From a virus (lineage: Duplodnaviria > Caudoviricetes): a DNA stretch of 64,000 bases. The DNA lies in IMG/VR virus record IMGVR_UViG_3300027863_001757, positions 1,412-65,411 of that record. One strand, written 5' to 3'. Both the position numbers and the translations under genes were made by a program. How positions within the stretch are numbered: position 1 is the first letter of the stretch; the number at the start of each line of letters is the position of its first letter. Under the pieces are notes generated by a model, which did not search any database, was not told the DNA's origin, and saw only the letters and a list, made by a program, of their open reading frames with translations. Below, one piece after another: positions 1-64,000 of the stretch.

Positions 1-633
1 GTAAGCCCTCAGTTCAATGGCAGACCTCAAAAAGTAGCCGTTCAGATTCAAAATCGAGTAGCGAGTCGAGTCGTAACGCTGAGGATGCTCTACATATCGT
101 CCGTACCACTGGGTGTTGAGCTGCCTGAAATCTTTGGGTGGGTTCTTAGTGATCCGCTCGATAAATGCAGAATCTATGGGCTTGCAGTATTTCTCCATCC
201 GCTGTTGGTTCACCCCGAGCGCGGCATAGATGATGTCCTGCTGCTTGTAGATCAGCTTGGCGAGGTTCGCGAGCGCTCTCGGAGTAATGTCCGGATGCGA
301 GACGTGGACGTGAAGTCCACATTTTTCATCAACCTGGGCCCCACATTTCCGAACGGCCCTTACCACATCCTGGAGTTCGGGTATATCGTCATAGCCAAGG
401 ATCGGGCTGACAACCTCCGCCCTGAGATTTGCTGGTGCGCTCGTGAGCGAGGCATCGGCAACGACTCGCCACACGCGGTCCAGCCTGTCCCGCACTTCCC
501 AGGCGTCATACGTTCCGCCGCCTGCGTGAGTAACCTCGCCACCTACCACACTCTGAATGGCTTTGGCCACCGTGCTCCGCTCTCTTTGAACGGTTTCAAG
601 TTCGAGTCCTATCTTGATTTCCTGCAGTTTCAA
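1..633 (-). CDS. Putative amidoligase (COOH-NH2 ligase type 2, Amidoligase_2-like), 3' end truncated by window edge
   Basis: Not in the ORF track because there is no stop in the window. Manual translation from TTG at 633 (GGAGG RBS upstream): MKLQEIKIGLELET...AEVVSPIL...GAQVDEKCGLHVHV...RYSILNLNG...IELR, matching the family's GxExE, EvvSP, CGLHVH, RY..lN and iEfR motifs. Confidence 0.8.
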   Translation of the reverse strand, partial: MKLQEIKIGLELETVQRERSTVAKAIQSVVGGEVTHAGGGTYDAWEVRDRLDRVWRVVADASLTSAPANLRAEVVSPILGYDDIPELQDVVRAVRKCGAQVDEKCGLHVHVSHPDITPRALANLAKLIYKQQDIIYAALGVNQQRMEKYCKPIDSAFIERITKNPPKDFRQLNTQWYGRYVEHPQRYDSTRYSILNLNGYFLRSAIELRAY

Positions 634-784
634 ATGGCGCTACCTCCGTTGGATTTTAAGCAGAACATCTGTTCTGTCCACATCCAATGAATGCCTCAAC
701 AGGCGACAGAAAGTCAAGTGGAACCTTCGGAATGTGAACAGAAACGGTGTTCTTACCTGATGTGGAGAGGCCCGTCTGAAGCGA

Positions 785-1156
785 TCACATGCTCTCGATC
801 TCTTCGGCGCGCTCGATTGCCCGTGACCATTCTATCTCGTCGCCGTGCATATCATGGACGAGCTTCAGGATTCTGCTACAGGCAAGGATGAACCCAGCAT
901 TGCAGAGAACCGTACCGGGCTGACCGTCACCGTGGATGTCAGCAACTCGCTTGGCTCGAAGCTCTTCCACATAGGAGAAGAGCAACTCCGGCAACGGCGT
1001 GTAATTGTCCATATACTCAAGGACCAGATACACTGCCGAATCGAACCCATCGACGTAACCCCGCTGCAAGGACTTCCTGTCCTGGCAAATCTCCTGCTCT
1101 GGCTCAAACTGGGGACACCGAAGTGTCCGTATCCTGCTTCGTAAACCTTTCTTCAT
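785..1156 (-). CDS. Hypothetical protein
   Basis: ORF 785..1204; start moved to the ATG at 1156 behind GGAGGAG. No family recognised. Confidence 0.55.
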   Translation of the reverse strand: MKKGLRSRIRTLRCPQFEPEQEICQDRKSLQRGYVDGFDSAVYLVLEYMDNYTPLPELLFSYVEELRAKRVADIHGDGQPGTVLCNAGFILACSRILKLVHDMHGDEIEWSRAIERAEEIESM

Positions 1157-1316
1157 GGCTCCTCCGTCCTCGCTCTGGAACTGGGATTGAGCGGTTGTCA
1201 TCATTAGGGGTTACCTCAAACCCTGAAGAACATCAAGTCCATTCGGGCAGGTCCGGCAAAGTTTCTCGTTCATTTCCAGAGGTGTTCGAGATGGCTGGAA
1301 CGTGGTGTTGACAGGA

Positions 1317-1589
1317 TCAGTCGGTAATCTCCTCGCCGTGATTGACCCCAGCTTCTATTAGCGCATCGTTGAGCCGTTGTACCTGAGCCTCCTCACGGGT
1401 GATCGCGGCCATGGTGTCGGCAAACGATTCAGCCAGATCGCTCGGAAGATCGATAATGACTTCGATCCTCCTCAGCCGCGCATCCAGGTTCGCGAGCAGA
1501 TCGAGGACGTGGTTTCGTATGACGCCGTCTCTCTTTTCGGATGGCGACGGGATGAACTCAGTCATCCCGCCGCGCCGTTTGACAAGCAT
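1317..1589 (-). CDS. Hypothetical helical protein
   Basis: 90-aa ORF 9 nt downstream of the DUF4815 gene, same strand, purine-rich RBS. Confidence 0.55.
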   Translation of the reverse strand: MLVKRRGGMTEFIPSPSEKRDGVIRNHVLDLLANLDARLRRIEVIIDLPSDLAESFADTMAAITREEAQVQRLNDALIEAGVNHGEEITD

Positions 1590-1598
1590 TGTGCCCCC

Positions 1599-4500
1599 CT
1601 AACTCAATGTCGCACCGAGGGAGTGAATGCGAGGGTAGACCAGGTTGTTGCCTGTAAGAACTGCCTTGTACCGCACACGACTACCTGCAGGATTGGCAAA
1701 TGTGCAAAGGTAGAGGTACTCAGTCCAAGTCTGATCGACCTCGCGAGTTGAATCGAGCGCCATCGGCTCCCATGTTGCGCCGCCATCATTAGAGGCGAAC
1801 CAGTTGAGAGTACATCCGCTTGGGATGTTCATCTGTGCATAGACTTTGGTCGATTCCACTCCCTGCGTCAACTCGTTCTCACGGCTGATATAGATGCCGT
1901 TGGGGTTGTTGAGGTAGCCAATAAGGTTCACGTCCTTGTAGTTCAGGGCGGGAGTATCATTCGCTGTGCTGCTGGAGAGCTTTGCACGGATGATCACCTG
2001 CGCGGCGACATTAGGCAGGCTTTCCTCTTCTTCCGGCACTATCGCGTCCCAGGTGACGCCGCCGTCCATTGAGTAGTCCCACGTCATACCTGTCCCCTGC
2101 GGGATCGCGGAATACTCATCGAGGTTCAACTCGGAGAATTGCACGCCTGTTATTGCTTTGAAGCGCACCTCGCCGGCAGGAGCGAAGTCATAGCCGTATA
2201 TCTTCATCGCGAGATCGGAGCCGTTCAGAGGAGTCCAGGTCTCAGCGTTGGAGCTTTCGAGCAGCACACCACTTGTGTAGGTCTGCCTCGTGATAACCCC
2301 ATTCTGACCTAGCTGGCCCAGAGTAGCGACGCGTACCCGGTAGTTCGTGCTGTCGGTTAGAATCACCAAGGCGTAACTTGTGTTCGCGTCCGCGCTCATG
2401 GGATTGGCAAACGTGACTTTCGTTTCAGCATTGAGATTTATCTCGCCTGGCGACACCACCTGCTGAGCATATACCACATCGTTAGGGAGGCCCGTCGTAA
2501 CGCCGCGTATCTGCACGGTCACCGGGACTGATGCGTCCTTTCTCGTGAAGAACAATCCAATGGCGGAAATGACTCGGTTCTCGCTGAAGCTGAATGTCTG
2601 AGCCAGCGGGTCCCACCTGTAGTAACCATACCACCAGCCCCATACTGTTCGGTACACGGGGTAGCGGATGATCTGAGGCACATAAACAGTCTGCTTCTGG
2701 ATGATCGTCGTGGTGACTTCGACCCGTTCAACGCGGGTCACAACCAACGGATCGTTTATCTGCAGATTGGTTTGGGCCGAGTAAGTGCCGTCGGTCACTT
2801 CCACGATGCGGCTGCCGTTACTCGCGCTCTCTGGGATGACGAATGACGAGACCACCCGTCCTGCCTCATCCGCATGAACATCACTGGCGACGATCTGACC
2901 GTCACAGCGGATAGTTATGTGTTGAGCGCTCGGGGTGAAGTTGGAGCCTGTGACCGCGATGCCTGTCTGACCTCTGCGACCGATATTGGGAGTTACCTCA
3001 ACCGCCGCCGGCGGCTTCTCGAACACGGCATAAGGATTGATGTTCTTCTCCTCTGACCAATCGAGCTGCTCGATGAGCACTCTTTCAGTTCCGGGCAGGA
3101 GAACGATGCTGCTTTTGAAGAGAGCATTGCTCGCTGCTGTATTCACCTCAAGGACGCGCGAGGACGATATTCTGGCAGGCCCTACAAACTTGTTTATGCC
3201 ATCGATGCGGGCGCTCCATTCGGCATGAAACGTGTCCGATTGAGCCTCGTTAGAGAAGTCGTCAGAGTAGATACCCTTCTTGGTCTGCGCGTCCCGGTTC
3301 TGAAGAGCATTATTCATCTGGTATTGCGCGTCGTTATACTTCAGGTCTTCGATGTCCTGCATTATCCGGTGGATCTGGTCCATCGTGATTCGCGTAAGCC
3401 CGAAGTTGTGGACGGTCATCTCGACCGAATTCGCCGGACAATCAAGGCTTGCAAAAGCAAGACTTCCTTCAGGCACAACCGGAAGCTTTGGAAAGTCCGA
3501 TGGAGAGCCTTCAAGCCGCCGTATCTCCCCTGCAGTGGCATAGACGATGTCTTTACGGCCGAGGTAGTAGTCGTAGTCTATGCTGCAGTTCGAACCGTTC
3601 ACAGGATCGCTGCCGACGCCGCTCTTGCCGAAGTTGATGACACTACTGTTTCCGAGAGACATGTCGGACAAAGGCGAGGAAAGCCCACTCGAGTTCGACG
3701 AAGGAGGTGTGGTGCCCGTGGCTTGGTCGACGCCATCATCGATGTAGGACATGACCGCCGATCCGACTTCCTTCAGCATGTGAAAACTTGTCCGACCGGA
3801 ATTCGGCGACGCCCGGTAGATACGATACCCCGTCGCGCCGCTTACAGGTCTCCACGTGATTGTGTTCGCTCCTCCTGCAGCCGTCTGGTGGGAGACGACA
3901 TAGCCTGCCGCATACGCAGTCTCACCGGATGCTGAGAGTGCGGTTACCAGGTAGAAGTATTCAGCGGGGGCGGGATAGCCGGGCTGACCAAACCAACCGC
4001 CGTCGACATAGTCCGTCCCTTTGGCCATCTGCTTCACATAAGTCCAACGCACGGTGTAAGTGGTGCCAATCGCGGGTTCGCTGCCGGTGCCTATCCAGTC
4101 GACATAGTTTCCACTCTGTTGCCAATCAACCCCTTCAGAGTAGACCGTAGCGCCTTGACTGACCTCAACGATGTCGACCACGGGGTTCGGTACAAGCAAA
4201 TCCTCACCGCCTCCGACCGATCCGCGCGTGATGTTTGAGACGATCTCAACGATGGCTTCCACCTGTGTCGTCTGCTTCAATGGAGTGCTGTTCAGAGCAT
4301 AGCTGCGCTGGCCAGTAACATACGTCTTCTGCTCTCCCCTGACGCTTTTCGTCGTGACCGCCTTGGGAACGAGCGTTGTGGTTGGCAGGTCCTTCTGGAG
4401 ACGATAACCCTGGATGTATGCCCGTCCCGCGTTGGTAATAACTCGCACGTTCGTGCCGTCGTTGGAGCCAATGAAGCTGTCGAAACCCTTGACGAGATAA

Positions 4501-5183
4501 CTGCCCGCCTGGTCATAAGTTCTTTCGGCGAGATTGTTGAGTAGAGAGTTGAGACCCTCGGCAGCCGCAAACGAAAGCTGGTCTTCGGTGATAGATGCAA
4601 CAGTGATTCGGCTTCCGGGAAGCGTGCCGAGGAAGTCGCTGAGGTAGATGCTGGACTTCTCCTGGACCGTTGCCGCTACATCGTGTGTCCCACGGTCGAA
4701 CTTGTAGATGGGAACCACCTTGCGCTGTGTAACATTATTAGGCAGGCTTTCCCCGCTTGTGTCATGGTCCCTGAGCGAAAGCACCCACTTCTCGCGCTCT
4801 GCTGTCGGCTCGCCAGTCGCTGGATTGATGAGCCCGGCATCCTGGTTGTAGCCATAGTTGTATTTGAGGAGTTCGACGTAAACGTAGTCGAAACCGGAGG
4901 TCTTCGCCGGATCGTAAGTGAGCACTGCTCCCGGGATAACCTCGATATGACCATCGATATAGGTAACCCCGGCGGAGATCGTGAGGACGTTGCCTGCGAC
5001 CGACACGAGAAGACCGGATATTATCGCCCCCTCTTTGAAGAGCAGGTCAGCGATCTTCTTTTGTTCGTGGATACTGATATCCTGCTGCTCGTTTAGCTCC
5101 GAGTCCAGAAGATCGCGGTCCTGATGATAGCTTACCCGCTTATAGTTTTTGGACGGGTCGAATGTATCTCTTGAGATGCTCAT
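1599..5183 (-). CDS. DUF4815-type large virion/tail protein with fibronectin-III-like segment
   Basis: N-terminus DTFDPSKNYKRV...RDLLDSELNEQQ typical of DUF4815 tail-associated proteins; internal YFYLVTALSASGET...ITWRPVSGATGYRIYR Fn3-like motif; last gene of the baseplate operon. Confidence 0.75.
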   Translation of the reverse strand: MSISRDTFDPSKNYKRVSYHQDRDLLDSELNEQQDISIHEQKKIADLLFKEGAIISGLLVSVAGNVLTISAGVTYIDGHIEVIPGAVLTYDPAKTSGFDYVYVELLKYNYGYNQDAGLINPATGEPTAEREKWVLSLRDHDTSGESLPNNVTQRKVVPIYKFDRGTHDVAATVQEKSSIYLSDFLGTLPGSRITVASITEDQLSFAAAEGLNSLLNNLAERTYDQAGSYLVKGFDSFIGSNDGTNVRVITNAGRAYIQGYRLQKDLPTTTLVPKAVTTKSVRGEQKTYVTGQRSYALNSTPLKQTTQVEAIVEIVSNITRGSVGGGEDLLVPNPVVDIVEVSQGATVYSEGVDWQQSGNYVDWIGTGSEPAIGTTYTVRWTYVKQMAKGTDYVDGGWFGQPGYPAPAEYFYLVTALSASGETAYAAGYVVSHQTAAGGANTITWRPVSGATGYRIYRASPNSGRTSFHMLKEVGSAVMSYIDDGVDQATGTTPPSSNSSGLSSPLSDMSLGNSSVINFGKSGVGSDPVNGSNCSIDYDYYLGRKDIVYATAGEIRRLEGSPSDFPKLPVVPEGSLAFASLDCPANSVEMTVHNFGLTRITMDQIHRIMQDIEDLKYNDAQYQMNNALQNRDAQTKKGIYSDDFSNEAQSDTFHAEWSARIDGINKFVGPARISSSRVLEVNTAASNALFKSSIVLLPGTERVLIEQLDWSEEKNINPYAVFEKPPAAVEVTPNIGRRGQTGIAVTGSNFTPSAQHITIRCDGQIVASDVHADEAGRVVSSFVIPESASNGSRIVEVTDGTYSAQTNLQINDPLVVTRVERVEVTTTIIQKQTVYVPQIIRYPVYRTVWGWWYGYYRWDPLAQTFSFSENRVISAIGLFFTRKDASVPVTVQIRGVTTGLPNDVVYAQQVVSPGEINLNAETKVTFANPMSADANTSYALVILTDSTNYRVRVATLGQLGQNGVITRQTYTSGVLLESSNAETWTPLNGSDLAMKIYGYDFAPAGEVRFKAITGVQFSELNLDEYSAIPQGTGMTWDYSMDGGVTWDAIVPEEEESLPNVAAQVIIRAKLSSSTANDTPALNYKDVNLIGYLNNPNGIYISRENELTQGVESTKVYAQMNIPSGCTLNWFASNDGGATWEPMALDSTREVDQTWTEYLYLCTFANPAGSRVRYKAVLTGNNLVYPRIHSLGATLS

Positions 5184-5193
5184 GTCTGTCTCC

Positions 5194-5727
5194 TCAAATC
5201 TTGATGACTCCGACCAACTCGACGCGCGTGTCAGAGGTCTTGTTGAAATCGGGGATGTTCTTCACTTCGTAAAGGTAACCCGGTGTCTTCACCTGGCCCA
5301 ATGGATTTGTATCAGAGTCATAGATACCGCCATCGGCGTAGTCAGACTGACACCCATCGACATACTCAACGCAGCCGCCGAAGAAGCCATATTCGCGGAT
5401 CGTGATGCTGTTTGCCTCAGCCTCCTCGAATCGAAAGAACACACCGATGATCTGAGTTTCCAGCCCAGTCTCGGAGTATCTAACGCCATTGACTTCCAGC
5501 GTCCCCTGCGTGTCTTCGGTAAGAAAAGCTATCTTGTAGCACCGCTTCCTGGCGCGCTCGTGGACGAGACTCACCTGGTCCACGTTCACGTCAGGCGGGT
5601 TCATGGGGTCGGTGAAGGTCTCATCGCCGTCGCCTATGGCGCAGTGAGTTATCCCGTCGATGGGATCGCCTTTGAGCAGCCTGGCAGTCAGCACTCTGCC
5701 GCTTCTTGTTATGAGTCCAAGGGACAT
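5194..5727 (-). CDS. Tail-collar/fibre-base protein (DUF3751-like)
   Basis: ITRSGR...ITHCAIGDG...ERAR...IREYGFFGG pattern of tail fibre collar proteins; position before the DUF4815 gene. Confidence 0.6.
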   Translation of the reverse strand: MSLGLITRSGRVLTARLLKGDPIDGITHCAIGDGDETFTDPMNPPDVNVDQVSLVHERARKRCYKIAFLTEDTQGTLEVNGVRYSETGLETQIIGVFFRFEEAEANSITIREYGFFGGCVEYVDGCQSDYADGGIYDSDTNPLGQVKTPGYLYEVKNIPDFNKTSDTRVELVGVIKI

Positions 5728-5738
5728 GTTTTCTCCTT

Positions 5739-6410
5739 TCAGACTTGAATCACGTGGCTTTCTTCAATTAGGAGTCCGTAGACCACCAGTACCGTCTCGA
5801 CATCCGGTGCAAGTCGCTGAAGCATGGACATCTCCATATCCACGGCAAAGCCCATCGGCTTTGTAACCGTGAGCAGCATATCGGCGTTTGCAAGACCAGC
5901 GTCAGTGATGTCGAAAAAGACATCGGCGTCGCGATTGACGGCCGCAGTCACCGTAAGACAGCCGTCAAGCTCATTCTGCACCACACCCGATATGCGCGCC
6001 ATTAAGTCTGGAAGCCACTGTCGAGCGTTTGAGATCGCGATTTGAGTATCAGCATTGTGAACTGCTGCACCAAAGACAAGCAGCATCCCGTCATACTCGA
6101 TGCCTAACTGCACGCTCACTCGCGCCGTCACATCTGCTAGTAGCAGCAGTGCTTCTGTAATGACAAAACGCAGATCCGCCGTGACTTCAAATGCAGTCGA
6201 GACCAGCGCGCCGGTATCAACGTCTCTGCTATAGGCTCCTGTGACCTGAAAAACGGTATCCGTCAGCACGCTTATTGGATGCATCGTAACATCGGAACCC
6301 AGCAGGTCCCATAGAACGCCCTTGTTTCTCGGTCCCAATGTGTGGTTTCGAGGCAGCACCCGACCGGGCCTCATTGCTATGGTCTTCTTTTTGCCGCTAC
6401 GGACTGCCAC
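5739..6410 (-). CDS. Hypothetical tail-region protein with basic N-terminal motif
   Basis: 223-aa ORF in the tail operon; its N-terminus resembles the small upstream ORF 6397..6528. Confidence 0.6.
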   Translation of the reverse strand: MAVRSGKKKTIAMRPGRVLPRNHTLGPRNKGVLWDLLGSDVTMHPISVLTDTVFQVTGAYSRDVDTGALVSTAFEVTADLRFVITEALLLLADVTARVSVQLGIEYDGMLLVFGAAVHNADTQIAISNARQWLPDLMARISGVVQNELDGCLTVTAAVNRDADVFFDITDAGLANADMLLTVTKPMGFAVDMEMSMLQRLAPDVETVLVVYGLLIEESHVIQV

Positions 6411-6528
6411 GCTTCACCTTTCCTTTGAGCACGATTCCTCTAGCAATGATCAGGAACACTTTGTTTCGAGGAAGCACTGGTCCTTTGCTCTTCGCTATCA
6501 GCTTTCTCTTGCCTGGTCTGGTTGCCAT
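6397..6528 (-). CDS. Small basic 43-aa protein (below ORF-track cutoff)
   Basis: Manual translation MATRPGKRKLIAKSKGPVLPRNKVFLIIARGIVLKGKVKRGSP*. AAGGAATAG precedes the ATG, and it fills the gap between two operon genes. Confidence 0.6.
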   Translation of the reverse strand: MATRPGKRKLIAKSKGPVLPRNKVFLIIARGIVLKGKVKRGSP

Positions 6529-6531
6529 TCG

Positions 6532-7521
6532 CTATTCCTTCACAGCGCACCAACTCGCGCTGGAGAGGTTGAACATCTTGTAGGTGCTCGTACCGAGATC
6601 GATGACATCCTCCGAATCACCCGCGCCAGCGCCGATTGAGTAGACCTCTATTAGCTCACCTCTAAGCTCCTCATTGTTCGAGGCCGTCATTGCAACCAGC
6701 CAGGGCAATATCGTGACCAGACCATATCGAGCGTCTGGGTCACAGTAGCCTGCAAATGTGACATTGACTGCGCCGCAACTACCAACTTGGCCGGAAGCGT
6801 TGGCCCAGCCATCCCATTTATTGAGAGCGTAGAAGCCGCCCGGACTGGTATTTCTGCCAATAATGACCGGCTGAGGGTCTTCTCCTATTTTCGCGCCGGT
6901 CGTATAGCCGTTGACAAGCGCTGCCAACATGACCGTGTTGGGCGTGGAGTTCGTGTCTCTGGCGGATACAAGCACACGCTCGATGTTGGCATTGTCCTTT
7001 ATGATGTATCGCTTGTTGACCGTGAGAATGGATGCATCATCCACTTGCACAACGACATTACTGCCCGATGTCACTGTGCCCTGGGTGATCGCCGTCTGAG
7101 CCGACCAGAGCCTCTTGATAACCCCGCTGTAGTGACCGTAGTAGGTCGCCGTGATCTTCGTCACGATGAAGAAATGGTCCAGGTCACCGTAGAACCAGTA
7201 GAGGAACTGAGCGGAGTCCTTAGTAGATATCATCGTGCCGCCGCTATAGAACGCTACCTTCACGCCCGTGTGCGTTGCGGCGTTCCAGTAGAGGTAGCCC
7301 TTAACCGAGATGCAATCGGTGTTGGCAGTGTCGTTTATGATCTGGATGTAGATGTCTTCGTTGCCCGACTCACCTATGGATTTCAAGATGTAATATGGCT
7401 CCGCCTGGGCCGACCCGTCATCGTGAAGAGTCCAGCCACATGTCGTCACCAGAAAATCCTTAAGCTTCACTAGCAGGTCCGCTGTATTTGTTGCTGTGCC
7501 GGATGTTGAATGATAAGCCAA
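6532..7521 (-). CDS. Virion structural protein (tail-associated)
   Basis: N-terminus MAYHSTSGTATNTADLLVKLKDFLVTTCGWT resembles phage virion structural proteins; operon context. Confidence 0.6.
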   Translation of the reverse strand: MAYHSTSGTATNTADLLVKLKDFLVTTCGWTLHDDGSAQAEPYYILKSIGESGNEDIYIQIINDTANTDCISVKGYLYWNAATHTGVKVAFYSGGTMISTKDSAQFLYWFYGDLDHFFIVTKITATYYGHYSGVIKRLWSAQTAITQGTVTSGSNVVVQVDDASILTVNKRYIIKDNANIERVLVSARDTNSTPNTVMLAALVNGYTTGAKIGEDPQPVIIGRNTSPGGFYALNKWDGWANASGQVGSCGAVNVTFAGYCDPDARYGLVTILPWLVAMTASNNEELRGELIEVYSIGAGAGDSEDVIDLGTSTYKMFNLSSASWCAVKE

Positions 7522-7534
7522 CTGTTCCTCCTCC

Positions 7535-8128
7535 CTACACTGGCGCTTCGACGCCCGTGATCCTGATCTTCAAATCGGTTTTGTTCTGTACCGGCGTGCC
7601 CGCTGGAACAGCAAATCGCCGCCAGAACGAGAGCGTGGCATTGTGAGCCTTGTCGCCCAGCGTGAGTTCCGCTCCCGGCGTCGCCGCGTCCAGTTCCGCC
7701 TGCGTGAGCGCGAGCTTACACCAGCCCGACTCGTCCGAGCCCGAGTTATCCACGGGCTTGACCTTCAGCGTCGTATAACTCCGTGCCGAATAGACAGCCG
7801 TGCCGCTCGAATGCGTTGCCTTGGCCGTGCCGTTCTGCCCGCGCAGAACCGTGAGACTCGTTGTCCCTCCACCGGCGGTTATTATCATCTGCTCGGTATC
7901 GACAATGATCGTGTCTCCGTCGGCGAACCGGGCCTCAGAGAGCGTGATCGCCGTCTGAGTGTTGGTGATATTGGCGGCGAGCGCCGTCTGCTCGTTGGCA
8001 AGGAACAGCTCCCTGTCCTTAGCCTGGCCGTCCGTGCCGTTATAGGTGTCCGAGTCTGGGCTTGTCAGCGTTCCCTCGGATATCTGCTGCGTAAGAGCTG
8101 AGTCTCGAAACAGATGTATCGACATCAT
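7535..8128 (-). CDS. Hypothetical tail-region structural protein
   Basis: Thr/Gly-rich beta-type sequence (DTIIVDTEQMIITAGGGTTSLTVLRGQNGTAKATH); tightly packed in the operon. Confidence 0.6.
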   Translation of the reverse strand: MMSIHLFRDSALTQQISEGTLTSPDSDTYNGTDGQAKDRELFLANEQTALAANITNTQTAITLSEARFADGDTIIVDTEQMIITAGGGTTSLTVLRGQNGTAKATHSSGTAVYSARSYTTLKVKPVDNSGSDESGWCKLALTQAELDAATPGAELTLGDKAHNATLSFWRRFAVPAGTPVQNKTDLKIRITGVEAPV

Positions 8129-8134
8129 CTTCTC

Positions 8135-9184
8135 CTATCCACCCGGCCATTGGGTGACTCTGTAAAGGTTGGTAGCCATATCAAGATTGGCTTGAGCACA
8201 GGAGTAGAAATCCTTTTGCCTGAACACAAACCTGTATGACCGCGTCGAGTGGGACAGTCTTGCTCGGTTCAAATGATCACACACAAGCCGGAATGCTATT
8301 GGCTTCACGCCCGCTTCCTCGGTCGCCACTTCGCACATAAACTCCAGTCGCCGCTCTGAAATCTCGACGCAGATCAGCCGCTTGGCATTCAGAACGAAGC
8401 CATTCAGCTTGTGCCCCGGCATCCGCGCGTGCCAGCGATTAGCGATCACTCCGGCTCGCTCAAATCCTTGAGAGAGCGTGCTTTGACAGATGATCCGCCA
8501 GCAGGACCAGACGGTCTGTTTTTCAGTAAGCCTGTAGTCGGAGTTGAGGAGCCTTTTGCCGACAACAAACACATCGTGGATGCGGCCGGTTGAGTGAAGT
8601 GCCACTATCCTCGATAGCGCTGCGAAGAAATCGTCCTGCATTGAATCCTGAGAAAGAAGCCACTGCAGAAAGAAGACCTTCATCCCCGCCGGATGATGCT
8701 TGGCGAGCGCGGCTCTGATACCAGGGGAAAGGTTTCGGCACTCGACTCGATAGACTCCGAGGCTGTGTATGAGACCGGGCAGCTTTGCATTGTTTGCGGC
8801 GGATCGCTTGTTGAGCCGCAACGCCGAACGAAACGTCTCATCTATCTTGCCTTCCCAGCCAACATTGATAAGTGAACGGCAAATGGCCGGAATGCTGCCC
8901 TTGCGTCGATACTGCTCAACGATCTCTCGAATTTCCCGGCGCTGGGTATCCGGGTCACGGATGGGGTCGAAAGCGTAACCGGCGATAGCGGCCAGCATAG
9001 GAATAAACCTGACGTCACACCGTTCAATGTCGAAAATGTCGGGAAGCCGGTCGATAAGCTCCTTTAGATCATCAAGAGTCATCGCGGGCACACGCAGAAA
9101 CGCCTGAAGATCGCCGCTCGTATCTTGCTCTTGGTACAGGGGCGGCAGGAGATCAATGAGTCTGTCTTCGAAGTTTCCCGCCAT
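8135..9184 (-). CDS. Baseplate wedge protein, P2 gpI-like (phage tail protein I)
   Basis: LLPPLYQEQD...LQAFL...IDRLPDIFD...FIPMLAAIAG...RRKGS motif; directly follows gpJ. Confidence 0.8.
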   Translation of the reverse strand: MAGNFEDRLIDLLPPLYQEQDTSGDLQAFLRVPAMTLDDLKELIDRLPDIFDIERCDVRFIPMLAAIAGYAFDPIRDPDTQRREIREIVEQYRRKGSIPAICRSLINVGWEGKIDETFRSALRLNKRSAANNAKLPGLIHSLGVYRVECRNLSPGIRAALAKHHPAGMKVFFLQWLLSQDSMQDDFFAALSRIVALHSTGRIHDVFVVGKRLLNSDYRLTEKQTVWSCWRIICQSTLSQGFERAGVIANRWHARMPGHKLNGFVLNAKRLICVEISERRLEFMCEVATEEAGVKPIAFRLVCDHLNRARLSHSTRSYRFVFRQKDFYSCAQANLDMATNLYRVTQWPGG

Positions 9185-10593
9185 CAGGTAGTCCTCCGAA
9201 TATCCAGGCTTACCTCGCCAAGCGCCGCGATCTGACCGGGTTTTATCTCGACATCAGCCTGCGGCGAAAACATCGTCACATGACTTACACCCTGGATTCC
9301 GTCGAGAAGCGATACAACGTCGGAGAAGTATACGGACTTCCCGAATACCAGCTTATCGAATGAGAAGAACTCCTGCAGAGCAGCCTCGATGCGCCTGCGC
9401 ACTGTTTCGATGTCCTCGGTCTGGTAGACGTAGACTTCCGCATCAATCGATACCGGCCGGTAGCATGGATCGAAGAGATTCACTTCAATGGTGATGACCT
9501 TGCGGGACTCGATGAACTCAGCGAGCTGCTGTTTGAGAAGTGGTGAAGGCAAACCGCCGCCATTCGGCGCGACGGCCATGTTCACCTGGTAGTAACGAAT
9601 GTTGACACAGTCGTTTGAATCGAGCACCTGCGCCTTAGCGATTCCGGGGAAGCCCTCCGCGAGAGCCTTGTAGTCGTCCTTTGTGACCGCTTTCCAAAGC
9701 GACCGCAGCTCCGCTGGAGCCTGCAGTTTTGCATGATCGAGCGTCTCCCTGTCAGAGCCGTTGGTTGCGGAGATGGGATTGTTGACTCGAAGCTCCACAA
9801 TCGCTCCGTCATAGTAGATTGGAGTCACCGATTCGGTCACTAAGTTCGTACCGATGTTGCCCTTCGAGCCGAGAGTCTCAAGATAATCGACAGTGATCGT
9901 CTCGCTTTCGGTTGGCACCGCGCCGTGGATTCCGTCGCCGAATATGATCCATGTAACATCCAGTCCATCTGTCTCGACCTGGAAGTGCTTCGAGTCAGGA
10001 GCGCTATCGATGAAGAACCGAGCCTCTTCCCAATCACTGTCTCCGACTTTGACCCGGACGCTGCCCTGAGCGATGCTGGTAGAGGAGAGCGCGAACCTTT
10101 GATTTCGGTCTCCGGTGCCCACGAATTCCTCGCTCTTGTGACTTCCCTGCCGCGCACCGACATCGACCGACAGGCTTTCTCTGGCAAGCACGATGTCCTC
10201 AACGGTCTCAAAGTCGACATCACCATCTTCGAGTCTGGCTACGCAGACAGTCCCTGCGGGGATTGTGAGATCGGAATCGAGTGCCGATGAGAGACTGAAC
10301 CGCAGGGTTGTTGTAGCCGCAACCGGAGTATCGAGCCTGTAGTTTATGAGCTTGCAGAGGTTGATGACGTTCTGACGCTGACGGGCGGTAGGCAGGAATG
10401 CCTCGGCAGCCTGGACATCGAGATAGTACGCAAGCATATCGCCCACGCCGCAGAATAGCTCCAGCAGCACCACCCCAAGATCGGACTCATTGAAGTCAGT
10501 CCAGCGGTCGGTGAGCTGCGGCACGCGGGCAAGAAGCTCCTGTCTGAGAGATTCGTAATCCTTGTTAGAATATGAAATGCTTGCTCTACCCAA
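9184..10593 (-). CDS. Baseplate J-like wedge protein
   Basis: YSNKDYESLRQEL...WTDFNESDLGVVLLELF...ARQRQNV...NGSDRET...RSLWKAVTKDDY...GVSHV; TTG start at 10593 (the ORF extends to 10617). Confidence 0.9.
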   Translation of the reverse strand: MGRASISYSNKDYESLRQELLARVPQLTDRWTDFNESDLGVVLLELFCGVGDMLAYYLDVQAAEAFLPTARQRQNVINLCKLINYRLDTPVAATTTLRFSLSSALDSDLTIPAGTVCVARLEDGDVDFETVEDIVLARESLSVDVGARQGSHKSEEFVGTGDRNQRFALSSTSIAQGSVRVKVGDSDWEEARFFIDSAPDSKHFQVETDGLDVTWIIFGDGIHGAVPTESETITVDYLETLGSKGNIGTNLVTESVTPIYYDGAIVELRVNNPISATNGSDRETLDHAKLQAPAELRSLWKAVTKDDYKALAEGFPGIAKAQVLDSNDCVNIRYYQVNMAVAPNGGGLPSPLLKQQLAEFIESRKVITIEVNLFDPCYRPVSIDAEVYVYQTEDIETVRRRIEAALQEFFSFDKLVFGKSVYFSDVVSLLDGIQGVSHVTMFSPQADVEIKPGQIAALGEVSLDIRRTT

Positions 10594-11041
10594 CAGCAAC
10601 CCTCCTCGCGCCTGCATCGGACGACTCGGTCAGTTCTTCACGGCAGAATGGCCACACCAAATTGCCTTCCACCTGAGTATCTATCACTCGATAGGAGATG
10701 CACACCGAGAGCATGTTCGCATCAATCGCCTCCGTCGACTCGTCAAACGAGACATCGGTCACATAGACACGCTTCTCCCAGCGTTCGACATCGTCAGTAA
10801 TGTAGTGGCGCAGCAACCCCTTGAGCACGTCATTGTTCGGCTCAAAAACCAGGTCGCGCACGTGCGAGCCGAACTCAGGGTTCATGAACCGCTCGCCCGG
10901 CCGCGTTCCCAGAATCTGCAGAATGCTTTCATGGATATGCGCGTGGTCCATCGACGTGACAGTCGACACCTGCGCCCCGCCGGATCTGCGCTGAAACACG
11001 AACGGAAACTTCAGTCCCTTGCCGAGGAAATCATTACTCAT
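10586..11041 (-). CDS. GPW/gp25-family baseplate wedge protein
   Basis: FLGKGLKFPF...IHESILQILGTRPGERFMNPEFGS...ERWEKRV signature. Confidence 0.92.
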   Translation of the reverse strand: MSNDFLGKGLKFPFVFQRRSGGAQVSTVTSMDHAHIHESILQILGTRPGERFMNPEFGSHVRDLVFEPNNDVLKGLLRHYITDDVERWEKRVYVTDVSFDESTEAIDANMLSVCISYRVIDTQVEGNLVWPFCREELTESSDAGARRVAVG

Positions 11042-11940
11042 CAGTCAGGCTCCTGGCAGTTGAAGCAAACAGGACCGGAACCATCGCCGTCATCACCACT
11101 GCCGCTTTGCGGGAAGTGGATCACAAGATCGATTCCGTCTGAGAGGGAAAGATGTATCGTGCCGTTCGTCTCGATCATCCCAGCATGTCCGCTCTCAAGA
11201 GCCTTGAAGCTTTTCGCACCGCCGGATATGCTGCGGGCCTGCACTTCTTCGCCGATTCCGTAGATATGCGAAATGCCGAGAACGTCAATCGTGCCGCTCG
11301 TGTTTGCGACCGCCACGGCCCTGTCGCTCTGATACACATCGATCCGTGTTCCGTCTGGCAGCATGGCGGTGTATCTGCCTGGAGAAGCTAATACAGGCTC
11401 GACTCCATCCGGCAGACCCTCGATACCTGCCGCCTCGTGTGTTACCTTTACAGCATCCGGGACAAGAGTAAGCTCACGACCATCGGGCAGCGTCACCACA
11501 CCTCCAACAGCAGATCCAACGACTGAAGCCGATCCGCCCTCATCAACAACACTCATCTGCCCATCAGGAAACACCCGCAAGAACGCTCCGTCAGTGAAAC
11601 CAAAGAGCCTGCCACCGTCCGGCAGGTCGCGCACACTGGTTCCCACCGGCATCGATGTGAACGGATGATAGTCAATCGGCACTGGTTCTTCAACCTGCCG
11701 AATATACTCCTGAGCGCTTTGAGCGTGCGCATCGAGCACTGCCTGAACTTCCTGGCGCAGTATCTCGGTTATAGCAAAGCTCTGTTCTATGAGCACTCGG
11801 ATTGCATGGACATCGTCAGCAATTCCACCGAGGGCCTCGACCAGCGCCATAAGCTCGTAATGGTGCTCAGATGAGCTTGTCTGTTCTATGATGAGAGGAG
11901 TATTTTCGCCTCCATCTCCACCTCCGCCGATACCTGCCAC
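11041..11940 (-). CDS. Hypothetical baseplate-cluster protein with repetitive beta-strand region
   Basis: 299-aa ORF with single-base overlaps at both ends; repeated LPDG turns. Confidence 0.6.
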   Translation of the reverse strand: MAGIGGGGDGGENTPLIIEQTSSSEHHYELMALVEALGGIADDVHAIRVLIEQSFAITEILRQEVQAVLDAHAQSAQEYIRQVEEPVPIDYHPFTSMPVGTSVRDLPDGGRLFGFTDGAFLRVFPDGQMSVVDEGGSASVVGSAVGGVVTLPDGRELTLVPDAVKVTHEAAGIEGLPDGVEPVLASPGRYTAMLPDGTRIDVYQSDRAVAVANTSGTIDVLGISHIYGIGEEVQARSISGGAKSFKALESGHAGMIETNGTIHLSLSDGIDLVIHFPQSGSGDDGDGSGPVCFNCQEPD

Positions 11941-12701
11941 TACCTGTCTCCTTCCGGCTCAAGCCGCAGCTTGTCCACAAACCAACCATCGAAACGCTGC
12001 AGGAACTCGTCCTGCGTGTCCCAGACAAACCTGAGCGTGACCTGCTCGCCGGTATATGACGAGAGCGGCACCCTGAATACATCGCGTCCAACGACGAACG
12101 GATTCTGAGGATCTCCATACGTATCCCAGTCTGGGTTGAGTCGGCGCTGCACTTCGTCATTGACCAGCACCTCGAGAGTATCGCGGCTGTGACTTAGAAA
12201 GCTCTCGATCTGCCCCCACGCCTCGAATACCAAGGTGTAGTTGTGGTCGAGGTCGACAACCGCCGACAGCTCACCCGTAACCCGGATATTGCCGTCCTGA
12301 TCATCGAACCACTCATCAAAGTAGCGGAAGTGCCACGCTCCCTCTGAGGTCTTCTCCACGTATCCACTTGCCTGCCACTGTGGTACGAGTGTCGGAAACG
12401 TCTGCGCGGCGCTCTTGCAAACGTCCACCTGCATATACCGGCGCGACACGACTGCATCGTCCACCACAACCTCGGCGATTATGACCGCCGCGCCGGGATT
12501 GAGACCATAATGCAGGCTGCCGTCTTCGACACGCACAACGTCGGGATGAGTAGATGAGAACATCACCTCACCGCCCGGATCGCCAGTGATAGCAATCGGA
12601 ACACTCTTCGGTGTAGCATCGTAGGGTTCGACTATCTCGCGCGGGCGAAGATCCCAATATCCGAATGCTGTGTCAAGAGACTTCAATGTCTGACTTGCCA
12701 T
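11940..12701 (-). CDS. Ig-like (Big_2-like) domain plus jelly-roll adhesin-like domain protein
   Basis: FSSTHPDVVRVEDG Big_2-like motif; C-terminal VPLSSYTGEQVTLRFVWDTQD...GWFVDKLRL resembles immune-inhibitor-A/MAM-like beta-sandwiches. Confidence 0.55.
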   Translation of the reverse strand: MASQTLKSLDTAFGYWDLRPREIVEPYDATPKSVPIAITGDPGGEVMFSSTHPDVVRVEDGSLHYGLNPGAAVIIAEVVVDDAVVSRRYMQVDVCKSAAQTFPTLVPQWQASGYVEKTSEGAWHFRYFDEWFDDQDGNIRVTGELSAVVDLDHNYTLVFEAWGQIESFLSHSRDTLEVLVNDEVQRRLNPDWDTYGDPQNPFVVGRDVFRVPLSSYTGEQVTLRFVWDTQDEFLQRFDGWFVDKLRLEPEGDR

Positions 12702-12969
12702 ACTCCACTACCTCCACTCGCACGAACCGAACGCTGTCTCTCTCTTCCGAGTCATAGATTGTAATCTCGCTGCCGCCGAGAGTTGTGCCGAGCGAGACAA
12801 CACCCTCGGCACTCACCGAGGCGACACCCGGGTTTGAACTTTCAAAGACCGCCGTTCCTCTCGGCGCGCCCCTCAGTGTAAGGGGGACACTGACCGGATA
12901 AGCGACCTTGGAAACCTTTATTGATTTGGGAAAGACGTCCCAATACTGAATCTCGCTCATAGACATCAC
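12673..12969 (-). CDS. Single Ig-like (Big_2-like) domain protein
   Basis: FESSNPGVASVSAEGVVSLGTTLGGSEITI is a typical Big_2 motif. Confidence 0.65.
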   Translation of the reverse strand: MMSMSEIQYWDVFPKSIKVSKVAYPVSVPLTLRGAPRGTAVFESSNPGVASVSAEGVVSLGTTLGGSEITIYDSEERDSVRFVRVEVVEYGKSDIEVS

Positions 12970-13236
12970 TCAATCCACCATAGTATCCAGGCTGCCGCCG
13001 ACAATGACAGCGCCGCAGCCGGTGACATCGCCGATCCTGGCATTTGGTCTGCCATCCGTGGTTGTTTTCAGGCTGCCGGTAACGATTGGCGTTACACCGT
13101 GGTAAGGAATAGGGCAGACATGCATGTCGCCCATCCGGGCAACGGGCTTGCCGTTGGCCATTGTAGTAAGCGAACCGGTGATAATCGTCCCCCCATGACT
13201 GGACATGTCTCCGAGCCTTGCCTGCGGCCTTGCCAT
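12970..13236 (-). CDS. PAAR spike-tip protein
   Basis: PQARLGD.SSHGG...PVARMGDMHVCP...PNARIGDVTGCGA: three PAAR repeats with His/Cys zinc ligands. Confidence 0.93.
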   Translation of the reverse strand: MARPQARLGDMSSHGGTIITGSLTTMANGKPVARMGDMHVCPIPYHGVTPIVTGSLKTTTDGRPNARIGDVTGCGAVIVGGSLDTMVD

Positions 13237-13240
13237 AAGT

Positions 13241-13618
13241 TTAGTGCCTCGTAAAATAGTTGATGATCGCGCTTATGACGCCGCTGATGATCCCACCAAG
13301 AGCGACCACAAGCCCGACGACTTTCCACATAGTCTCAACGCCGACCTTGCCCTCAAGACCTGCATGCAGGCTCCTTATCTCCTCGGCATGACGCGCGAGT
13401 TCGTCGCTTATTCCGCGAACGATGAGGTCGACATTCTCCTTGTCCGACTTCTTCTCGATCTCCCGCTCGATCTTCTCAAGCCGCCCCTGGATGTCGCGCC
13501 GATGTTCCTCAAGTATTGAGCGGAACTCTGCTCGCCATGCATCAAAGGTCTTGGCAAGCAGGCGTTCGCTTTCGACCCAGCCACACTTTCCCGGTCCCTG
13601 ACATTCGTTGTCAGCCAT
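13241..13618 (-). CDS. Coiled-coil protein with C-terminal transmembrane helix (holin/XhlA-like candidate)
   Basis: Charged coiled coil followed by WKVVGLVVALGGIISGVISAII. Confidence 0.55.
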   Translation of the reverse strand: MADNECQGPGKCGWVESERLLAKTFDAWRAEFRSILEEHRRDIQGRLEKIEREIEKKSDKENVDLIVRGISDELARHAEEIRSLHAGLEGKVGVETMWKVVGLVVALGGIISGVISAIINYFTRH

Positions 13619-14537
13619 TCCAGATTCCTCCGGTTATGCAGCACTGCTGAACACATGCCGTATCTCCGCCTGTTACAGTCGGCACATGTCGCAGACCGGA
13701 TGCAATCAATGCTGGTCGCGCCCATGCGCGCTGGAAACGCGCCCACTGCATACTTCGTCCGCCGTCATCGTCGCGCCAGAGCATCGCCATCGGCAGGAAA
13801 CCGGCTTCGGCGGCCTGCTCCATACGCCTCTGGGCTGAGTCAAAAGTGTCGCCGGGATAGCCGATCAGGACATAGCACCTCAAGACATGACTCTGCACCG
13901 TGAAACCTGCATCGATGAGCATTCTCCCGGCCTCGACCAGCAGCTCGTAGTCATCTTCAGCGTCGTAGGCAAAGAACATCTGCTTGGGCTTTAGCTCGCT
14001 CAGCAGTTCGACATGCCACGGTCGCAGCCTCGCAGCCTCCAGCCCGCCGGTGAACTCCGCTCTCCTGGGCTGCCGCCTCAGCATTGCAAAAACGTCTTTC
14101 ACATGCTGCTCCGAACAGGCAAGCAGGTTGTCATCAATCACATTCCAGCCGTCGGTCACAGGTAGCTCCCTGACGTCACCTTCGCGCTGCCATACGCTGC
14201 AGAACCAGCAGCGATTAGGACAACCGCGCGATGTGACAACATAACCAGGCTTCAGATACAACCCCGGTATGAACTCTCCCCCGGGCATCCCTGTCGCTGG
14301 GCCACCTATCTTCACCGGCGCAACCCGCTCCCACGCTTTAGCAAGAGACTCAGCTCGGGGCAGGTCGTAGGTGAAGGTTGCCGAAACATGCACTTCGTTG
14401 ACATCAATTGGGAACAATCCCGGCTCGTCATAGAAAGCCAGATCGTCTGTTGGCGTTGCCCTAGTCCGTCGTGGGAACACGCGCGCGATCCGCTTTGCGG
14501 GAGTGTTTCGCCTTCGATTGCCTCTCGAATGCGTCAT
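13611..14537 (-). CDS. Radical SAM-family protein
   Basis: TSRGCPNRCWFC CxxxCxxC motif, IDDNLL and GGLEAARL segments typical of phage radical SAM proteins; overlaps both neighbours. Confidence 0.85.
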   Translation of the reverse strand: MTHSRGNRRRNTPAKRIARVFPRRTRATPTDDLAFYDEPGLFPIDVNEVHVSATFTYDLPRAESLAKAWERVAPVKIGGPATGMPGGEFIPGLYLKPGYVVTSRGCPNRCWFCSVWQREGDVRELPVTDGWNVIDDNLLACSEQHVKDVFAMLRRQPRRAEFTGGLEAARLRPWHVELLSELKPKQMFFAYDAEDDYELLVEAGRMLIDAGFTVQSHVLRCYVLIGYPGDTFDSAQRRMEQAAEAGFLPMAMLWRDDDGGRSMQWARFQRAWARPALIASGLRHVPTVTGGDTACVQQCCITGGIWNG

Positions 14538-15625
14538 GGGTTTACGAGCACCTTTCCGCTGGAGCGGATGATGACATGCCCCATGACACCGTCCATTGTG
14601 AGCTTGCTACCGGCTTTGTCCGTCACCTGGATTCTCTCTCTGCCGGAAGCAGAGCTGAGAACAAGCGTCTGTCCTGCTTTGTCGGTAAGCCGCACTTGTT
14701 CTTTGCCTGCGGTTGAGCAAATCTGAATCTCCTGCGTTCCACCAAGTCCCCAGAGGTGAATGGTCTCATGACCCTTGGTAGTATCGATGAGTATCTTCTG
14801 CCAGCGAGAACGCGTCGCGTCCGACGACTGGATGTGAATCTTCTCCCTGTCCTGCCACGCCTCAAGGCACAGGAACTGCCGACAGGCGTCCGTCAGCCGA
14901 ACAAACGCTTTGCTGTCTTTGATATCGCGCGAGATATCGATCTGTTGGCCGCTTTGACCAGCACCCGCTTGGCCGTTTGCCTGGCTTGCTTCAGAATCGT
15001 ACGTCCCACGCCGCCGAGTATTTTCACTTTGGACCTCCGCTTTGACTGGACAATGCATGTGCAGGATCTGCCCGGCCCTGTCTATGATCTTCAGAAACTC
15101 CTCTTCGTCTCTGTCGTCGAATACAATTGTGTGCCCGGTCTCAGTCTTGATGAGCACTTTCCTTCGCGGACAATAGTACGGCGGGTGAGCATGGTATTTG
15201 CGATGCTCGGCGTTGTCCGCCGCATCAGAGGCATGCTCTTTGTCTTCGCAGTCCCGACAGGTCATCGACGAACATAATCTCTTGGACTCCTCCGGTTGCT
15301 CTCCCGGATTGCTCATCGCAACCCAGACGCCGGTCCAGATAGGATACTGAGGGTCGCCGCCCTCAAACTCCGCCCAGACTGACGCGCCCTCTTCAGGGAC
15401 GAGAAACATACCGGTATCATCGTTGCCGCCGTAAGGGAAGCAGGGCCATGCCCAGTCCGACCAGTTCTCATTTCCGATCCCGAGCACTGCAGGCACTTCG
15501 AGACGACATCTGCCCAGTCGCTCCGGGTCGTTATTATCCCGCACGAATGCTCGGTACTTGCCGTACCATTTGTCTTTGTAACGTTCTTCGTGCTGCTGGT
15601 CTTGAAACTCAAGCATGGCCTGCAT
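14534..15625 (-). CDS. Baseplate spike protein, gp5/gpV OB-fold (VgrG C-terminal part-like)
   Basis: YGKYRAFVRDNNDPERLGRCRLEVP...WAWPC...P.EGASVWAEFEGGDPQYPIW; C-terminal repeats such as VRLTDKAGQTLVL. Confidence 0.88.
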   Translation of the reverse strand: MQAMLEFQDQQHEERYKDKWYGKYRAFVRDNNDPERLGRCRLEVPAVLGIGNENWSDWAWPCFPYGGNDDTGMFLVPEEGASVWAEFEGGDPQYPIWTGVWVAMSNPGEQPEESKRLCSSMTCRDCEDKEHASDAADNAEHRKYHAHPPYYCPRRKVLIKTETGHTIVFDDRDEEEFLKIIDRAGQILHMHCPVKAEVQSENTRRRGTYDSEASQANGQAGAGQSGQQIDISRDIKDSKAFVRLTDACRQFLCLEAWQDREKIHIQSSDATRSRWQKILIDTTKGHETIHLWGLGGTQEIQICSTAGKEQVRLTDKAGQTLVLSSASGRERIQVTDKAGSKLTMDGVMGHVIIRSSGKVLVNP

Positions 15626-15633
15626 CCCTTGCT

Positions 15634-15945
15634 CTAAAGCCCCCGGAAGACTTCCTTGAGGAACCGGACTACCGCACTCGCTGGAGTCTTCTTCGGATCG
15701 GCTTTAGCCACGGAGTGTTGAACCGCGTCTCTTGCGGCAGCCGATAGATTTGCCTCTGCCTGCGCGACCATGCTCTTGACCTCACCCGCGCCTATGCGCT
15801 CAATGATCCCGGTGATAGTATCCAACGCCGACGACTGAGCCTTGCCCCAAGTCGTGAGCTTGATGACGGCGATCAGCGAGACAAGAAACGCAGCAAAGAC
15901 CTCCTTATTCTCTACAATCGTCTTGATGATTTGGTCCCAATGCAC
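15634..15945 (-). CDS. Holin-like membrane protein
   Basis: N-terminal hydrophobic helix (VFAAFLVSLIAVIKL) then amphipathic, basic C-terminus. Confidence 0.45.
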   Translation of the reverse strand: MHWDQIIKTIVENKEVFAAFLVSLIAVIKLTTWGKAQSSALDTITGIIERIGAGEVKSMVAQAEANLSAAARDAVQHSVAKADPKKTPASAVVRFLKEVFRGL

Positions 15946-15961
15946 TGATGTTGCCTCCTCG

Positions 15962-17287
15962 TTAGTTGCTTATGATCCGGCCTGTATTGGCGTCGATCCG
16001 GACCATCTTCGGCTTTGGCTTCACAGCTCGCGACTGCTTTGATGTTGCCTGTCGCCTTACCGAACTGGCTATTTGTCGCTTCGGATGTCGCGGAGCTTCC
16101 TGTTTGTTCTGTTTGCCTTTGACCTCTGCGGCCTTGCCTCCCGCGCCCTTGCCGAGTGCATTCTTCTTGAGCTTAAGCTCACACGAATAGCCGTCTTGAA
16201 AGACATGGCGGACGGAAGTGCAGTAGTAAATGCCTGAAAACTTGGTCCCGACACCACGAACCTCCAAGTTCTGCTTGGCCACGAGAGTCGGAATGCCGAC
16301 AGTCGCGGCCGTTGCTTCAACCTGTCTCATCTCGGCATTCTTGAAATGGCTCTCAGCCTTGTCCTGAGCCGGTTCTTGCCGAGGCTCCTCGTGATAACTC
16401 TCCGAGCGTTCCGAACTCGGCACTATCTTGCCGGTTTCTTGCTTCCTGAACTTGCCTTCACCGCTGTTGCCGTCGATCAGATATGTCTTCTTGCCGAGAG
16501 ACGTCCTGTCAGGTGTTGTGGCATTGTTCGCTGCATGCTCGGTATGCTTTTTCTTGCGTGGGTCCACTCCCACGGCCTTAGTCTCGGTCCCCGCACCTTT
16601 CACCGACTGCGACTGAGTCGACGGCTTGAACGAACGCAGTACACCCTCGCGGTCGGTGAAGTACTCCAGGATCAGGGCGGGCCTCGCATGAAGAGTGCGG
16701 GGGTGAAAATGCAACTCGTCGTCCTGAATGTAGAACACATAGCCTGTCACTCCTTTGCCGTCGCGGTCCCTGGACTTGCCGGCGAGCTCCTTCAGAAACT
16801 GTGCATCCGACTTGTTTCCCTGCGCCACACGAAGATGCCATCCGACCGTCTTTGTTACCACCGGCGTAAGCCCGTGCTCGCTGGCAATCTGTTCGGCTAT
16901 TTCCGAGTAAAGAATGCCGGGAGCAGGTTTCTGCCAGATACGCTGAATCTGCTTGCCGGTGAGCTTATGACCCTTGTCATAAGCCTTGAGCTGTATGGTC
17001 GGGTCGCCGCCATCGGGGAAGTCGTAATCGATCTCCTTGATGACGGCGACCTTCCTGGGTGAGAGGTTGTCGACGTAACCGAAGCGGGCGACGATCTCGT
17101 TGCCTTCCTGAAAGAGAGGATCGTCAACGAACTGGAGACACCTGTCCGTGATAGTGAGTTCCATCACATCGAGTTCCTCTTCATTGTCCTCGAAGACGAA
17201 CGAAGTAATCTCGTGTGTGATGTCTTTGGAGAGCCTCTTGCCCTCTATCTCTATCACGAATACTGGCTGGTATACTTCCAGTTGCAT
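15962..17287 (-). CDS. Late control D / baseplate hub (gpD, gp27-like)
   Basis: FVIEIEG...ITSFVFED...FQEGNEIVARFGY...SDAQFLKELA...YIQDDELHF...G.YYCTSVRH; start moved to the ATG at 17287 behind GGAG. Confidence 0.88.
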   Translation of the reverse strand: MQLEVYQPVFVIEIEGKRLSKDITHEITSFVFEDNEEELDVMELTITDRCLQFVDDPLFQEGNEIVARFGYVDNLSPRKVAVIKEIDYDFPDGGDPTIQLKAYDKGHKLTGKQIQRIWQKPAPGILYSEIAEQIASEHGLTPVVTKTVGWHLRVAQGNKSDAQFLKELAGKSRDRDGKGVTGYVFYIQDDELHFHPRTLHARPALILEYFTDREGVLRSFKPSTQSQSVKGAGTETKAVGVDPRKKKHTEHAANNATTPDRTSLGKKTYLIDGNSGEGKFRKQETGKIVPSSERSESYHEEPRQEPAQDKAESHFKNAEMRQVEATAATVGIPTLVAKQNLEVRGVGTKFSGIYYCTSVRHVFQDGYSCELKLKKNALGKGAGGKAAEVKGKQNKQEAPRHPKRQIASSVRRQATSKQSRAVKPKPKMVRIDANTGRIISN

Positions 17288-17319
17288 CTCGACTCCGGTC
17301 TGGTCGTGCAAGCACCTCT

Positions 17320-17356
17320 ACTTAGTTATTTACTATCGAAAACCAGGAAGTGTCGG
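17320..17356 (-). promoter_or_regulatory. Conserved 37-bp promoter-like motif, copy 1 (upstream of gpD operon)
   Basis: CCGACACTT-N12-TAGTAAATAACTAAGT on the - strand; same motif at five other operon starts. Confidence 0.75.
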
Positions 17357-17469
17357 AATAAGTTGCTGCCTCATGCCTAGTACCCCTGCCAGTTTTACCG
17401 GCATGGCGTCAAACAGGCACGATATTTGCACCTTGTATCATTGGAATACTATGTGAAAGGAGAATACAG

Positions 17470-17562
17470 ATGATGGCACGAAAAAGTATGGATGCCCCGA
17501 TGGAATTGCTGTTGGGCATGATTGTGTTTCTGCAATCGCTGATCATTCTGAAGATCATTTAG
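17470..17562 (+). CDS. Small hydrophobic peptide (30 aa), antisense to the tail operon
   Basis: MMARKSMDAPMELLLGMIVFLQSLIILKII*; AAAGGAG RBS 7 nt before the ATG; lies in the intergenic gap. Confidence 0.55.
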   Translation: MMARKSMDAPMELLLGMIVFLQSLIILKII

Positions 17563-17657
17563 AAGCAGAAGCGCTCCTCCACCCCTCGCCAGAGGGGCAG
17601 AGAGAGCCGGTATCCGTACCAGCTAGTACCAAAGATCAGACATTCAACTTCTGACCG

Positions 17658-17948
17658 TCATCCAAGCAGATTCATCTGAACGTGTTCGACCGAGGGGACT
17701 CGCAGGACGCTCCCCGACACCAGATCAAGCGGAAGGAAGATGTCGTTATAGTCGCAGATAACCCACCACAGTAAGGCGCTGCCGAGATAACGATAAGCTA
17801 CTAGATCGACACGGTCGCCCTCGACAACGGTATGGAAGACATCGTCGGGCTGCGGGGTGGTGTCAATCAACGGACGCATGCCGAGGAACTCTTCCTTGCC
17901 GTCGACGTAGAGAACGCACGTCGCATACCTGGAATCCTGACTAATCAC
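17658..17948 (-). CDS. LysM-like / tail protein X baseplate subunit
   Basis: SRY...HTVVEGDRVDLVAYRYLGSALLWWVICDYNDI...GSVLRVP. Confidence 0.85.
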   Translation of the reverse strand: MISQDSRYATCVLYVDGKEEFLGMRPLIDTTPQPDDVFHTVVEGDRVDLVAYRYLGSALLWWVICDYNDIFLPLDLVSGSVLRVPSVEHVQMNLLG

Positions 17949-18460
17949 TTCTTTCTCACCTCTGTGTAGTCGACCGACTTCTGAACAATTTCCTCAAGCG
18001 TCAGATCGACCTCGGCATGCTGCGGCAGGAGACTGTCGCTGTCGAACAAGTTGAAGTATCGTGCCCTTACCTGACGCACAATGCACATAACGCCCGGATA
18101 GAGATCACCGAGGAAAAACAGGACTTTGTGAGGGGCGTTCTTGAGCATTGTTTTCTCGTGCTTCGGGTAAAGGAGTGACTGCAGCCAAGCCACTTTCTCC
18201 TTCACCGGCCCCTTGAAGAACGAGACCTTGAACGTGATCCGCCGAGCCTCTCCGGCCACATACTGATACCTTGGGTGGCTCATGCCTGGGACTTTTATCG
18301 CCGCAAAGTCGGTGCTCTTCTCGTCCGCGATCTCGTCCGGGTTATACTGAAACTCAAGTCGCTCGTGAGTCACGACGTCCACGATACAGCCGGTTGTCTT
18401 CTTCAGGTCAATGCGCAAGACTGGACCTCCCGAAGTATGACGACGGGCTTGCCAAGACAC
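17945..18460 (-). CDS. CIS tube-initiator protein (gpU/Afp7-like)
   Basis: LEFQYNPDEI.DEKS..FA...VPGMSHPRYQYVAGEAR.ITF...AEVDLTLEE; located between tape measure and LysM genes. Confidence 0.8.
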   Translation of the reverse strand: MSWQARRHTSGGPVLRIDLKKTTGCIVDVVTHERLEFQYNPDEIADEKSTDFAAIKVPGMSHPRYQYVAGEARRITFKVSFFKGPVKEKVAWLQSLLYPKHEKTMLKNAPHKVLFFLGDLYPGVMCIVRQVRARYFNLFDSDSLLPQHAEVDLTLEEIVQKSVDYTEVRKK

Positions 18461-18747
18461 CGCGCCTGCTTCATCTCGCGGCGCAACCCTTCGGAGACGC
18501 CCTCGCCGACATAGGCCCAGACCTCGTCGCAGGCTTCCATGAACTGTAGTCCCAGCGAGATACCAAGATTACGCTCGCACTGATCGTCCTCATCCAGAAA
18601 CTGCGTGTAGAGAAGGTGCGGGGCGAACGGCGCGTGGCCCGCCTTGATGGCCATTCGGCAAAGAGCCTGGGTAACCTCGACGTTGTGCTCGATATCACCT
18701 GCGTACTTGCTGCAAATGAAGACCCGCTTCGCCTCACGCCGACTCAT
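18403..18747 (-). CDS. DUF4406-like (nucleoside deoxyribosyltransferase-fold) protein
   Basis: VFICSKYAGDIEHN...PFAPHLLY.QFLDE...ER.LGI...CDEVW...SEG...E...A..LGKPV. Confidence 0.8.
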   Translation of the reverse strand: MSRREAKRVFICSKYAGDIEHNVEVTQALCRMAIKAGHAPFAPHLLYTQFLDEDDQCERNLGISLGLQFMEACDEVWAYVGEGVSEGLRREMKQARCLGKPVVILREVQSCALT

Positions 18748-21700
18748 AATTTTTGACCTTTCGCTCGCGCATGTCTTTGTAGACAGCTTGAGCTATCTTT
18801 CGTCCGTCGAGTGTGGTCGTGACCGAGACTTCGACGGGACGCTCCGCAAGCCCGTCCAGCTTGGCGATTATCGCCTCAAGCAGCGGACGTACGTCTTCCG
18901 ATCCGAGCGCAGGTAAGCCCGCTCGCGTTTCAGCCCCCCGCGCGCCGCGCGTAACAGCCAGCAGCCGTGACCTCTCAACGGCCTGACCGACTCGTTCAAC
19001 AGGAGCAATGCTGGGTATAGCACCCGCGACAACCGGTGTCAGCGCGAGAGTAGCCGCAAGCGCACTTGCAGGCAGTCCGACATTCATCAGATTTCGAGCC
19101 ATCCCAAGGCTGCTGTGAAGCGCACGTGCAGGCAATTCCGATGCACGGGAAATACCGGCGCTGAACGCCTCAAGCATCGCGGCACCACTTCTAGTGAGAG
19201 TTGAAAGCGGCCCTTCCTGCGCGTCCGAGAAAGGCAGGAGTCTTCTGAGCCGTGAAAGCGCCGATCTCGCTGCCTCGTACGGAGCAGCAACTGCCGAGCG
19301 GATCCCGCTTGCGATAGTAGTCATCACGGATCGTCCGCTCTGGAATGCGGCCGACACCAGGCTGGACGAACTGGAGAGAATATATGAGAATACGTTTGAT
19401 GTCGCTCCACGGACCACCGACCATGCCGATGACGCTCCGCTTGCAAGAGCAGCAAACGGCGCTCGCAGCCAGCCTGCGGCGTTGGATGCCATCGATGTGA
19501 TGCTCGACCAGGCGGATGCCGCAGATCCTCGAACGCGCGACCAGACAGATCCGGCGAAGCTGCCTATCTGAGAGAACGCGCTGGAGACAGTGGAAACGAG
19601 GCCGGTACCGAGAGAGCGCATCTCACCCCAGACCCAGCTCGCGGCACTCAGCATGCTCCTGAACACCGCACTCAAGACCTGACCCGGAAGCGTGATCACC
19701 GAGAGCATGCCCTGGGTGAGCGTTCGCAGAATCGCCGCGCCCGACGCCATAAGACTTGAGAGTGGACCTTCCTGGGCGTCCGAAAACGGAAGGAGTCTTC
19801 GAAGCCACCCCAGCGCCCGCTTGAGCATCTCGAATGGGAACGTCGCTGCAGACCACATCCCCTGCGCGAGCGTGACGAGTATGCGCTTTCCCGCCTCAGC
19901 AAAGTCGATCTGTCCTAAGATGAGCGAACGTACCGTGCCAAAGACCTGGGTGATCGTGCTTACGACAGGCAGGTTGGCGAAGGCCGCAAGAATAGAGTTC
20001 GCAGCCGACCGGATGAAACTACCAGCGCCGGAGAACACATTTGCGAGCCAGTTCCATGTCGCCGATGCAACATCCCTCACCCACAGGAAAGGCGTGGCAA
20101 GGAAGTCGAATATCGCGCCGCCGATGGACTTCAGACCATCCACCACGGAGACGTCGCCGGTAATCATCCGCCAGACAGTGTATACAACTCGCCCAACCAT
20201 CAGGAGTCCCTGCATCAGCATTCGAAGCGGCAGGAAGAATTTATAGACGTAAGGCGCTGCCGCGACAAACGCTCCGACGATTACCCGGCCTAGCCAGACA
20301 GCAGCCTGGACGACTGCTGCCACAATGCGAATCACCCAGGAAAGCGGGTAGATGATGAACTTGATGACGTACGCCGCCACCTGTGCAATGATCCCGAGGA
20401 TCGTGCCAAGTGTCTGCCCGAAGCTCTTAAATGATGATGCGTCCACGGCGGTAGTTGCCAGCCCGAATGCCGCCAAGAGAGAGCCGAGCGCTTTTCCCAG
20501 TTCGCCGAATGCGCCCATTATCGCTCGGATCGGAGGCTCAAGGATCGCGCGAATCCTACCAAACACTGATGAGAACGCCTGCCACAGCCCGGTGAGGAAC
20601 TGTCGCACACGGTAGTAGACCTGGAACACAGTGGTAACGAATTTCATAAGGCCTGCCGCCTGCAGCTTGTCGGCAAGCTCGGCAGACATCTGACCCGTGC
20701 CTCCCGACAGCGAGCCGATGAGTGCGCGAATGCCTTGAAACGCAAGCGAAACCTTGTTCCACGCTCCCATCACCACATCGCGTATACCGCCGAAGTTGGT
20801 CTCCCAGGCTTTCCTGAGAGCGATCACTGCAATGACCACTGCGGCGATCACGGCGACGACCGGCCAGAAGTAAGCCGACACCGCCGATCCCACTCCGGCA
20901 AGCATTGGGCCAAGAGCGGCTATGCCCGCCTTTATCGCGGGCAGCATGATACCGACCGTCCCCAAGGTCGCGGTCACGCTGCCGACCACGACAAGCACCG
21001 CTCCCAGCGCGGCGCACAGCGTAAGTATCACTCGTGTTACTCCCGGTGCCGACTTCGCGACACCCTGCAGGTAGAGGATGAAATGGGAGACCGCCTGAAA
21101 GACTGGGATCACGACCGGCAGCAGTGTGCGCCCAAGGATTTCGGCGAGATTGGCGATTTGCTGCTTCACAAGGCCATATTGGGAGCCTATGTCCATGTTC
21201 ATAGCTTTCGCCATTTCCAACGTTACCGCAGTGCCACCTTTCATGGCCTGCTCTATGGTCTTGATGTTGCCTTCAAGCTGGTCGAGTCCCATCGACATCT
21301 GCAGCAGAAAACGCACGGCTTCATCCGAGCCGAATGCTTTCTTGAGTTTGACCTGAGCCGCCGCGTTCGAGAGGTCTGGAAACCCCCGCTTGAGTTCCTG
21401 GAGGATCGGCACGATGCCCTTGAGCTGCCCCCGCGCGTCGACAAACGATAGACCCAGTTCCCCTCCGGCCTTGGCGACCTGGAGCATGAACGCCTTGTAG
21501 AGCGTGCCTGCCTCCGATCCAGGCATAGTGGTCTGAAGCTGGCCGAGGATCGCCATTTGTTCCTGAAGCGGAACGTTCGACGCAGCGGCGATTGCGCCGA
21601 TGTTCTTTATAGCCTCGGCCATCCCCGGTCCGGTAGTCTTGAACACAGCGACGGTCTCGGCCATAGCGCCGGAGAACATCTTCGCCCAACTGATGTCGGA

Positions 21701-22216
21701 CATGTCCTTTGCGAGCGGCTTGAAGATGCCGTAACCAGTGGTGAATGTCTCCACCATCTCCTGAACGGTAGCCTTGGTCGCCTTTGCCGTAAGAGCGGCC
21801 ATTGCGGCGAACGTTCCGACCGCTTCATCCGAGAGGTTGGCCAGAGCGGACTTGACGTCGTAACCGGCAGTGATGAATTCGGCTTTGCAGGTACCTGCCC
21901 AGGTGTTGGTGAACGACTCGGCGGCATCTTCCATCGCGCGGAAGTCTTTGACGCCGACCGAGGCAAGCTCACCCAGGGCCCTTTGTGTCGCGGCAGTAGA
22001 AGCCACGAGCGCGGTAGGCACTGCAAGGAGCGCAAGCCCGGCTCCGACCATCATCGTGCCTTTTTCTATGAACCCGAGGTTGCGGGTCATGTTATCGCTT
22101 GCCTTCGCAACCGATGAATCGAGCGTTTCCATCGAGGACTGTATGCGCGACGCGTTCTGAGTGAAGGCGTCCTTCAGGCTCACTATTATGCCTAGGCCCA
22201 GATCACTCAAGCCCAA
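18734..22216 (-). CDS. Tail tape measure protein (TP901-like)
   Basis: 1160 aa, Ala/Gly-rich; TP901-type core, hydrophobic central segment, Trp-spaced repeats; follows the tail chaperone. Confidence 0.92.
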   Translation of the reverse strand: MGLSDLGLGIIVSLKDAFTQNASRIQSSMETLDSSVAKASDNMTRNLGFIEKGTMMVGAGLALLAVPTALVASTAATQRALGELASVGVKDFRAMEDAAESFTNTWAGTCKAEFITAGYDVKSALANLSDEAVGTFAAMAALTAKATKATVQEMVETFTTGYGIFKPLAKDMSDISWAKMFSGAMAETVAVFKTTGPGMAEAIKNIGAIAAASNVPLQEQMAILGQLQTTMPGSEAGTLYKAFMLQVAKAGGELGLSFVDARGQLKGIVPILQELKRGFPDLSNAAAQVKLKKAFGSDEAVRFLLQMSMGLDQLEGNIKTIEQAMKGGTAVTLEMAKAMNMDIGSQYGLVKQQIANLAEILGRTLLPVVIPVFQAVSHFILYLQGVAKSAPGVTRVILTLCAALGAVLVVVGSVTATLGTVGIMLPAIKAGIAALGPMLAGVGSAVSAYFWPVVAVIAAVVIAVIALRKAWETNFGGIRDVVMGAWNKVSLAFQGIRALIGSLSGGTGQMSAELADKLQAAGLMKFVTTVFQVYYRVRQFLTGLWQAFSSVFGRIRAILEPPIRAIMGAFGELGKALGSLLAAFGLATTAVDASSFKSFGQTLGTILGIIAQVAAYVIKFIIYPLSWVIRIVAAVVQAAVWLGRVIVGAFVAAAPYVYKFFLPLRMLMQGLLMVGRVVYTVWRMITGDVSVVDGLKSIGGAIFDFLATPFLWVRDVASATWNWLANVFSGAGSFIRSAANSILAAFANLPVVSTITQVFGTVRSLILGQIDFAEAGKRILVTLAQGMWSAATFPFEMLKRALGWLRRLLPFSDAQEGPLSSLMASGAAILRTLTQGMLSVITLPGQVLSAVFRSMLSAASWVWGEMRSLGTGLVSTVSSAFSQIGSFAGSVWSRVRGSAASAWSSITSMASNAAGWLRAPFAALASGASSAWSVVRGATSNVFSYILSSSSSLVSAAFQSGRSVMTTIASGIRSAVAAPYEAARSALSRLRRLLPFSDAQEGPLSTLTRSGAAMLEAFSAGISRASELPARALHSSLGMARNLMNVGLPASALAATLALTPVVAGAIPSIAPVERVGQAVERSRLLAVTRGARGAETRAGLPALGSEDVRPLLEAIIAKLDGLAERPVEVSVTTTLDGRKIAQAVYKDMRERKVKNYESA
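19200..19815 (-). repeat. Internal duplication in tape measure (LRRLLPFSDAQEGPLS, two copies at about 19200-19255 and 19764-19815)
   Basis: The peptide occurs twice, with synonymous differences between the DNA copies. Confidence 0.85.
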
Positions 22217-22285
22217 GTTGAGCCTCCTGTCCTTATCCGGCTACAGCCTCTGTTGTTGTCATGGCGTTCTCTCAACTACACAGCC

Positions 22286-22459
22286 TCAGCGTTTCTTCTC
22301 AAGCTCGCTTTTCTCATAGTCAAGCTGCCTCTTGAGAGCCTCGACGAACTGCTCCCGGGTCTTGAGCGGCAGTCTCGCGACCTCCGCGTATTCCCAGTGC
22401 AGTCCGCCGTAGGCGAGGAAGAAGGCATCCCCTAGAAGCGAACTCCGGGGAATAAAAAA
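22286..22459 (-). CDS. Frameshift-accessed C-terminal extension of tail assembly chaperone (gpGT/gpT-like)
   Basis: The -1 frame from the slippery site reads FFIPRSSLLGDAFFLAYGGLHWEYAEVARLPLKTREQFVEALKRQLDYEKSELEKKR*; no own ATG or RBS. Confidence 0.75.
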   Translation of the reverse strand, partial: FFIPRSSLLGDAFFLAYGGLHWEYAEVARLPLKTREQFVEALKRQLDYEKSELEKKR

Positions 22460-23109
22460 GAGGGTTCCGCCTCCAGGCGGGTGCGGATTCGTGTTCCGCA
22501 GGAGTCACAGTCGAGATCGACGGCAGTATCGATGCCCGCGTCGACGCGCAGCATCTCAGCCCGAAGCGCGCTGCGGTCTCGCATGGACATCTCGTTGAGT
22601 GACTTTTTGGACGGCGCACTGCCGTCAATGTCCAGAATGCGGATCATCATCGCGGCGGAGATTGACGGCTCCTGCATCTGGGCGAGCCGCTTTTCCTTGT
22701 GGCCGTCGAGATAGACGAAGCGCACCTTGGATCCTGACACCGGAAGGGTGAACACGAACTCGCGATCTTCACTGTAGGGTGTGACCGGCAGATCGTTGAG
22801 GTTGATGGTTGCCCGGTTCTTTGTTCGGCAGGCTGTGTTTGGGCAGGCCAGCTCAAGCTCGACCTCGTCGCCAAGTGACACCTGCCGGAGTCTCACGAGC
22901 GTAAACAGCCTGTCGCCGGAAAGCATGTCGAGAACGTCGGTCGGACTGACATCATCTTTCTCGCCGATCCGCAGGGTGCAGTTGGCGAGCACCTGGTTCA
23001 CCGCGTCGCCGTTTCTGATGAGCCGCTGGTTGGTAAGCAGCTCCTCTTCCGCGCCGGTCATCTCACGAAGCTCTATCTCGCTGCCGGTTGGTAATATAAA
23101 TGTATACAC
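22432..23109 (-). CDS. Tail assembly chaperone / T4 gp26-like baseplate assembly protein
   Basis: IELREMTGAEEELL...DRLFTLVRLRQVSLG...CPNTAC...MSMRDRSALR...CDSCG; located between tube and tape measure genes. Confidence 0.8.
   Translation of the reverse strand: MYTFILPTGSEIELREMTGAEEELLTNQRLIRNGDAVNQVLANCTLRIGEKDDVSPTDVLDMLSGDRLFTLVRLRQVSLGDEVELELACPNTACRTKNRATINLNDLPVTPYSEDREFVFTLPVSGSKVRFVYLDGHKEKRLAQMQEPSISAAMMIRILDIDGSAPSKKSLNEMSMRDRSALRAEMLRVDAGIDTAVDLDCDSCGTRIRTRLEAEPSFLFPGVRF
22453..22459 (-). promoter_or_regulatory. -1 programmed ribosomal frameshift heptamer T TTT TTA
   Basis: In-frame X XXY YYZ heptamer (tcT TTT TTA) near the 3' end of the chaperone gene; the -1 frame is open to 22286. 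Confidence 0.75.
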
Positions 23110-23121
23110 AGGCGTCCTCCA

Positions 23122-23580
23122 TCAAAGCCAGTATTGGAAACAGATCGTCATCTTCTCGATGGTGTTGTCGGAGCTTCCACCTTCGAGGTCGTCGTACTCA
23201 AGCGACTTCACCCACGCCCCGACGAGCGTCCATCGGCGGGTCTCGTTGCCCGCACGGTCGTAGCGGACGATGTCGATATCGCGCATATACTCTTCCGGCA
23301 GCGCGCCGACACCGGAGTTTACATCGGCCTGGATTCGGACCCAGTCGCGCGCGGACTCGTCTGAGCCGTCCGCAAGCACGCCCTTTTCGAGTGTGATGTC
23401 GCCGAATTTCATGCGGCCCGCGACCTTCTGGTCGAACATAGAGCCTGCCGGAGCGAACGCAACTTCCTCGAACTCGGTCTTCGGCTCCTGGCCTTTCCTG
23501 AATAGAGCCACATCAAACCCGTTCACCTCGATGGCGAACTGCCAGTTCTGATACAGGCTCTGGAGCATTGACACGTCCAT
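23122..23580 (-). CDS. Tail tube protein (T4 gp19-like)
   Basis: WQFAIEVNG...F...AGRMKFGDITLEKG...RDIDIV.YD.AG...RRW.L.GAW...LE.DDL.G...IEKMTI. Confidence 0.9.
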   Translation of the reverse strand: MDVSMLQSLYQNWQFAIEVNGFDVALFRKGQEPKTEFEEVAFAPAGSMFDQKVAGRMKFGDITLEKGVLADGSDESARDWVRIQADVNSGVGALPEEYMRDIDIVRYDRAGNETRRWTLVGAWVKSLEYDDLEGGSSDNTIEKMTICFQYWL

Positions 23581-25427
23581 TAGAACACCTCCTTGAAGTC
23601 CGCGCCGGTGGCGGTCAAGACGAAGTTAAGTTCCACGAACTCCGCTGTCTTCGTGGGCTTCACAAACAGCCGGCAGACCATCTGGTTCTGGTCTATCATC
23701 TGCGCCGTATTGGTCTCGTCGTCGCACTGGACGCGGAAGTCATAGAACCCACCCTTGCTCTTGATGCCCTGCAGGAACGGAGTGATAAGGCGCACAAGCG
23801 CCCGCCAGGTCTGGGAGTTGTTCGGCTCGAAGACAACGAAGCGCGACGACTGCGAGACAGCCTCCTCGACATACATCATAAGGCGGCGCACGTTGATTCG
23901 GTCGAGCGCCGAAGACTGAGTCTGGAGCGTTTTCTGTCCCCAGATGTTGATGCCGGTGTCGGGGAAGCTCGCTATGACGTTGATGCCCTCGGAGTAGAGC
24001 GCATCCCGCTCGCCACGGCTGGTCTTATAGGCAAGCGAAAGCACGCTGAATATCCGTCCCCGGTCGATACCGGCAGGCGCATACCACACGTCCGTCTTCT
24101 GATCTGACCGAGCGATGCATCCGGCAACCGCACCGGTCGGAGGAACGAGCTTGCTCTTTCCCGTGAGTGGGTCTGAGACCTCAAGCCAGGGATAGTAGAG
24201 TGCGGCATAAGATGTGTTGAATGCCGCATGAGTGTAGGTGCTCTGGCCTTTTCGGAACTCGATGACTTCAAGCGGCTCAAGGTGGATAGGCGGCTCGGCG
24301 ATGAAGAGCAGGTCCTTCCGGCTCTCAGCATAGGTGATTCCGCCTGCGATGACTTGCGCCGTCGTAACGCCCGGCACAAGCAGGATGTTGAGGGCGTCGA
24401 TCTCGTCGAAGGCATAGACACCGGTATGCTGGGACGAGTCACCGGTAAAGTCCGCGTCGGCCAGGCCGGTGGTTCCGTCATCGCCAGCCGTTAGCGAGAA
24501 TGTCCCGACAGCAGGTCTATCCAACGCTGCGTTCGCGCTCGCGGAGAGATCATCGACGGTGATGAACTCGGACACCTCATTGACGACGATCTCCACATGA
24601 TTCAGCTTCGACTCGTCCATCGAGAGGTTCTTGAACACTTCTACAGTCTCGCCTTTGAGTCGGACCATCAGGTCGAACTCGTTTGCAGGGTCTTGTGTGC
24701 CATCGGCAATCTGGACAGAGAGCGCGTCACCCCACTTACCTTCGTTTGTCGCACTCACAGCCAGTGCATCCTGCGGATCCTGGCCGCCTGCAAGATGTGT
24801 CGCAGCCACAGGCGCGACCACGCCGGTATCATTTGAGACCGCCTGTATGAGCGCGGATGCACCTGCATGCGCAACGACCGCGGCTACCACCTGCGCGGCC
24901 GTGCTGGTAGCATCGCCCGTGCCGTTGGTCGCGAGATGGACAGTGATCGTCTGACCAGCTACCTCGACTGAGAGCGGGGTATCGTTGCCGGATTTGACCA
25001 AAGCCACGGTGATGGCATTACCAGCCGTGCCCGGCGTCTTTGCCGTCCATGTGGTCTTATTTGTGCCCTGTGTTCCTGTGGCGAGAGTCGCTGCGGCTGC
25101 ACGGCGATTCTTGAGCACAACCGTGGCACACTTGGCAGCCAGAGTTGTACGGTCGTCGGGATCGGTATAATGCGCCACGCGATTGACGTAAAGCACCTGT
25201 CCACCGTTGTCGAAGAACGCCCGCGCCGCATACGCAAGGTAGCCGTCGGCTATATATGAGCCGAATTTGCGGACGAACTGCTCCCAGCTCGTTACCAGCG
25301 TCGCCTTGTTGATGGGACCCTTTTCAGCAATGCCGATCATCCCACAGGCTGATGTGGATATTTGCTTCACATAGAAGCTGAAGTCGGTCTCTTTGGTATA
25401 GACCCCGGGTGATAGGTATGCTGTCAT
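23580..25427 (-). CDS. Contractile tail sheath protein
   Basis: YLSPGVYTKE...GIAEKGPIN...SWEQF...FFDNGG...YYPW...PPTGAVAG...WYAPAG...WGQKTL...INVRRL...FEPN. Confidence 0.95.
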   Translation of the reverse strand: MTAYLSPGVYTKETDFSFYVKQISTSACGMIGIAEKGPINKATLVTSWEQFVRKFGSYIADGYLAYAARAFFDNGGQVLYVNRVAHYTDPDDRTTLAAKCATVVLKNRRAAAATLATGTQGTNKTTWTAKTPGTAGNAITVALVKSGNDTPLSVEVAGQTITVHLATNGTGDATSTAAQVVAAVVAHAGASALIQAVSNDTGVVAPVAATHLAGGQDPQDALAVSATNEGKWGDALSVQIADGTQDPANEFDLMVRLKGETVEVFKNLSMDESKLNHVEIVVNEVSEFITVDDLSASANAALDRPAVGTFSLTAGDDGTTGLADADFTGDSSQHTGVYAFDEIDALNILLVPGVTTAQVIAGGITYAESRKDLLFIAEPPIHLEPLEVIEFRKGQSTYTHAAFNTSYAALYYPWLEVSDPLTGKSKLVPPTGAVAGCIARSDQKTDVWYAPAGIDRGRIFSVLSLAYKTSRGERDALYSEGINVIASFPDTGINIWGQKTLQTQSSALDRINVRRLMMYVEEAVSQSSRFVVFEPNNSQTWRALVRLITPFLQGIKSKGGFYDFRVQCDDETNTAQMIDQNQMVCRLFVKPTKTAEFVELNFVLTATGADFKEVF

Positions 25428-25708
25428 CTGGCTTTTCCCTTCTTCCTACTGGCCTGTGGATCACCGACCGGCGCAGTGTTTTCCGGCGTATCTTCGGTCA
25501 CTTCACCGTCCACAACATGGTCAAGACCCTCGCCGACTTTGCCGACAAGCGAGACAAACCCGCGCGCGGCAGCACGCTCAATCTCCTCGGACACGTGCTC
25601 CGTGAGTATCTCACGACATTCGCGTGCCGATAGATGCAGCCCTTCGCCGTCCGACGCAAGATGAAGCGCAAGCGGCTGAAAGAGCAGGTTCTTGATATTG
25701 ATTTTCAT
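25424..25708 (-). CDS. Hypothetical neck-region protein
   Basis: 94-aa ORF overlapping both neighbours. Confidence 0.65.
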   Translation of the reverse strand: MKINIKNLLFQPLALHLASDGEGLHLSARECREILTEHVSEEIERAAARGFVSLVGKVGEGLDHVVDGEVTEDTPENTAPVGDPQASRKKGKAR

Positions 25709-26241
25709 CAGGTATGCTCCTCGTATGTGCTCAGTTCCAGTCTCAGCCCGGTCGCGAGCTTTCCGGTCACTACGCGGCCGTCATAGACCGGGCAGTCTTC
25801 TATCCGGCATCTGCCGGAGGATTGCCGCAGGTTCGAGAGGTTCACCCGCTTGAGTCCGCCGAGCGGAGTAAGCTCAGTAATTGCGAGCGAGCCATGCTCA
25901 CCGACTGGAAGCGCCGGATGAAGCTGGTAGAACCTCGCGACCTTCTCCGTCAGGTCGAGCAGATCGGCTTCCTTGCCCGTGGTCACTATGACATCGAAGT
26001 CCAGGTGATAGAGCCTGGGATGCCTTCGCTCTTCATAAGTAAGGCTGCTCTGGTCCTTTTTGACCTGTCTCGCAGGTGTTCTCCGAGCGCCGTCCTCGGA
26101 TAGAGTGGGTCCCTGAAAGACCACGCTCGGCACATCCGTTACCTCGAAGATGTCATCGGCACAGACCAGAACCGCGCCCGGATGAATCTCTGACTTCGCC
26201 AGCCGCACGAACGACTCGACTACCTCGCGCAGGATGTCCAC
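25708..26241 (-). CDS. Putative tail terminator/sheath terminator
   Basis: Position just before the sheath gene; PSVVFQGP...YHLDFDVIVT pattern. Confidence 0.55.
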   Translation of the reverse strand: MDILREVVESFVRLAKSEIHPGAVLVCADDIFEVTDVPSVVFQGPTLSEDGARRTPARQVKKDQSSLTYEERRHPRLYHLDFDVIVTTGKEADLLDLTEKVARFYQLHPALPVGEHGSLAITELTPLGGLKRVNLSNLRQSSGRCRIEDCPVYDGRVVTGKLATGLRLELSTYEEHT

Positions 26242-26700
26242 CTACAGAGCCTTGACCGAGTATTCGAGCGTCACCGACTCGCCCTCAAGGAGCGTCCGCC
26301 CAATCTCGAATGTGAGTCGGCCCGAATCGAGCGCAAGTGTCGCGGGCTGGCCGTCTATCTTCGCGCTGCCAGCCACAAGAGCAAAAAGAGCGGGTATGAC
26401 AACCTTATAGCGATTGATCTTGACCGGCTGCACTACCGTGATCGTCGCGCTCGCTGTTGTGGTTCTGGCCACGCCGTATTCGTCTTCCCACTCGGCTTCC
26501 GCCGTGATAGTCACAGGCTCGCGCGGCGTGAGCACGTTCTTCTGGCTCACAGCCATTGCGACCGGCGCGCCGTGCTTGACCTGCACGGGCGTCGGAGTAG
26601 ATGTAACCTGCAGTGATTCCGCGCAGCACCGAGCGGCGACGGTAAACAACAGAGCAAGCGTAAACACTAACCTGATTATCTTCACAATCTCCTCCTTCAC
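26242..26700 (-). CDS. Signal-peptide-bearing Ig-like protein
   Basis: MKEEIVKIIRLVFTLALLFTVAARCCA signal-like N-terminus; beta-rich body ending TLLEGESVTLEYSVKA. Confidence 0.55.
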   Translation of the reverse strand: MKEEIVKIIRLVFTLALLFTVAARCCAESLQVTSTPTPVQVKHGAPVAMAVSQKNVLTPREPVTITAEAEWEDEYGVARTTTASATITVVQPVKINRYKVVIPALFALVAGSAKIDGQPATLALDSGRLTFEIGRTLLEGESVTLEYSVKAL

Positions 26701-27188
26701 TTGAGCACCGAAAGCAGAGCCTCTTGGTTGTTCCTGGCAACCTCGTCGCGGTATTTCTCCATCGTCGGATGCAGGAATGGCCTGGGCGGGATCACTATCA
26801 CCGCGCCGCTCGGATGCCGGATAGTGCAGCCGGATTCCATAATCGCGGCCACGTTTGCCGCGCTTATGCCAGTCTTCTTGTAGAAGCTGGTCCGCAAAAC
26901 ACCGACGAACGCCTTATCCGAAAGCATTTTGTGCGTGACGGAAGTCAGCAGGAACGTCGAATCAATGAGCGCCTTACTCGATCCTTTGCGGTCGATTGTC
27001 ACCTGCGCGAGCGGCGTAAACTGTTTCCCGCCCGGAGCCTGGTTTCGTATCCCCAGTTGTATCTCACGCACCAGTAATATTGCGTTCTTTAGGGTCGCCC
27101 TTCGGACCGCCAGCACCAGCCGTTGACTGAAGCCATTGGTGAGAAGCCGTTTGGCCTTGTCCCAATCCCCGAACCGACTAATCTCCAT
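26697..27188 (-). CDS. Virion morphogenesis / neck protein (HK97 gp10 / Mu gpG-like)
   Basis: PLAQVTIDRKGSSKALIDS..L...A...E.G...IPPRPFL.P. Confidence 0.8.
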   Translation of the reverse strand: MEISRFGDWDKAKRLLTNGFSQRLVLAVRRATLKNAILLVREIQLGIRNQAPGGKQFTPLAQVTIDRKGSSKALIDSTFLLTSVTHKMLSDKAFVGVLRTSFYKKTGISAANVAAIMESGCTIRHPSGAVIVIPPRPFLHPTMEKYRDEVARNNQEALLSVLK

Positions 27189-27540
27189 GCAAAGCCACCA
27201 ATTCCAGAACCTTGTGCGTCAGCACGCCAAATAGCAACTGCGGCGAAACTGTCTGCACCCGACAGTCTCGACCGTCGAAATGAACACGATCCTCCACGCG
27301 GACATCAAGCTCCGGAAGAACACTTGCCAGAGCATCAGCCCTCTTTGCCAAGTCCACTGGTGGCGTCTCAGACATCTCCAGTGCAAACACACATACCTCG
27401 GCAAATCCGCCCTCATCCGAGCCATAGAGGTTCTCGCCCGCCCGCTTCCGCAGGAGCGTCGCCGTCTGCCCCGATGCCGTTATGAGGTCACGTACCTGCG
27501 ATACCGCCGCCGATTTCTCCGTCTCAGTGAGTATGGTCAT
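27178..27540 (-). CDS. Head closure / head-tail joining protein
   Basis: Position after the adaptor; ELDVRVEDRVHFDGRDCRVQTV pattern. Start uncertain (27540, 27558 or 27621). Confidence 0.55.
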   Translation of the reverse strand: MTILTETEKSAAVSQVRDLITASGQTATLLRKRAGENLYGSDEGGFAEVCVFALEMSETPPVDLAKRADALASVLPELDVRVEDRVHFDGRDCRVQTVSPQLLFGVLTHKVLELVALHGD

Positions 27541-28003
27541 GATGATCGTGGCAGCCATGATGTCTGCCCTGTTCGTAAATGACAGGCCGGAGCGGCTTCG
27601 GCGTAAAGACATAGCCATCATCGACCGCCGCGTCCGGCTTTATCTCCCGAAGCCGCTCCTGGTATGTCGCCGTCAAGTCGTTCTCCAGCTTCGCCCAGTT
27701 CTGCGGCTGGCTTGTTTTGTCCACCCGCTTATCGCCCGACGAAAATGAGAACGAGTTGGCGGTTGCGATCCGCATAAAGCGGCACGCCTCTATCTGGGCC
27801 TGCAGGAGCAGCATCTCAAGCGTCTCACCCTGCGGATCTGGTGTTACCTCTCCACCGCTTATCGACATCTCCACACCCAGATCACGTCCGACCGGCGAGA
27901 CGCTCTTCAGGATGCAGCGTGTGAGCACTTCATCCTTAAACGTCTCGCCGTTCGGGTCGGCGAGGTCCGTGCGGAGCAGACCGACCAGATCACTTAGCGG
28001 CAT
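27524..28003 (-). CDS. Head-tail adaptor/connector protein
   Basis: Start moved to MPLSDLVGLLRTDLADP; FSFSSGDKRVDKT motif; follows the capsid genes. Confidence 0.65.
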   Translation of the reverse strand: MPLSDLVGLLRTDLADPNGETFKDEVLTRCILKSVSPVGRDLGVEMSISGGEVTPDPQGETLEMLLLQAQIEACRFMRIATANSFSFSSGDKRVDKTSQPQNWAKLENDLTATYQERLREIKPDAAVDDGYVFTPKPLRPVIYEQGRHHGCHDHHDHTH

Positions 28004-28397
28004 TGTCCGTCCCCAAGAGCTGCCCCTGGCCTGTCTCTGTGGGCTGATCTTCCGGCTTTGCGTCCGGATTCTCATTTGAAGTAGAAGACTGCTGCTCTTC
28101 CGCCGCCTGGCCCTTGCCTTTCTTCGATTCATCCTTGTTATCCGCGCCCGAAGCGGCAGTCTTGTCTTTAGGCTTCGCCTCCGCCTTTTCTCCCGGCTTG
28201 GAATCCGACTTCACGGCTGCCTTGGTCTCCGGTTTTGCGGACGACGCAACATCCGTGCGGGCAAGCAGTCCATCAGCCACGGCCTTTTCCGCCTGTCTTG
28301 TAAGAGTCTCCAGTTCGACGGACTCACCTGGAGCAAGTTTGAGCCCGGCATCCGCGATGATGAGAATACCTGGGCGAACGTTCTTGATCTTGACCAC
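27990..28397 (-). CDS. Hypothetical protein with Lys/Ala/Glu-rich low-complexity tail
   Basis: VKIKNVRPGILII...LAPGESVEL N-terminal domain; directly after the capsid gene. Confidence 0.7.
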   Translation of the reverse strand: MVKIKNVRPGILIIADAGLKLAPGESVELETLTRQAEKAVADGLLARTDVASSAKPETKAAVKSDSKPGEKAEAKPKDKTAASGADNKDESKKGKGQAAEEQQSSTSNENPDAKPEDQPTETGQGQLLGTDNAAK

Positions 28398-28409
28398 GTG
28401 TGTGCCTCC

Positions 28410-29276
28410 TTAGGCGAGTATCCGAATCTTGGCGAGAATCTCGGGGCGGGTGACGCCCTGGCCGATCTCAGACCACACGAGCCAGCCGGTCTTGAACCGG
28501 GTCTTCTGCTCGATGGCCTCGGTATTGAGCGATTCGCGCACCGGCATCTTGCCGACTTCCTCGTCTGGAACAAGCAGTATCTCGTTCATTTCAGCGGACG
28601 CCGTGAGCAGAATGCCGCCTGTGCCGTAGTTCTTGATGACACCCTTGGTCCGCAGTTCCGCGCGGGTTTCCGGGTCGAGGTCCCAGTCGCGCATGTCATT
28701 GAACCGGCGACCGCGCATGACGATGTACTTGACTGACAGCTCCAGATCCTCGACGATAGAAATCGCCTCGTTCAAGGCGTCGTCCGTGAGCTTGCCGCCC
28801 GTGACCTCGATAGTGTTCGCGGCGGGCACTGAGGCTGAAATGACAGTGATCGTGCGCCTGTCCAGCTCCTTGCGAATCTGGTCGGCGGCTGATGTCTGGA
28901 TGTCCATAAGGGTGCCGATGTTGCCGTTTTTGAGGACCGAGACATCGACCATAGGTGTCGAGTGAATCCTGTGAGTCGGAAACTCTATCTCGTCCTGTCC
29001 GAGTTCCTGCTCGCGGGCTTCGCCCTCATTGCTGATCCAGTAAGCCTTGACCTTGGGCTTCTTCTGATAGATAGGGCGCTCGCCTTTGGGCAGCGTGTGC
29101 TGAGTCAGAAGGAGCGAAGTGATCTCCTTACGCTTTATCTCCTGCTCAATCGGCTCGGCAATTGCCGCCGCCAGCGCGCGCATTCCATCCGGAGATTCCA
29201 AAGCCTCGCTCATCAGGCGGGCCATGGCCTCCATGTATTCCTGGCTGTGAATGTTAACCTGAGTTGTTTCCAACAC
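28410..29276 (-). CDS. Major capsid protein (HK97 fold)
   Basis: 288 aa following protease/scaffold and decoration genes; ADQIRKELDRR..., GWLVWSEIGQGVTRPE C-terminal pattern. Confidence 0.8.
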   Translation of the reverse strand: MLETTQVNIHSQEYMEAMARLMSEALESPDGMRALAAAIAEPIEQEIKRKEITSLLLTQHTLPKGERPIYQKKPKVKAYWISNEGEAREQELGQDEIEFPTHRIHSTPMVDVSVLKNGNIGTLMDIQTSAADQIRKELDRRTITVISASVPAANTIEVTGGKLTDDALNEAISIVEDLELSVKYIVMRGRRFNDMRDWDLDPETRAELRTKGVIKNYGTGGILLTASAEMNEILLVPDEEVGKMPVRESLNTEAIEQKTRFKTGWLVWSEIGQGVTRPEILAKIRILA

Positions 29277-29283
29277 TCCCTCC

Positions 29284-29646
29284 TTATATGAGCAGGCGGA
29301 ACTTCAGTGTCCCGCTTGAAACTGAGATCGCCTTGGCGACGACCACGTCACCCTCAGTGACACCGGCCGTGAGCTTGCCGCTCGTGGAGACCTTGAGTTC
29401 ATCGTTGGCATTGATGGTGCCCTCGAAGACATCAGTCTCGTAAACGCCGCCCATGCAGAAGATGCCGGGCATCTCGCCGTTCTTGTAGTCTTTCACAAGC
29501 ACGCCGAAGCTCTTGACAGCCGGGTTGGTGTTCACGGCGAAGAGATCGTTTCCGACCAGCTTCACGAACTGGCCGCATGAACCCGCGCCCTGCATGTATC
29601 CGTCGCCGTAAGCAAGGCCGCGATGATTGGGATTAAGATATGACAC
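29284..29646 (-). CDS. Capsid decoration/cement protein
   Basis: Small Gly-rich beta protein (GQFVKLVG...GVYETDVFEG.INANDELKVSTSGKL) between scaffold and MCP. Confidence 0.7.
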   Translation of the reverse strand: MSYLNPNHRGLAYGDGYMQGAGSCGQFVKLVGNDLFAVNTNPAVKSFGVLVKDYKNGEMPGIFCMGGVYETDVFEGTINANDELKVSTSGKLTAGVTEGDVVVAKAISVSSGTLKFRLLI

Positions 29647-29664
29647 TGGTTTTCCTCCTACTCT

Positions 29665-29750
29665 GAAAATAGCGCCGCTATTTTCGGTCCCTTCGTGGCG
29701 AACACGACAGCGTTCCCCGGAGGAGAATCGCGACAGTGTTCATGCCACGA
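29665..29750. other. Two intergenic inverted repeats between protease/scaffold and capsid genes
   Basis: GAAAATAGC-gcc-GCTATTTTC (29665-29685) and TCGTGGCGAACAC...GTGTTC-at-GCCACGA (29693-29750). Confidence 0.7.
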
Positions 29751-29754
29751 TTCG

Positions 29755-32700
29755 TTAGTTCTTGTTGCCTGCGCTCTGGCCGACACGCTCCCGGTATGCG
29801 GCCATGAAGCCCGTCTTGAGCTTGTCTTCCAGGCTTGTATTCTTGTCATCCACATCGAGCGGACGTACGCCCGCATCCGTGCGAAGCTGGCGGTCGGCCT
29901 GTGAGGAGCCGGGCTTGTCCTTGTCTTTGCCTTTATCCTCGCCTTCGCCCTTTCCGTCGGTGTCGGATTTCGAGCATTCGGGCTTTGCCTGCACTGCTCT
30001 GTCGTAAGCGGCCTCGGTCGCGGTGAACGCATCGTCGGAAAGCTCCGAAAGGCGGCCCAGTTCCTTTTCACGCTCCTCGTCGGAAGCGAATGTCATCCCA
30101 GCCTTTTCAAGCTTCGCGACAAGTTTCGCGGCACGGGACTTGTTTGCGGCTGCCTTGCTTTCCGCCTCAAGCTCCTGAACCTGTTTTTGAAGCTCCAATA
30201 CCTGGTTCTTGAGGTCTTTGTTTTCCGTCTCAAGCTCCTTTATTCGGGCCTTGTCGTCTGCCGGTGTGCCGCCTCCGCCAGCAGGCGCGTTCTTCTTCGC
30301 AGCTTCTTCACGCTGCTCGTCTGTCTCATGCTCTTTCTTGTCGTCTTCCACTGAGCTGCCTCCTGTGTCTGTGGGGTTGGTTTGCCTTGCCTCCTGTGAG
30401 CCGACCTGCGTAATTCGCGCGTTTTCATCAGCGCCTTTGCGGTCCAGCAGTCCAAGGCCGGTAAATGTAACACCATGTAAAATCTCGAAGACCGGCTTGC
30501 CCTGATAATCGCCTCCCTTGTATTTGCGGAGGTGAATGCAGTAGTCGTTCTTCGACGTCATCGTCTTGCCGCAGATAGAGCACTCCCCAGCCTCGTAATC
30601 ACACTCCATCGAGACCTGGCTGATGATGCCGCGTTTCATGAGCTTGTAAGCAAGCGCGGCGGTAGGGGTATCTTTCACATACAGCTCGCCCACGCACTCG
30701 ACCCGGCCGCCAGTCTCATCCTCAACGAACTCAGCGCCCACGATCCCGCCGACGATGTCGGTGAGATCCTGAGAGTGCTTAAGGTCTATCTTCTTGTTGA
30801 TCGCCGTAGTGTACCGTGCCGCCAACTCGTCGGCTGCGAAGTGGTCGCCGTTCTTATTGGTCCCCGCACGGCACATAATGAAGCTGAACTGTGGGTCACC
30901 CGCGTTTGGGTTGATGTCTATAGCGTCGGCTGAGAGCTGTGTAGACCCGGCAATGCATACCTCGACCGGAATGGACGTGTGACAGTTAGCGGGCAGCGAG
31001 GCGGCCGCAGCACTGGGCGCACCGCTGGATTTTGAGGAGATGAAGAGCAGCTCGCGGCCGGTCTTGCCCTCGCTTCCTTTGCCGAGAACGATGTTGTACT
31101 CCACATCCATTCCCCTGACGCGAACGTTGCCGAGGCGCTGTGAGAAGATATCGCGGATCTCCTTTTCCGTAGGGAACGCCTTGTCGCGGTAGGACATGAG
31201 GACAGTCCCATACTTACCACGAGCCTCAGTCGCAAGGCTCTCGATGAGCGAGCGTATGCTGTCGCGATCATAGTGCGTGCGTGACTGATAGCTCCTGCGG
31301 TTGTCGTCGAGGAGCGTCTTATCGGCCCAGCGGTTCATAAGTCCCTCGACAAAGTGCAGGGAGTACTCATAGTCGTTGTTCGAGAACTGGGTGATGTACG
31401 GTGGGTCGAGGTAAAGCACATCCGCGCCGAACTTGCGCACGGCTTCCACAGCGTCACCGTGGAACGCCTTGCACTCCTGGCCGTTGTCGAATACCAGCTT
31501 ATTGAGCTGGGCCGCGTAGCGTTTGAAGCTCTCGACCATGCTGGAGACCGGCAGGTTCACAAGCTGGTTCTCTTTTACACCGGCGTCTGATTCCAGGTCA
31601 GCCTTGAGATTGAGTTTCGAGCGATGGAACTGACCATATAGGCTTTTGGCTTTCACCGTATTACCGAGCGCGGCAAGCGCAAGGTCTTTCTTGTAACCGG
31701 GCAGCTTCTGGATATTCGCCCACACTTGATCGAGCCACGCGAGCACTTTCTTGGTGTAGTAGTAGCCGTGGAAGTTGTCGACGACGAATGTGCCTGCGTT
31801 CGAGTTCGGCGCGAGGACCTTCTCGATATCCTCGTCAGTCAAGGTCTCGTGCGAGTTTTCAACGACGGCACGGGCGACGTGGTAGGGATAGAGCAGCAGG
31901 TCGTTGGCTATGACCTTCAGGCCCTTGCGCTTGAAATGATACGCTACATTCGCGCCGCCGGAGAACGCGTCGAGGAGGGTCTTCGCGTCCTTCGGAACCT
32001 GCCGCTCTATCCAGCCGAGCATCATGTATTTATTGCCCATGAAGCCCGTAACGCGGACTGGGTCCATTCCTGCCTGACAGGAGAGCAAGTCCACGTCATC
32101 CGCGAGAGGCGCGTCGGCCAGTGCCGCCATGTTCTCCTCGATGCGTAGCTCAGCCTTGGATGCCTCGGGCTCGTGCCGCTTCACCCAATCCTGGGCTTTC
32201 TCCATAGTCCAGCCGTCGGGATTCTTCTCGGTTCCTTCGTCTTTGCTTAGGACATGCTTCTTGGCAAAGCGATACGCCTGCAGGACCATCGCTTTCGGAT
32301 CATGGCCTTCGGGGACCAGCTCTTTCTTCAGCCTGCCGATAATAATTGCGATACCGTCAACGCCGTCAAGGTCTTTGCGCCTGAAGCTATCCGGCTCGAA
32401 CTGCTCGGGATCGCGTACGCGGTAGCGGATCTCGTTTTCGGTCTCGTCCCACTCGGCCTGCGCCTGCATTTGCGAGCATGCTGGACACAGCCCCGCCGAT
32501 TGTTTCAACTTGCCCGACCGAGAGCATACGAACAGGCGCTCAATGGCCTGCGAGTTCTCGGACTGTCGGGAAGATATGTAATAGCGGTGCTGCTGCGAAC
32601 TGATCCGGCTTTCCATGCCGTTTGCTGAGATGATGTCTTTCATCTCGGCTTCGTTCGGATAAGCATGGTCGCGGTACGATATGAGCCAATTCGGAATGTG

Positions 32701-33639
32701 CTTCGCGTTGGCAAGAAACGTCGTGAAGAACTCGCCGGCGTTAGCTTTGGTGACAGTCTTGTGGTCTGTCTCATAATGGTGAGTTTTTGAGTCTCCTACG
32801 AGTGTAAGGCCGTCCCAGTAGGTCATGAGACCTTCGGTGAAGTGGTAAGCCTTCTCATAGTTGGTCGTCGAGAATTCGGTCGCGTAGGGAGGATCAAAGT
32901 AGGCGAGATCGACCTTTGCGTCCGCCAGCACGTCGTTTACATCCTTGCAGATTGCCTTACACTCTTTGCCGTTATCGAAGATGAGCGCGTTGATACGCGC
33001 CACATTGTTTAGGAAGCGCTCTTTGAATTCGTCCGGCGTGTCCTGCCGCTTGCCGTATTCGGTCGAAGAGGAAAAGTGCCCGAAACCGCCCTTGCCTGCA
33101 AGACATGCCTTGCCGAGAGCAAAGAGCGCAATGTCCTTCTTGTAGCCAGAAAGCGCATCGATATTTGCCCGGATGTTGTCGATGATAGTGTGGACACCAT
33201 CGGCGAAAAAGAGGCCCTTGAAGTTGTCCCTAACGAATGTGCCGGCCTTAGGATTGTCGGCTATGAGCGCATCAAGTTCTTCCTGGCTGATCCGGACGGA
33301 GTTATTTTCAATGATAGCCCTGGCGATATGATAGCTGTAGTGGAGTCTGTCGTTGGCAATGACCTTGAGGCCCTTGGTCTTGTACATATACGCCACGACC
33401 GACGAGCCGGAGAACGCGTCGAGGATCGAGCTTATGTCTTCCGGCGTATGCTTCCATATCCAGTCGACAAGCTTCTGCTTTGAACCTATGTAGTTAGTGA
33501 TGTATTTCGGACGCTCATCCGGTGGCAGTTCTTCCGTAACAAGCTCCGCCGCCTGGGCGAGCAGGTCGTCCAGGTGACGTGAAGCGTCTGTCTCAAGAAG
33601 AAAAGCCAGCCGATCAAGATCCGTGGCAAAAAGCTGCAT
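29755..33639 (-). CDS. Fusion: two N6-adenine DNA methyltransferase domains + prohead protease + scaffold coiled coil
   Basis: MTase 1: NYIGSK...DAFSGS...DPPY (32884). MTase 2: FMGNK...DAFSGG...DPPY (31397). Then NKNGDHF...DLKH...VSMEC...CSICG...CIHL...GADENA protease-like domain and an acidic/coiled-coil scaffold. One uninterrupted 1294-codon frame. Confidence 0.88.
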   Translation of the reverse strand: MQLFATDLDRLAFLLETDASRHLDDLLAQAAELVTEELPPDERPKYITNYIGSKQKLVDWIWKHTPEDISSILDAFSGSSVVAYMYKTKGLKVIANDRLHYSYHIARAIIENNSVRISQEELDALIADNPKAGTFVRDNFKGLFFADGVHTIIDNIRANIDALSGYKKDIALFALGKACLAGKGGFGHFSSSTEYGKRQDTPDEFKERFLNNVARINALIFDNGKECKAICKDVNDVLADAKVDLAYFDPPYATEFSTTNYEKAYHFTEGLMTYWDGLTLVGDSKTHHYETDHKTVTKANAGEFFTTFLANAKHIPNWLISYRDHAYPNEAEMKDIISANGMESRISSQQHRYYISSRQSENSQAIERLFVCSRSGKLKQSAGLCPACSQMQAQAEWDETENEIRYRVRDPEQFEPDSFRRKDLDGVDGIAIIIGRLKKELVPEGHDPKAMVLQAYRFAKKHVLSKDEGTEKNPDGWTMEKAQDWVKRHEPEASKAELRIEENMAALADAPLADDVDLLSCQAGMDPVRVTGFMGNKYMMLGWIERQVPKDAKTLLDAFSGGANVAYHFKRKGLKVIANDLLLYPYHVARAVVENSHETLTDEDIEKVLAPNSNAGTFVVDNFHGYYYTKKVLAWLDQVWANIQKLPGYKKDLALAALGNTVKAKSLYGQFHRSKLNLKADLESDAGVKENQLVNLPVSSMVESFKRYAAQLNKLVFDNGQECKAFHGDAVEAVRKFGADVLYLDPPYITQFSNNDYEYSLHFVEGLMNRWADKTLLDDNRRSYQSRTHYDRDSIRSLIESLATEARGKYGTVLMSYRDKAFPTEKEIRDIFSQRLGNVRVRGMDVEYNIVLGKGSEGKTGRELLFISSKSSGAPSAAAASLPANCHTSIPVEVCIAGSTQLSADAIDINPNAGDPQFSFIMCRAGTNKNGDHFAADELAARYTTAINKKIDLKHSQDLTDIVGGIVGAEFVEDETGGRVECVGELYVKDTPTAALAYKLMKRGIISQVSMECDYEAGECSICGKTMTSKNDYCIHLRKYKGGDYQGKPVFEILHGVTFTGLGLLDRKGADENARITQVGSQEARQTNPTDTGGSSVEDDKKEHETDEQREEAAKKNAPAGGGGTPADDKARIKELETENKDLKNQVLELQKQVQELEAESKAAANKSRAAKLVAKLEKAGMTFASDEEREKELGRLSELSDDAFTATEAAYDRAVQAKPECSKSDTDGKGEGEDKGKDKDKPGSSQADRQLRTDAGVRPLDVDDKNTSLEDKLKTGFMAAYRERVGQSAGNKN

Positions 33640-33681
33640 GTATCACTCCGACACTGGGTGGGGCAAAACGAAAGGCCCCCT

Positions 33682-33718
33682 ACTTTGTTATTTACTACCG
33701 GAATCCACAAAGTGTCGG
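33682..33718 (-). promoter_or_regulatory. Conserved 37-bp promoter-like motif, copy 2 (upstream of MTase-protease/capsid/tail operon)
   Basis: CCGACACTT-N12-TAGTAAATAACAAAGT. Confidence 0.75.
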
Positions 33719-33855
33719 AATGATCTTTGAGCGCAGTCCCGTGCTGGGAGCTGTGATTGGAAAGGAGCCGTCTTGCTGGCTTTAGCGATTAGATGGTTTT
33801 CCGTATAATAAGCTCAGAGAATCACTGATAAAACTACACAGGAAGGCTAGAGACA

Positions 33856-34533
33856 ATGAACGCAGCAGAGCATATCGTACAATCGTTCTTCTGGGAAGCC
33901 GATAGCCCGACGAAGAAGCCGCGCGGGCGCAGATACCTTACGATCTCAAACGTGATCGGCGGCGGTAATCGGGAGGTGGACGTGCTCGCCATCTCCGGGG
34001 ACGGCGCGGACAGGATCCGCGTCGAATGTGAGATTGCGGTCAATTGGCCGTTCACTTGCGAGGGAATAGAGGACCGCATCCGCTACAAGATGATCAATGA
34101 CAAGCATTCACGCAAAGCGGTAGAGGACATATTCGGTACCGACGACTACCGCAAGGTCTTTGTCGTCTGGAGCAGTCCCTTTGCCGAAGAACGCAGCCTG
34201 CCTGAAGACCTTCTCATAGAGCAGTGCGAGATGTGGTCGATCCAGGATTTGCTCCGAGACCTGATGTTTAGCATCGGCACCGCCAACTATCAGGATGATG
34301 TGCTGCGGCTGATGTCGATGATGTCGAGCATGCTTTCCCCAAACGCCGCATTGCGCGAGCTTGGCTGCAGCCGTGTATCTGCCGATGTATGCCAGGTAAC
34401 TGCTGCGACCTGCATTGATGCAGTCGCTCAACTCGGCAGGAAAGTCGCGGCTGACTCGGGCCACAAAACGGTATCGGCTCGACACATAAGGACCGCGCTG
34501 AACCAGATAAGTGAGCTCTGCAGAAAATGCTGA
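33856..34533 (+). CDS. PD-(D/E)XK-like nuclease fold fused to C-terminal histone fold
   Basis: REVDVLAI...IRVECE restriction-nuclease-like core; C-terminus LRELGCSRVSAD...AQLGRKVAADSGHKTVSARHIRTAL matches the histone-fold RVS/RKT loops. TATAAT at 33804-33809 upstream. Confidence 0.65.
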   Translation: MNAAEHIVQSFFWEADSPTKKPRGRRYLTISNVIGGGNREVDVLAISGDGADRIRVECEIAVNWPFTCEGIEDRIRYKMINDKHSRKAVEDIFGTDDYRKVFVVWSSPFAEERSLPEDLLIEQCEMWSIQDLLRDLMFSIGTANYQDDVLRLMSMMSSMLSPNAALRELGCSRVSADVCQVTAATCIDAVAQLGRKVAADSGHKTVSARHIRTALNQISELCRKC

Positions 34534-34554
34534 TGCGGAATGGCATGATCTGTA

Positions 34555-34890
34555 CTACCTGCTTGTCATTTGCTGAAGGATCTGTTTCGCGCATTGTTCC
34601 GCTGTGGCGAACATGTCGGTTTCCACTATCTCCCCGCGCATCCCATTATACGGTGACATCGTTGCCTGGTGATATTCGAGAAAGCCCTCAGGCAGCGACT
34701 TGATGTCGTTTTCTACCAACCGATTGATGACCCAGTCGGCGTCTTCAGCGAACTCTTCGTTTCCCGGCAGGTATTCCATCACGATATCAAGCCCAGGCCC
34801 GGGTCCCTGGACCCACACGCCGATTGGCTCGTAGTGCGGATCGATTTCACGGTCACGAACAGCATGCTCTATCATATACCTAAGCCGCAT
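34555..34890 (-). CDS. Small acidic hypothetical protein (second gene after MuF; candidate immunity)
   Basis: Start moved to MRLRYMIEH; overlaps the preceding gene. Confidence 0.65.
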   Translation of the reverse strand: MRLRYMIEHAVRDREIDPHYEPIGVWVQGPGPGLDIVMEYLPGNEEFAEDADWVINRLVENDIKSLPEGFLEYHQATMSPYNGMRGEIVETDMFATAEQCAKQILQQMTSR

Positions 34891-35362
34891 CCCATTCCTC
34901 CGCGATCCGAGTGTGCTCTTCGAGGAGATCGGCGTCGATCTGCTCGAACACAGCCTTGTTTTCAGATTTATATAGCTGCCAGTCTTCCCAGTCGGCAACC
35001 ATCTCGACATCCTGCGTAGGAAACAGCAGCTCTACATGAAACTTACGCCCACGATCATCCATCAAGTCGATAAGATACCCATCCTCTTGGCTCCAATCCA
35101 CGACCTTGATTGTGTGAGCATACTGCCAGCCGTTGTTATAGCCGGCTGACTTGAACAGCAGCCAGAGATCGGTCTTGGTCACACTGCCTACAGCATCAAA
35201 GTGCGGGGCGACGCGGGTGATCATATAGCTGTCTATAAGGCCAAAGCCGAGTGGTTCATCATTGCCTTCTCGCATCTCCATCCAGGAACCCTTTGTGTTG
35301 AACTCGTCAAAGAGTCTCTGCAGCCTCGCCTTTTCGTTTGCGATGAAATCTCTCATGATCAT
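34880..35362 (-). CDS. Acidic hypothetical protein directly after MuF (candidate immunity)
   Basis: 160 aa; ATG overlaps the MuF stop codon. Confidence 0.7.
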   Translation of the reverse strand: MIMRDFIANEKARLQRLFDEFNTKGSWMEMREGNDEPLGFGLIDSYMITRVAPHFDAVGSVTKTDLWLLFKSAGYNNGWQYAHTIKVVDWSQEDGYLIDLMDDRGRKFHVELLFPTQDVEMVADWEDWQLYKSENKAVFEQIDADLLEEHTRIAEEWDAA

Positions 35363-38300
35363 CTGCCTACTATTAGCTCTTCAACCTTGCGACCATCGGG
35401 CAAAGTAGATATGCCATGTTTTTTGAAGACATCCAGCACCTTGCTCTTTTCGGCATTGCTATGCACCACAATGCTATCCAGATTATCCAGGAGCGTGATA
35501 GAGTGTTTGAATATGGTCTCGTTGCTGGAGTTGCGCGAGAAGCTTTTCCACGTTGCCGGGTCGCTTCCACGATTGCTCGATACATAGTCGTCCTTGACCT
35601 TGCCAAAGGCGTCGTGATTGTAACTCACCGCATCCATCCGCCGCAGGAGCCGTTTTTTGTAGTAGAGACCAACATCTGTTGAATAAGCAGTCGGCGATTT
35701 CTTAATGCGGGTGAATACGTAGCTTGCGCCGCCGCTGTTCATATCGGACTCAGGTGACATTCCACCTGGCATGACACCCGCTCTGAGTTTCTCGACAGTA
35801 CTTATCATAGCGCCATTATTCTCAATTACCGTATCAAGAAACTCGCTTATGCTCTCACCGTTCGTGAGATGATGATACAGGCTGTAGCCTTTCATCTGCT
35901 TTTCGATGTCGGCATCTGATATATCGAAGCGATACTGATGCCTGTAACCTCCGGCGATCTTCGCGTCTCTGAAACCAAGCTGATACTCACCGATGGGATC
36001 ATACCCCGGCATTCTAGTGATGTCGGAAACACCCAGACGCTTTTCCCAGAAACCGCGCATTGCCTGGATGCGTTCTGTCTTCGTTGCGTTGCGCCCGTCC
36101 AGACCGGAGATCATGCGAGCATAGTCAGGCTCACGGTCGGCTTTCGTGACATAAGCCTGCTTTGTAAGATACATAATCTCAGCATCTTCGGCGTCGGCTA
36201 TATTTGTTTTCAGGCCGAGCTTTTCAATGTTGCCGAGCGCCCTGTCCAGGCTCTTTGCATCCGGCCTCTCATCAATGATAATCTCGAGTTCTCCGCGCTG
36301 CGCATAGTGGTTCTTCTCTGACCACGGCCGATAGACCGCCCTGACACCATCACCGAAATCCACTTCATACTGCTCCCCATCATTCATAGACCTGCCTCGA
36401 AACATCGAGTTGTTACCAACAGACTCTTTCTCGAGGGAAAGCTCGCCCTTTGTAAGCGTCCGCTTCTCCATAAGAACCTTGGTCTTGCGGACTGCGAAAT
36501 CTACATCCTTACTCTCAACTTTCTTTGGCAGGCTTTTCCGAAGATATGTCTCGAATTTCCCGGCAACGGTTTTTCTTTCCCTGGCGGCTTCCTGTGTTCT
36601 TTCTATCCAGTCGACGTAGGCTGTCGCCATCTCGCGCACATCCGGATCGTCGGATCTGGCAAGTTTCTTCAGCGCAGGAAGATGCTTGTTCAGCTTATCT
36701 ACTTTGGACTTGTTGTAGTTGCCATCCTGCGAATGATAGTTTACGGTCTTCACTGCGAGAAGGATATCATCAGCGAACTCGTCCTCAGCAAGCGGCTCAC
36801 CGACTTTGACGACGCTTACCTGACGACTGGATTTCCTGAGTGCGGGTAGGATTTTGGCTTCAGATTCGGGCCGAAGCTTCATCTTTACAACAGTGCGGGT
36901 CTTGCCTTTCACTGTCTCCGTGAAAACGAGGGCGTTCTGATCTTCAATATCAAATTCGTCTATTGGCAGAGATTTGCCCTGCCAGCCGAGAATGCGAGCC
37001 TCCTCAATAATCTGCTCCTCGGCTTTACCGATACGGACTACTGTTTGCGCTTCTGCGATATCCTCGAACTTGTAACCTTTCTTGCCGAGGATATCGGAGT
37101 AGAATGACTCGAAATCACTGCGCATGTTGTGCTTACGGGCAAGGGCCAGGTCGTAGAATGCCTTTTTCTTCAGTTCGTCGCCAGCGAACCTGCCCTCGAC
37201 GTATGGACGGATCAGGGCGAGGTAATCATCATCAGATATCTTCTCCACCTCGCGGATGTAGCGCAGTGTGACCGATGGATCGACCGTCACCTTGCCCTGC
37301 TTTGCCGCTCTGAAGAGAGTGTTGTAGAACGGCTCGCTCTCGCCGCAGGCTCCGTTGGGGTGGTAGTCGATGGAGAGCTTGTCCGACCCGAGAAACTTGA
37401 AAAGCTGAGCCTTATCGATACCGCAGACCTTGCCGTCTTTGGCCCGAAGGAACTGCTTGGAGTGCCCATCATGGTTGCTGATCAGCCAGTCGATGACATG
37501 CTCGCGCTGAACTTGCGCGATATCATCCGACGAAAGCTCAGTAATGTCGAAGCTGGAGAAGTCGGACTTTGCCGCCAGCCCACCGCGCCACCTCTGAATG
37601 GAACCTGCTCGGCCGTTGAGCTGGATCGTTCTGACTTCCATTGCATCCGGATCTATGAGCCTGCCGATCTTGTAGGCGGCTTCTTCTCCATGCGCGATGA
37701 AATCGTCAGACGACTTGCCGACCGGCTTGAAAAGCCACTTGTCGCCATTCTCGTCGAGCCAGAACTCCTTCTCATGCGCCCCGCCGACTTTGGCCTTGCT
37801 GACGTACTTGAACTTTTCCGGCTTCCCCTTCTCAGCCCACGCCGCATCCGCAGCGTCGAACTCGGAGGTCTTCTTCGCAAATGTGTTCGGCGTCGCGACT
37901 GTGACAGGCTGTGGGCCGACCTGTGGCTCTGATGTGGGGACTGCCTTCGGCTGTGCTGCCTTGCCGGACTTGCCCAGGTGCTTTTCGGCCCACTTTGCAT
38001 GCTTCGCTTCGATGCTCGCCTGCGCGGTAGATACCTTTGCCGGGTCGGTCTCCGTGAACAGGGTAACTAACTCGTCTTTCGACGACCATTGCCAATGCTT
38101 GATCTTCGTCTGCTTTGCAAGGTCCTTCAATTCCCCGGACTTCATCGCCGAAACCTGCTGCTGGAACGTGAGCTTTTTGACCGCGATCTCTGTCGCATGC
38201 TCCTGAAGCACCGACGTCGGCAACCCCGAGTCCTTCGCAAGTTCCGCTTCGGCGGCTTTCACTGAGTCGAGGAACGAGGAATACTGTGATGGAGAAGACG

Positions 38301-39939
38301 GCATCACTATCTGTGATGTGGCGTCCTTGAGAGCTTGCTCTGCTTTCTTAAGCGCCTCCTGTTTTGCTGCGTCCAGAGCCTGCTGCTTGGCATTCTCAGC
38401 CATCTGCTGACCAGCGGACTTTTCCAGGGCTTTGACGAGCTGCTCCTTGTTCTTCAAGGGTGGAATGCCATGCTTTTGTTTCGCGGCCATCAGGGCCTTA
38501 CCGGCAAGACCGGAGTGATCCACACCCGGCTCAAGACCGTCCAGCATATCGATGACTTCGCTCTTGGTGAGGTTCAGCGACACGCCGTGCTGCTTGGCCA
38601 TATTCTTGAGCTGGACCATAGTAAGACCGGAGAGATCGGACTGAGGCGCGGCGTTCTTTGCGGCTTCCTCCAGGGCTTTCGCCTGTTTGAGCACCGCCTG
38701 CTTTTCGGCAAGGAGCTTCGCCAGTTCGTCTTTACTCCGCAGCGCCGCGATGTTGTATTGCTTGATCTTCGCCTGCAGCGCAGTTCCAGACAGATCGGCA
38801 TGATGGATTCCCGGTTCTGCCTGGTCGAGAAGTTTGATGAAGTCGGACTTGGTGCGGGCAACGGCGACGCCATTCTGTTTCGCCAGCGTCTGAAGCTGCT
38901 TCACGGTGAGCGTGGAAAGGTCGCCAATCTCGCCTGACTCGAACGCGCCCTTGAGCTTCTTCTCTTCTTCGATCTTCTGTTTTGCCTGAAGATCAATTGC
39001 CTGCGGAGGAAGAATGCATGCATTCTGACCAGGTGCAGCAGTAGCGCCAAGTTCTCCCCCACAGATAACCAGCGGCCAAGCCGGTAAAGACTGACACCGG
39101 CAGTTGGGATGCGCCGGGATGTTGGGGAATTTGTCAATGTCGAAGACCTTACCGTCCAGACCGCCGCAGACCGGGCACATCCGCTCGTCTTCCATCGCCA
39201 TCCATTCGAGCTTCTGCACGCCGACCTGCTGGTGAAACTTGATGCGGCCCTGGTTGTGAGCACGCAGGACTTCGGTGCGGGCGATCATCTCCATGCGATA
39301 CTGCGCTTTGGAGAACACCTTGCTTCCCGCATTGCGGAATGATTCCTTGTCCTCGACGACCTTGCCAAGATCGCGGACGATGTCATCAGCGCCTTTACCT
39401 GTAGCGATACCGGAGAGGATGGTGCGTTTGATGCCGTCTGAAAGCTCCCGATGCACATCGCCGGCAAGCACCATGTTGTAATTGGCCATGAAGTCGAGCG
39501 CGTCGGTATCTATAAGGGTGAAAACCGATGTGGTGAGCTTGTCAATTCCGTCCGGCGCAAGGTCACGGTAAAACGGCATCTGAGCAGCCGCGAACTCTCC
39601 GATGCCGTGATATACGCCGGATCGAAACGACGCGCGGGAAGCCTTGCGGAACATCAGGGTCTGGTCCCTCTTGAGCGTCTTCGTCACTTCGCCTATCTCC
39701 GCGTCCAGCTTCTCCAAACCCTTCACTGCGGCGAGCTTGTTATCGGGCAGCGAACCGAGGCTTTTATAGGCTAGGAGCGCCTTCCGCACCTGTTCCTGCG
39801 CGGTCTTCAGAGACAGCGTGAGTTCATGGGCAACCTGCTCGGAGTAGAGGTCACGGGCAAGAAGGCTCCTCTGCGTTGCTTCTCGGATCGCCTGAGCTTG
39901 AGAAGTGGTATCGGCGATTGCGCACATCGATGCGTGCAT
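35359..39939 (-). CDS. MuF/SPP1 gp7-type minor head protein with long C-terminal extension (HeH-like repeats, HipA/PI3K-like kinase, probable ART-like domain)
   Basis: IARTE...EDERMCPVCGGLDG...PAHPNCRC MuF core; repeats LT..QLK.LAKQ.G...TK.E.I..L; GGAHEK...WLFKP...DWLISNHDGHSKQF...GIDK kinase motifs. Start set at ATG 39939 after the portal stop. Confidence 0.85.
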   Translation of the reverse strand: MHASMCAIADTTSQAQAIREATQRSLLARDLYSEQVAHELTLSLKTAQEQVRKALLAYKSLGSLPDNKLAAVKGLEKLDAEIGEVTKTLKRDQTLMFRKASRASFRSGVYHGIGEFAAAQMPFYRDLAPDGIDKLTTSVFTLIDTDALDFMANYNMVLAGDVHRELSDGIKRTILSGIATGKGADDIVRDLGKVVEDKESFRNAGSKVFSKAQYRMEMIARTEVLRAHNQGRIKFHQQVGVQKLEWMAMEDERMCPVCGGLDGKVFDIDKFPNIPAHPNCRCQSLPAWPLVICGGELGATAAPGQNACILPPQAIDLQAKQKIEEEKKLKGAFESGEIGDLSTLTVKQLQTLAKQNGVAVARTKSDFIKLLDQAEPGIHHADLSGTALQAKIKQYNIAALRSKDELAKLLAEKQAVLKQAKALEEAAKNAAPQSDLSGLTMVQLKNMAKQHGVSLNLTKSEVIDMLDGLEPGVDHSGLAGKALMAAKQKHGIPPLKNKEQLVKALEKSAGQQMAENAKQQALDAAKQEALKKAEQALKDATSQIVMPSSPSQYSSFLDSVKAAEAELAKDSGLPTSVLQEHATEIAVKKLTFQQQVSAMKSGELKDLAKQTKIKHWQWSSKDELVTLFTETDPAKVSTAQASIEAKHAKWAEKHLGKSGKAAQPKAVPTSEPQVGPQPVTVATPNTFAKKTSEFDAADAAWAEKGKPEKFKYVSKAKVGGAHEKEFWLDENGDKWLFKPVGKSSDDFIAHGEEAAYKIGRLIDPDAMEVRTIQLNGRAGSIQRWRGGLAAKSDFSSFDITELSSDDIAQVQREHVIDWLISNHDGHSKQFLRAKDGKVCGIDKAQLFKFLGSDKLSIDYHPNGACGESEPFYNTLFRAAKQGKVTVDPSVTLRYIREVEKISDDDYLALIRPYVEGRFAGDELKKKAFYDLALARKHNMRSDFESFYSDILGKKGYKFEDIAEAQTVVRIGKAEEQIIEEARILGWQGKSLPIDEFDIEDQNALVFTETVKGKTRTVVKMKLRPESEAKILPALRKSSRQVSVVKVGEPLAEDEFADDILLAVKTVNYHSQDGNYNKSKVDKLNKHLPALKKLARSDDPDVREMATAYVDWIERTQEAARERKTVAGKFETYLRKSLPKKVESKDVDFAVRKTKVLMEKRTLTKGELSLEKESVGNNSMFRGRSMNDGEQYEVDFGDGVRAVYRPWSEKNHYAQRGELEIIIDERPDAKSLDRALGNIEKLGLKTNIADAEDAEIMYLTKQAYVTKADREPDYARMISGLDGRNATKTERIQAMRGFWEKRLGVSDITRMPGYDPIGEYQLGFRDAKIAGGYRHQYRFDISDADIEKQMKGYSLYHHLTNGESISEFLDTVIENNGAMISTVEKLRAGVMPGGMSPESDMNSGGASYVFTRIKKSPTAYSTDVGLYYKKRLLRRMDAVSYNHDAFGKVKDDYVSSNRGSDPATWKSFSRNSSNETIFKHSITLLDNLDSIVVHSNAEKSKVLDVFKKHGISTLPDGRKVEELIVGR

Positions 39940-39949
39940 TATCTTTGCC

Positions 39950-41542
39950 TCAACCTCTCTTGCGTCCGAAGAAGCGGCAAGTCGGGGAATCGAAAGTCGT
40001 CTCTGCCTGCGTGACTCCACAGCGGTTGTGCTCCTCGCCAAAATAGCCACAAGAGTCGCACATCTCGCCGACACCGGCGCTGGAGTATAGGGCTGCCTGC
40101 GATTGTCCGTCCGGGCGATTCTTTGCCGGATCGAGGCCGAGCATCTGCTGCGCGCTTTCGATACTCATTATTCCTGCCACGACCATATCCACAATGGGCT
40201 TGACTTGCTTTTCGTCGAGGAGATCGACTGACTTGTCCTCATGCTGCCGGTTGGCCGTTTCAGTATCCGGGTCGAGGTCCATTTTGAGCTGCAGAGACGA
40301 CCGACTTATGAGCTTGCGGTCGTATAACTCGATGAGGAGCTTCTTGAAATCGACGGCGTCTGTGGGATCGAGGTCGTTGAAGACGAACTGGACACTCTTT
40401 CCCTGGTGTCCCGCAATCTCAAGCCAGTCGCTGTATATCCAGTCGAGGATGGTGCGCGCGGCATGCTTTATCTCCCGGATCATGATGAGCATCTTCTGCA
40501 TCGACACTGATGCTGTCGCGAAGTTGGGGCCATCGCCGGCAACCAGAGACCGCGAGAGGCCGAGCGCAACGACTATGTCTTCCTTTACATCCTTGACTTT
40601 GTCCTCAGTGTTGAGAACCTGTCCCTCAGTGCCGTGAGTTTCGACGGTCACATAGAAAGGCACGACGAGGCCGCTCTTCATGTCCATCTTGTTGACCATG
40701 TCGCGAGTCTGTTCTAGCATCTTCTGGTCAGGCATCACCATCTTCTGGCCGAACGCGCCGCCGACCTTAATCAGCCTGAATGGCGTGGCCCAGCGTTTGG
40801 CAATCGCCTTCTCCGCGCGGCGATAGTCACGAAGTAACTCAATGGAGTCGAATGCTGGGAGGACAAGCGAGTTACCGCGAGGAGAGAACGCTGGCGCATC
40901 CCACTTGAGATGCAGAGTCTGTTCGACGGGCAACTTCAACCCGTCACCGACGGTCGGGCTGTCTTCTGGGAACTGCTGTACCTCTACAAGCTGTCCCTGG
41001 GCATATTTCACCTTGATGGATACCGGGTTTACACAAGTGACTTCCTCAAAGTCCTTGCCGTCTTTGGTATATCGTTTGAATCCGACTGCGTCACCCTTTA
41101 CGAGAAGTTGCAGGATCATATCTTTCACGAACTCAGAGATACCGAGCCTGTCGGACAGATCGTTTGCCTCCTGCTTTACGGTCTCATCGTCGCTTGTTAT
41201 CCTTATCTCATCGCCCACGGCAAATGTTCGCCAGGAGTTGACACAGTTCTTGACCAGAGGCTCCTCGACATAGTACTCCCAGGCTTTTTTCGCGCGCTCT
41301 TCCCAGGTCTTTGGAATAGCGCAGTGATCGGGATTGATGTGGGCAAACACAGCCGAATCCAGCATGGCCGCTGTCGCCATGGGAGATATGACTATGCCTT
41401 GTGCCTGTGTATCGTGTTCGTCGGGTATGGCTGCCTGGCTGGAATGTTTTCTTGAGCGTGACTTTCGACTGCAGTTTTCCACATTGACCTCTATGCGCAA
41501 TTCTGTCGCACCTGCATAGCGCGCCAGGAGGCACACATCCAC
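39950..41542 (-). CDS. Portal protein
   Basis: Located between terminase and MuF; YYVEEPLVKNCVN...LLVKGDAV...PRGNSL..PA...IVVALG pattern. Start uncertain (41542 or GTG 41483). Confidence 0.8.
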   Translation of the reverse strand: MDVCLLARYAGATELRIEVNVENCSRKSRSRKHSSQAAIPDEHDTQAQGIVISPMATAAMLDSAVFAHINPDHCAIPKTWEERAKKAWEYYVEEPLVKNCVNSWRTFAVGDEIRITSDDETVKQEANDLSDRLGISEFVKDMILQLLVKGDAVGFKRYTKDGKDFEEVTCVNPVSIKVKYAQGQLVEVQQFPEDSPTVGDGLKLPVEQTLHLKWDAPAFSPRGNSLVLPAFDSIELLRDYRRAEKAIAKRWATPFRLIKVGGAFGQKMVMPDQKMLEQTRDMVNKMDMKSGLVVPFYVTVETHGTEGQVLNTEDKVKDVKEDIVVALGLSRSLVAGDGPNFATASVSMQKMLIMIREIKHAARTILDWIYSDWLEIAGHQGKSVQFVFNDLDPTDAVDFKKLLIELYDRKLISRSSLQLKMDLDPDTETANRQHEDKSVDLLDEKQVKPIVDMVVAGIMSIESAQQMLGLDPAKNRPDGQSQAALYSSAGVGEMCDSCGYFGEEHNRCGVTQAETTFDSPTCRFFGRKRG

Positions 41543-41566
41543 GCGACATCGCGTGAAAGTGCCTCT

Positions 41567-41603
41567 ACTTAGTTATTTACTAGCAACTGCGCGCAAGTGT
41601 CGG
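41567..41603 (-). promoter_or_regulatory. Conserved 37-bp promoter-like motif, copy 3 (upstream of portal)
   Basis: CCGACACTT-N12-TAGTAAATAACTAAGT. Confidence 0.75.
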
Positions 41604-41866
41604 AACGATCTTCGCAGAAAGCGTCACTCTGGTAATGTCTCGAAAACTGAGTGCTACTTCTACGACTCTTGAAAGGCCGACTCGACAGGTGATTGTCACG
41701 CTCACCTCTTGTTCTTAGGCGTCAGTATTCGGGGCAATTAGGCCGGAAAGCCCGTCTTAAATACTGGTATTTGTCGAATCATATAAGTAGCATGAGCCGT
41801 GGCATGAACATCATGGCAGGGAAATGAAGCGAAGAAGCTCCTGACTAAAGCGCGGAGGCGGCAAGT

Positions 41867-42103
41867 ATGAAACACATCAAGACAGTATCGATCTATGCAG
41901 CAGGCGCTTTGGTGTCAGGAGTTGTCCTCAGATACATCGAATGGCCCGACTCTCTCTTCGCGTGCCTGTCGGTAATGATCGCGGCAGAGGTGATCAGCGC
42001 CATGCTGAGGATGTGCGACAGGCTCCTCGACCCGCCGCCAGCGATCTTCCTGGTATTCTGCCACCCGAAGAATAACTTTGGCCGATTTCCCCACATGCCT
42101 TGA
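41867..42103 (+). CDS. Small two-TM membrane protein (moron-like)
   Basis: GGAGG RBS; two hydrophobic helices; antisense between terL and portal. Confidence 0.55.
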   Translation: MKHIKTVSIYAAGALVSGVVLRYIEWPDSLFACLSVMIAAEVISAMLRMCDRLLDPPPAIFLVFCHPKNNFGRFPHMP

Positions 42104-42176
42104 CTTTGCCTGCCGACCAGAGCAAACATACCCCCCACGCTTCGGCGAAGACTTCAGGAAAGGGGGATAACGGATA

Positions 42177-42413
42177 ATGAAAGACCAGGCAGAGTACCAG
42201 AAAGCATTGGGCCAGGTAATCACAGCAAGGCGAGAGAAGCTCGGCTATAGCCGCGAGAAGTTTGCCAGAATCCTTGGGAAGGGAACAGACTATATTACCT
42301 CCCTGGAAGATGGCAATTACAACCACCTAAACCTTTCGGATATGATGACTATAGCCAGAGCACTGCAGCTTCCGCTTTCGACTCTTTTTGCGCTCGCAGA
42401 GTCCAATTGCTGA
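42177..42413 (+). CDS. XRE-family helix-turn-helix regulator
   Basis: LGQVITARREKLGYSREKFA...YITSLEDG...L...IARAL.LPLSTLF. Confidence 0.88.
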   Translation: MKDQAEYQKALGQVITARREKLGYSREKFARILGKGTDYITSLEDGNYNHLNLSDMMTIARALQLPLSTLFALAESNC

Positions 42414-42424
42414 TACAAACCGTA

Positions 42425-43951
42425 TCAAAAGAAGACTGGATCAGTCAGCACCGGGATGACGCAAACAGTCTCCTCGGTGATCTGATCCAGACTTCTCTGC
42501 TCTCGGACCAACATCGCGCAGCGCACGGCGTCGATGATGTGGTCGTTACCCTTGGAGTAGATCACGTTGCCGTTCGAGAGTGTGTAGGTATGCGTCGTAA
42601 GCTGGTCTTCTATCTCAAGATCATCGGCAGGCAATGCCATCTGCCTGCGCTGCAGCGCGCCGTTGATGAGGCTGGTCATCAGCTCCTTGGTGCGCTTCTT
42701 CACGTCCTGACCGTCGCGAACTGCGAGTGTGGTCATGCCACCGAAGTCGTATCCGTATAGTCTGCCTTCAAGCTGGATCTGCCTGTATTTGTCGAGCGTG
42801 AGCAGCTCCTGCACGACCGCCAGACCATTGCCGCCGTTGTCCACGCCTATGCCGACCGGCGTGAAGTACTTCTCCAGCAGAGAAATCGTCTGAGCTATGT
42901 GAGGGTAAGAGATGTGCTCCATGTGGATTCGCAGCACAAGCTTCAGAATAGAGCGCTCCCCGACCTCTATCTCCTGGAACACGACAATCTCGGTCGGATC
43001 GTTAGTGTAGCCAAGGTCGCCGCCTATCCAGAACATGCCGGTCTGGGGCATCAGGTTCAGAAGCATCTCCAGTCGGTCGTATGACTCCTCTTCTGTCGCA
43101 CAGTCGCGCATGTCCTCGCCACATATCGCAACCTTTAGGTACTCCGGCATCTCCTGGCGACAGAGATTCAGGTGCTCGATATTGAACGCACCATAGGAAG
43201 GCTTTCCGTGTTCGCCGGCGACTTCATGCTGCCAGCCTGCGGTGTCGTGCCCACCGTAGAACTCAAGAAGCTCGCGTTCGCGCTCCTCATTCCAGTCCGG
43301 GTTAATCCACGACGGCCACCTGAATACCCTGAACTGTGATGACATTGTCAGGCGGTAATAGGTGGTGTTCCGCAGGCCGTTGGGTGTGGAGTAGATGCGC
43401 AAGCGCCCCCCTGCCTTCAGGCACTGCCGAAGAGCCTTCCATGCCTTCTCCGTAAGCCACGCACCTTCATCGACCCACACACGCTCGACATGCAGCGACC
43501 TGAACGCGTCGCCGTAGACCCCAGCCGGTCGGAAGTAGAGCACCGCGCCGTTGGTGAACTCCAGCCTGAAGTAAGGCTTGCGGATTATCTTGGGCTTACC
43601 AAACTTTGTAAGGGCGACGCTCCTCATCAGTTCATCGTTGGATTCCAGTTGGAACTCTATCTCCTCGATCAGGGTGTCGAGGTGTCCCTGGTGCGGAGCA
43701 GCGATAAGTCCTTGGCCGCCGCGTGTGGTGAAGGCGAAGTGCATCGCATCTGTCGTGAGCACGCAACTCTTCCCGCAATCACGACCGTCGAGATGAATGA
43801 TATTACGCATCTCACACTTCAGGTCGTCAATCTGGTGCGGCCAATAGCCACGCGCGGAACCATCCCGATTGCGCAGATACTTCTCTCCCCACAACACCGG
43901 GTCCCTGAGCGACATCCCCAATCTTTCTTCTTCCGACGTTATCTCAACCAC
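42425..43951 (-). CDS. terL: Terminase large subunit
   Basis: GRDCGKS Walker A, RVWVDEG Walker B, YSTPNG motif III, GGDLG and DHIIDA RNase H-like nuclease motifs; GTG start behind GGAGGA. Confidence 0.9.
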   Translation of the reverse strand: MVEITSEEERLGMSLRDPVLWGEKYLRNRDGSARGYWPHQIDDLKCEMRNIIHLDGRDCGKSCVLTTDAMHFAFTTRGGQGLIAAPHQGHLDTLIEEIEFQLESNDELMRSVALTKFGKPKIIRKPYFRLEFTNGAVLYFRPAGVYGDAFRSLHVERVWVDEGAWLTEKAWKALRQCLKAGGRLRIYSTPNGLRNTTYYRLTMSSQFRVFRWPSWINPDWNEERERELLEFYGGHDTAGWQHEVAGEHGKPSYGAFNIEHLNLCRQEMPEYLKVAICGEDMRDCATEEESYDRLEMLLNLMPQTGMFWIGGDLGYTNDPTEIVVFQEIEVGERSILKLVLRIHMEHISYPHIAQTISLLEKYFTPVGIGVDNGGNGLAVVQELLTLDKYRQIQLEGRLYGYDFGGMTTLAVRDGQDVKKRTKELMTSLINGALQRRQMALPADDLEIEDQLTTHTYTLSNGNVIYSKGNDHIIDAVRCAMLVREQRSLDQITEETVCVIPVLTDPVFF

Positions 43952-44058
43952 GATTATTCCTCCGCATTTCCTTGCACATTCGAGGCAAGAACCCTTGACT
44001 TCACACGCGGTCCGAGTGATCAATGTGAACAACATACACAACCACTGGAGGTAGTGAA

Positions 44059-44454
44059 ATGACAGACAAGACACTGCACGAGGCTATTGAGGAACACATC
44101 GAGCACCTCAAGAGCCAGGGCAAGAGCGAGCGCACAATCTATACATACTCCAAGGACTTCGAGCAGGTCGAGGCATTCTTCAAGCCGGACAGGAAACTTC
44201 GCTCGATCCTCATCCCACACGTCGGGAGCTTCCTCAAGTCGGATACGCTCCTCAAAATGCGCGGCGACAAGGATCGGTCGGAGATCACGGTCAAGAAGAC
44301 CATCCGTGTCTTTCGCACGTTCCTTGTGTGGGCGAAGGAACAGGGCTACATCGACAAGCTCCCGCTGCCCAAGGACGTTCCGACAGGCCGCAGCCTCAAA
44401 GCACAACCGGAGGTGACCAGTGCCGAACCCGATCCGGATGCTGCAGCCGAGTAA
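44059..44454 (+). CDS. Stand-alone integrase N-terminal SAM-like (core-binding) domain protein
   Basis: AIEEHIEHLKSQGKSERTIYTYSKDF...FLVWAKEQGYI; no catalytic domain. Confidence 0.75.
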   Translation: MTDKTLHEAIEEHIEHLKSQGKSERTIYTYSKDFEQVEAFFKPDRKLRSILIPHVGSFLKSDTLLKMRGDKDRSEITVKKTIRVFRTFLVWAKEQGYIDKLPLPKDVPTGRSLKAQPEVTSAEPDPDAAAE

Positions 44455-45337
44455 CGATCTCGAACACGCGATAGACAACTTCGCGGTAAGGCTCCGGGCG
44501 CAAGGTCGCTCGGAGCTTACCATCTCCGCCTATACGCGTGACCTACGCTGCTTCGCCCGCGCACTGCCGGGCATAGATACTCATGACATCACACCAGCGA
44601 TGGTAGATGCGGCGATTACTGATCCCACGGTCACCTGTTCTGAGAACTGCGTGCCAAAATCGACTGCGACGATGTATCGGCTGAAGGCCGCTGTAAAATC
44701 GTTCTTCTCCTGGTGCGAAGAGAGCGGACTGACAAGCGGCAATCCTGCCAGATCGGTAAAGATGAAACGCCTCTCTCGGAAGCCTCCGAAATTCCTGAGC
44801 GAACCAGAGAAGCGCAGGCTCCTCAAGGAAGTCCGCGACCGTACAAGTCCACTTGCCCGCCGCGACCGGGTCATCTTCGAACTCTTCCTCGGGACCGGCA
44901 TACGCATAGCGGAACTTGTGAATCTCGACATCGATGACGTCGATCTCGACGGCAAGCACATATACATCACAGGCAAGGGTGGCATTCCACAGGCCAAATT
45001 CCTCAACTCATCCCTGCGGACACTTCTGCGCAGCTATCTCAAAGAGCGCCGACGCCTGGCAGATACCGAGGTTACCGCGCTATTCGTCTCGTCTCAAGGA
45101 ACGAGACTCTGCTGCAGGCAAATCGCCAAGCGACTTACCTACTGGCTCGCCAAGGCTGGAATCCAGAAGAACATCACGCCGCACGGACTGCGACATACGT
45201 TCGCGACGCACCTCTACACCGCCACCTCCGATCTGCTGCTCGTTAAGCGCGCCCTCATTCACCGCGACGTCTCCACCACTGAAATCTACACCCACGTTGC
45301 AGACGAACAACTTGAGGATGCACTGGAACGCATCTGA
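44420..45337 (+). CDS. XerC/XerD-like tyrosine recombinase
   Basis: RDRVIFELFLGTGIRIAEL, GKGG, TPHGLRHTFATHL, IH..VSTTEIYTH: R-K-H-R-H-Y catalytic set present. Confidence 0.92.
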   Translation: MPNPIRMLQPSNDLEHAIDNFAVRLRAQGRSELTISAYTRDLRCFARALPGIDTHDITPAMVDAAITDPTVTCSENCVPKSTATMYRLKAAVKSFFSWCEESGLTSGNPARSVKMKRLSRKPPKFLSEPEKRRLLKEVRDRTSPLARRDRVIFELFLGTGIRIAELVNLDIDDVDLDGKHIYITGKGGIPQAKFLNSSLRTLLRSYLKERRRLADTEVTALFVSSQGTRLCCRQIAKRLTYWLAKAGIQKNITPHGLRHTFATHLYTATSDLLLVKRALIHRDVSTTEIYTHVADEQLEDALERI

Positions 45338-45349
45338 TCCAACTGCGCT

Positions 45350-45385
45350 GCTGGGGAAAGGAACACTTGCCAGCCTTTCCCCAGC
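45350..45385. terminator. Perfect 12-bp hairpin between convergent xer-like and terS genes
   Basis: GCTGGGGAAAGG-N12-CCTTTCCCCAGC; no clear U-tract. Confidence 0.5.
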
Positions 45386-45434
45386 CACCACTTCCCGCAG
45401 GCATTGTCGCGGCTACAGTCGAAGAGCATGTCAG

Positions 45435-45462
45435 AGTGCGGATAACAGGTATTATCTGAACT
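45435..45462 (+). other. dif-like 28-bp Xer recombination site
   Basis: AGTGCGGATAA-CAGGTA-TTATCTGAACT versus E. coli dif GGTGCGCATAA-TGTATA-TTATGTTAAAT (9/11 and 8/11 arm matches, 6-bp spacer); about 100 bp after the recombinase gene. Confidence 0.65.
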
Positions 45463-45536
45463 CCGACTCCATATCGGCCTGAAACCCACGCGTGGATTCA
45501 GCCGATCTCCCGAAGCCTCGTCGGTGTTATCTGAAC

Positions 45537-46049
45537 TTATTCCTGCGTTTTCTCCGGCTCAGCCTCTGATTCAGCCTTTGCCTTCTCAGCCTCAGCCAGT
45601 TTCTCCAAAAGCGCCGTTGCCCATTCCGCCGGCGTCGTTTGCGACTCGATAGGCTCCGTTCCCTCGCGGGTGAGCTTGGTCGTCTTGAGATCCTTCATGT
45701 GACACCGGATCATCCGGTCGAGCCTCTCGGCAGCTTCCCAGTCGCCAGCTTCCTGCGCGCGGCCCAGCTTCAGGAAGTAGACCGCCACCAGTTCCACCTG
45801 GATAAAGTCAGAGCTTTTGTTGAACACAAAATCCTCGTGAAGCTGTGCTATGATAGCATCGAAGATGGGCTTCTCCTCCGGCGTAAGGAACCTGTTGGCG
45901 TATATCCCGTGCTGCAGGTTGTTCGTATTGCCTGGTTGCCCACCTCGACTGCGGTCCGCGCCGGAGTTTCTACGCCACTGATCCAGTTCCTCAGCGTCGC
46001 GTTCACCTATCTTCGGCAGTTGCTCAATCGATGTGTTCTCGTTCGTCAT
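45537..46049 (-). CDS. terS: Terminase small subunit (probable)
   Basis: GGQPGNTNNLQHGIY motif typical of small terminases; upstream of terL apart from the Xer cassette. Confidence 0.7.
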   Translation of the reverse strand: MTNENTSIEQLPKIGERDAEELDQWRRNSGADRSRGGQPGNTNNLQHGIYANRFLTPEEKPIFDAIIAQLHEDFVFNKSSDFIQVELVAVYFLKLGRAQEAGDWEAAERLDRMIRCHMKDLKTTKLTREGTEPIESQTTPAEWATALLEKLAEAEKAKAESEAEPEKTQE

Positions 46050-46106
46050 AGTCTTCCTTCAATCGACCCGGCAAGTCGGAGTTGGGCGGGAGAGGCGTTT
46101 CGCGCC

Positions 46107-47033
46107 TCATTTTGTGCCTGTCGCGGCCGTAAACAATGTATTTTGACCATCAATTATGGATAGCGGTTTTGCTGTGGTCGCTCCAAATGGGTCATCATCT
46201 GCGGGCACCACTTTGCCGCCGAACACTCGCTTGACCTCATGAATCTGCTTCACGGCTTCCGGTGATGAGCCAATCATCAGCTTCAGTTCGTCCATAGTGA
46301 ACTTCACCTTATCAGCCCATTTTGCGGGAACGACAACCGAGTCTTCGCGGACAAATACTACAATGTCCTCGATAATCGACGACCTAATGCCTGCGTAACC
46401 TCGGGTGGCAAGCGCGTGTTCCAACCTGTGCGCATGGTCGGATTGTGCCGTCGAGTTGCTGGACAATGCTTGCTGCAACTGATGTGCATTCCATGCATCG
46501 TCCCAGGTCTTCCGGTAAGCAGCGAAAGTCTGCTCGGACGGTGGTGCGTAAGACTTGACATTCGTCGTCCTTACAGCCTGCCTGAGAGCATCATGACCAA
46601 TATACCGGATCGCCCAGTTGTGAATGACGTTGAATCGCGCTCGGAGCGTATCAAATGTTGCATCATCGAGCCGACCGGTTTCGTGCGACTTACGGGCATT
46701 TTCCATCCGATGTCGCAGCCAGGCGTAGTATGATGCATCCAGCATCCGATAGACCGGCTCGCAGTCCAGTTCGTAGCCGAATCTGGGATCATGCTCCTCG
46801 AATGAATCTAGATCAATCGCAACCCAGAGGATATGATAATCCGGCACGACTTCAGCGGATGGATCAGCAGAACCTTGCGAAGCCATGATCTCGGTGACGA
46901 GTTCCTCCCTATGCTCGCGGACCAATCGCCGAATATCATCAGTGATAAGCCAGTCCGGTTCCAGCCTGAGCTTACTGTCCGGCTGTATGCTCGCCCTTAG
47001 CGCGTTCTTTGTCAGTATCTCAAGGTAAGCCAT
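46107..47033 (-). CDS. Hypothetical protein following primase (N-terminal TubC_N-like segment)
   Basis: Start MAYLEILTKN coupled to the primase stop (TGATG); LRLEP...IRRLVREHREELV pattern. Confidence 0.65.
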   Translation of the reverse strand: MAYLEILTKNALRASIQPDSKLRLEPDWLITDDIRRLVREHREELVTEIMASQGSADPSAEVVPDYHILWVAIDLDSFEEHDPRFGYELDCEPVYRMLDASYYAWLRHRMENARKSHETGRLDDATFDTLRARFNVIHNWAIRYIGHDALRQAVRTTNVKSYAPPSEQTFAAYRKTWDDAWNAHQLQQALSSNSTAQSDHAHRLEHALATRGYAGIRSSIIEDIVVFVREDSVVVPAKWADKVKFTMDELKLMIGSSPEAVKQIHEVKRVFGGKVVPADDDPFGATTAKPLSIIDGQNTLFTAATGTK

Positions 47034-49717
47034 CAAAACTCCTCGTAGCCCGGTGAAGCCCCGTCCGCCCTGGTGTTGTCTGCGAAACTGCAATCATCTG
47101 TCTGCTCGGAAGGTGTATGTCGTGTATGTTGGTGTATGTTTTCTATACACTCCTCATGCGTGTGCGCGCCCGCATGCATGTATGTACGCGCATGAGGGGT
47201 AGTGGGGGAACATACACCTTTATGCACCACATACACCCCCTCACCGTCCTCCGAGAACAAATTCGCTGTCGGAGCCAGCATCCATTGGCTTATCCGTTTG
47301 GACTTGCCTGCGGACACTATCCTATACTCACCTATCACGCGGTCACGCTGCTGTCCCAGCCGTCTGCCGAAAGCGATTCTCTGCGACCGCTCTCCTCCTT
47401 TGCCGAGGTCGAGCGCGTCTATCTCCGACACAAGCTCGAACAGGTCAGTTACACCCACTTTCTCCTGACCGAACTTCTCCCACCAGGCATCCACGATCTG
47501 CCGCCACATGGCTCCCTCAATGTCTGCTGCTTCATAGAACTCGTGCAGGTTAGACAGGAATCCTTGTATTCCCGAATGCTGCAATATCCCTCCAATGATG
47601 GCAGTCCATTGTTCGTATGAACCCAGCGGTTTGGCTTGGGAAGCGGGCATACCGGCTGATACCCAAGCCTGTACGAGCGTCAGGGCTGCGCCTACCAGTT
47701 CGCCTCGATTATCAAGTGCCCAGTTGCGAAGCTTCTTCTGCTTGAACCCATCGCGAAACCACGGACGATCTACTTTTGCGTCCAGCCGAATACGAATACA
47801 TCGTCTGGCGATTTCAGTACTCATAGTAGGGTTGTTAGCCGTAGTCACCCAGACACAGCGCACTGGAAAGTGCAGGTTCTCGGACTTGCCCAGAATCCTA
47901 TCCTCCCATATCGTCGCCGTAAGTGCTGAAGCGAGCGACCCGGAATTGAGCGGCCGCGTAATGTTATCCAACAGGACCACGCTTCTCGCACTGCGAAGCT
48001 GCGCTGTTATCCGCTTCCGCCACTCATCGTCATCCCTGGCCTCGGAGATGGTCGATACCTGTTTGCCGCAGGCCGGAGTCAAAAGGACATCGGCGAGAAG
48101 TCCTTTTCCCGTGCCCGCCTGCGGAGCTTCGATAAGGTGATTCGGCGTCGGCCCGTCGATGAGGTCTCGCACGAATGGCAAGAGCAGCAGTCCCGCGGCA
48201 TGCGCGCGGTCGGCTTCGTCCACAAAAGGGAAGTCTGAGATCATATCTAGGATAAGACTTCCGGCGGAATCTACCTCTTCCTGCGACGGCGTGGGCGATA
48301 TCTCCGGTATATTGAATCCGGGCCTAGACATCCGATATGTTTTTCCTGCTGCATGGTAGCCTTCAGCGATTTGCAGTGATCCATCAGGAGCGAACACTGG
48401 AACATCGGTGATCCGCGTCAACACCGGCAGTGGTGGATTGGGTGTAGCCAACACATCTCTCACGACATCGATTGGAGGCTTGGCTGATTCCTCATCTTCG
48501 CCGCTTACCCAGTTTGCCACACGTGCGAGTTCGTGACGCAGCCTGTCGGGAGTCAGTTCCCTCGGGACTAACGTTCCGTCATCGTCCTTTTCGAGCCTGG
48601 AGGGAAGACCGATATACCGAAAATACTTCGGAGGATTATTCGCGTAGATAATAGCCCTCCAGCACACGGCAGTCACGCTGCGCAAATCCTGACAGTCGGC
48701 ATAGATGGTGAGCAGGCCGTTGCTTGCCGCTGGGTGCGCCTGAGATTTTGCTCCTTCGGCATCTCCCAATGCTCGTTTCTTTCTCTGCCGCCGTTTGCCA
48801 GTATGGTCGGCACAGGTCTCTTTGACAATGCCGACGGCTGCGCCAATCGTCATCTGGCCGTAGGTCTGCGCGCCATGCAACTCGTCCCACTTGGGCCTGA
48901 TGAGTCCTGACTCGCGAAACAGCCTATCCATCCTGACCGGGTCCTTGTCGGTCCAGTATGCCAGCATGCAGCAAAGCGCCGAATCCGCTGCACTAGCATC
49001 GCTGTTGTAGTCTCCAATGTCGCCGTTCCATAGCTTACGGAACTTCTCTCCGTTTGATGCCGACAGCGCTCTTTGAATGAGCACAGGATCGCTCATTCCG
49101 TTTGGTCGAGCGTTCTTGACATTCTCTTTGGGCGGCATATCGTTGTCGGGCTTATCGCCGAACATGCTCCTATAGATCGCCGCCACCGCACGCTCAGCGT
49201 CCATTATCTCCGCTACCGCTACGGGAAGCAGCTTGCCCGTGAAGACCACAAGCCGTCGGTCGGAGTATATCTCGAACTTTGGATGCTTGGCGGTTCTGCA
49301 TCTGGGACCAGGTTTCTTTGCCCGCGCGATGATGTGTATTCCTGTTCCCGACCGGCTGAGTTCCGTATACGAACCTATGCGCCCGATTATCTCTCGTGCC
49401 CACGGCTCGACTTCGCCATCTGCTACAACGTGGTCGAGGTCGATGAAGATGTAGGGGTCTTCCTCGGAAAGCACGAACCCTATGCCGTCGAAGCGGTTCT
49501 TTGGCTTTGCGGCAGCCTCCACCACGTCATCGAACGTATGCCACGTCGCCGGATTATTGGTCTTGGCATTGCCGCGCCCGACCTTGTCCGTGCGGTACGG
49601 CATCTTGGTAGGCGTGCCGTCGCGATCCTCGATCCGGTAGCAGACCCACTGGCGAAGCGCCTTGAGTTCGTCGGGTATCAAATCGTAAGTGGGTGCGTGC
49701 GGTGCCGCATTAGTCAT
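47033..49717 (-). CDS. Primase-polymerase (AEP, NrS-1-like) / helicase fusion
   Basis: QWVCY...KMPY...TW.TF...FDGIGFVL...IDLDH...YTELSRSGTGIH...FEIY; PriCT-like D.SAAD.ALC..LAYW; C-terminal P-loop AGTGKGLL and VLLDNI. Confidence 0.88.
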   Translation of the reverse strand: MTNAAPHAPTYDLIPDELKALRQWVCYRIEDRDGTPTKMPYRTDKVGRGNAKTNNPATWHTFDDVVEAAAKPKNRFDGIGFVLSEEDPYIFIDLDHVVADGEVEPWAREIIGRIGSYTELSRSGTGIHIIARAKKPGPRCRTAKHPKFEIYSDRRLVVFTGKLLPVAVAEIMDAERAVAAIYRSMFGDKPDNDMPPKENVKNARPNGMSDPVLIQRALSASNGEKFRKLWNGDIGDYNSDASAADSALCCMLAYWTDKDPVRMDRLFRESGLIRPKWDELHGAQTYGQMTIGAAVGIVKETCADHTGKRRQRKKRALGDAEGAKSQAHPAASNGLLTIYADCQDLRSVTAVCWRAIIYANNPPKYFRYIGLPSRLEKDDDGTLVPRELTPDRLRHELARVANWVSGEDEESAKPPIDVVRDVLATPNPPLPVLTRITDVPVFAPDGSLQIAEGYHAAGKTYRMSRPGFNIPEISPTPSQEEVDSAGSLILDMISDFPFVDEADRAHAAGLLLLPFVRDLIDGPTPNHLIEAPQAGTGKGLLADVLLTPACGKQVSTISEARDDDEWRKRITAQLRSARSVVLLDNITRPLNSGSLASALTATIWEDRILGKSENLHFPVRCVWVTTANNPTMSTEIARRCIRIRLDAKVDRPWFRDGFKQKKLRNWALDNRGELVGAALTLVQAWVSAGMPASQAKPLGSYEQWTAIIGGILQHSGIQGFLSNLHEFYEAADIEGAMWRQIVDAWWEKFGQEKVGVTDLFELVSEIDALDLGKGGERSQRIAFGRRLGQQRDRVIGEYRIVSAGKSKRISQWMLAPTANLFSEDGEGVYVVHKGVCSPTTPHARTYMHAGAHTHEECIENIHQHTRHTPSEQTDDCSFADNTRADGASPGYEEF

Positions 49718-52700
49718 CTACACGCCTCCCGCGAGCAGCAGTGACAGGAATGTCTTCCTGGCGTCGACTTGCACGCGCTTGGCACAGTTGGTTATGCCCC
49801 AGTGGTCACCAACAATGATCGCAGTCTTCTTCGCGCGGGTGACACCTGTATAAAGCAGGTTCCTGTGGTGCATGAATGAGTGCGACTTATGCGCGATGAC
49901 TATCGAGCAGGGAAACTCGGAGCCCTGGCTGTTGTGGTTTACAATACCGTTTCCAACAAAACTGTGGCTGCCCGGCACAGATACGTCGTAGACATGTCTA
50001 TTGCCGCTGCCTATCTCGACCACCGGGTCGAAGAAGAATCCTTCCCGGAACAGTCGATCAAGCTCCATGCCTGCTTTGCCGGTTTCGGCAATGTCGGAAA
50101 CATGCCGGTTAATATGCTCCACGTGGAGGTGATTCAGCTTCGCTGCCCCGCAAATGATTCTTGCGAGCAGACGTCCGATATCCCTGGCTTCTGGGTAGTT
50201 TCTTCCTCCGCGTCTGCGAAGCTCCTCTCGAAACTCGCGAATCAGTTTCCGGCCAAAAGGTATGCCGCCCCAGTTGCTCTTGATTGCTTCAGCGTTGGAT
50301 GTTTCGCAAGCGACCTCAAGAGCGAACTCCTTGATCTCTTCGCTAAAGCCCACCCTTGACCGAAAGAGGTGGAAGTTGCTGGCTCCCATAATCTCGACGC
50401 GCCACGCTTCCGACCAGTCCTTTTCCGGGATGGCGTCACGCATTTTGTATCGTTTTGAGACGATGCCGTGATGAAGAAGTAGTAGATGCACTTCCCTGGC
50501 CACTCTTTCACTCGCGGTAGCAAGCACGATCAGTCCTGTCACTCCTCCATCTGTATCGAACAGGCCCCTGAGAAATGCTGCCTGGACATTCGGCGAGCTG
50601 CGCAGGATTACAGGAGGGACGCTCTTATCTGGAGCCGTGCAGTAGTCGAGCCCACAGCGATAGAGCAGGTCTCGTGCGGCCTTATTGTGGAAATAGGCGG
50701 TAAAACGAGAACCTTGAGCTACCTGCCTGACTGTCGTCCTTACACCCAGCACCTTCTGCACGCCAGCAATGTATCGGAGCATCAGATCGTGGGAGCCTTT
50801 CGTAACCTCCACTCGGTAATCCTCGTGGTCTGAGTAGTTTCCATCTCCGACCATTACGCCCATTATCCAGGCGGCCTCTTCGTCTATGGTCACTTCGCGA
50901 CCCACCATCGGCATCTTGATGTAGTCGAAGTTTCGCTGCACGCTTACAGTGTCTCGACGCAACACCAGAACATCTCCTTCAACAACCTCTGGCATGAGCT
51001 TCCAGCAGAAACCATTCTCATCAGCGGTCAGGACAGGGTGTTCGTAGCTTCCCGATAGCTCGAACCCGGCCCTTGTTCGCAGTTGAATCACGGGCTTGAA
51101 ACCACCGTTGTAGATAGATTCTGTAGACTCAATCCCATCACGAGCGGCTATGGTTATTTCATGGGGCAAGGAAGTTTTCTCAGGAACACCGGACGCGAGT
51201 TCTCCTATAGGCAGAAGCCCCCGATTTGTGGGGATCAGCGTGTCTTCGGATATGCACTTGTGTATGGTAAGGGCGTAGGCAAGCTGCAGGTCGCTTCGGT
51301 GCGGCGATCCCGGCTCTATGAAAACCATCTTGTCATCGAAATCGACGGTAAGCGAGCCATCCGCGCCAAGATCCCGCACATAGCCCATCGAGCCGTTCAT
51401 TACTTCCAGATCGTAGTTGTTGCGGGTCTGAATGACCTTGTCACCTACAAGCAGCTTCGGACGCCTGCCGAGCTGGACAGGTAAGACGTCGTAATCCCAC
51501 AGCTTCTTTTGTATGAGGGACTGCAGCCTGATGTTGAGTTCCGCCGTTCCGAGCGGACCCTTGTGGGTCGGGGTGAGCACCTGAACGTCACGGAGCAGGT
51601 CGAAACCGAGCTTTTCGGAAAGCACCTGGTCGAAGATGTCCAGTATGAACTGCTGGACACGTTCGGCTTCCGTATGTTGGTTGGCCACATACCAAGGCCC
51701 CCGCAGGCCGTCTTCGACCCTGCATGTCTTTCTCACCTCACCCTTGAGGATTGCGATGCTGTTCTCCTTGAGCACTCCAGCCTGCCGCACGACATCTTCG
51801 AGTATTGTCGTCGGTATTGCCTTTGACTCGATGAGATCACGAAGAATATTGCCCGGTCCAACCGGCGGAAGCTGATTATGGTCGCCGACAAGGACTACGG
51901 CTGTTCGCTCAAGATTAATGGCCTGAAACAACCGCCAGGCGAGCGAAACGTCTATCATGGAGGCTTCATCGACTATCAGGATATCGGCGGATATAGGGTT
52001 TTCAGCGTTACGGGAGTAGGTCTTGCCGTCGAAACCGAGCAGCCTGTGAATCGTTGATGCCGATTGTCCGGTCGACTCCTCCATACGCTTCGCCGCCTTG
52101 CCGGTCGGAGCACAGAGCACAGCTTTGAGCTTTCGAGACTCACAGAGTCGAGTGATCGCATCGATGGTGAAGGTCTTGCCCGATCCGGCTCCGCCCGTAA
52201 TAAGTGAGATCGCATGCTTACATACCATCATCGCGGCCTCATGCTGACGATGATTGAGCCTTGGAGATATGCGCCGGATCATGGAGTCGATGTCAGGTAA
52301 ATCCCTAAAGTGCGGATTCATATCCTTGCCCCGGGCAAAGACACGCGCCAAATCTTCCTCCATTTGTCGGATTTCAGGCTTTGCCACAAGGAACCGGCTG
52401 TCGGCCGCATAGCAGGTCAGGGCTTTCTTATCGATGAGTTCGTCCAAATACCTCTCAATTTGCTCCCGGCTGTCGAGTGTATCCATCACCAGGAGCTTGT
52501 TTGCCCGGTTAAGCAGGTCTTCATACTCGACCCAGCAGTCACCCTGATCCAGCGCATCCTCGATGCAGAACTGCAATCCCGCGCGAACACGGTTCGGGTT
52601 GTCCTTCGCAATGCCGACCTGCCTAGCGATCTTGTCGATCCTTTTGAACCCGAAGCCGTCGATCTCTCCGACGATGACATACGGATCATGCTCTATAATG

Positions 52701-53233
52701 CCGACAGCGTTGTTGCCGAGCTTCTTCACCAGCTTCGTGACCTGATGGTGGGTCAGTCCGTACGCTGCAAGCGCGGTCATTGCCTGGTTGATATGACTCG
52801 TCTCAAGCCAGTGAACGCGAAGCGACTCGATGACCGGCAGCGGCACTTTTGCAGCCTCCGCGACTTTCTCAGGCTCATCTATGAGGCTGCGCTCGAAATC
52901 CGAGCCGAACCGCTCGGCAATGATCCTCGCCTTTGCCGGGCCGATCCCCTTGATGTCGGGGTTGTTCGCGAGGTAGTTTGCAAGCCCGCGGGCGTCCATC
53001 TGCCGATCCAATTCGATGCTTGCAACTTCGAACTGTCGGCCGTATTTGGGATGCTTAACAAACTTTCCGTGCAGCACCAGAGGCTGGTTTTCGCTTACGA
53101 CGATATTGCCTGCGAACGAAACACGCTCACCGCGTTCCGTTATGAAGCGTCCGGCGGAGAAGTCTGCGGATGAATAGAAGACTCGCTCGACCTCTCCCCG
53201 TATTCGGATGTGCTCGGTTGTTGCATTTGACAT
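49718..53233 (-). CDS. recD2: RecD2-like SF1B helicase interrupted by an intein
   Basis: HhH region (IKGIGPAKA), GGAGSGKT, TIHRLL, DEASM, GDHNQLPPVGPG, AYALTIHK|SQGSEF, RNLLYTGVTRAK. Confidence 0.9.
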   Translation of the reverse strand: MSNATTEHIRIRGEVERVFYSSADFSAGRFITERGERVSFAGNIVVSENQPLVLHGKFVKHPKYGRQFEVASIELDRQMDARGLANYLANNPDIKGIGPAKARIIAERFGSDFERSLIDEPEKVAEAAKVPLPVIESLRVHWLETSHINQAMTALAAYGLTHHQVTKLVKKLGNNAVGIIEHDPYVIVGEIDGFGFKRIDKIARQVGIAKDNPNRVRAGLQFCIEDALDQGDCWVEYEDLLNRANKLLVMDTLDSREQIERYLDELIDKKALTCYAADSRFLVAKPEIRQMEEDLARVFARGKDMNPHFRDLPDIDSMIRRISPRLNHRQHEAAMMVCKHAISLITGGAGSGKTFTIDAITRLCESRKLKAVLCAPTGKAAKRMEESTGQSASTIHRLLGFDGKTYSRNAENPISADILIVDEASMIDVSLAWRLFQAINLERTAVVLVGDHNQLPPVGPGNILRDLIESKAIPTTILEDVVRQAGVLKENSIAILKGEVRKTCRVEDGLRGPWYVANQHTEAERVQQFILDIFDQVLSEKLGFDLLRDVQVLTPTHKGPLGTAELNIRLQSLIQKKLWDYDVLPVQLGRRPKLLVGDKVIQTRNNYDLEVMNGSMGYVRDLGADGSLTVDFDDKMVFIEPGSPHRSDLQLAYALTIHKCISEDTLIPTNRGLLPIGELASGVPEKTSLPHEITIAARDGIESTESIYNGGFKPVIQLRTRAGFELSGSYEHPVLTADENGFCWKLMPEVVEGDVLVLRRDTVSVQRNFDYIKMPMVGREVTIDEEAAWIMGVMVGDGNYSDHEDYRVEVTKGSHDLMLRYIAGVQKVLGVRTTVRQVAQGSRFTAYFHNKAARDLLYRCGLDYCTAPDKSVPPVILRSSPNVQAAFLRGLFDTDGGVTGLIVLATASERVAREVHLLLLHHGIVSKRYKMRDAIPEKDWSEAWRVEIMGASNFHLFRSRVGFSEEIKEFALEVACETSNAEAIKSNWGGIPFGRKLIREFREELRRRGGRNYPEARDIGRLLARIICGAAKLNHLHVEHINRHVSDIAETGKAGMELDRLFREGFFFDPVVEIGSGNRHVYDVSVPGSHSFVGNGIVNHNSQGSEFPCSIVIAHKSHSFMHHRNLLYTGVTRAKKTAIIVGDHWGITNCAKRVQVDARKTFLSLLLAGGV
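49931..51256 (-). mobile_element. Intein with LAGLIDADG homing endonuclease (442 aa)
   Basis: Begins CISEDT after TIHK; ends VYDVSVPGSHSFVGNGIVNHN before Ser; two LAGLIDADG helices (WIMGVMVGDG, FLRGLFDTDG). Confidence 0.93.
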
Positions 53234-53670
53234 GTATCCGCAAACCTCCGGTGGCAGCGCAGTAAATACTCCTGAACAAACCGGCACGCGCACTGCCGGT
53301 TGGAGCAGAAAAAGACAGGAATGCCGTAGTCAACGATTATCGAAAGCGCCGCGCCTGTAACCGAAGCCGGATGTGCCCCCGAGCGGTAATTGCCCGACAG
53401 CAGTTCCTCAAAGTCTGCCTCGACCACGATGCACGAACACAGATAGGTCTGAAGCTTCCTGAGCTCGCTGCGAAATCTGTCGCGTTCCCTGATGACTGTA
53501 TGCACGAAGTCCTCGGCGGTCTTCCTCTCAATCGCCACATCGTGCTCAAAACCGGCGAGCGAATAGTCCCCCGCCGGCAGAGCACGGCGCTCGATGAGGA
53601 ACCGCTCAGAAGGCAGCGAGTAAGGCTCCTGCTCTCGCGTGTCGACTACGATACTGACTTTCTCGGCCAT
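53140..53670 (-). CDS. ERCC4/XPF-domain nuclease
   Basis: IVVDTREQ...GDYS...VAIERKT..DF motif. Confidence 0.9.
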   Translation of the reverse strand: MAEKVSIVVDTREQEPYSLPSERFLIERRALPAGDYSLAGFEHDVAIERKTAEDFVHTVIRERDRFRSELRKLQTYLCSCIVVEADFEELLSGNYRSGAHPASVTGAALSIIVDYGIPVFFCSNRQCACRFVQEYLLRCHRRFADTCQMQQPSTSEYGERSSESSIHPQTSPPDAS

Positions 53671-54138
53671 CTAAAACGGTGCGAGCGAGTCGTCGACCGC
53701 ATCGCCGAGGTCAGAGACGACAATGCGCCGATTGAAATAGATGTTCTCGTTTTCGCCCTTGGTACGCTTGGTGATCTCCAGAGTAACGTCCAGGAGATCG
53801 CCGAGTCTTGCCGGAAGTTCGGACAGCTTATCGATGTCCACTCCGCACGTGTGCAGGTCGGTCTTGAGCCACTTGAGGTTTTCTTTGGAAGCAAACATGC
53901 TGTTGCGCCACAGAAGCCGACCGGCATACTTCGGACCGAGAATCTTGAGCGTCCACTTGAGCATAGGGTTGCCTGTGGTCTGCGCCTTGGTAAGCTCTAC
54001 CTTGTCGACCTTTACCTGATACTTGCCGTCCGGCACATCCTCGAACTCACGCTCTTCAACTTCCGCTTCGGCAAAGTCGTCGTCGAACTGAGCAAGATCG
54101 ATGTCGCCTATGCCGGTGGTGTCATAGTCACTACTCAT
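53671..54138 (-). CDS. DUF669-family (SSB-like) protein
   Basis: VPDGKYQVKVDKVE...GNPMLKWTLKI..P.YAGR; acidic tail ending APF. Confidence 0.8.
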   Translation of the reverse strand: MSSDYDTTGIGDIDLAQFDDDFAEAEVEEREFEDVPDGKYQVKVDKVELTKAQTTGNPMLKWTLKILGPKYAGRLLWRNSMFASKENLKWLKTDLHTCGVDIDKLSELPARLGDLLDVTLEITKRTKGENENIYFNRRIVVSDLGDAVDDSLAPF

Positions 54139-54872
54139 TTAGCAGCCTCCTTCGTGGGTTTCTTTGCATCCGTTCCGGCGTTGTATGCCTCGACGAACTT
54201 GTTGTAATCGAGGTCGATGACATCGGGCAGACGCTTCGTCCTGTCCCCGGCCTCGTAGTGAACATGCGGCTTTGTCCGCACTACGCGCCGAGCCGTCTGT
54301 TTTCCGTCTGGTCCGGGCGCGATCTCAATGTCGCAGTAGAGGATAATGTCCACCAGACCAAGCACAATCTTTCGGGCTTTCTCCGGCAGCGTGGGGACGG
54401 TTTTGGTGTATTTGCCTGTGCGGGTCTCTATCTCAATTTCCTGAGAATGTGAAACGAGGTACAGGCCGCAGGGCAGGAACGCGAGCTTGTTAATCACCCG
54501 GTGGAACTCATTGTTCGTGATTGAGTAGCCCTTACCGTAGCCGATGTCGGACTCATGCTCCGCGCCGTATTTCTTGCAGACATACTCACAGCACATCTTG
54601 TAGGCATTATCGACCGTGTCGATGATGACAGTCTTAAACGAGTGGCTGCCATCCGCGATCTCCGCACACACCGCAAGCAGTTCGTCCCATGTGGCAACCG
54701 GCACCTGATATACCTCAAGTGAGTTCAGTCCCGGCTCGGTCGAGATGAAAAGAGCACTCTCGGCATTGGAACACCATTCGCTCTTGCCTATCTTCGTCGG
54801 CCCGTATATGAGCACTGTCTGATCCGACAGCGTTTGTTTTGGCGGCGTCTTTTGAGTTGGTAGAAGCATCAT
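54135..54872 (-). CDS. AAA_24 / Sak4-like ATP-binding recombination protein
   Basis: LIYGPTKIGKS, TVIIDT, GYGKGY, SHSQE, AGDR motifs. Confidence 0.85.
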   Translation of the reverse strand: MMLLPTQKTPPKQTLSDQTVLIYGPTKIGKSEWCSNAESALFISTEPGLNSLEVYQVPVATWDELLAVCAEIADGSHSFKTVIIDTVDNAYKMCCEYVCKKYGAEHESDIGYGKGYSITNNEFHRVINKLAFLPCGLYLVSHSQEIEIETRTGKYTKTVPTLPEKARKIVLGLVDIILYCDIEIAPGPDGKQTARRVVRTKPHVHYEAGDRTKRLPDVIDLDYNKFVEAYNAGTDAKKPTKEAAK

Positions 54873-54886
54873 CTTTCTCCATAAGT

Positions 54887-55906
54887 TCAGAATATCGGCT
54901 GCTCTTCGCCTGCGTCGCTCTCTTCGCGCAGCTCTTCATGTGCCGGTTTGTGCTCATAGAAGTTCTCGATCACATTCGGGCTTCCGCCCGAACGACACAG
55001 AGCGAAGTATGCACACGGCCGATGGTAGAAGAAGCAGTAGGACGTGTTCTGGTAGAACACTCCGCGCCGGCGACAGTCGAGCAATTGCTGGGTAAGTTCC
55101 CAGAGGTCAGCCTGCAGGGTCTCAAACTGGTCGCGAGAGACATAAAGTGTCTCCCGGTGGAACATCCCAGGCTCGGTATACTTCGCTATAAGCCGACCCT
55201 GGAAATCGGCATCGGATTCCGGCACCTTGCGCGTGGCTGTAGTTTTGCCGGTCTTGGACTTGGCAAGCAGTTCTGCTCTGCGAGCTTCGAACTCTGCTTC
55301 GGTCTCACCCTTGCCCTGCTGCAGACGTGCCTTTACCAGAACGTTGTAGATAATCCCGGCGATCTTGATGCCGAAAACCTGCTCGACGTAATGAGCGTAG
55401 AGCGTCACCTGAAAATCGGTCCACAGCCTTTCGAGGTAATCGCCGTCGAGTTGAGACGCGGTCTTGTGCTCAAGGAGGTAGAACCTGCCGTCGATGCAGA
55501 CGATGCCATCGACTTTGCCAGCAAGCACGAAGCTGCGAGACAGGGCGCTGGTCGCGGGGTTTGTGATCTTCCCATCGAATGTCTTCTCAAGGAAGACCAC
55601 ATCGAAATCCTCGACCGGGTACGTTGACGCATACCCGGTCATCATGGCTGTAGCAAGGTGCCAGTCGGCTTTTTGCCCGTCATCGCTGTGCCTGTTCGGA
55701 AATGACTTGTCGATATGATCCAGCACTTCGGCAAGGTCGCGTCTGCGGTGCCATTTCTCCAGGCACTCGTGAGCGAGCGAGCCGAACGAGAGGTTATGAT
55801 CGCGCTGGATCGGCACAAGCTCTTTGATGTATCGCCACTCGCAGGCCTTCCGGCAGTTGCGGAACAGGTTCCACATCGAGTATGTCGTCACGACCATCTC
55901 GCTCAC
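54887..55906 (-). CDS. PD-(D/E)XK exonuclease, Cas4/RecB/AddB-like
   Basis: YS....FRNCR, GSLAHECLE, LAGKVDG...LLEHKT, Q.TLY, C-terminal C......C.Y...C; GTG start overlapping the upstream TGA. Confidence 0.85.
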   Translation of the reverse strand: MSEMVVTTYSMWNLFRNCRKACEWRYIKELVPIQRDHNLSFGSLAHECLEKWHRRRDLAEVLDHIDKSFPNRHSDDGQKADWHLATAMMTGYASTYPVEDFDVVFLEKTFDGKITNPATSALSRSFVLAGKVDGIVCIDGRFYLLEHKTASQLDGDYLERLWTDFQVTLYAHYVEQVFGIKIAGIIYNVLVKARLQQGKGETEAEFEARRAELLAKSKTGKTTATRKVPESDADFQGRLIAKYTEPGMFHRETLYVSRDQFETLQADLWELTQQLLDCRRRGVFYQNTSYCFFYHRPCAYFALCRSGGSPNVIENFYEHKPAHEELREESDAGEEQPIF

Positions 55907-56220
55907 AGTATGGCTCCTATGGCACAGAGCAGTTTTCGGTTTCCGGGATGCTCCTCGACCCGCTCGATCTTGAACGAAGACTCGCCGTAGCCCTTTGTGA
56001 CAAACGTGGAGAGTATTTTCGCGATGTCGCAGCCCACCGGTGTCTCGGCGTCGACGACACATGTCCGGGCTTTCTTGTCCAGGCAGAAATATGCATCCTG
56101 CTTCATTGCGGCGCGTCCGTGCAGAGCCTCCGCAGCGAGAGCCGCTATCATAAGCGAGTCCTCGAGATCATCCACGGGGATGTGCTTTGAGAAGCTGTAG
56201 TTGTATACCAGGCGATTCAT
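55903..56220 (-). CDS. Conserved-looking hypothetical protein
   Basis: Start MNRLVYNYSF behind GGAGG; first gene after promoter motif copy 4. Confidence 0.7.
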   Translation of the reverse strand: MNRLVYNYSFSKHIPVDDLEDSLMIAALAAEALHGRAAMKQDAYFCLDKKARTCVVDAETPVGCDIAKILSTFVTKGYGESSFKIERVEEHPGNRKLLCAIGAIL

Positions 56221-56303
56221 TGTTGCCTCCGTTTGGTTGGTTGGGAGGTTGATGTTTGGCGCGCCGGGGACCGGATCTGACCTCCACAAAACTCCGGCCC
56301 CAC

Positions 56304-56340
56304 ACTTAGTTATTTACTATCGCAATCCACGAAGTGTCGG
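56304..56340 (-). promoter_or_regulatory. Conserved 37-bp promoter-like motif, copy 4 (upstream of replication operon)
   Basis: CCGACACTTCGTGGATTGCGATAGTAAATAACTAAGT, identical to copy 5 in the opposite orientation. Confidence 0.75.
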
Positions 56341-56347
56341 GATTGTT

Positions 56348-56935
56348 TCAGAGATAGTCCTTCAGCCCGGCCTCATCGAAGATGCCTCTGAGCTTACGGA
56401 TAGCGTCGTAGACCTGCTGGCGGGACGCGCCTGTCGCGGCAGATATCTGTGTCACAGTCTGAGTCTTCAGACCCTCACAGATATCCTTGAGTGCTGGCGG
56501 CAGATTACTGACGACTCTTTCGATGTCCAGCCGCATTTCGAGCAATTCCAGTTTTGGACGGGAAAGCAGGCCCGCTCCCAGCAGGTAATCCTCTCGATCT
56601 ATTGCCTCCATTCGCTGCATGACGCCGAAACCGTCTTCTTCGGGAATCTCCTCATTTAGAGAAAACTCAAAAGTGGCGTTGCTGTCGACACGCTTGTTCC
56701 TGCGGATCATCGTTCGAGCCTTGTTCTCCACGACGCAGGCAATGAACGTCTTCACAGTGCCTCGCTCGGGATCGTGTTCCTGCAGGTGCTCAAACAGGTG
56801 CAGCGCGATCTCCTGTTCCAGATCATCGCGGTCGGACGCTCTGAACCCACATCTCTTGATTAGCTGCCTGACTTTGAGCCTGATATACGTGATTGCATAA
56901 TCATCGAAATTTCCATTGCTCGGTATGTCACCCAT
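56348..56935 (-). CDS. Sigma-70 family (ECF-like) RNA polymerase sigma factor
   Basis: DRDDLEQEIAL...HDPERGTVKTFIACVVENK region 2; LDIERVVSNLPP...ISAATGASRQQVYDAIRKLR region 4 HTH. Confidence 0.88.
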   Translation of the reverse strand: MGDIPSNGNFDDYAITYIRLKVRQLIKRCGFRASDRDDLEQEIALHLFEHLQEHDPERGTVKTFIACVVENKARTMIRRNKRVDSNATFEFSLNEEIPEEDGFGVMQRMEAIDREDYLLGAGLLSRPKLELLEMRLDIERVVSNLPPALKDICEGLKTQTVTQISAATGASRQQVYDAIRKLRGIFDEAGLKDYL

Positions 56936-56940
56936 TTTGT

Positions 56941-57040
56941 CCTCCTCGACTTGCGAGGAGATCGCTGTGGGTGCCGCTTACAAAAAGGCGGAGGCATTGC
57001 GATGACGCCAAGAGTGGCGACACCCACAACGACCTCCGCC
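56941..57040 (-). promoter_or_regulatory. Structured 5' leader of the sigma gene with mutually exclusive stems (attenuator/RNA switch candidate)
   Basis: A 21-bp stem (57037-57017 with 56977-56957) competes with a terminator-like stem ending CCTCCGCC-TTTTT and with a hairpin covering the GAGGAGG RBS. Confidence 0.65.
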
Positions 57041-57195
57041 GCGCGGTCAGTCATTTTCGTGTAATGTCTTGAATTGTCTGTCTTTGAGGTCCCGAGAATG
57101 CCCTGAGCTATCCCGGACCCAGTCGTATATCTACCGGAACCGCATGCGATGTGGTGAAACTTTTTTCAAAGCCAGCTTCCGACTCCGATGGCATC

Positions 57196-58014
57196 TTAAT
57201 GCCTGATCAGCTTGGCTGTCTCAAAGCCCAGCCGGAACCCTCCAATCCCGGCAAATAGTTCTGCGAATGTAAACTCTCCGCCGATTGTCTCCATGACCCG
57301 CTCCGCGAGCCATCTGGCTACTAACACGTTCACTGCGTTTCCAACGAGGATTCTACGGCGCGAGCGAGATAGTCCAGAAGTCCAGCCTCTGGGGAACCCC
57401 TGCAGGGATTCGCATTCGGTCGGATCGAGCATTCGTAGACCCCGTTCCGGCTCGTAACAGTAAGTGTCCTCCGCAGCCACCCGGTTGGGGTGCGCAGTAA
57501 GACACGCTGCAATGGGCGTTTCCTCTTCCACGCGCGACGCAGCAAACCCATAACCATCTGCGGCGTCAGATACAGCTCGCTCGAATCCGGTGCGCAAGGA
57601 AGAAGGGCATCCGATACAGAACTGCCGCCTGCGACTCTGACCTGTGAAATCACGAGCGTCGAGCGCGACAACAGCGATTCCGTATCCGAGCAGCTCCAGC
57701 CCGGCAGCAAAGTTGACAACATCTGGTGCACAAACATTCTCGCGGACCACCCACGATGGGCGAAGTCGCCCGACCACGGCAAGGAAGTATCCGGACAAAT
57801 CGGGATGCTTGCTGGGCCTATTCCCTCTGGCCAGGGAACGTGCAGGGCATGGATCTCCTCCGCAAACAACGTCGATTGTCCCCAGGCTCTCTGGTTCAAG
57901 CTCGTCGAGCACATCCCGGATATCTCCCTGGCACAGCGTCCCATCGTCCCAGTGCCTGCGGTATATCTCGCAGGCAAACCTGTCGATCTCGTTGGCCCAT
58001 ATACATCGGTTCAT
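57196..58014 (-). CDS. C5-cytosine DNA methyltransferase, circularly permuted (motif I at C-terminus)
   Basis: Order: II (CIWANEID), IV (GGDPC), VI (ENV), VIII (QSRRR), IX (ECESLQGFP), X (GNAVNV), then I (FAELFAGIGGFRLGFE). Confidence 0.85.
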   Translation of the reverse strand: MNRCIWANEIDRFACEIYRRHWDDGTLCQGDIRDVLDELEPESLGTIDVVCGGDPCPARSLARGNRPSKHPDLSGYFLAVVGRLRPSWVVRENVCAPDVVNFAAGLELLGYGIAVVALDARDFTGQSRRRQFCIGCPSSLRTGFERAVSDAADGYGFAASRVEEETPIAACLTAHPNRVAAEDTYCYEPERGLRMLDPTECESLQGFPRGWTSGLSRSRRRILVGNAVNVLVARWLAERVMETIGGEFTFAELFAGIGGFRLGFETAKLIRH

Positions 58015-58020
58015 AGAGGT

Positions 58021-58353
58021 TCACACTCGCACCGTCTCCACTATCTGCATCCGAAACGGCAGCCCATTGTGGACTTCCAGAGTCTGCACGACACCGTCGC
58101 CGAGTCTGTGGAACTGCCGCAACATCTCCATTACCTGTGCCTTGTCCTGGTAGTCACGGTCAATGATGATCGGCGTTCTTCTTGCATGCAGATCGAGCTT
58201 TATATCCTTGAGCACCTTCGTGCTCGGCTCGATGACCGGCTCGCCGCCGCGAACAATAAGGCCCTCGATCCTGCCGTAATGGATCTCCTGCATTAGCTGG
58301 AGCAGGTATCGTTCAGAGTGTGAAAGCGATACTTGAGGTCTCGGTGCGCTCAT
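58021..58353 (-). CDS. Hypothetical protein with duplicated G.I..L.V..G.P motif
   Basis: YGRIEGLIVRGGEP and DGVVQTLEVHNGLP; GGGAGG RBS. Confidence 0.75.
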   Translation of the reverse strand: MSAPRPQVSLSHSERYLLQLMQEIHYGRIEGLIVRGGEPVIEPSTKVLKDIKLDLHARRTPIIIDRDYQDKAQVMEMLRQFHRLGDGVVQTLEVHNGLPFRMQIVETVRV

Positions 58354-58506
58354 GTGAACCTCCCTTGCATCTATCTCTACAGTCAGGATAGCAGGGCGAG
58401 GGGGTGCAAAAGTGGTAGCGTATGTGGAGGCATTCGGGTAATGTTGCTAATAATGGAAATTTCATCTTCATCTCCGGTTGGGGAGGCAGGCTTATTGTAG
58501 TACCTC

Positions 58507-58543
58507 CACTGATTACTTACCGGAGAATGTTGAGAAGTGTCGG
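58507..58543 (-). promoter_or_regulatory. Degenerate copy 6 of the promoter-like motif (upstream of 58353/MTase/sigma block)
   Basis: CCGACACTT-N12-CGGTAAGTAATCAGTG; keeps CCGACACTT and GTAAnTAA at the same spacing. Confidence 0.6.
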
Positions 58544-58559
58544 GAGAGGGAGTTAGCCG

Positions 58560-59522
58560 CTAGATATTGAGTCGGTAGGTGCCGCGCTTCTTGCCCGGCC
58601 GGATCAGACATTTGAACGCTTCTTGGTCTCTGCAAAAAACGTCCCTGAGCCGTCGATCACACAAGGAGCCTATCTCCTCCATTATGTAATCTTTGCCGAC
58701 ATCGGGAGTACCGTTCCGGTAGGCTTCGCATAGGATTTGGATGACCTGAGACTGCGTAGAGGTGAGAGTGAACTCACGATCATTTACCAGTACACAATGG
58801 AAGTCCTGGGAGTAGAAGAACACATCATTCAGCGATAGAAGACCACCGCCTAAAGCTCGGCTGCAGAAACGGACAAGCATAACGTTGCACGAAGGGCTCG
58901 CCACTATCTTTTCGCTGCCGTCCATTGTCAGTATATCCGAAAGGGTGAACAGCGCGGATTTCCTCAAGCTCAGTATCTCCAGAACATCCGGCGGAAGCAG
59001 ATTGACGGTAGGCGCTATGATGATGAACGGTTCCGAATTCCTGGCAGCCAGCACAGAAATAACGCTGCGGTAATCTGCAGGCTCCGTCTGGATCGTCAGA
59101 ACCACGGGACACCTCACGCCCAACCGAGGCGAGTAATAGCCCATCTGAGTAGTCCAGCGCACATTGGGAATCTCGACTTCGGCAGGCTCCAGCGACAAGG
59201 CCTCAACAATTGTCCTGTGAAGCATCGGTCGGTCGAGTTCATAAATGATAATGTCAGATTTGGTCAGTCGAAACGTCTCGCATGCCTGCGGATTGCACGT
59301 GCAGACCCCGACTATGTCGTCCTCGCTGTGAATCACAACCCGATGATCGCATCCGCATATATATGACCGCATGCATGGGTAGCGTGTGGCGAGTTCCTGC
59401 ATCGGTCTGAGGAACACCTTCGCGCCCTCGTATTCCTCGCCCGCGAGTTGCTTCCATTCAAGTTCTACCGCCGCTGGCCCGATGATCATCTCACAAGCCG
59501 ACCAAAAACTCTTTTGTTTCAT
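58560..59522 (-). CDS. Hypothetical protein with C-terminal winged-helix-like domain
   Basis: Start MKQKSFW; C-terminal REFTLTSTQSQVIQILCEAY...IMEEIGS...RGTYRLNI wHTH-like pattern. Confidence 0.65.
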   Translation of the reverse strand: MKQKSFWSACEMIIGPAAVELEWKQLAGEEYEGAKVFLRPMQELATRYPCMRSYICGCDHRVVIHSEDDIVGVCTCNPQACETFRLTKSDIIIYELDRPMLHRTIVEALSLEPAEVEIPNVRWTTQMGYYSPRLGVRCPVVLTIQTEPADYRSVISVLAARNSEPFIIIAPTVNLLPPDVLEILSLRKSALFTLSDILTMDGSEKIVASPSCNVMLVRFCSRALGGGLLSLNDVFFYSQDFHCVLVNDREFTLTSTQSQVIQILCEAYRNGTPDVGKDYIMEEIGSLCDRRLRDVFCRDQEAFKCLIRPGKKRGTYRLNI

Positions 59523-59560
59523 TGTTCTTGCCTCCGGACCAGAGTCATCGCACGCCATCC

Positions 59561-60799
59561 TCACGTAATCCCGTCGGGCAGGCAGGACAGGACCGCATCG
59601 ATATCGTGCAGCCAGCAGTATACAAAGCCAAGCAGAAACACAAACAGCAAGTGGCCGCGCTGCACAAACCCGCGCAGTCTTAGCCACGGCTCTACCATTA
59701 CGCGGTCGCTGTCACGCTGGTAGTAGACCATGTTCGACGGCCGAAGCGCGACCTCGCGGGGCACATTTGAGTCGGAAAACCTGATGCTGAATCCTCCCTC
59801 GCTCAGCCTGGCGTTGTGCGGTATTTCTCTGGCCTCACCGGCCTTAATCGCTGCAAAAACGTCCTCCGCCTTTCTTATCTCCGTGCTTCTGAACATGCCG
59901 CCTATAACAAACTCGATTCTGCACAGCGTCACAAGCTCCATCCCCTCGACGTCCGAACAGACCAGCGCCCGCTCGCCGTCAGTTCTCAGAGGATCGAGTG
60001 TGTAGATTGCCGTGCCGGGAAAATGATGCTCATCGCCGAAGAAATGGCGGCCGAAATACCTGCGGTAGACTTCCCTTTCCACCGCGACGTCGGCATCGAT
60101 CTGCAACTCCCTTGCAGCAGGCTGGTAGATAAGCACATCATATCGTTCAGGTCGGTAGCATATACACGATGGCTCTCCGTTTGTGACACATCCCTCGCGC
60201 TTGATCGGCGCGCCGTGCCAGATAAGGAACCAGATGCCGTCCTGCTGAGGGTAGACAAAAACTCGACAGCCTCGACCGTGGCTTCTTTTGAACCGCTCAT
60301 CGAGATCGCCTTCAAAAGCCCTTATGATACTCGGAGACAGACCCCTGAACTCCGCGCCGCTTCGATTGCTCTCCTGGAAGTAGACGAGAGTGCAGGGCTT
60401 TATCAGGAACTGCTGCGCGTATATGTGCTCAAGGATGCTTCTGTCATGAAGCCATACCTGTACAGCCAGGTCGGCCGGTGAGAGGTCGGGATCATCAATA
60501 GGAACTCCATGTATTCCGGCCTCCTGCAGTAGATACTCCATCGCTTCCGGCGTCGCCACCTCACGAATGCAGTGCAGAGAGTCTATGAGTTCGCAGGGCA
60601 TGCTGGGATCTGATGTAATCAGGAGACGCATGAGTGCCGCATAGTCTATGGCGTTCACATTTGCGTCAATCCTCGATAAGTCGAGTCCCCTTGAAGAGAG
60701 GAACCCCGCATAGGGCGAGAGGAGCCGCGCCAGGTATTTCGGGGAAATAGTCTTGAGGTCGCCCGCGCGCGACAAATACTTTGCTGCATGAATTGCCAT
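59561..60799 (-). CDS. Hypothetical protein
   Basis: Start MAIHAAKYL behind AAGGAAGG; about 412 aa; no family recognised. Confidence 0.7.
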   Translation of the reverse strand: MAIHAAKYLSRAGDLKTISPKYLARLLSPYAGFLSSRGLDLSRIDANVNAIDYAALMRLLITSDPSMPCELIDSLHCIREVATPEAMEYLLQEAGIHGVPIDDPDLSPADLAVQVWLHDRSILEHIYAQQFLIKPCTLVYFQESNRSGAEFRGLSPSIIRAFEGDLDERFKRSHGRGCRVFVYPQQDGIWFLIWHGAPIKREGCVTNGEPSCICYRPERYDVLIYQPAARELQIDADVAVEREVYRRYFGRHFFGDEHHFPGTAIYTLDPLRTDGERALVCSDVEGMELVTLCRIEFVIGGMFRSTEIRKAEDVFAAIKAGEAREIPHNARLSEGGFSIRFSDSNVPREVALRPSNMVYYQRDSDRVMVEPWLRLRGFVQRGHLLFVFLLGFVYCWLHDIDAVLSCLPDGIT

Positions 60800-60976
60800 A
60801 CGCTGCCCTTCCTTGGTTAGCTGATTTTGCACTACGGGTTTCCGCCGCCCATAATGCCCAGCGGGCAGGCAGGACATAGCTAATTATTCCATGCATCAAC
60901 GCGGTTTTTGATATACACAAGCGTCACTCATTATTGACAATTAGTGTGCCAATGGTCTCGGACCTGCACCCGTTGC

Positions 60977-61013
60977 CCGACACTTCGTGGATTGCGATAG
61001 TAAATAACTAAGT
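60977..61013 (+). promoter_or_regulatory. Conserved 37-bp promoter-like motif, copy 5 (upstream of endolysin/recombinase operon)
   Basis: CCGACACTTCGTGGATTGCGATAGTAAATAACTAAGT on the + strand. Confidence 0.75.
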
Positions 61014-61027
61014 AGGGGAGCTTTTTA

Positions 61028-61261
61028 ATGGCCCTCGGAAACTTACCGCGAGGTGGAAACATGCAAAGCCGGACTTATTCCCAGCAGATCACCATGCCCG
61101 AACGGATATCTGAGGCTGCCGGAATACTGGCCGCCGGAATCATGCGCGCAAAACGCAGGCAGGCCAGGGGCACCCGCTCGTTCTCTGAAAAGAGACTTGA
61201 CTCTTCGGCGAATTCGAGCGTTCATTCATCTAACTCGAGTGCGAGAGGTGAGAAACTATGA
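61028..61261 (+). CDS. Small hypothetical protein of DUF2924-recombinase modules
   Basis: RISEAAGILAAGIMRAKRR pattern; ATGA overlap with the next gene. Start may be 61061. Confidence 0.55.
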   Translation: MALGNLPRGGNMQSRTYSQQITMPERISEAAGILAAGIMRAKRRQARGTRSFSEKRLDSSANSSVHSSNSSARGEKL

Positions 61262-61668
61262 GCGCCTCACGCGAAGGTCTGAACCCTGAGTTTGCGGCAA
61301 AACTTACGCTCTTTGAAAAGAAACTCGCCGCAAACGGCATCAAGGTAATGCTCACCTGTGGTTACAGGTCCATTGAAGAACAGAATCGCCTTTACGACCA
61401 GGGCCGGACCAAGCCCGGTAAGAAGGTAACCAACGCCCGCGGAGGTTACAGTTGGCACAACTGGGGGCTTGCTGCGGATTATGTGTTTATCATCAATGGC
61501 AAGGTCACGTGGGACGGCCCATGGGCGACGTTCGGCAAGATAGCGCGTGAGTCCGGCCTTGAGTGGGGCGGCGACTTTAAGAGCATAGTCGACCGGCCGC
61601 ACGTGCAGTGGACACAGGGAAAGACTCTCGCACAGATGCGCCGAGCTGCCGCTGCTAAGAAGAAGTAA
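61258..61668 (+). CDS. M15-family peptidase endolysin (L-Ala-D-Glu peptidase-like)
   Basis: GYRSIEEQNRLYDQGRT.PG..VTNARGGYSWHNWGLAAD...DRPHVQ. Confidence 0.92.
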   Translation: MSASREGLNPEFAAKLTLFEKKLAANGIKVMLTCGYRSIEEQNRLYDQGRTKPGKKVTNARGGYSWHNWGLAADYVFIINGKVTWDGPWATFGKIARESGLEWGGDFKSIVDRPHVQWTQGKTLAQMRRAAAAKKK

Positions 61669-61716
61669 CGCAGCCGGATGGAATCTGCCTGTCGCACTCA
61701 GACTGAGGAAGTGAGA

Positions 61717-62202
61717 ATGAAAGACTCTGTTTTACGGCAGATCGCGGATCTGCAAAACCTGTCCTATGATGAACTCAAGGGGCGATGGGCAATGCTTTAT
61801 GGCGGCGCACCGCCCGCCTACAACAGAACGTTCATCATAAAACGGTTGGCGCACCGAATACAGGAGCTTGCCTACGGCAGTCTGTCGGAGGCAACGCAGG
61901 CAAAGATGCGAGAGGTACTCGATACCTATGGCTTCGACGAAAACGGTTGCGACCGCACCACAAGACAAACCCAGCGAAAGAAGAGGCGCAGGCAGGATAT
62001 GCCGGTATCGGGGACCCGGCTTGTTCGCAACTGGAACGGCAGACGCTATGAGGTGATAGTAGTCCCCGGCGGCTTTGAGTATGAAGGAAAGAAATACCGG
62101 TCGCTGACAGCGGTTACCAAGGCCATAACAGGCTCCCATTGGAACGGCCGGGCCTTTTTTGGCTTCAGAAACGACACGGCCAAAAAAGGAGTCGAAGTAT
62201 GA
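61717..62202 (+). CDS. DUF2924-family protein
   Basis: RLAHRIQELAYG.L...GTRLVRNWNG...V...GFEYEGKKYRSLTAV..AITG.HWNG..FFG. Confidence 0.9.
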   Translation: MKDSVLRQIADLQNLSYDELKGRWAMLYGGAPPAYNRTFIIKRLAHRIQELAYGSLSEATQAKMREVLDTYGFDENGCDRTTRQTQRKKRRRQDMPVSGTRLVRNWNGRRYEVIVVPGGFEYEGKKYRSLTAVTKAITGSHWNGRAFFGFRNDTAKKGVEV

Positions 62203-63590
62203 GAAAGGCATCAATCAGCGCGCCCTGCATCCGCTGCGCGATCTATACACGCAAGAGTACTGACGAGGGTCTGGAACAGGAGTTCAACAGCCTTGACGCC
62301 CAACGTGAGGCATGCGAGGCATACGCCGTAAGCCAGCGTCATGAGGGCTGGATCGTTATTCCAACGATGTACGACGATGGCGGTTTCACCGGGGCGAATA
62401 TGGAGCGTCCGGCCCTGCGGAGGCTGATGAGCGACATCGAAGCCGGTATGGTCGACCTTGTGCTTGTGTACAAGGTCGACCGACTCTCTCGTTCACTCTT
62501 GGACTTCACTAAGCTCATCGAGGTTTTCGACCAGCGCGGCGTATCATTCGTCTCAATCACCCAGAGCTTTAACACCAGCACAGCGATGGGAAAGCTGGTC
62601 TTGAACATTTTGCTGTCGTTCGCCGAGTTTGAGCGCGCCATAATAGCCGAGAGAGTCCGCGACAAGATAGCCGGAGCCAAACGAAAAGGCAAGTTCACAG
62701 GCGGCACCCCAGTGCTCGGCTATGATGTGAATTCGGAAACGCATAAGCTGGTAGTAAACCCGCACGAAGCAAAGATAGTGCGGAACATCTTCAAGCGGTT
62801 CGCGGAAATAGGCTCCGGGCAGACCATCGCGAAAGAACTCAACGCGAAAGGTATTACCACCAAGTCGTGGACGACAAGAAAAAGCAAGTTCAGACCCGGC
62901 AAAGCCTGGGACGGCCCAGCCATCTACAGGATAATCGCAAACCCTGTCTACATCGGTCAGATAAAGCACAAGGAGAAGATATATCCCGGCGAGCATGAAG
63001 CAATAGTAACACAGGCTCTTTGGGACAGAGCGCATGCGATGATCCAACACGACGGCAGAGTCGGAAGCAGGGTCTCCGAGAAAGTCCCCGCGCTCTTGAA
63101 GGGGATTATCCGGTGCGGTCACTGCGATCATTCGATGTACCCCACATACACCAGACGCAAGGGCAAGACCTACCGCTATTACCTCTGCGTCAAAGCCTCA
63201 AAAGCCGGTTACGACACATGTCCCGTGAAGACAGTCGCTGCAGGGGAGATAGAGGATGCCGTAATAGGTCAGCTCAAGACGATATTCAGGTCGCCTGAGA
63301 TGATAGCGCAGACGTACTTCGCAACACAGGAGCTGATACTCGAAGAGCAGGCCGATGAGCGGATGTCCGCCGATGTAGCCGTAACAGAAGCCGAAGTAGC
63401 CGAGGCCCTGCGGCAGATCGGCGGAGTATGGGAGGAACTCTTTCCCGCCGAGAGGTCGCGCATAGTCCGGACTTTAGTCGAACAGGTAAGTGTTTACGAG
63501 AACGACCTCGACGTGCGCATTCGCACAGGCGGAATTCACTCGATAATATCAGAGATGAAAAAGCCGGAGGAAGAGGAATGTCTGGCATAA
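62199..63590 (+). CDS. Large serine recombinase (integrase)
   Basis: CAIYTRKS...Q...YDDGGFTG...RPAL..L...VYKVDRLSRS; recombinase domain; CGHC...YYLC zinc ribbon. Confidence 0.95.
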   Translation: MRKASISAPCIRCAIYTRKSTDEGLEQEFNSLDAQREACEAYAVSQRHEGWIVIPTMYDDGGFTGANMERPALRRLMSDIEAGMVDLVLVYKVDRLSRSLLDFTKLIEVFDQRGVSFVSITQSFNTSTAMGKLVLNILLSFAEFERAIIAERVRDKIAGAKRKGKFTGGTPVLGYDVNSETHKLVVNPHEAKIVRNIFKRFAEIGSGQTIAKELNAKGITTKSWTTRKSKFRPGKAWDGPAIYRIIANPVYIGQIKHKEKIYPGEHEAIVTQALWDRAHAMIQHDGRVGSRVSEKVPALLKGIIRCGHCDHSMYPTYTRRKGKTYRYYLCVKASKAGYDTCPVKTVAAGEIEDAVIGQLKTIFRSPEMIAQTYFATQELILEEQADERMSADVAVTEAEVAEALRQIGGVWEELFPAERSRIVRTLVEQVSVYENDLDVRIRTGGIHSIISEMKKPEEEECLA

Positions 63591-64000
63591 CACTTGAGAA
63601 GAATAGCGAATCCATCAGCGTCAGAATCCCGATGAAGATGAAACGGCGCGGCGGAAGGAAGCTGATAATAGTCCCGGAAGGACTGGAGAGTGTTACATCG
63701 GCCGGTAACGACCGTAACCTCCCTCTTGCTGCAGCGGTCGCACGAGGCTGGCATTGGAACGATCTGTTTCTTTCCGGCAGATACGGCACAATAGAGGAAC
63801 TCGCGAACAAGGTAGGCGTGGACAAGTCTTTCGTGACCAGAATGATGGGACTTGCGCTCCTTGCCCCGGACATAATCGATGCCATAATGGAAGGACGTGA
63901 ACCCGATGGTCTGACTTTCAAAGACCTGATGGTAAAGCCCTTGCCGCTTTCGTGGGAGGAGCAACGCTGTCTGATCTCCCCGAAGAAGCATCGTCCATAA
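63578..64000 (+). CDS. Conserved hypothetical protein accompanying DUF2924/serine recombinase (HTH-like)
   Basis: VRIPMKMKRRGGRKLIIVP...AVARGWHW..L..G.Y.TI.ELA...LALLAPDII.AI.EGR.P...PLPLSWEEQ. Confidence 0.85.
   Translation: MSGITLEKNSESISVRIPMKMKRRGGRKLIIVPEGLESVTSAGNDRNLPLAAAVARGWHWNDLFLSGRYGTIEELANKVGVDKSFVTRMMGLALLAPDIIDAIMEGREPDGLTFKDLMVKPLPLSWEEQRCLISPKKHRP

Follow-up and report, generated by a model that had tools for sequence, protein, structure and literature searches.

The window analyzed here, a 64,000-nucleotide stretch of IMG/VR virus record IMGVR_UViG_3300027863_001757, contains a gene in which two DNA methyltransferase (MTase) domains are fused in frame to a prohead protease domain and a scaffolding protein. 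The MTase-protease-scaffold fusion is a widespread design, found in ca. 120 protein clusters and ca. 140 loci of IMG/VR and of bacterial genomes from many phyla. It is new to the literature as searched: the initial annotation of this stretch knew of no described example of the fusion, and our search returned no description of one. While that observation is confirmed, the interpretation that the initial annotation attached to it, delivery of the MTases by the capsid, is partly supported. We consider it somewhat more probable than its opposite that the gene is a nested protease/scaffold gene of the lambda C/Nu3 type from a temperate myovirus, which acquired N-terminal MTases and loads them into capsids.

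The Fusion Gene and Its Locus

The gene, its parts and its neighbors are listed in Table 1. The 1294 codons are translated without a stop, and the polyprotein consists, in this order, of an N-terminal leader, the first MTase (MT1), a 100-aa middle module, the second MTase (MT2), a linker motif, the protease with its zinc knuckle and the coiled-coil scaffold. An independent hot-spring run (X3) yielded contigs that cover the ORF with no differences, except for an uncovered 130-base bin (30405-30534), and contigs from two more distant runs (X4 and X5) differ from it solely by in-frame or compensated indels. Thus, the stop that a sequencing error might have hidden at the MTase-protease junction does not exist, and the 1294-codon ORF reported at the protease/scaffold position is real, as judged by the open frame, the X3 tiling and the ca. 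140 related loci.

Table 1. Features of the fusion gene and of the surrounding head module
Feature	Position	Strand	Remarks
Portal	39950-41542		precedes the MuF gene in the head module
MuF protein, 1571 aa	35359-40074		between the portal and the 1294-codon ORF
Promoter-like motif CCGACACTT	33710..33718	-	ca. 70 nt upstream of the ATG
Full-length gene, 1294-aa polyprotein	29755..33639	-	open frame
N-terminal leader, 46 aa	33502..33639	-	accompanies MT1 always
MT1, D12-class N6-adenine DNA methyltransferase	32500..33501	-	PF02086
Middle module, aa ca. 395-500	32140..32457	-	beta-rich small domain with C-terminal helix
MT2, second D12-class MTase, MT1 paralogue	30985..32049	-	PF02086, motifs
Linear motif CHTSIPVE	30961..30984	-	within a variable Ala/Ser/Pro-rich linker
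Prohead (capsid maturation) protease domain	30385..30906	-	S78 and TIGR01543 matches, both below the cut-off, along the His...Ser stretch
Internal ribosome-binding site AGGAGG and GTG start, codon 1097	30349..30364	-	conserved column
Nested scaffolding protein (predicted), 198 aa	29755..30351	-	internal start at codon 1097
120-aa ORF	29284..29646	-	between the 1294-codon gene and the capsid gene, in the place of lambda gpD
HK97-fold major capsid protein, 288 aa, no delta domain	28410..29276	-	NF042927, E 5e-87; phrog_2522

As can be seen, the neighbors had also been named correctly, with portal, MuF protein, fusion ORF, 120-aa ORF and HK97-fold capsid protein following one another. The 1294-codon ORF is the sole protease/scaffold candidate between the MuF and capsid genes, and the same is true of the Desulfosarcina alkanivorans prophage and of one further related locus (L003). 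The 120-aa ORF, which adjoins the protease/scaffold gene in 158 loci, has a weak match to phrog_673 “head scaffolding protein” (E 2.4e-5), so that it may take a share of the scaffold labor. The capsid protein, 74-98% identical among the 13 relatives aligned, is the presumed partner of the scaffold C-terminus. Counting the one upstream of the gene, the window contains the promoter-like 9-mer six times without mismatch, five times on the strand of the gene; when one mismatch was allowed, matches were not above chance.

A Nested Scaffold Gene

An internal start, which the initial annotation overlooked, lies at codon 1097 and has the arrangement AGGAGG-N7-GTG. Among 137 distinct homologous DNA sequences, the corresponding column is occupied by ATG (116 sequences), GTG (11) or TTG (10), the methionine, valine or leucine at this place being encoded by these three codons alone, and a Shine-Dalgarno (SD) sequence precedes it as a 5- to 6-mer in 136 sequences and as a 4-mer in the remaining one. 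No other column of the gene combines a conserved SD with a start. This arrangement predicts a 198-aa scaffold that is made separately, as in lambda C/Nu3, which would make the polyprotein probably a minor co-assembling species and not “the” scaffold. The strengths of the two sites fit a minor polyprotein and a major scaffold, since the main start has just the 4-mer GGAG in 43 of 49 unique upstream regions, compared with the 5- to 6-mers of the internal one. The scaffold itself is laid out as an acidic N-terminus, a glycine linker, a coiled coil, a variable charged spacer and a conserved C-terminal helix (LRTDAGVRP...GFMAAYRERVG); the structure model contains this last helix and another of 52 residues (pLDDT ca. 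85).

A search across the homologues for a conserved internal SD and start ahead of the protease found none. The protease is therefore always made tethered to the MTases, contrary to the alternative, raised earlier, that it comes only from an internal start.

The Protease Domain and the Linker

The protease part contains His955 and Ser1010, a zinc knuckle formed by C1020, C1023, C1034 and H1036, and His1055. The His...Ser pair, whose members are ca. 50-55 residues apart, is aligned by both sub-threshold profile matches; it is invariant in alignment A1 and at least 90% conserved among the distant relatives of alignment A2. Fifteen of 24 distant relatives match phrog_18299 “head maturation protease” (best E 4.8e-26), and tblastn searches matched gp19 of phage G and the capsid maturation protease of Gordonia phage Stormageddon. 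Since the domain scores 19.3 bits with PF04586 (Peptidase_S78; curated cut-off of 21) and 21 bits with TIGR01543 (cut-off of 59), we do not assign it to S78 in the strict sense.

The domain had been described as assemblin-like. The His/Ser motifs, the CxxC...CxH knuckle (aa 1020-1036) and a long helix are present in the C-terminal part; with S78 below its cut-off, the name draws on homology that is transitive and on fold similarity of middling strength. The only non-helical fold matches of the protease part at Z of at least 5 were the varicella-zoster virus protease (1vzv; Z 6.7, rmsd 4.8, 102 residues aligned) and T4 gp21 (5jbl; Z 5.0, rmsd 6.0, 118 aligned), both under the safe level of the tool, followed by 7nmm at Z 4.4. 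Foldseek retrieved the HCMV and KSHV proteases with E values of 0.04-0.3. Confidence of the whole AF2 model was middling (mean pLDDT 60.6).

The linear motif CHTSIPVE is conserved in every architecture, where it follows MT1 or MT2 and stands ca. 20-25 aa ahead of the protease core, in a region that is unstructured and of low confidence in the AF2 model. We regard it as a candidate release site at which the protein may cleave itself.

The Methyltransferases and Their Relatives

Two complete alpha-class MTase domains had been recognized earlier, and the PF02086 (D12 N6-adenine MTase) profile indeed matched two stretches (E 6.5e-45; 154.3 bits against a cut-off of 22). Each has the SAM-binding motif I followed by the catalytic DPPY, nearly invariant in alignment A3 of 18 homologues. 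MT1 has the motifs IGSK (51-54), DAFSG (74-78), DPPY (249-252) and SYRD (321-324), and MT2 has MGNK (534-537), DAFSG (557-561), DPPY (745-748) and SYRD (816-819); the two are collinear paralogues of ca. 37% identity. With the model of the Dam subfamily proper (TIGR00571), each domain scored 31 bits, below the cut-off of 114.85, which places both in the D12 class outside the GATC Dam subfamily, as far as this model tells. The leader, present in 140 of 142 complete homologues, had no family match in a profile search.

The separate 100-aa domain that had been noticed between the MTases (RYRVRDP...GWTMEKAQDW) exists and folds as a unit of its own in the AF2 model (pLDDT ca. 85-90 over the core). 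It shows similarity to a portion of a BFVD “Prohead protease” and to two uncharacterized viral proteins, weakly resembles BRX (Z 4.5) and is also contained in the MTase-less protease-scaffold proteins P0252, P0256, P0258 and P0266. Judging by this distribution, the module is a mobile companion of the protease family.

A search for the same architecture in other phages had been proposed, and the ca. 140 related loci keep the fusion intact. It is retained in 140 of the 142 complete homologous ORFs, the other two appearing truncated, at identities of 50-86% in prophages of many phyla, at least ten in all, and nearly identical prophages of this type reside in genomes labelled as different phyla. 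Cultured strains with the design include Syntrophus buswellii DM-2, Desulfosarcina alkanivorans PL12, D. widdelii PP31, Desulfobulbus rhabdoformis DSM 8777 and Desulfofustis glycolicus DSM 9705. MT1 is the only MTase in 85 of the 142 complete relatives (the MTase of such relatives being 69-80% identical to MT1), and MT2 is found in just 55, where it arrives together with the middle domain as an insert; the pair is thus an added cassette. It is always inserted upstream of the protease and never after the scaffold.

The 798-position profile phrog_27806 “DNA methyltransferase” matches aa 527-1289 with 1298 bits, and on this evidence represents the single-MTase form of the fusion family, complete with protease and scaffold. 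The PHROG label names the methyltransferase only and is silent on the other parts, protease and scaffold, as well as on the nested gene. Proteins labelled solely “DNA adenine methylase”, in phrog_27806 and in NCBI names, thus conceal a phage protease and a nested scaffold gene.

How the Methyltransferases May Be Used

Under the explanation that we favor, two products would be made in one frame: the 1294-aa polyprotein from the start with the weak SD and the 198-aa scaffold from the internal GTG with the strong one. They would have the coiled coil and the conserved C-terminal helix in common and, by analogy with nested systems, the polyprotein would co-assemble with free scaffold and capsid protein into the procapsid, bringing inside the protease together with two folded MTases of ca. 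38 kDa each. On this analogy, MTases are probably carried into every new capsid. The protease would then degrade the scaffold and probably also cut conserved linker motifs, CHTSIPVE ahead of the protease being the leading candidate. The freed MTases would stay trapped as internal head proteins and meet only the phage's own DNA, the likeliest benefit being that the phage methylates its own genome, packaged or ejected, and so protects it from restriction in the next host, with MT2 supplying a second specificity. We favor delivery into the capsid because motif I and DPPY of the MTases and His955 and Ser1010 of the protease are conserved across the family, the protease lacks a start of its own, the gene is the sole protease/scaffold candidate of the head module, the fusion is kept across phyla, the linker motif recurs in every architecture, and P1 sets a precedent for anti-restriction proteins that are borne in the head and co-ejected. 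Counting against it are the protease scores below the Pfam and NCBIfam cut-offs, the middling AF2 confidence, the weak scaffold match of the 120-aa neighbor and the unfused MT1-type genes described below. Moreover, methylation needs SAM and base flipping, which are difficult to envisage where DNA fills the head tightly, and an MTase acting after ejection would have to pass through the tail unfolded and race host nucleases.

The fusion might instead serve expression, in which case the MTases would modify replicating or concatemeric phage DNA in the cytoplasm during late infection. Joined to the gene that opens the late head operon, they would be made late, stay silent in the lysogen and be disposed of through assembly and proteolysis, and any MTase ending up in the head would be functionless there. 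SAM is readily accessible in the cytoplasm, the gene is directly preceded by a promoter-like motif, and ordinary late orphan Dam-like MTases occur in many phages. Related phages also have unfused genes: in one locus (L164) an MT1-type MTase is a separate gene directly upstream of an MTase-protease-scaffold fusion, and in another (L165) a free-standing MT1-type homologue lies at a distance from the head genes, so an MT1-type MTase can be useful without being tethered. However, adjacency would suffice for co-expression, yet the covalent fusion persists in nearly all complete homologues down to 50% identity, the cassette never follows the scaffold, and the protease is left without its own start. 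We therefore consider this account doubtful.

We also think it unlikely that MT1 and MT2 form one M.FokI-like enzyme, each domain methylating one strand of an asymmetric site. Tandem D12 methyltransferases of the M.FokI type do have two D12 domains, each with motif I and DPPY, in one chain, and homologue P0119 is auto-annotated “Modification methylase FokI”. This part of the analogy, drawn by the initial annotation, stands, but the analogy is weakened by MT2 being an optional insert, absent from most relatives, by the low identity of the two domains and by the occurrence of MT1 as a separate gene; no cognate endonuclease was found near the fusion gene. Independent specificities of MT1 and MT2 are, on sequence grounds, more likely than such a pairing.

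A role in morphogenesis or packaging, through methylation of the packaging site or as bulky core material by which head size or internal pressure is set, appears very unlikely. The gene lies in the head module, physically coupled to the protease and scaffold, and cleavage of P1 pac depends on Dam methylation. However, the near-invariance of the catalytic motifs in both domains argues against a merely structural role, and the presence of one or two MTases alongside a capsid protein of 74-98% identity argues against a fixed structural requirement. The notion that an assembly or sequencing error, or decay into a pseudogene, joined separate MTase and protease genes found no support beyond a few truncated genomic copies (L085, L103, L111, L123, L154 and L156), which are the exception, and is refuted by the identical sequence from an independent run, by relatives differing just by in-frame indels and by the same frame in ca. 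140 independent loci.

Comparison with Known Systems

Lambda C/Nu3, Mu I/Z and herpesvirus UL26/UL26.5 are nested prohead protease/scaffold genes, in which, as here, the protease is encoded upstream of the scaffold in one frame and, as predicted here, an internal start yields a co-terminal scaffold. Genes of the lambda C/Nu3 type likewise lie between the portal and capsid genes, and the shared C-terminus draws the protease into the procapsid. Unlike them, the fusion gene has one or two MTases, and often an extra module, ahead of the protease, which is of a distinct subfamily with a zinc knuckle.

The internal proteins of T4 (IPI*, Alt) have capsid-targeting sequences that are cut by gp21. As proposed for the fusion, cargo is targeted to the core of the scaffold; the prohead protease then sets it free, and it stays inside the head until it is ejected along with the DNA. 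In T4, however, a short N-terminal targeting peptide is attached to separate proteins, whereas in the fusion the whole protease-scaffold would be the targeting part.

Phage P1 packages ca. 45 copies of DarB (PMC12810830). In the working model, the fusion resembles the P1 Dar system in that a DNA-modifying enzyme carried in the head protects the phage's own DNA (PMC12810830; passages of PMC5512222). However, DarB is a separate 2,000-aa methyltransferase-helicase recruited by DarA/Hdf, with no scaffold/protease fusion, and its packaging and co-ejection are demonstrated, whereas those of the MTases are predicted. Passages of Iyer et al. 2017 (PMC5512222) describe polyvalent capsid-delivered phage proteins, which similarly combine several enzymatic domains, including adenine methylases, are virion-associated and are proposed to act early after entry. 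In these passages they center on MuF, portal, zincin peptidase and SWI2/SNF2-methylase modules, and the passages matching the terms of our fusion contain no prohead serine protease/scaffold fusion; in a term search of that source, “prohead protease” occurred in a reference title only and “scaffold” was absent.

Implications

A more specific form of capsid delivery, to which we assign a low probability, is that the MTases are active inside the procapsid, where, tethered to the scaffold and supplied with SAM diffusing through the shell, they would methylate the genome during packaging. If so, every virion would leave fully modified whatever the state of the producing cell, and the host chromosome and co-resident elements would never be modified, making this a compartmentalized, self-only modification system. 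It could also help to explain the nearly identical prophages in genomes labelled as different phyla.

Two ways of loading enzymes into virions of tailed phages are known, through short targeting peptides (T4) and through adaptor proteins (P1 Dar, MuF fusions). Carriage of the MTases into the head by the protease-scaffold would, if real, be a third, in which loading is built into a core assembly gene that is distributed among prophages of at least ten phyla. The modular rule would be a simple one, to fuse cargo upstream of the protease, and could be used in the engineering of phage or procapsid cargo. For the phages themselves, the fusion would constitute a new kind of counter-restriction device.

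Reading frame and genomic context of the fusion gene

The window corresponds to a 65.4-kb IMG/VR provirus record minus its first 1,411 bases. The gene analyzed here encodes, in this order, a 46-aa leader, a D12-class N6-adenine methyltransferase domain (MT1), a module of ca. 100 aa (mid), a second such domain (MT2), a linker, a protease and a scaffold. The initial annotation described it as a single ORF of 1294 codons at the protease/scaffold position and allowed for a stop hidden by a sequencing error. The frame is open: contigs of two hot-spring metagenomes (runs X2 and X3) tile the ORF with 0 differences. The window may derive from one of these runs; the other, independent in both sample and study, covers all of the ORF but a single 130-base bin. 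Comparison with contigs of two more distant runs revealed in relatives only indels that are in-frame or mutually compensating. The protein database contains 442 relatives of similar length, and the whole architecture is kept at 52-86% identity among the matches listed. We also collected 80 loci from IMG/VR, 80 from bacterial genomes and 2 from NCBI; 142 of these carry a complete ORF (more than 700 codons), and in 140 of the 142 the fusion of methyltransferase to protease-scaffold is intact. A few truncated copies are present among the bacterial-genome loci, as expected of decaying prophages. On these sequence comparisons, a hidden stop or an assembly artefact can be excluded as the source of the long ORF.

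Genes for the large terminase subunit, portal and a MuF protein are located upstream of the fusion gene; a 120-aa ORF, the HK97-fold major capsid protein, head-tail genes and the sheath follow downstream. A Desulfosarcina alkanivorans prophage and one further relative share this gene order. No gene other than the fusion is able to encode a protease or scaffold in the MuF-to-capsid interval. Past its MuF domain, the MuF protein gives an endonuclease-VII-like match that is weak, then has Rho_N/HeH-like repeats followed by a long tail matching phrog_6577 (unknown function), and it is likely a polyvalent, capsid-delivered protein; its counterpart in the Desulfosarcina relative has only 528 aa. The gap between the MuF and fusion genes is variable, encoding Peptidase_S74 and FRG-domain proteins in one related locus (L003) and being empty in the Desulfosarcina prophage.

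The exact 9-mer CCGACACTT occurs six times in the window, each time ahead of an operon, and the copy belonging to the fusion gene precedes it by about 70 nt. The initial annotation noted it as a promoter motif; with one mismatch allowed its matches in the window are not above chance. Besides a structural module of myovirus type, the element carries a serine integrase and a replication module, both consistent with a temperate phage.

Features of the window discussed in the text
Feature	Position	Strand	Remarks
Methyltransferase-protease-scaffold fusion gene	29755-33639	-	1294 codons without stop
Antisense 225-aa ORF between MuF and fusion genes	33856-34533	+	no PHROG/Pfam match
Two overlapping small ORFs between MuF and fusion genes	34555-35362	-	no PHROG/Pfam match
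MuF protein	35359-40074	-	1571 aa; MuF domain at aa 214-328
Replication module	47033-53293	-	primase-polymerase-like protein and exonuclease V/Dda-like helicase fusion
Large serine integrase	62139-63590	+	element edge; phrog_95, E 1.5e-121
CCGACACTT	17348-17356, 33710-33718, 41595-41603, 56332-56340, 58535-58543	-	exact copies
CCGACACTT	60977-60985	+	exact copy

Methyltransferase domains and the mid module

Pfam gives two matches in the ORF to D12-class N6-adenine DNA methyltransferases (E 6.5e-45), and both copies contain IGSK/MGNK, DAFSG, DPPY and SYRD in identical order, so that the early reading of two complete domains holds. MT1 and MT2 are collinear paralogues with about 37% identity. 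Among the 142 complete relatives, 85 have the arrangement leader-MT1-protease-scaffold and 46 the window's form, leader-MT1-mid-MT2-protease-scaffold; the mid module is absent in 9, and 2 are apparently truncated. By these counts, MT1 with its 46-aa leader is the core cargo, and mid-MT2 an inserted cassette. The likeness to M.FokI proposed initially is correct in that two D12 domains stand in one chain, but it is weakened since single-methyltransferase forms predominate among the relatives.

The domain noticed between the methyltransferases (aa ~395-500) is confidently modelled as an independent fold. It matches two uncharacterised viral proteins as well as part of a BFVD entry named "Prohead protease". 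It also stands, singly or in duplicate, before the same protease in four protease-scaffold proteins of 480-572 aa without a methyltransferase (P0252, P0256, P0258 and P0266), and for this reason the mid module is best seen as a companion of the protease family, not of the methyltransferases. Fold searches returned weak small-heat-shock/CS-like (E about 0.09) and weak BRX-like (Z 4.5) resemblances, and neither fold was assigned.

Protease and scaffold

The C-terminal half matches Peptidase_S78 (19.3 bits, cut-off 21) and TIGR01543 (21 bits, cut-off 59) below threshold, both over the stretch from DLKH(955)SQD to QVS(1010)MECD. With the protease domain alone as a query, 969 relatives were retrieved among 1.8 billion representatives. 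The PHROG "head maturation protease" is matched by 15 out of 24 diverse relatives (best E 4.8e-26). Conservation of His955 and Ser1010 among the distant relatives is at least 90%, and a tblastn search of phage records retrieved the Gordonia phage Stormageddon capsid maturation protease along with phage G gp19. The AlphaFold model of the protease-scaffold is middling (mean pLDDT 60.6; 60-86 over much of the protease). Its only non-helical fold matches with Z of at least 5 are the varicella-zoster virus protease (Z 6.7) and T4 gp21 (Z 5.0), followed for the same region by 7nmm (Z 4.4); Foldseek gave no match to the model at E <= 0.001. Among PDB sequences no solved relative turned up for the protease, the methyltransferases or the mid module, only coiled coils and C2H2 zinc-finger look-alikes of the CCCH knuckle (C1020, C1023, C1034 and H1036). 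On these matches together we class the domain as a capsid maturation protease of assemblin fold, in a distinct subfamily that has this knuckle as its mark. The assemblin-like His/Ser protease with a finger thus stands by its motifs and by the PHROG and tblastn matches, but membership in S78 in the strict sense is rejected, the scores being under the curated cut-offs. Short homologues resembling stand-alone proteases turned out to be either fragments at contig ends or copies with frameshifts.

Downstream of the protease, the model and alignment reveal a Gly-rich linker, a high-confidence 52-residue helix, more helices, a variable charged spacer and a conserved C-terminal helix, a predicted layout with the usual anatomy of scaffolding proteins. 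The linker before the protease is variable save for an invariant (C/F/I)HT(S/T)(I/F/V)PV(E/D), which is present behind MT1 or MT2 alike. Since this motif (CHTSIPVE in the window) is conserved, falls where the model is unstructured and is next to the protease, self-cleavage has a natural candidate site here. A second conserved linear motif, LR(S/T)DAGVRP, just before the C-terminal helix, is a further candidate.

A scaffold gene nested in the fusion gene

Codon 1097 is GTG, with AGGAGG seven bases before it. At this column a start codon is found in 137/137 distinct homologues aligned (116 ATG, 11 GTG and 10 TTG; placed within one codon of the column in 2 of them), and 136 have a Shine-Dalgarno core of 5 or 6 bases ahead of it. 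For Leu or Val at this column only TTG or GTG is used, none of the other synonymous codons, and the Gly-Gly or Gly-Asp conserved just ahead is the Shine-Dalgarno sequence read as protein. The conserved Shine-Dalgarno sequence and the start-only codons argue for a separately translated scaffold of 198 aa, co-terminal with the polyprotein. Nested genes for protease and co-terminal scaffold are known in lambda (C/Nu3), Mu (I/Z) and herpesviruses (UL26/UL26.5), and the arrangement here is the same. The initial annotation rightly placed a scaffold in the fusion but overlooked this nested gene.

A scan of all gene columns found no second coincidence of start and Shine-Dalgarno sequence except at the EGLM motif (M272/M768). 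There the SD-like GAGGG is forced by conserved Glu-Gly codons and the product would be without motif I and DPPY; this start was rejected. Of 49 distinct regions upstream of the main start of the fusion, 43 offer no more than GGAG, and the polyprotein is therefore suggested to be the minor product. Between the methyltransferases and the protease the aligned homologues contain no conserved start, as would serve a protease made on its own, and the protease would therefore always be made attached to methyltransferases.

Distribution

The window's own sequence is present in the hot-spring runs X2 and X3, and its nearest relatives among the bacterial-genome loci are in Armatimonadota MAGs (80%). Prophages with the fusion are carried by Thermodesulfobacteriota, Acidobacteriota, Planctomycetota, Chloroflexota, Nitrospirota, Gammaproteobacteria, Verrucomicrobiota, Zixibacteria, Hydrogenedentota and Sumerlaeota, including several cultured strains. 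A search of phage GenBank records, a set that may lack close ones, gave no near match to the locus, and protein matches there are at domain level only.

Between genomes assigned by label to different phyla, whole head-module loci of 9 to 11 kb share 97.8-99.0% DNA identity. Such pairs join a 2.97-Mb Desulfosarcinaceae contig with a Zixibacteria chromosome (L115 and L116), and the isolate Syntrophus buswellii DM-2 with Nitrospiraceae and Phycisphaerae MAGs (L114 with L117 and L120); across eleven genomes of this kind the fusion protein, 1291 aa long, shows 94-99.6% identity. The host range could be very broad, transfer could be recent, or the MAG labels could be wrong.

Possible fate of the methyltransferases

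By analogy to other nested systems, the polyprotein would co-assemble through its shared C-terminus with free scaffold and capsid protein, carrying the protease, and necessarily the methyltransferases, into the procapsid. The scaffold would then be removed by proteolysis. Since two folded domains of ~38 kDa cannot exit through the shell, the methyltransferases would stay beside the DNA as internal head proteins and could methylate the genome as it enters the head. Internal proteins of T4 leave the head with the DNA and act in the next cell. Ejection of this kind, modelled on the T4 internal and P1 Dar proteins, is the alternative: the methyltransferases would exit with the genome and act in the newly infected cell. 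The P1 proteins are described as leaving with the DNA in this way (PMC12810830; PMC5512222). We are highly confident of the anatomy of the gene and consider physical encapsidation of the methyltransferases, argued from analogy, probable; for a protective, anti-restriction purpose the chances appear about even.

The main competing explanation is that the fusion merely provides late, lysogen-silent expression of methyltransferases that act in the cytoplasm. In one relative (L164:6001-9775) the MT1-type methyltransferase (397 aa) has a gene of its own, 32 nt upstream of that for an 849-aa methyltransferase-(mid)-protease-scaffold protein, the pair occupying the same slot after MuF, and in another phage a free-standing MT1-type homologue is located near lysis genes. 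Tethering is therefore not indispensable to this type of enzyme. Co-expression, however, needs adjacency alone, and the covalent link is nonetheless kept nearly without exception over deep divergence; we regard the cytoplasmic explanation as unlikely and favor encapsidation.

Five giant proteins of 1,369-2,462 aa (P0305, P0316, P0328, P0338 and P0350), start with this protease family and continue into long C-terminal parts; Pfam finds no domain in them, and they may likewise be fusions of head proteins. The single-methyltransferase form is already in PHROGs as phrog_27806, labelled just "DNA methyltransferase". A full-text literature search retrieved no paper describing a methyltransferase fused to a prohead protease or scaffold, in agreement with the initial annotation, which knew of no such example. 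The fusion is a nested protease-scaffold gene that probably serves as a carrier for enzymatic cargo.

Follow-up and report, generated by a model that had tools for sequence, protein, structure and literature searches.

A viral gene in the stretch of DNA analysed here (64,000 nucleotides, hereafter the window) encodes a 225-aa protein, P0001, with an unusual two-domain architecture. Its first ~159 residues have, according to the structural models, a PD-(D/E)XK restriction-endonuclease fold, and residues ~160-225 a histone fold, an assignment that we consider secure since sequence profiles and predicted structures agree on it. The pairing seems previously unreported, both in the DNA-binding partner domain that it gives to a PD-(D/E)XK nuclease and in the enzymatic context in which it places a histone fold. 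The gene is cargo in a slot where related phages exchange different cassettes, several of them carrying known defence systems. We tentatively read P0001 as a prophage-borne, single-gene defence nuclease that would use its histone fold for DNA binding and dimerisation.

The P0001 gene and its insertion slot

The P0001 coding sequence (33856..34533, + strand, stop codon included) is a real gene under strong purifying selection: protein searches found 12 full-length homologues with 30-93% identity, and Nei-Gojobori comparisons with the copies in loci L005, L006 and L007 gave dN/dS values of 0.05-0.09, with synonymous sites saturated. The window makes up most of a 65.4-kb IMG/VR record of class provirus, which encodes near its right end a large serine recombinase together with a DUF2924 protein (61678-63590, +); a temperate lifestyle is therefore likely. 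A second recombinase of the element, of the tyrosine type, lies between the terminase genes (44420-45337, +), and a VanY/M15 peptidase is encoded at 61258-61668. P0001 is the sole + strand gene of a head module otherwise encoded on the - strand, including the large terminase (42425-44074, -), the portal (39950-41542, -) and a MuF-like polyvalent protein of 1571 aa (35359-40074, -). Two small ORFs, orf151 and orf160 (34555-35362, -), separate it from the MuF-like gene, and its other neighbour encodes a 1294-aa methyltransferase-protease with two D12-class adenine methyltransferase domains (29755-33639, -).

Both neighbours deserve a comment of their own. In the 1294-aa protein, a protease/scaffold-like part is fused to the double D12 methyltransferase; the protein is not unique, having relatives in at least 79 IMG/VR loci (43-83% identity), and relatives of ~790 aa suggest the existence of versions with one methyltransferase domain. 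The two small ORFs, for which no Pfam or PHROG family was found, are kept in most relatives (35-82% identity). Since the orf151 homologues, as called in L005 and L006, measure only 105-118 aa, the 131-nt overlap between orf151 and orf160 is probably an artefact of choosing the longest ORF.

The neighbouring 1294-aa protein served to collect 79 related IMG/VR loci, 51 of which retain both flanks of the slot. From the orf151 homologue to the methyltransferase-protease, the spacer measures 82-336 bp in 42 of these 51 loci and 1.3-5.4 kb in the other nine, none of the 51 carrying P0001 there; in the window it comprises 916 bp, occupied by P0001 and the sequence upstream of it. In blastn comparisons with L016, L008 and other 'empty-site' relatives, homology ends near 33654 and restarts near 34588, which delimits an inserted cassette (33655..34588) consisting of the promoter region and P0001 and lacking a counterpart in those relatives. 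An earlier reading of this DNA, made from the sequence only, had taken the gene for an insertion into the head module, antisense to it, and the cassette limits and the unique orientation of the gene bear this out.

The cargo found in the slot of the relatives is diverse: AbiEi/AbiEii in L017 (7881-10001), L018 (7298-9366) and also L009; a type IIG restriction-methylase together with an AbiEi-like gene in L019 (4610-10001); a pPIWI-associated nuclease-like protein in L074 (6589-7953); a P-type cation ATPase with an EIIA protein in L036 (5823-10001); and unknown proteins of 472 aa (L077) and 514 aa (L085). PADLOC models for AbiE, type IIG restriction-modification (RM) and Aga nuclease match this cargo. 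Metagenome contigs likewise show joints at 33575-33731 and 34622, enclosing 813, 4328 or 5509 other letters. Because many different cassettes thus lie between shared boundaries, both in the relatives and in metagenome contigs, the slot is a cargo-exchange hot spot enriched for defence genes, in agreement with the cargo status that the earlier reading had proposed for P0001. The insert of 5509 letters was found on a related phage contig from a hot-spring run (X1), the probable source of the window, so that alternative cargo alleles co-exist in one community.

Upstream of the gene, a promoter-like element can be read from the sequence (33781..33809, +), composed of a -35 hexamer TTTAGC (33781-33786), a 17-nt spacer and a -10 hexamer TATAAT (33804-33809), followed by a Shine-Dalgarno-like AGGAAGG (33840..33846, +) 9 nt before the ATG. 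The perfect TATAAT, already pointed out in the sequence-only reading, ends a 14-bp block, GTTTTCCGTATAAT (33796-33809), that is identical at 14 of 14 positions in the homologous locus L005 amid an otherwise diverged spacer, which supports the promoter. A consensus promoter scan made no call at 33804-33809 owing to the weak -35 hexamer, and within the window the 14-mer does not recur beyond chance. We found no intrinsic terminator after P0001, nor any between it and the late head operon; transcripts would consequently run antisense into that operon. Low-depth contigs ~90% identical over the gene occur in a run labelled RNA-Seq (X20), which is flagged as probably DNA and is unusable as expression evidence.

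The nuclease-histone fusion is rare, being common to only ~13 protein clusters. The gene occupies the same slot, in the same orientation, only in the window and in two metagenome contigs: L005, from a biogas fermenter (78% identity), and L006 (82%), where two extra ORFs lie beside it; a further copy, ~93% identical, occurs in run X4. The three phage copies in the slot, 78-82% identical, have diverged about as much as the flanking genes (74-83%), and the GC3 of P0001 matches that of the phage. A family profile retrieved no copy from IMG/VR beyond the window's own record, and no further copy was found among GTDB species representatives or, by tblastn, among INPHARED phages.

Other homologues have diverse settings. 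One, 52% identical, lies between nuoK and nuoL (L002 10001-10708; L003 2271-2978), co-oriented with them and abutting nuoL; the best relatives of the accompanying NuoL are ~50% identical and scattered over many phyla, which indicates a poorly sampled host lineage. The L007 homologue is upstream of rpsO-pnp, and that of L090 adjoins a weak HEPN-like gene. Two settings are defence-island-like: P0011 belongs to an island of an Armatimonadota MAG (L001) with UvrD, PDDEXK_1, AAA_5, NERD and REase-ARP genes nearby, and P0013 (L088), 30-33% identical to P0001, is flanked by a type I RM system on one side and by Mrr, Fic and SLFN genes on the other. No conserved partner, immunity or regulator gene was detected beside the homologues, suggesting that the protein acts alone or with host factors.

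The two domains of P0001

Separate fold searches with the two halves of the protein, a check proposed together with the sequence-only reading, led to nuclease folds for the first and to histone folds for the second. The AlphaFold2 (AF2) model, built from 13 sequences, has a mean pLDDT of 84. The N-terminal domain (residues 1-159; 33856..34332, +) is predicted to consist of an alpha helix, three strands, two helices, a strand, a helix, a strand and a final helix, an order that fits the alpha-beta-beta-beta-alpha-beta core of the PD-(D/E)XK superfamily. Its best structural match with VIA-align was AF1548 (1Y88; Z 11.1, rmsd 2.8 Å over 116 residues), followed at Z ~8 by the FokI cleavage domain, Cdn1, XisH, Card1 and NucS; many restriction, CRISPR-ancillary and repair nucleases reached Z 6-8.5. 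Foldseek searches of the PDB were led by AF1548, NucS/EndoMS, Bax1, HindIII, Can2, Card1 and R2 endonuclease domains (E-values 2e-4 to 1e-3), and those ESM Atlas neighbours that have names belong to NERD or Mrr_cat clusters. The nuclease-like core anticipated for this part of the protein is therefore supported by structural comparisons. No Pfam, NCBIfam, PHROG or PADLOC model matched it significantly; the only Pfam traces, below threshold, were PDDEXK_11 (E 0.16) and, in one relative, Mrr_cat or UPF0102 (E ~0.02). The defence models of PADLOC-DB 2.0 returned nothing at E up to 1 for P0001 and seven relatives, and a literature search on AF1548 found nothing relevant.

An exhaustive HMMER search gathered 27 cluster representatives of the N-terminal domain, only 21-30% identical to the window protein and mostly 150-180 aa long, with the domain alone or with other C-terminal extensions. 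Across the alignment of these 27 proteins, which together with the AF2 model and the Foldseek and VIA matches defines the domain, only E57 and D147 are invariant, and N32, D42, L44, A45, V103 and R151 are near-invariant. D42, which opens strand 2, and E57, within strand 3, occupy the canonical metal-ligand positions. The motifs quoted in the sequence-only reading are all present (E40-V-D42 and V56-E57-C-E59 here; R173-V-S175 and G-H203-K-T205-V in the second domain). Its remark that Glu replaces the motif lysine holds for the window protein, in which the position two residues after E57 is Glu59, but does not describe a family feature: five close homologues have His, the position varies across the wider family and a conserved K never occurs there. 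Catalysis is thus not assured, as the canonical (D/E)xK lysine is absent and its position varies. Replacement or migration of this lysine occurs elsewhere in the PD-(D/E)XK superfamily (BamHI, BglII), and the missing positive charge could, from the alignment, come from K78 or R151. K78, in the helix after strand 3, is mostly conserved, and R151 and D147 are also conserved outside the canonical motif. A conserved helix, Y-Q-D-D-[IV]-L-R, closes the domain, whose pI is 4.8.

The last strand and helices of this domain (residues 124-158; 34225-34329) matched the first half of the TAF6 histone fold marginally in profile searches (E 0.05-0.15), and pLDDT falls to 53-60 across them despite high sequence conservation. 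We considered a second, partial histone fold at this place but did not adopt it, since in the structural alignment these residues correspond to the strand and helix that end AF1548.

The C-terminal domain (residues 160-225; 34333..34530, +) was identified by sequence profiles, AF2, Foldseek and VIA. Its predicted elements are alpha1 (162-168), L1 with R173-V-S, alpha2 (176-200), L2 with K204-T205 and alpha3 (208-223). Folded alone, it gave a pLDDT of 91.8, with one short, one long and one 17-residue helix joined in this order by two loops, alpha3 measuring 16-17 residues in the AF2 models; these models thus contain the helix-loop-helix-loop-helix arrangement with a long central alpha2 that a histone fold demands. 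A profile of 13 full-length proteins, searched against PDB sequences, matched histone-fold proteins over positions 165-220 (HMk 1F1E, E 4e-4; HPhA, Asgard HHoB, HMfB and H4). With a profile of the C-terminal 68 residues from eight homologues, E-values were 8.9e-5 for 1F1E, 3.6e-3 for HHoB and 0.028 for HMfB, and the 47 PDB matches were nearly all histones, NC2-beta and viral histone doublets. Taken singly, six of eight sequences matched PF00808 (CBFD_NFYB_HMF; best E 0.0023), all of them under the gathering score, the window protein with 12.9-15.4 bits for a cut-off of 21.4. The homology to histones seen in these profiles is thus remote but consistent.

Structure comparisons gave the same picture. 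The best 50 Foldseek matches were all histones (probability 0.85-0.98, E 0.04 or more, TM 0.44-0.51), and in a VIA scan of 48,161 chains, which does not rely on Foldseek, histone-fold proteins took places 1-32 (Z 5-6.4), with 62-68 of the 68 residues aligned at an rmsd of 3.7-5 Å, such modest single scores being expected for a helical domain of 68 residues. The C-terminal histone fold proposed from the sequence is accordingly upheld by profiles and prediction alike. Given the rmsd of 4-5 Å to real histone monomers, the domain might also take a collapsed or self-closed form. We found no stand-alone small histone scoring as related to it in a set of 5.8 billion proteins, in which E-values miss remote histones.

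The conserved residues of the histone part are R167, R173 (in most members), V174-S175, K204, T205 (invariant) and H210, so that both DNA-contact loop motifs, R173-V-S175 in L1 and K204-T205 in L2, are present. In the RxTxxxxD clamp, the Arg position is variable (H/R/K/Y/S) and the Asp is replaced by an invariant H210; in P0001, H203 and H210 occupy the positions of the archaeal R...D pair, as had been noted from the sequence. The distance from RVS to KT, counted there as 30 residues versus 33, agrees with HMMER alignments to HPhA and HMk, in which the alpha2/L2 region of P0001 is short by 3 residues. With a pI of 9.1, the domain is basic. All 12 closer fusion proteins share C171 (34366-34368), C186 (34411-34413) and H210 (34483-34485) without exception, both cysteines being lacking in the outlier P0013; these residues might form a metal site or a disulfide that spans the L1/L2 junction in a dimer.

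Possible functions of P0001

From the architecture and setting of P0001, we infer a possible mode of action covering its activity, dimerisation, target discrimination and phenotype. The gene is prophage cargo (a 'moron'), and its product would be a self-contained DNA endonuclease, expressed from its own promoter and most likely directed at foreign DNA entering the cell, for instance that of superinfecting phages. The histone folds of two chains would pair in the usual handshake, and the dimer would grip ~30 bp of DNA with little sequence preference, thereby placing two catalytic domains on it; both might be needed, much as in the case of the FokI cleavage domains. The enzyme would be active with K78 or R151 in the role of the motif lysine. 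Cutting would be limited by some property of the target, such as its modification state, its shape or the fact that no host proteins are bound to it, and the phage's own several methyltransferases may shield its genome.

A defence nuclease is suggested by D42 and E57 at metal-binding positions, with D147 as a family-specific invariant residue, and by the slot itself, which holds AbiE, type IIG RM and the pPIWI-associated nuclease in relatives. The promoter-like block, the lysogeny genes and the defence-island settings of distant relatives point in the same direction. Several observations argue against it: two homologues reside in housekeeping settings (nuoK|nuoL and upstream of rpsO-pnp), the slot of L036 holds non-defence cargo (P-type ATPase and EIIA), PADLOC gives no match and the motif lysine is absent. 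Moreover, joined to a DNA binder without specificity, an uncontrolled nuclease would be toxic, and the gene has no conserved immunity or regulator partner at its side. The R-D clamp of classical histones is replaced as well, and the monomer model fits real histones only at 3.7-5 Å, so that the open handshake form is no more than presumed. It is mainly the housekeeping-operon copies and the missing lysine that keep our confidence in the defence nuclease somewhat below even.

A bolder version of the defence nuclease, which we regard as rather doubtful, would make P0001 the first of a new type of single-gene immune nuclease whose histone-fold dimer, as sensor and clamp, would respond not to a sequence but to the physical condition of incoming DNA (naked, bent or unmodified) and license the two PD-(D/E)XK domains to cut.

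P0001 might instead be a free-standing homing endonuclease or a similar selfish nuclease gene that would spread through cleavage of cognate 'empty' sites in the genomes of relatives, with the histone fold as its DNA-binding module. PD-(D/E)XK homing endonucleases do exist (I-Ssp6803I), and P0001 is a solitary gene with no conserved partner, sporadic in its presence (none of the 51 IMG/VR relatives in the slot, only the window, L005 and L006) and located between conserved genes in unrelated settings (nuoK|nuoL, upstream of rpsO). However, the slot swaps many unrelated cassettes, for which general hot-spot recombination suffices, and the similar divergence of gene and flanks, together with the phage-like GC3, speaks for long co-residence rather than recent invasion. 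In addition, histone folds usually bind without sequence specificity, a poor fit for a homing enzyme. We consider this explanation improbable.

Just as improbable, in our estimation, is a non-catalytic DNA-binding or chromatin-type protein in which the nuclease fold would serve as a binding or oligomerisation module, acting as a nucleoid factor or regulator, for example by silencing the late operon that P0001 faces. The absent motif lysine, the co-orientation of chromosomal copies inside housekeeping operons, the label 'histone H3/H4' that one homologue (P0009) received in the automatic JGI annotation and a transcription that converges on the late head operon with no terminator found between would all suit such a protein. 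Yet, in a family with only 21-30% identity, conservation is highest at D42, E57 and D147, a pattern that is typical for active sites, and relatives without any histone fold are common.

A phage life-cycle enzyme, that is, a structure-specific nuclease for recombination, junction resolution or host-DNA degradation, is the least probable of these explanations: the structural matches include PD-(D/E)XK enzymes for repair or with structure specificity (NucS, Hjc and Bax1 types), but the gene is absent from 42 of the 51 related phages sharing the module and so cannot be essential, its orientation is opposite to that of its neighbours, it has its own promoter and a PDDEXK_1 nuclease is already encoded in the replication region of the window. 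Finally, we rejected a dedicated RM pair with the adjacent double methyltransferase, since the methyltransferase-protease is present in the 51 relatives with both flanks, none of which has P0001 in the slot.

Significance and comparison with known systems

It is only recently that the histone fold has been recognised in bacteria and phages. A nuclease using this fold as a DNA handle would widen its known uses in prokaryotes, and if the dimer indeed acted as a sensor of incoming DNA, bacterial and phage histone folds would have been recruited for immunity and not for chromatin alone. As its slot otherwise hosts AbiE and restriction systems, P0001 is a short candidate for a new one-gene defence system, and its N-terminal domain defines a nuclease family for which Pfam, NCBIfam and PADLOC have no model. 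The histone fusions listed in the surveys PMC11390915, PMC13260811 and bioRxiv 10.1101/2024.12.06.627149 involve zinc fingers, GTPases and helical tails, and a nuclease is not among them. Our literature search found no paper describing a histone fold combined with an endonuclease domain.

Archaeal nucleosomal histones (HMfB 1A7W, HPhA 1KU5, HMk 1F1E, HHoB 9QV5) are the best matches of the C-terminal domain in both sequence and structure. They share with it the three helices with a long alpha2, the R-V-S of L1 and (R/K)-K-T-V of L2, a full-length alpha3 and a basic residue that closes alpha1. Whereas they are free proteins of 65-70 aa, the domain described here is the C-terminal part of a 225-aa enzyme-like protein in a bacterial host, with alpha2/L2 shorter by 3 residues, the R...D clamp changed into a variable residue and H210, all Pfam scores under the gathering threshold, and C171 and C186 invariant in the closer homologues.

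The sequence-only reading had compared the domain with bacterial histones of the Bd0055 type. In these, alpha3 is reduced to 3-4 residues and alpha2 is 4-5 residues shorter than in nucleosomal histones (PMC11390915). Alpha3-truncated bacterial histones (Bd0055/HBb 'bacterial dimers', ZZ histones and the 'phage histones' of Schwab et al. 2024, PMC11390915) do resemble the P0001 domain in their bacterial or phage occurrence, occasional fusion and shortened alpha2. Nevertheless, the alpha3 of P0001, with 16-17 residues, is not truncated, its best sequence matches are archaeal (HMk, HHoB, HMfB, HPhA) and no protein titled Bd0055 or HBb appeared among the matches listed in the PDB profile, Foldseek and VIA searches; the assignment to this bacterial type has therefore to be abandoned.

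As for the N-terminal domain, AF1548 (1Y88), Mrr/NERD/NucS-like nucleases and the FokI cleavage domain have a similar core fold, with D and E on strands 2 and 3. It differs from them in lacking the motif lysine and in having an extra conserved C-terminal helix with D147, and its similarity to FokI, NucS, Card1 and Can2 lies at Z 7.5-8.5. Regarding genomic context, the closest parallels are the prophage defence 'morons' found in the same slot, such as AbiE and RM cassettes: P0001 is a single gene that matches no catalogued defence system, but it resembles them in its insertion site, its own promoter and its sporadic presence.

Follow-up and report, generated by a model that had tools for sequence, protein, structure and literature searches.

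Phage proteins that are injected do their work when an infection is at its most vulnerable, and few of them have been studied. Polyvalent proteins, encoded by phages as well as by conjugative elements (Iyer, Burroughs, Anand, de Souza, and Aravind 2017, PMC5512222), form one such group, in which at least two unrelated effector domains reside on one polypeptide encoded among virion or transfer genes. Among the examples in the same work are a Desulfovibrio protein containing a Rho-N/SAP domain, the head-packaged ADP-ribosyltransferase (ART) Alt of T4, which is injected with the DNA, and T7 Gp0.7, a phage kinase that is active early and targets translation factors of the host. A second group comprises the MuF polymorphic toxins (PMC5576092), with a variable C-terminal toxin on a MuF stem, and the prophage ART Bxa, which is accompanied by the binding and enzymatic immunity proteins Bsi and BAH (PMC11699363). 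The DNA modification made by DarT of the DarTG system blocks replication, and DarG is predicted to bind and block DarT through its C-terminal part (PMC11543638). Finally, minor capsid/ART fusions are represented by McProf gp54 and Onyinye gp16 of mycobacteriophages. No study of the kinase–middle–ART cassette presented here was found in the literature.

The locus to be compared lies in a window of 64,000 nucleotides from a myovirus-type provirus. The gene occupies positions 35359–39939 on the minus strand, which it shares with all domains and the two small downstream genes described below, and consists of 1526 codons and a TGA stop codon at 35359–35361. In the ORF listing of the window the open frame spans 35359–40074 (minus strand); the ATG at 39939, with a GAGG just 5′ of it, is the likely start, giving a protein of 1526 residues, and full-length homologues measure about 1520 residues. 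The gene is flanked by the portal gene on one side and by the capsid genes on the other. Directly upstream is the portal gene (39950–41542; phrog_2739, 2.8e-64), which is itself preceded by a terminase gene, and the same head operon encodes a 1294-aa D12-class DNA methyltransferase fusion. A search of the phage collection yielded no near-identical DNA. Pfam, NCBIfam, and PHROGs put names on the MuF part only, and phrog_6577, of unknown function, matches residues 47–1374.

The MuF/SPP1 gp7 head-morphogenesis core (residues 169–283; 39091–39435) contains a CPVCGG...HPNCRC cysteine motif. It belongs to this family by PF04233 (Phage_Mu_F; E 9e-17, 62.3 bits against a cut-off of 29.6) and TIGR01641 (1.5e-19, 70.4 bits against a cut-off of 39.65) as well as by location, with the portal gene adjoining in the head module. 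The core is followed by HeH/SAP/Rho-N-like repeats (residues 339–630; 38050–38925), which are taken as HeH-type units because of the matches to Pfam Rho_N (3.4e-4), SAP (0.053), and phrog_2724 at residues 593–630. A repeat HMM detects two strong copies (339–376 and 434–471) and two weaker ones (383–412, iE 0.058; from 599, iE 0.014), and a fifth unit at about 478–508 is visible by eye only. The region is basic, with a net charge of +8 over residues 331–690. The initial annotation had described a 1526-residue MuF minor head protein with a kinase and a probable ART-like domain, a description with which the MuF HMM and both enzyme folds agree. It had put the MuF core at about 39100–39450, close to the Pfam match, and had counted about five repeats, of which two proved clear and the other three degenerate.

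Residues 700–965 (37045–37842) make up a predicted atypical kinase domain with the key residues G720, K738, D817, N822, D824, and D842 and the motifs GGAHEK (719), WLFKP (735), and NHDGHSKQ (822). The predicted model (pLDDT 91.4) supports a bilobal, protein-kinase-like fold of the PI4KII/CtkA/Fam20/HipA kind. Fold matches are PI4KIIα with a Z-score of 15.9 (rmsd 3.7, 235 residues aligned) and CtkA with 14.4 (rmsd 3.4, 206 residues), further Fam20 (Z 13.7), MavQ (12.9), AFK (10.9), and HipA (10.0), and Foldseek returned more than 500 kinases at E ≤ 1e-3. The Pfam cut-offs for HipA_C (15.2 bits against 30.5) and PI3_PI4_kinase were not reached, and a profile search against PDB sequences gave weak kinase matches only (CtkA, E 0.09; AFK, E 0.2). 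The predicted catalytic residues are kept almost without exception (K738 in 125/125, D824 in 125/126, and D842 in 125/126 cluster representatives); their roles as ATP-binding Lys, catalytic-loop Asp, and metal-binding Asp, respectively, are assigned by motif order and not by superposition. For both enzymes such counts were made over about 150 cluster representatives that share 30–66% identity overall. The nearest kinase folds include the lipid kinases PI4KIIα and MavQ, and hence the substrate class could be lipid or other.

The C terminus is formed by a DarT-like ART core (residues 1339–1526; 35362–35925) with the key residues H1356, R1386, S1395, D1399, Y1407, R1411, and E1474 and the motifs LYHHLT (1354), NNGAMIS (1374), SYVFTR (1406), and SNETIF (1472). 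The predicted model has a pLDDT of 94.2. The best eight Foldseek matches are all DarT, and VIA with the same model gave the DarT structures 8baq, 7omu, 7omv, and 7yk3 with Z-scores of 10.9, 10.5, 10.4, and 10.0 (145–156 residues aligned, rmsd 3.2–3.5), followed by SopF with 6.3. The model thus supports an ART fold with DarT as the closest solved structure, well above the next match. The predicted catalytic residues are near-invariant: H1356 is present in 140/149, R1386 in 146/149, Y1407 in 144/148, and E1474 in 147/147 cluster representatives. H ends strand 1, the Arg lies on a short helix, Y opens the next long strand, and E opens a later strand, an order that matches the motif order in 15 DarT sequences. 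In a looser local alignment the aromatic strand of DarT lies opposite GLYY (1424–1427) instead of SYVFTR, so that the H-R-Y-E mapping is not fixed residue by residue. The motifs of both enzymes were found in the places from which the initial annotation had proposed an atypical kinase and a C-terminal H-Y-E/DarT-like ART, and the structure prediction that it had suggested as a check returned both folds.

Membership of the Pfam DarT family was rejected at the level of sequence. A search of the provirus with PF14487 gave nothing up to E 10, and hhalign against a 15-genome DarT alignment was insignificant in all modes (probability 1.2%), aligning just the NETIFK/QAEFLV stretch. Searches of PDB sequences with the whole protein and two family profiles gave nothing for the ART and, beside the weak kinase matches, chance matches to histones and low-complexity proteins, and the ESM Atlas offered unnamed clusters and a weak OspC-family lead only. 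Neither a Macro nor a NADAR reversal enzyme is found in the provirus, and hence no pairing with a DarG macrodomain or NADAR antitoxin. The charge of the core, checked as a hint of nucleic-acid binding, is not consistently basic across the family.

Between the two enzymes lie a middle domain and an accessory part. The former (residues 966–1185; 36385–37044) is of the α/β type and always occurs with the kinase and the ART; the fold search gave no informative match, as kinase matches filled the structure-search lists. The latter (residues 1186–1338; 35926–36384) is modeled as a small β-sheet and a four-helix bundle, with generic helical-bundle matches only; the border set at residue 1185 may divide the small β-sheet.

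More than 185 full-length homologues (47–91% identity) and 1119 clusters at 50% identity that match residues 961–1526 were found, which argues against the gene layout and motifs being due to chance. Kinase, middle domain, and ART occur together in 118 of the 120 representatives of at least 1000 residues, 106 of which also carry MuF; a variable toxin on a MuF stem is therefore not what this family displays. Identity to the full-length relatives is even along the whole protein. As shown by this co-occurrence together with models and alignments, the C-terminal 830 residues constitute a fixed three-part cassette, with seemingly intact catalytic residues in both enzymes. The cassette is thus present in more than 1000 protein clusters across many bacterial phyla, and curated families give no match for either enzyme. 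Bacteria of different phyla harbor near-identical prophages of this family, and relatives exist in cultured strains, for example Desulfosarcina alkanivorans PL12, Syntrophus buswellii DM-2, and Ectothiorhodospira shaposhnikovii DSM 243.

Nearly all loci have two small genes behind the big gene. The first, orfA (34880–35362), encodes an acidic protein of 158–160 residues (net charge between −3 and −16 within the family); its ATG shares bases with the TGA of the big gene (ATGA), and about 75 of 80 genome loci have it directly after the big gene. This conserved partner gene is absent from the initial annotation. The second conserved partner, orfB (34555–34875; 106 residues), begins four bases after orfA. 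Neither has a Pfam or PHROG match, no downstream partner resembles a hydrolase in Pfam, and OrfA found nothing in the ESM Atlas. For residues 700–1526 with OrfA a complex is predicted with an ipSAE of 0.86 (runs of 0.88, 0.86, and 0.81; best of three controls 0.00), a value that expresses the predictor's own confidence on self-built input alignments. Of 80 solved complexes, 58 reach the ipSAE mark applied, as do 2 of 110 mismatched pairs. The runs share at least 90% of contacts, with a partner pLDDT of at least 87. The predicted interface (residues 1356–1361, 1391–1399, 1401–1404, 1409, 1442–1449, and 1469–1472) coincides with the conserved ART motifs. OrfA is hence predicted to cover the ART cleft as an immunity-like inhibitor.

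Compared with the polyvalent proteins, the protein likewise carries an ART, a kinase, and HeH/Rho-N units, that is, at least two unrelated effector domains, on one MuF-fused polypeptide among virion genes, and delivery with the DNA is predicted (PMC5512222). The polyvalent ARTs are of the H-Y-D type (Tox-ART-HYD2/N4-type), whereas the fold here is DarT-like with an invariant Glu; the polyvalent kinases are devoid of the C-terminal subdomain, whereas this kinase aligns with PI4KIIα over 235 residues including the helical C-lobe. In addition, the kinase–middle–ART block is fixed instead of shuffled and is joined by two small partner genes. With T4 Alt and T7 Gp0.7 the comparison concerns chemistry, since the protein families differ: both activities would be united here on one polypeptide, presumably a delivered one. 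T7 Gp0.7 is made after entry and is not injected.

With DarT (PF14487; 7omv, 7omy, 8baq, and 7yk3) the ART appears to share the His strand, the Arg NAD-binding loop, the aromatic strand, and the catalytic Glu in the same order, as well as a predicted blocking protein partner, a role predicted for the C-terminal part of DarG (PMC11543638). Unlike DarT, it shows no detectable sequence relationship to that family and has no macrodomain or NADAR partner. It also possesses an extra N-terminal sheet and helical bundle and is fused to a phage head protein, whereas DarT stands alone. McProf gp54 and Onyinye gp16 are likewise capsid-associated giants that end in an ART and have a kinase of the same subfamily (34% identity over 274 residues, E 3e-38). 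However, that ART is of the R-S-E type (ADPrib_exo_Tox in Pfam) and unrelated to the one here, and these fusions gave no match for the middle domain or the C-terminal one; hence, the kinase–ART pairing occurs with two unrelated ART clades. In the records of McProf gp54 and Onyinye gp16 the kinase part carries no annotation.

Taken as a whole, the protein is probably a polyvalent, virion-borne two-enzyme effector, with an immunity-like partner that would keep its ART inactive. Packaging and ejection are proposed by analogy with MuF/SPP1 gp7 and with polyvalent proteins (PMC5512222). Judged by its family, the MuF domain would place the protein in the procapsid beside the portal, and the HeH repeats would keep it on the DNA. 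In the producing cell, OrfA, translated from the start that overlaps the stop of the big gene, is predicted to keep the ART off by inserting its most conserved loop into the NAD+/substrate cleft. The protein would then exit the capsid with the DNA, whereby threading through the tail would strip OrfA away. In the new host, kinase and ART would modify their targets in the first minutes of infection and may thus reprogram the host or disable its defences.

Judging by the DarT-like fold, the DNA-binding repeats, and an Arg that is conserved in the NAD-binding loop, nucleic acid, or proteins working on the entering DNA, would rank first among the targets of the ART, though with low confidence. An ART that did act on nucleic acid would amount to DarT-like chemistry employed by the phage. 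A more specific version is doubtful, namely a phage-delivered, DarT-type nucleic-acid ART that hits host DNA or the replication machinery early, together with a codelivered kinase, and that is silenced in the producer by a new family of cleft-plugging inhibitors. If true, chemistry that bacteria aim at phages would be aimed at the host, and the payload and the neighboring giant methyltransferase would help to explain near-identical prophages in different phyla.

Bxa (PMC11699363) and the MuF polymorphic toxins (PMC5576092) show a comparable layout, in which small genes behind a prophage ART that has a trafficking domain neutralize it, one of them by binding. The protein could accordingly be a MuF-type polymorphic toxin, freed at lysis or borne by particles, that kills competitors, with OrfA and OrfB as immunity for the lysogen and its kin. 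MuF–toxin fusions followed by immunity genes do form an established class (PMC5576092; PMC11699363 for Bxa with Bsi and BAH), and the two conserved small genes, with OrfA predicted over the ART cleft, would suit it. Yet this reading is unlikely. The cargo of Bxa comes from a variable polymorphic set, whereas the cargo here is fixed (the same triad in 118/120 long relatives, at an identity that is even along the full length). Also, a Pfam search of the 1526-residue protein revealed no receptor-binding or translocation domain, and the overlap of the orfA start with the big gene's stop in a late head operon fits better with protection while particles are being assembled than with permanent immunity of a lysogen.

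Alternatively, the enzymes could modify the phage's own DNA or head proteins at packaging or entry, base ADP-ribosylation serving as an anti-restriction mark in cis, like methylation by P1 DarB. Such a self-directed role would draw on the DarT-like fold, the DNA-binding repeats within the same polypeptide, and the 1294-aa methyltransferase fusion of the same head operon, and near-identical prophages across phyla would fit strong anti-restriction equipment. However, a dedicated predicted cleft inhibitor in the producing cell is hard to square with modification ahead of or at packaging, DNA modification by DarT blocks replication (PMC11543638) and would harm the phage, and the provirus has no reversal enzyme; the proposal is quite unlikely. 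That the two domains lack catalysis and persist in a long head protein only as structural or scaffolding remnants is barely credible, since their Pfam scores (HipA_C 15.2 bits against 30.5; no ART family) are set against predicted catalytic residues near-invariant at 30–66% overall identity and a conserved partner predicted to bind exactly the ART cleft.

The virion-borne effector reading is directly testable with this cassette because of its fixed kinase–ART pairing, which occurs with two ART types, its predicted dedicated inhibitor, and its relatives in cultured strains. Viral look-alikes of the ART include baculovirus ORF30/32, which may belong to the arthropod-virus ORF28 family, related to DarT (PMC9503650).

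The MuF head protein gene occupies an open frame on the minus strand at 35359–40074. The likely start is the ATG at 39939, shortly preceded by a GAGG; it gives 1526 residues, in agreement with the approximate length of 1520 residues found in homologues. The protein consists of the MuF core, HeH/SAP-like repeats, a kinase (residues 700–965), a middle domain (966–1185), an accessory part (1186–1338) and an ART core (1339–1526); kinase, middle domain and ART constitute the C-terminal cassette. All motifs quoted in the initial annotation are found at their places in the protein, and the MuF assignment is borne out by significant matches (Pfam 9e-17, TIGR01641 1.5e-19). From the "about five" repeats described there, two are clear HeH-type units (339–376 and 434–471), and the remaining three are degenerate; the region is also supported by weak Pfam Rho_N and SAP matches and by PHROG families.

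The proposed atypical kinase was recovered as a fold in the AlphaFold2 model of residues 690–1185 (pLDDT 91.4). Foldseek returned more than 500 kinases, and VIA-align scored PI4KIIalpha best (Z 15.9, rmsd 3.7, 235 aligned), followed by CtkA (14.4), Fam20 (13.7), MavQ (12.9), actin-fragmin kinase (10.9) and HipA (10.0). The sequence evidence is weak, with an E value of 0.017 for Pfam HipA_C and of 0.09 and 0.2 for the family profile against CtkA and AFK. Conserved among cluster representatives are K738 (125/125), D824 and D842 (125/126 each), G720 (123/124) and N822 (110/126); by motif order, K738, D824 and D842 would be the β3 lysine, the catalytic-loop aspartate and the DFG-like aspartate. 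The nearest folds comprise both lipid and protein kinases, so the substrate may be of either class.

The ART model (residues 1186–1526) reached a pLDDT of 94.2. Its top eight Foldseek hits are all DarT structures (E 0.02–0.18), followed by OspC3/CopC and SopF, which likewise use NAD+. An independent all-against-representatives search gave DarT1 8baq (Z 10.9, rmsd 3.2, 156 aligned), 7omu (10.5), 7omv (10.4) and 7yk3 (10.0), with SopF (6.3) and Tpt1 (5.7) as the next families; the DarT match spans model residues 154–341, corresponding to protein residues 1339–1526. Among predicted viral structures, the best matches are uncharacterised proteins from giant viruses, baculoviruses (ORF30/32) and iridoviruses; these may belong to the "ORF28 family" of arthropod viruses that PMC9503650 relates to DarT. 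Conservation among representatives is high for H1356 (140/149), R1386 (146/149), S1395 and D1399 (149/149 each), Y1407 (144/148), R1411 (146/148) and E1474 (147/147). In the model, the first core strand ends with H1356, R1386 lies on a short helix of the loop that comes after it, and Y1407 and E1474 open the next long strand and a later strand, respectively. Collected DarT sequences show the same order of H in the first motif, RR, aromatic strand and AEFLV, elements whose roles are described in PMC11543638. Membership in the DarT family by sequence was rejected, with no match to the Pfam DarT model even at E 10 and an hhalign probability of 1.2%; a loose alignment with DarT gives another register for the aromatic strand. 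The domain is filed as a putative new ART family with a predicted DarT-like fold.

More than 185 full-length homologues of 47–91% identity, labelled Armatimonadota, Verrucomicrobia and others, were found by word-indexed search. An exhaustive HMMER search with residues 961–1526 matched 1119 clusters formed at 50% identity, 364 of them at E≤1e-30; the match is nearly always C-terminal in proteins of 800–3200 residues. After iteration, 118 of the 120 representatives with 1000 aa or more combine kinase, middle domain and ART, and 106 also contain MuF; therefore, the cassette is fixed, unlike a shuffled toxin tip. Pseudanabaena phage Pan1 gene 15 (L002, 3821–6601), a 927-aa head morphogenesis protein of a cultured cyanophage, matches in two pieces across residues 75–1523 (33% covered), apparently MuF and the C-terminal region, and offers a possible starting point for experiments.

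A stretch of Mycobacterium phage McProf gp54 (L001, 2573–6127) shares 34% identity with the kinase domain (E 3e-38), to which Onyinye gp16 (L003, 2611–6630) and Phrappuccino gp195 are also related. McProf gp54 and Onyinye gp16 end C-terminally in Pfam ADPrib_exo_Tox, an R-S-E ART. In giant proteins associated with the capsid, one kinase subfamily thus occurs with two ART clades that are unrelated to each other, a pairing that suggests cooperation between both activities. In the records of the three mycobacteriophage proteins, this kinase (25–34% identity) is unannotated, and they appear only as minor capsid/ADP-ribosyltransferase fusions or as hypothetical.

Two small genes follow on the same strand. 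The stop codon TGA of the big gene and the start codon ATG of orfA (34880–35362) overlap in the sequence ATGA, and orfB (34555–34875; 106 aa) starts 4 bases past the end of orfA. Of 80 loci taken from GTDB species genomes, approximately 75 have both genes directly downstream, as do close viral contigs; iteration also recovered orfA from distant contigs, in which the ART is 33% identical. Pfam and PHROGs gave no match for either gene, and the OrfA family is acidic. When residues 700–1526 were modelled with OrfA, leaving all three domains open to it, the ipSAE was 0.86 (runs 0.88, 0.86 and 0.81), against 0.00 for the best of three controls. Among solved complexes, 58 of 80 reach the ipSAE mark, as do 2 of 110 mismatched pairs; these counts are rough, given that own alignments were used here. 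At least 90% of contacts are common to the runs, with a partner pLDDT of at least 87. OrfA is predicted to bind at the ART cleft, contacting 1356–1361, 1391–1399, 1401–1404, 1409, 1442–1449 and 1469–1472, where conserved motifs surround what is presumed to be the NAD+ cleft. OrfA would make these contacts mostly via its own most conserved stretch (residues 70–83, including the nearly invariant G76 and H81). This fits OrfA as a putative inhibitor that would occlude the ART active site, in the manner of Bsi with Bxa (PMC11699363). The provirus has no Macro or NADAR reversal enzyme.

Following family knowledge (PMC5512222), the big protein would be packaged through MuF, associate with DNA via the HeH repeats and be ejected with it; OrfA would be lost upon unfolding, and the enzymes would then act on host targets. 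From the DarT-like fold, nucleic acid may further be the ART target. Less likely explanations are a released polymorphic toxin, against which the fixed cassette speaks, a self-directed DNA modification, and dead domains, against which the conservation of the putative catalytic residues speaks. The concept is already known from polyvalent proteins, MuF–effector fusions and head-packaged Alt; the cassette, its ART family and partner genes are absent from Pfam, and no paper on them was found.

In one sub-lineage (ART 59% identical at the protein level to that of this provirus), loci from GTDB species genomes are 96–97% identical over approximately 17 kb, although the isolates belong to different phyla or classes; all have approximately 62% G+C. 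The genomes are labelled Ectothiorhodospira shaposhnikovii DSM 243, Desulfobulbus rhabdoformis DSM 8777, Desulfosarcina alkanivorans PL12 (closed chromosome), Desulfofustis glycolicus DSM 9705 and Desulfocarbo indianensis. Such identity points to one temperate phage having crossed between phyla very recently and suggests an unusually wide host range. At the prophage stretch, a Zixibacteria and a Desulfosarcinaceae MAG share 99%, and a Nitrospiraceae MAG and Syntrophus buswellii 97% overall; for MAG pairs, mis-binning is a possible other cause.

The window belongs to a provirus record of 65.4 kb in IMG/VR. Along the minus strand, the large terminase (42425–44074) and portal (39950–41542) precede the big gene, orfA and orfB, which are followed by a 1294-aa DNA methyltransferase (29755–33639), the major head protein (28410–29276), tail sheath (23580–25427) and tape measure (18734–22216). 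Together, these genes make up the structural module of a temperate phage of the myovirus type. The methyltransferase, whose gene lies in the head operon after the cassette and before the major head gene, combines an N-terminal D12-class N6-adenine DNA methyltransferase domain with a long phrog_27806 part and recalls the capsid-packaged DarB of P1. On the opposite strand, a 225-aa ORF (33856–34533) between orfB and the methyltransferase gene has no match in Pfam or PHROG, nor by tblastn in nine related viral/phage loci; it could be a moron insertion or not a real gene. A tyrosine integrase gene (44420–45337, plus strand) adjoins the large terminase gene. The minus strand also encodes an 894-aa protein with an NrS-1-type primase-polymerase helix-bundle domain (47033–49717) and a 1191-aa RecD2-like helicase (49718–53293), which is split by an intein that carries a LAGLIDADG homing-endonuclease domain.

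Follow-up and report, generated by a model that had tools for sequence, protein, structure and literature searches.

Genomic Context of the Methyltransferase Gene

The stretch of viral DNA analyzed here (the window, 64,000 nucleotides) represents most of the 65.4-kb IMG/VR provirus record IMGVR_UViG_3300027863_001757, which has a CheckV completeness of 64%. A 272-aa ORF on its minus strand, found in the ORF list and by its translation, encodes a permuted C5-cytosine DNA methyltransferase (C5-MTase), designated P0001. The gene lies inside the record, about 6 kb from its end. Its parts and three further ORFs mentioned below are:

57196..58014, minus strand: complete permuted C5-cytosine DNA methyltransferase gene (ORF list, PF00145, phrog_116)
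57982..58005, minus strand: motif II, residues 4-11 (CIWANEID), now N-terminal; aligned to HhaI 34-41
57916..57930, minus strand: motif III, residues 29-33 (QGDIR); aligned to HhaI GDIT, D31 invariant
57835..57864, minus strand: motif IV, residues 51-60 (CGGDPCPARS), with the predicted catalytic Cys56; aligned to HhaI GFPCQAFS
57733..57753, minus strand: motif VI, residues 88-94 (WVVRENV); E92, N93 and V94 invariant in 125 sequences
57619..57639, minus strand: motif VIII, residues 126-132 (QSRRRQF), Q-x-R-x-R pattern; R128 and R130 invariant, Q126 nearly so
57418..57606, minus strand: variable region or short target-recognition domain (TRD), residues 137-199, between motifs VIII and IX
57391..57417, minus strand: motif IX, residues 200-208 (..LQGFP); aligned to HhaI 279-287, G206 invariant
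57295..57348, minus strand: motif X and its helix, residues 223-240 (GNAV...); G225 invariant, AF2 helix 230-244
57274..57294, minus strand: linker, residues 241-247 (METIGGE), old C-terminal tail fused to old N-terminal head
57214..57273, minus strand: motif I, residues 248-267, with beta-1, FAGIGG glycine loop and helix A; aligned to HhaI 13-30
57196..57213, minus strand: five variable residues and the stop codon; new C-terminus, placed in the former helix A/beta-2 loop and marked by divergence in sequence and length
56860..57054, minus strand: 64-aa ORF downstream of the methyltransferase gene
58021..58353, minus strand: 110-aa ORF upstream of it, in another frame
29755..33639, minus strand: 1294-aa ORF with two D12-class N6-adenine DNA methyltransferase stretches (PF02086, E = 6.5e-45)

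The gene is located in the early/replication module, in a minus-strand block that includes an exonuclease gene (phrog_1218, E = 6e-51) and a sigma-factor gene. The 64-aa ORF is kept in the metagenome contigs L118 and L170 described below (about 74% at the nucleotide level), and the 110-aa ORF, whose stop lies 6 nt before the methyltransferase ATG, has an end that is conserved in L170. Neither of these two flanking ORFs gave a Pfam or PHROG match. Among the neighbouring ORFs scanned, three were without any family match and none matched a restriction-enzyme family. Since the 1294-aa ORF carries two D12 stretches in addition to the permuted C5-MTase, the phage has at least three methylase domains. 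The most economical reading of the C5-MTase would be an orphan phage methylase guarding phage DNA from host restriction. In a related phage, L014 (IMGVR_UViG_3300048599_000388), the exonuclease (36% amino acid identity), a 245-aa ORF (46%) and part of a 1191-aa ORF (42%) have counterparts in the window. A normal-order methylase at the orthologous site was not found in related phages; that of L014 (45%) sits elsewhere.

The SAM-Binding Motif I Is Located at the C-Terminus

C5-MTases are a textbook example of an enzyme family with rigidly ordered motifs. P0001 was recognized as a member by PF00145 with 107.8 bits (E = 9.7e-31, cut-off 22) in three stretches and matched phrog_116 with E = 6.8e-45. 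With TIGR00675 it scored 98.1, narrowly under the cut-off of 100.65, the match being split by the permutation, and the normal-order relative P0008 scored 104.6. The order of the motifs in P0001 is II-III-IV-VI-VIII-TRD-IX-X-linker-I. In a phmmer comparison with M.HhaI, residues 3-94 corresponded to HhaI 34-121 (motifs II-VI), residues 153-241 to HhaI 232-319 (IX-X) and residues 249-266 to HhaI 13-30 (motif I), so that the three pieces break collinearity.

For an independent view of the order, a family HMM of length 263 made from 102 normal-order homologs was used. The native protein matched it as two domains, with HMM positions 24-259 at residues 3-243 and positions 2-22 at residues 248-268. 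When the last approximately 27 residues were put first, a single domain spanning HMM positions 2-259 of 263 was obtained with 397.5 bits, and a 5-residue insertion appeared where the old termini had stood. Because the native protein gives two domains and the reordered one a single end-to-end match, the permutation is clean. By the same two comparisons, the original prediction of a C5-MTase with motif I at its C-terminus was borne out, as was its proposal that joining the C-terminus to the N-terminus recreates the normal junction. The break corresponds to the loop that connects helix A with strand beta-2. In agreement with the HMM alignment, residues 2-23 of P0008 matched the window at 57273..57208 in a tblastn search.

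The prediction had further stated that no motif I is encoded upstream, and this also held. An in-frame stop lies only two codons upstream of the ATG, the open frame comprising 274 aa. The 110-aa ORF in the other frame has no similarity to MTases, and tblastn with normal-order relatives detected no second MTase piece in the whole window. An upstream or frameshifted motif I was ruled out on these grounds.

The arrangement was compared with the known orders of C5-MTases. It is not the canonical linear order from I to X, as the motifs run from II to X and are then followed by I. It also differs from the M.BssHII type, in which IX-X precede I-VIII: P0001 starts at motif II, and only motif I follows IX-X (residues 200-240). 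In DRM enzymes, motifs VI-X are followed by I-V, i.e., the break lies between V and VI; in P0001, motifs II-VIII precede IX-X and the X-to-I junction alone is common to both. In the split two-subunit C5-MTases M.AquI and M.EcoHK31I, the motifs are spread over two polypeptides, whereas the single ORF described here holds every motif and the window contains no MTase fragment elsewhere. These results support a true circular permutation of the gene, with the break between motifs I and II.

All residues that define the C5-MTase motifs are present and conserved in P0001 (F254-G256-G258, E9, P55-C56, E92-N93-V94, Q126-R128-R130, and G225-N226), and PC of motif IV, ENV, QxRxR, GN and the acidic residues of motifs II and III are likewise conserved in its permuted relatives. 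By homology with HhaI E40, E9 of motif II is the acidic residue that binds the ribose, and it is nearly invariant in an alignment of 125 sequences (A2, of which 113 are normal-order relatives); A7, N8 and D11 are invariant in 8 permuted relatives. In motif IV, G52 and C56 are invariant over the 125 sequences, and G53, D54, P55 and P57 nearly so. The variable region fits the family HMM without large gaps, and its AF2 block pLDDT was 62-91. The length of the linker equals that of the C-terminal tail plus the N-terminal head of normal-order relatives. In motif I, 14 columns are invariant in 17 permuted sequences, and an alignment of 8 proteins showed F248, F250, E252-G256 and G258-E265 to be invariant. 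Directly after A267, the permuted relatives diverge in sequence and length.

The Permuted Order Is Conserved and Under Purifying Selection

A search of 5.8 billion proteins yielded 498 relatives, and the best 120 clusters were examined for their motif order. Seven of these 120 (P0002-P0007 and P0009; 58-91% identity) had the same permuted order, and the other 113 were normal-order enzymes of about 260 aa. Thus, the homologs of the same order sought in the original prediction exist, with at least eight protein clusters carrying the permuted order. Three contigs, each from a different source, carry the exact P0001 protein; 11 members make up its 90% cluster, and a relative in NCBI (MCE5322412.1) is annotated plainly as DNA cytosine methyltransferase.

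At the DNA level, two metagenome contigs were found to carry the permuted gene, L170 and L118, the latter taken from a contig of 222 kb; both show synteny with the window and 76-84% nucleotide identity to it. Both contain the downstream small ORF and the sigma-factor gene, and L118 extends into the exonuclease gene; the nucleotide homology of both to the window ends at approximately position 57220. They were the only permuted cases among the matches listed in the metagenome DNA-pattern scan, most of which belonged to a normal-order family of about 410-440 aa with identical motif I wording. In this family, which is abundant in gut metagenomes, the wording ELFAGIGGFRLGFE is common at the N-terminus (loci L099-L218) and is followed by W.NQWEP or WFSQWEP. 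A scan of genome contigs revealed no relative, and scans of IMG/VR gave only normal-order relatives apart from the window's own record. In 50,697 deposited phage genomes, all tblastn matches ended at about residue 245.

The gene-wide dN/dS in comparison with L170 was 0.18. In the segment comprising residues 240-267, 19 of 84 nucleotides differed from L170, with saturated synonymous sites, and the protein showed one amino acid change.

These data bear on two trivial explanations, both of which the original prediction had named together with a lack of homologs in this order. One is an artefact of assembly or gene calling, for instance through chimeric joining or false circularisation of a contig; nothing in favour of it was observed. 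Independent assemblies from JGI, ENA, Logan and NCBI show the same architecture, as do two syntenic contigs with diverged DNA, and the gene is internal in its record, so that an artefact is practically excluded. The other is a tandem duplication of which only a decaying remnant is left, or a pseudo-enzyme inactive for other reasons; the TIGR00675 score just under the cut-off might speak for it. This is very unlikely, because homologs as distant as 58% identity retain the order and all catalytic and SAM-binding residues without change, the dN/dS value and the nearly unchanged motif I protein sequence indicate purifying selection, and no MTase fragments are left flanking the gene. The lack of homologs is contradicted by the seven clusters and two contigs described above.

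Motif IV and the Short Variable Region Are Family Traits

Motif IV of P0001 reads GGDPCP instead of the GFPCQ of M.HhaI, and the TRD is short. Both features, pointed out in the original prediction, are indeed present; their being special to the permuted enzyme was rejected. GGDPCP is nearly invariant across A2 and the short variable region is common to its normal-order members. As the 113 normal-order relatives have both, they are traits of the family of about 260-aa enzymes and are not linked to the permutation. The GGDPCP family consists of small methylases, most of them from phages or prophages (17 IMG/VR loci carry it), and the search made turned up no characterised member. In an unrooted tree built from the core columns, a branch with an SH-aLRT support of 94 separated the permuted proteins from the 113 with normal order. 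According to this tree, a single change of order would suffice.

The unusual motif IV might be taken as a sign that the C5-MTase fold serves another chemistry or substrate here, e.g., another C5 adduct or RNA/tRNA, and a C5-carboxymethyltransferase (8yf3) was among the fold matches. However, the best fold and sequence matches are classical DNA 5mC enzymes, PC, ENV and QxRxR are all canonical, and the phage context suits self-protection of DNA, which makes a different reaction quite improbable.

Comparison With Natural and Engineered Permuted C5-MTases

The closest normal-order relatives, P0008 and P0010 (about 260 aa), share 65-69% identity with P0001 over residues 3-243 and have the same motifs IV, VI, VIII, IX and X and the same short TRD, but in them motif I stands at residues of about 7-12, in canonical order. 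M.HhaI (2uz4, 1hmy) is the best structural match of the model and all motifs can be aligned, whereas it comprises 327 aa in canonical order, has a larger TRD and is about 19-20% identical. The plant DRM enzymes (NtDRM, 4onq/4onj; DRM2, 7l4h), for which structures have been solved, resemble P0001 in that X is followed by I; they are eukaryotic, and their similarity reaches only E values of about 5e-6.

Natural permuted C5-MTases were surveyed in 2018, in the one systematic study that was found, by screening 20,677 REBASE entries for motif X before motif I, which gave 27 sequences (Albert, Varga, Zsibrita, and Kiss, 2018, PLoS One; PMC5944983). Permuted enzymes count there as members of the C5-MTase family, and the natural ones were reported to have their break in the variable region only. 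M.BssHII, M.Alw26I, M2.Eco31I, M.Esp3I and M2.BsaI are, like P0001, natural enzymes in which motif X covalently precedes motif I. According to the same article, the break of this type lies in the variable region, with IX-X ahead of I-VIII and both domains intact (PMC5944983), whereas P0001 is broken inside the SAM-binding subdomain. The break point, called unusual in the original prediction, thus differs from that of every natural permuted C5-MTase reported in the survey.

The same authors engineered permutants at every inter-motif segment, and two of these, cp35M.MpeI (scored "++") and cp33M.SssI, protected plasmids in vivo, the former being poorly soluble (PMC5944983). Both presumably have the I/II break, because they stand ahead of cp62 and cp58 with the II/III break in the series, and the label "Type A" would probably apply to them. 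If so, they share with P0001 a single chain in which X is joined to I and the N-terminus lies between I and II. They are laboratory constructs of 386-395 aa with CG specificity, in contrast to P0001, which is natural, has 272 aa, belongs to another subfamily and is conserved in a clade. A full-text literature search found no later report of a natural C5-MTase with the order II..X-I. Based on the survey, this search and the tblastn results, P0001 is a natural case of a topology that had been known only in engineered enzymes, and the permuted clade provides a counter-example to the finding of the 2018 survey that natural breaks fall in the variable region only.

Structural Model and Docking of the C-Terminal Segment

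An AF2 model calculated with the 125-row alignment had a mean pLDDT of 84 and a pTM of 0.83, with means of 62-97 for ten-residue blocks of residues 1-240. The core (residues 1-245) was confident and matches M.HhaI, and the top Foldseek matches of the model were M.HhaI (E = 6e-12, TM 0.70), M.HaeIII and DNMT3. Residues 254-272 had a pLDDT below 50; at these positions 113 of the 125 rows are gapped. With a 17-row alignment of permuted sequences only, the mean pLDDT was 59 and the tail again below 50, and in this overall poor model a strand was predicted at 250-254 only, the position expected for beta-1. C5-MTases have a two-domain fold with a complete seven-stranded sheet. Of the intact Rossmann fold that had been proposed for an AlphaFold check, the core was therefore obtained with confidence, but the C-terminal beta-1 was left unplaced in both runs, the low values being due to gapped or shallow alignments.

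The undocked C-terminal segment in the monomer runs and the short linker of seven residues behind the motif X helix would also fit an enzyme that works only as a domain-swapped dimer or oligomer, in which beta-1 and helix A of one chain complete the SAM pocket of another. We consider this rather unlikely. The low pLDDT is explained by the alignments, and the linker has the length of tail plus head in normal-order relatives and matches the X-to-I distance in the DRM domains, which have a monomeric fold. The segment IX-X-linker-I of P0001 can be aligned contiguously to these solved domains (68 versus 70 residues). Together with the linker length, this alignment is indirect support for a docking of the C-terminal beta-1 within its own chain.

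P0001 of this temperate phage is thus most probably a working C5-cytosine DNA methyltransferase, consisting of a single chain with a natural circular permutation. It keeps all ten canonical elements on a chain that runs from beta-2 (motif II) to motif I with beta-1, the glycine loop and helix A. In canonical C5-MTases, the motif X helix ends beside the N-terminal beta-1; in P0001, the linker of old tail and head ties the two together. The C-terminal beta-1 is expected to insert into the centre of the Rossmann-type sheet and could then complete the SAM pocket with motifs II, III and X. Judged from the conserved residues, catalysis would follow the usual route with Cys56 of motif IV, E92 of ENV and R128/R130 of motif VIII. 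With the break placed within the SAM-binding subdomain, the sheet receives its central strand last, which makes the protein useful for studying late insertion of a central strand during folding and for designing split or permuted methylases as epigenome-editing tools.

Possible Origin of the Permutation

The permutation may have arisen when a small methylase gene was duplicated in tandem and in frame (or fused) and both outer parts were then lost, and the duplication model of permutation is cited in PMC5944983. A fused dimer cut down to an internal start and a stop after the second motif I would give a gene of the P0001 type. In normal-order members, the conserved Met of the "AGM" loop lies exactly at the start of the permuted proteins and would serve as a ready-made start codon, and the linker would be the expected product of an in-frame fusion of two tandem copies. 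Fusions of this kind do exist, as P0142 (1146 aa) is a natural triple-fused C5-MTase with three motif sets in tandem in one protein. The permuted clade therefore offers a natural, selected test case for the duplication-truncation model.

A Second Permuted Group Shares the Termini but Not the Core

A search with the X-linker-I junction uncovered a second group with the I/II permutation (P0122-P0124, P0126 and P0152; fragments P0125, P0127 and P0132). Long multi-stretch matches in this search were rejected as MTases, being mostly repetitive non-MTase proteins. The proteins of the second group start with MNTCLYANE... and end with GGEFTFAELFAGIGGFRLGFE, as in the group of the window, and have a canonical core with GGFPCQ, ENVPGL, RERVF and GNAIVPQV. 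Between the groups, identity at the two ends was 49-77% (residues 1-35) and 68-89% (residues 240-267), both as high as inside the window's group, and 16-23% over residues 36-239. The core of the second group nests in a very large normal-order family of about 240-aa proteins (7998 hits scored). The shared terminal module is closest to proteins with contiguous motifs X, I, II and III (P0139, P0136), and of the two families the GGFPCQ one resembles it more than the GGDPCP one does.

From the like termini around unrelated cores it follows that the permuted SAM-binding ends frame an exchangeable core. Since the second group shares the ends and not the core, the gene appears to be a mosaic with a swapped IV-to-X cassette. 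By these sequence comparisons, the permuted frame is probably older than the window's core, and the IV-to-X cassette has probably been replaced by recombination at least once; the pattern suggests a modular exchange of methylase specificity among phages. A more far-reaching view, which we put forward tentatively and regard as possible though not the likelier course, is that the permuted ends (II-III at the 5' end, I at the 3' end) are a conserved frame in which phages recombine the IV-to-X cassette for adaptive switching of specificity, the topologies deriving from one X-to-I fusion. If true, the I/II permutation would be an adaptive architecture to switch methylation specificity, and the natural topologies with a break after I and after III would all descend from that fusion.

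Further Proteins With Unusual Motif Arrangements

P0139 (545 aa, on four contigs, the longest of 15.9 kb) has the order IV..X followed by I-II-III and matches PF00145 in three stretches (E = 6e-61). Its sequence suggests a natural permutation with the break between III and IV, a topology not reported from nature in PMC5944983. In four other proteins, P0134 (294 aa), P0146 (290 aa), P0136 (128 aa) and P0138 (120 aa), only (TRD)-IX-X-linker-I-II-III is present and motifs IV-VIII are missing; these are fragments from contig ends or else one of the two halves of a methylase that is both split and permuted. The profile phrog_16427, which is 235 positions long, aligns contiguously over the X-to-I junction of the window and may represent proteins of the same kind.
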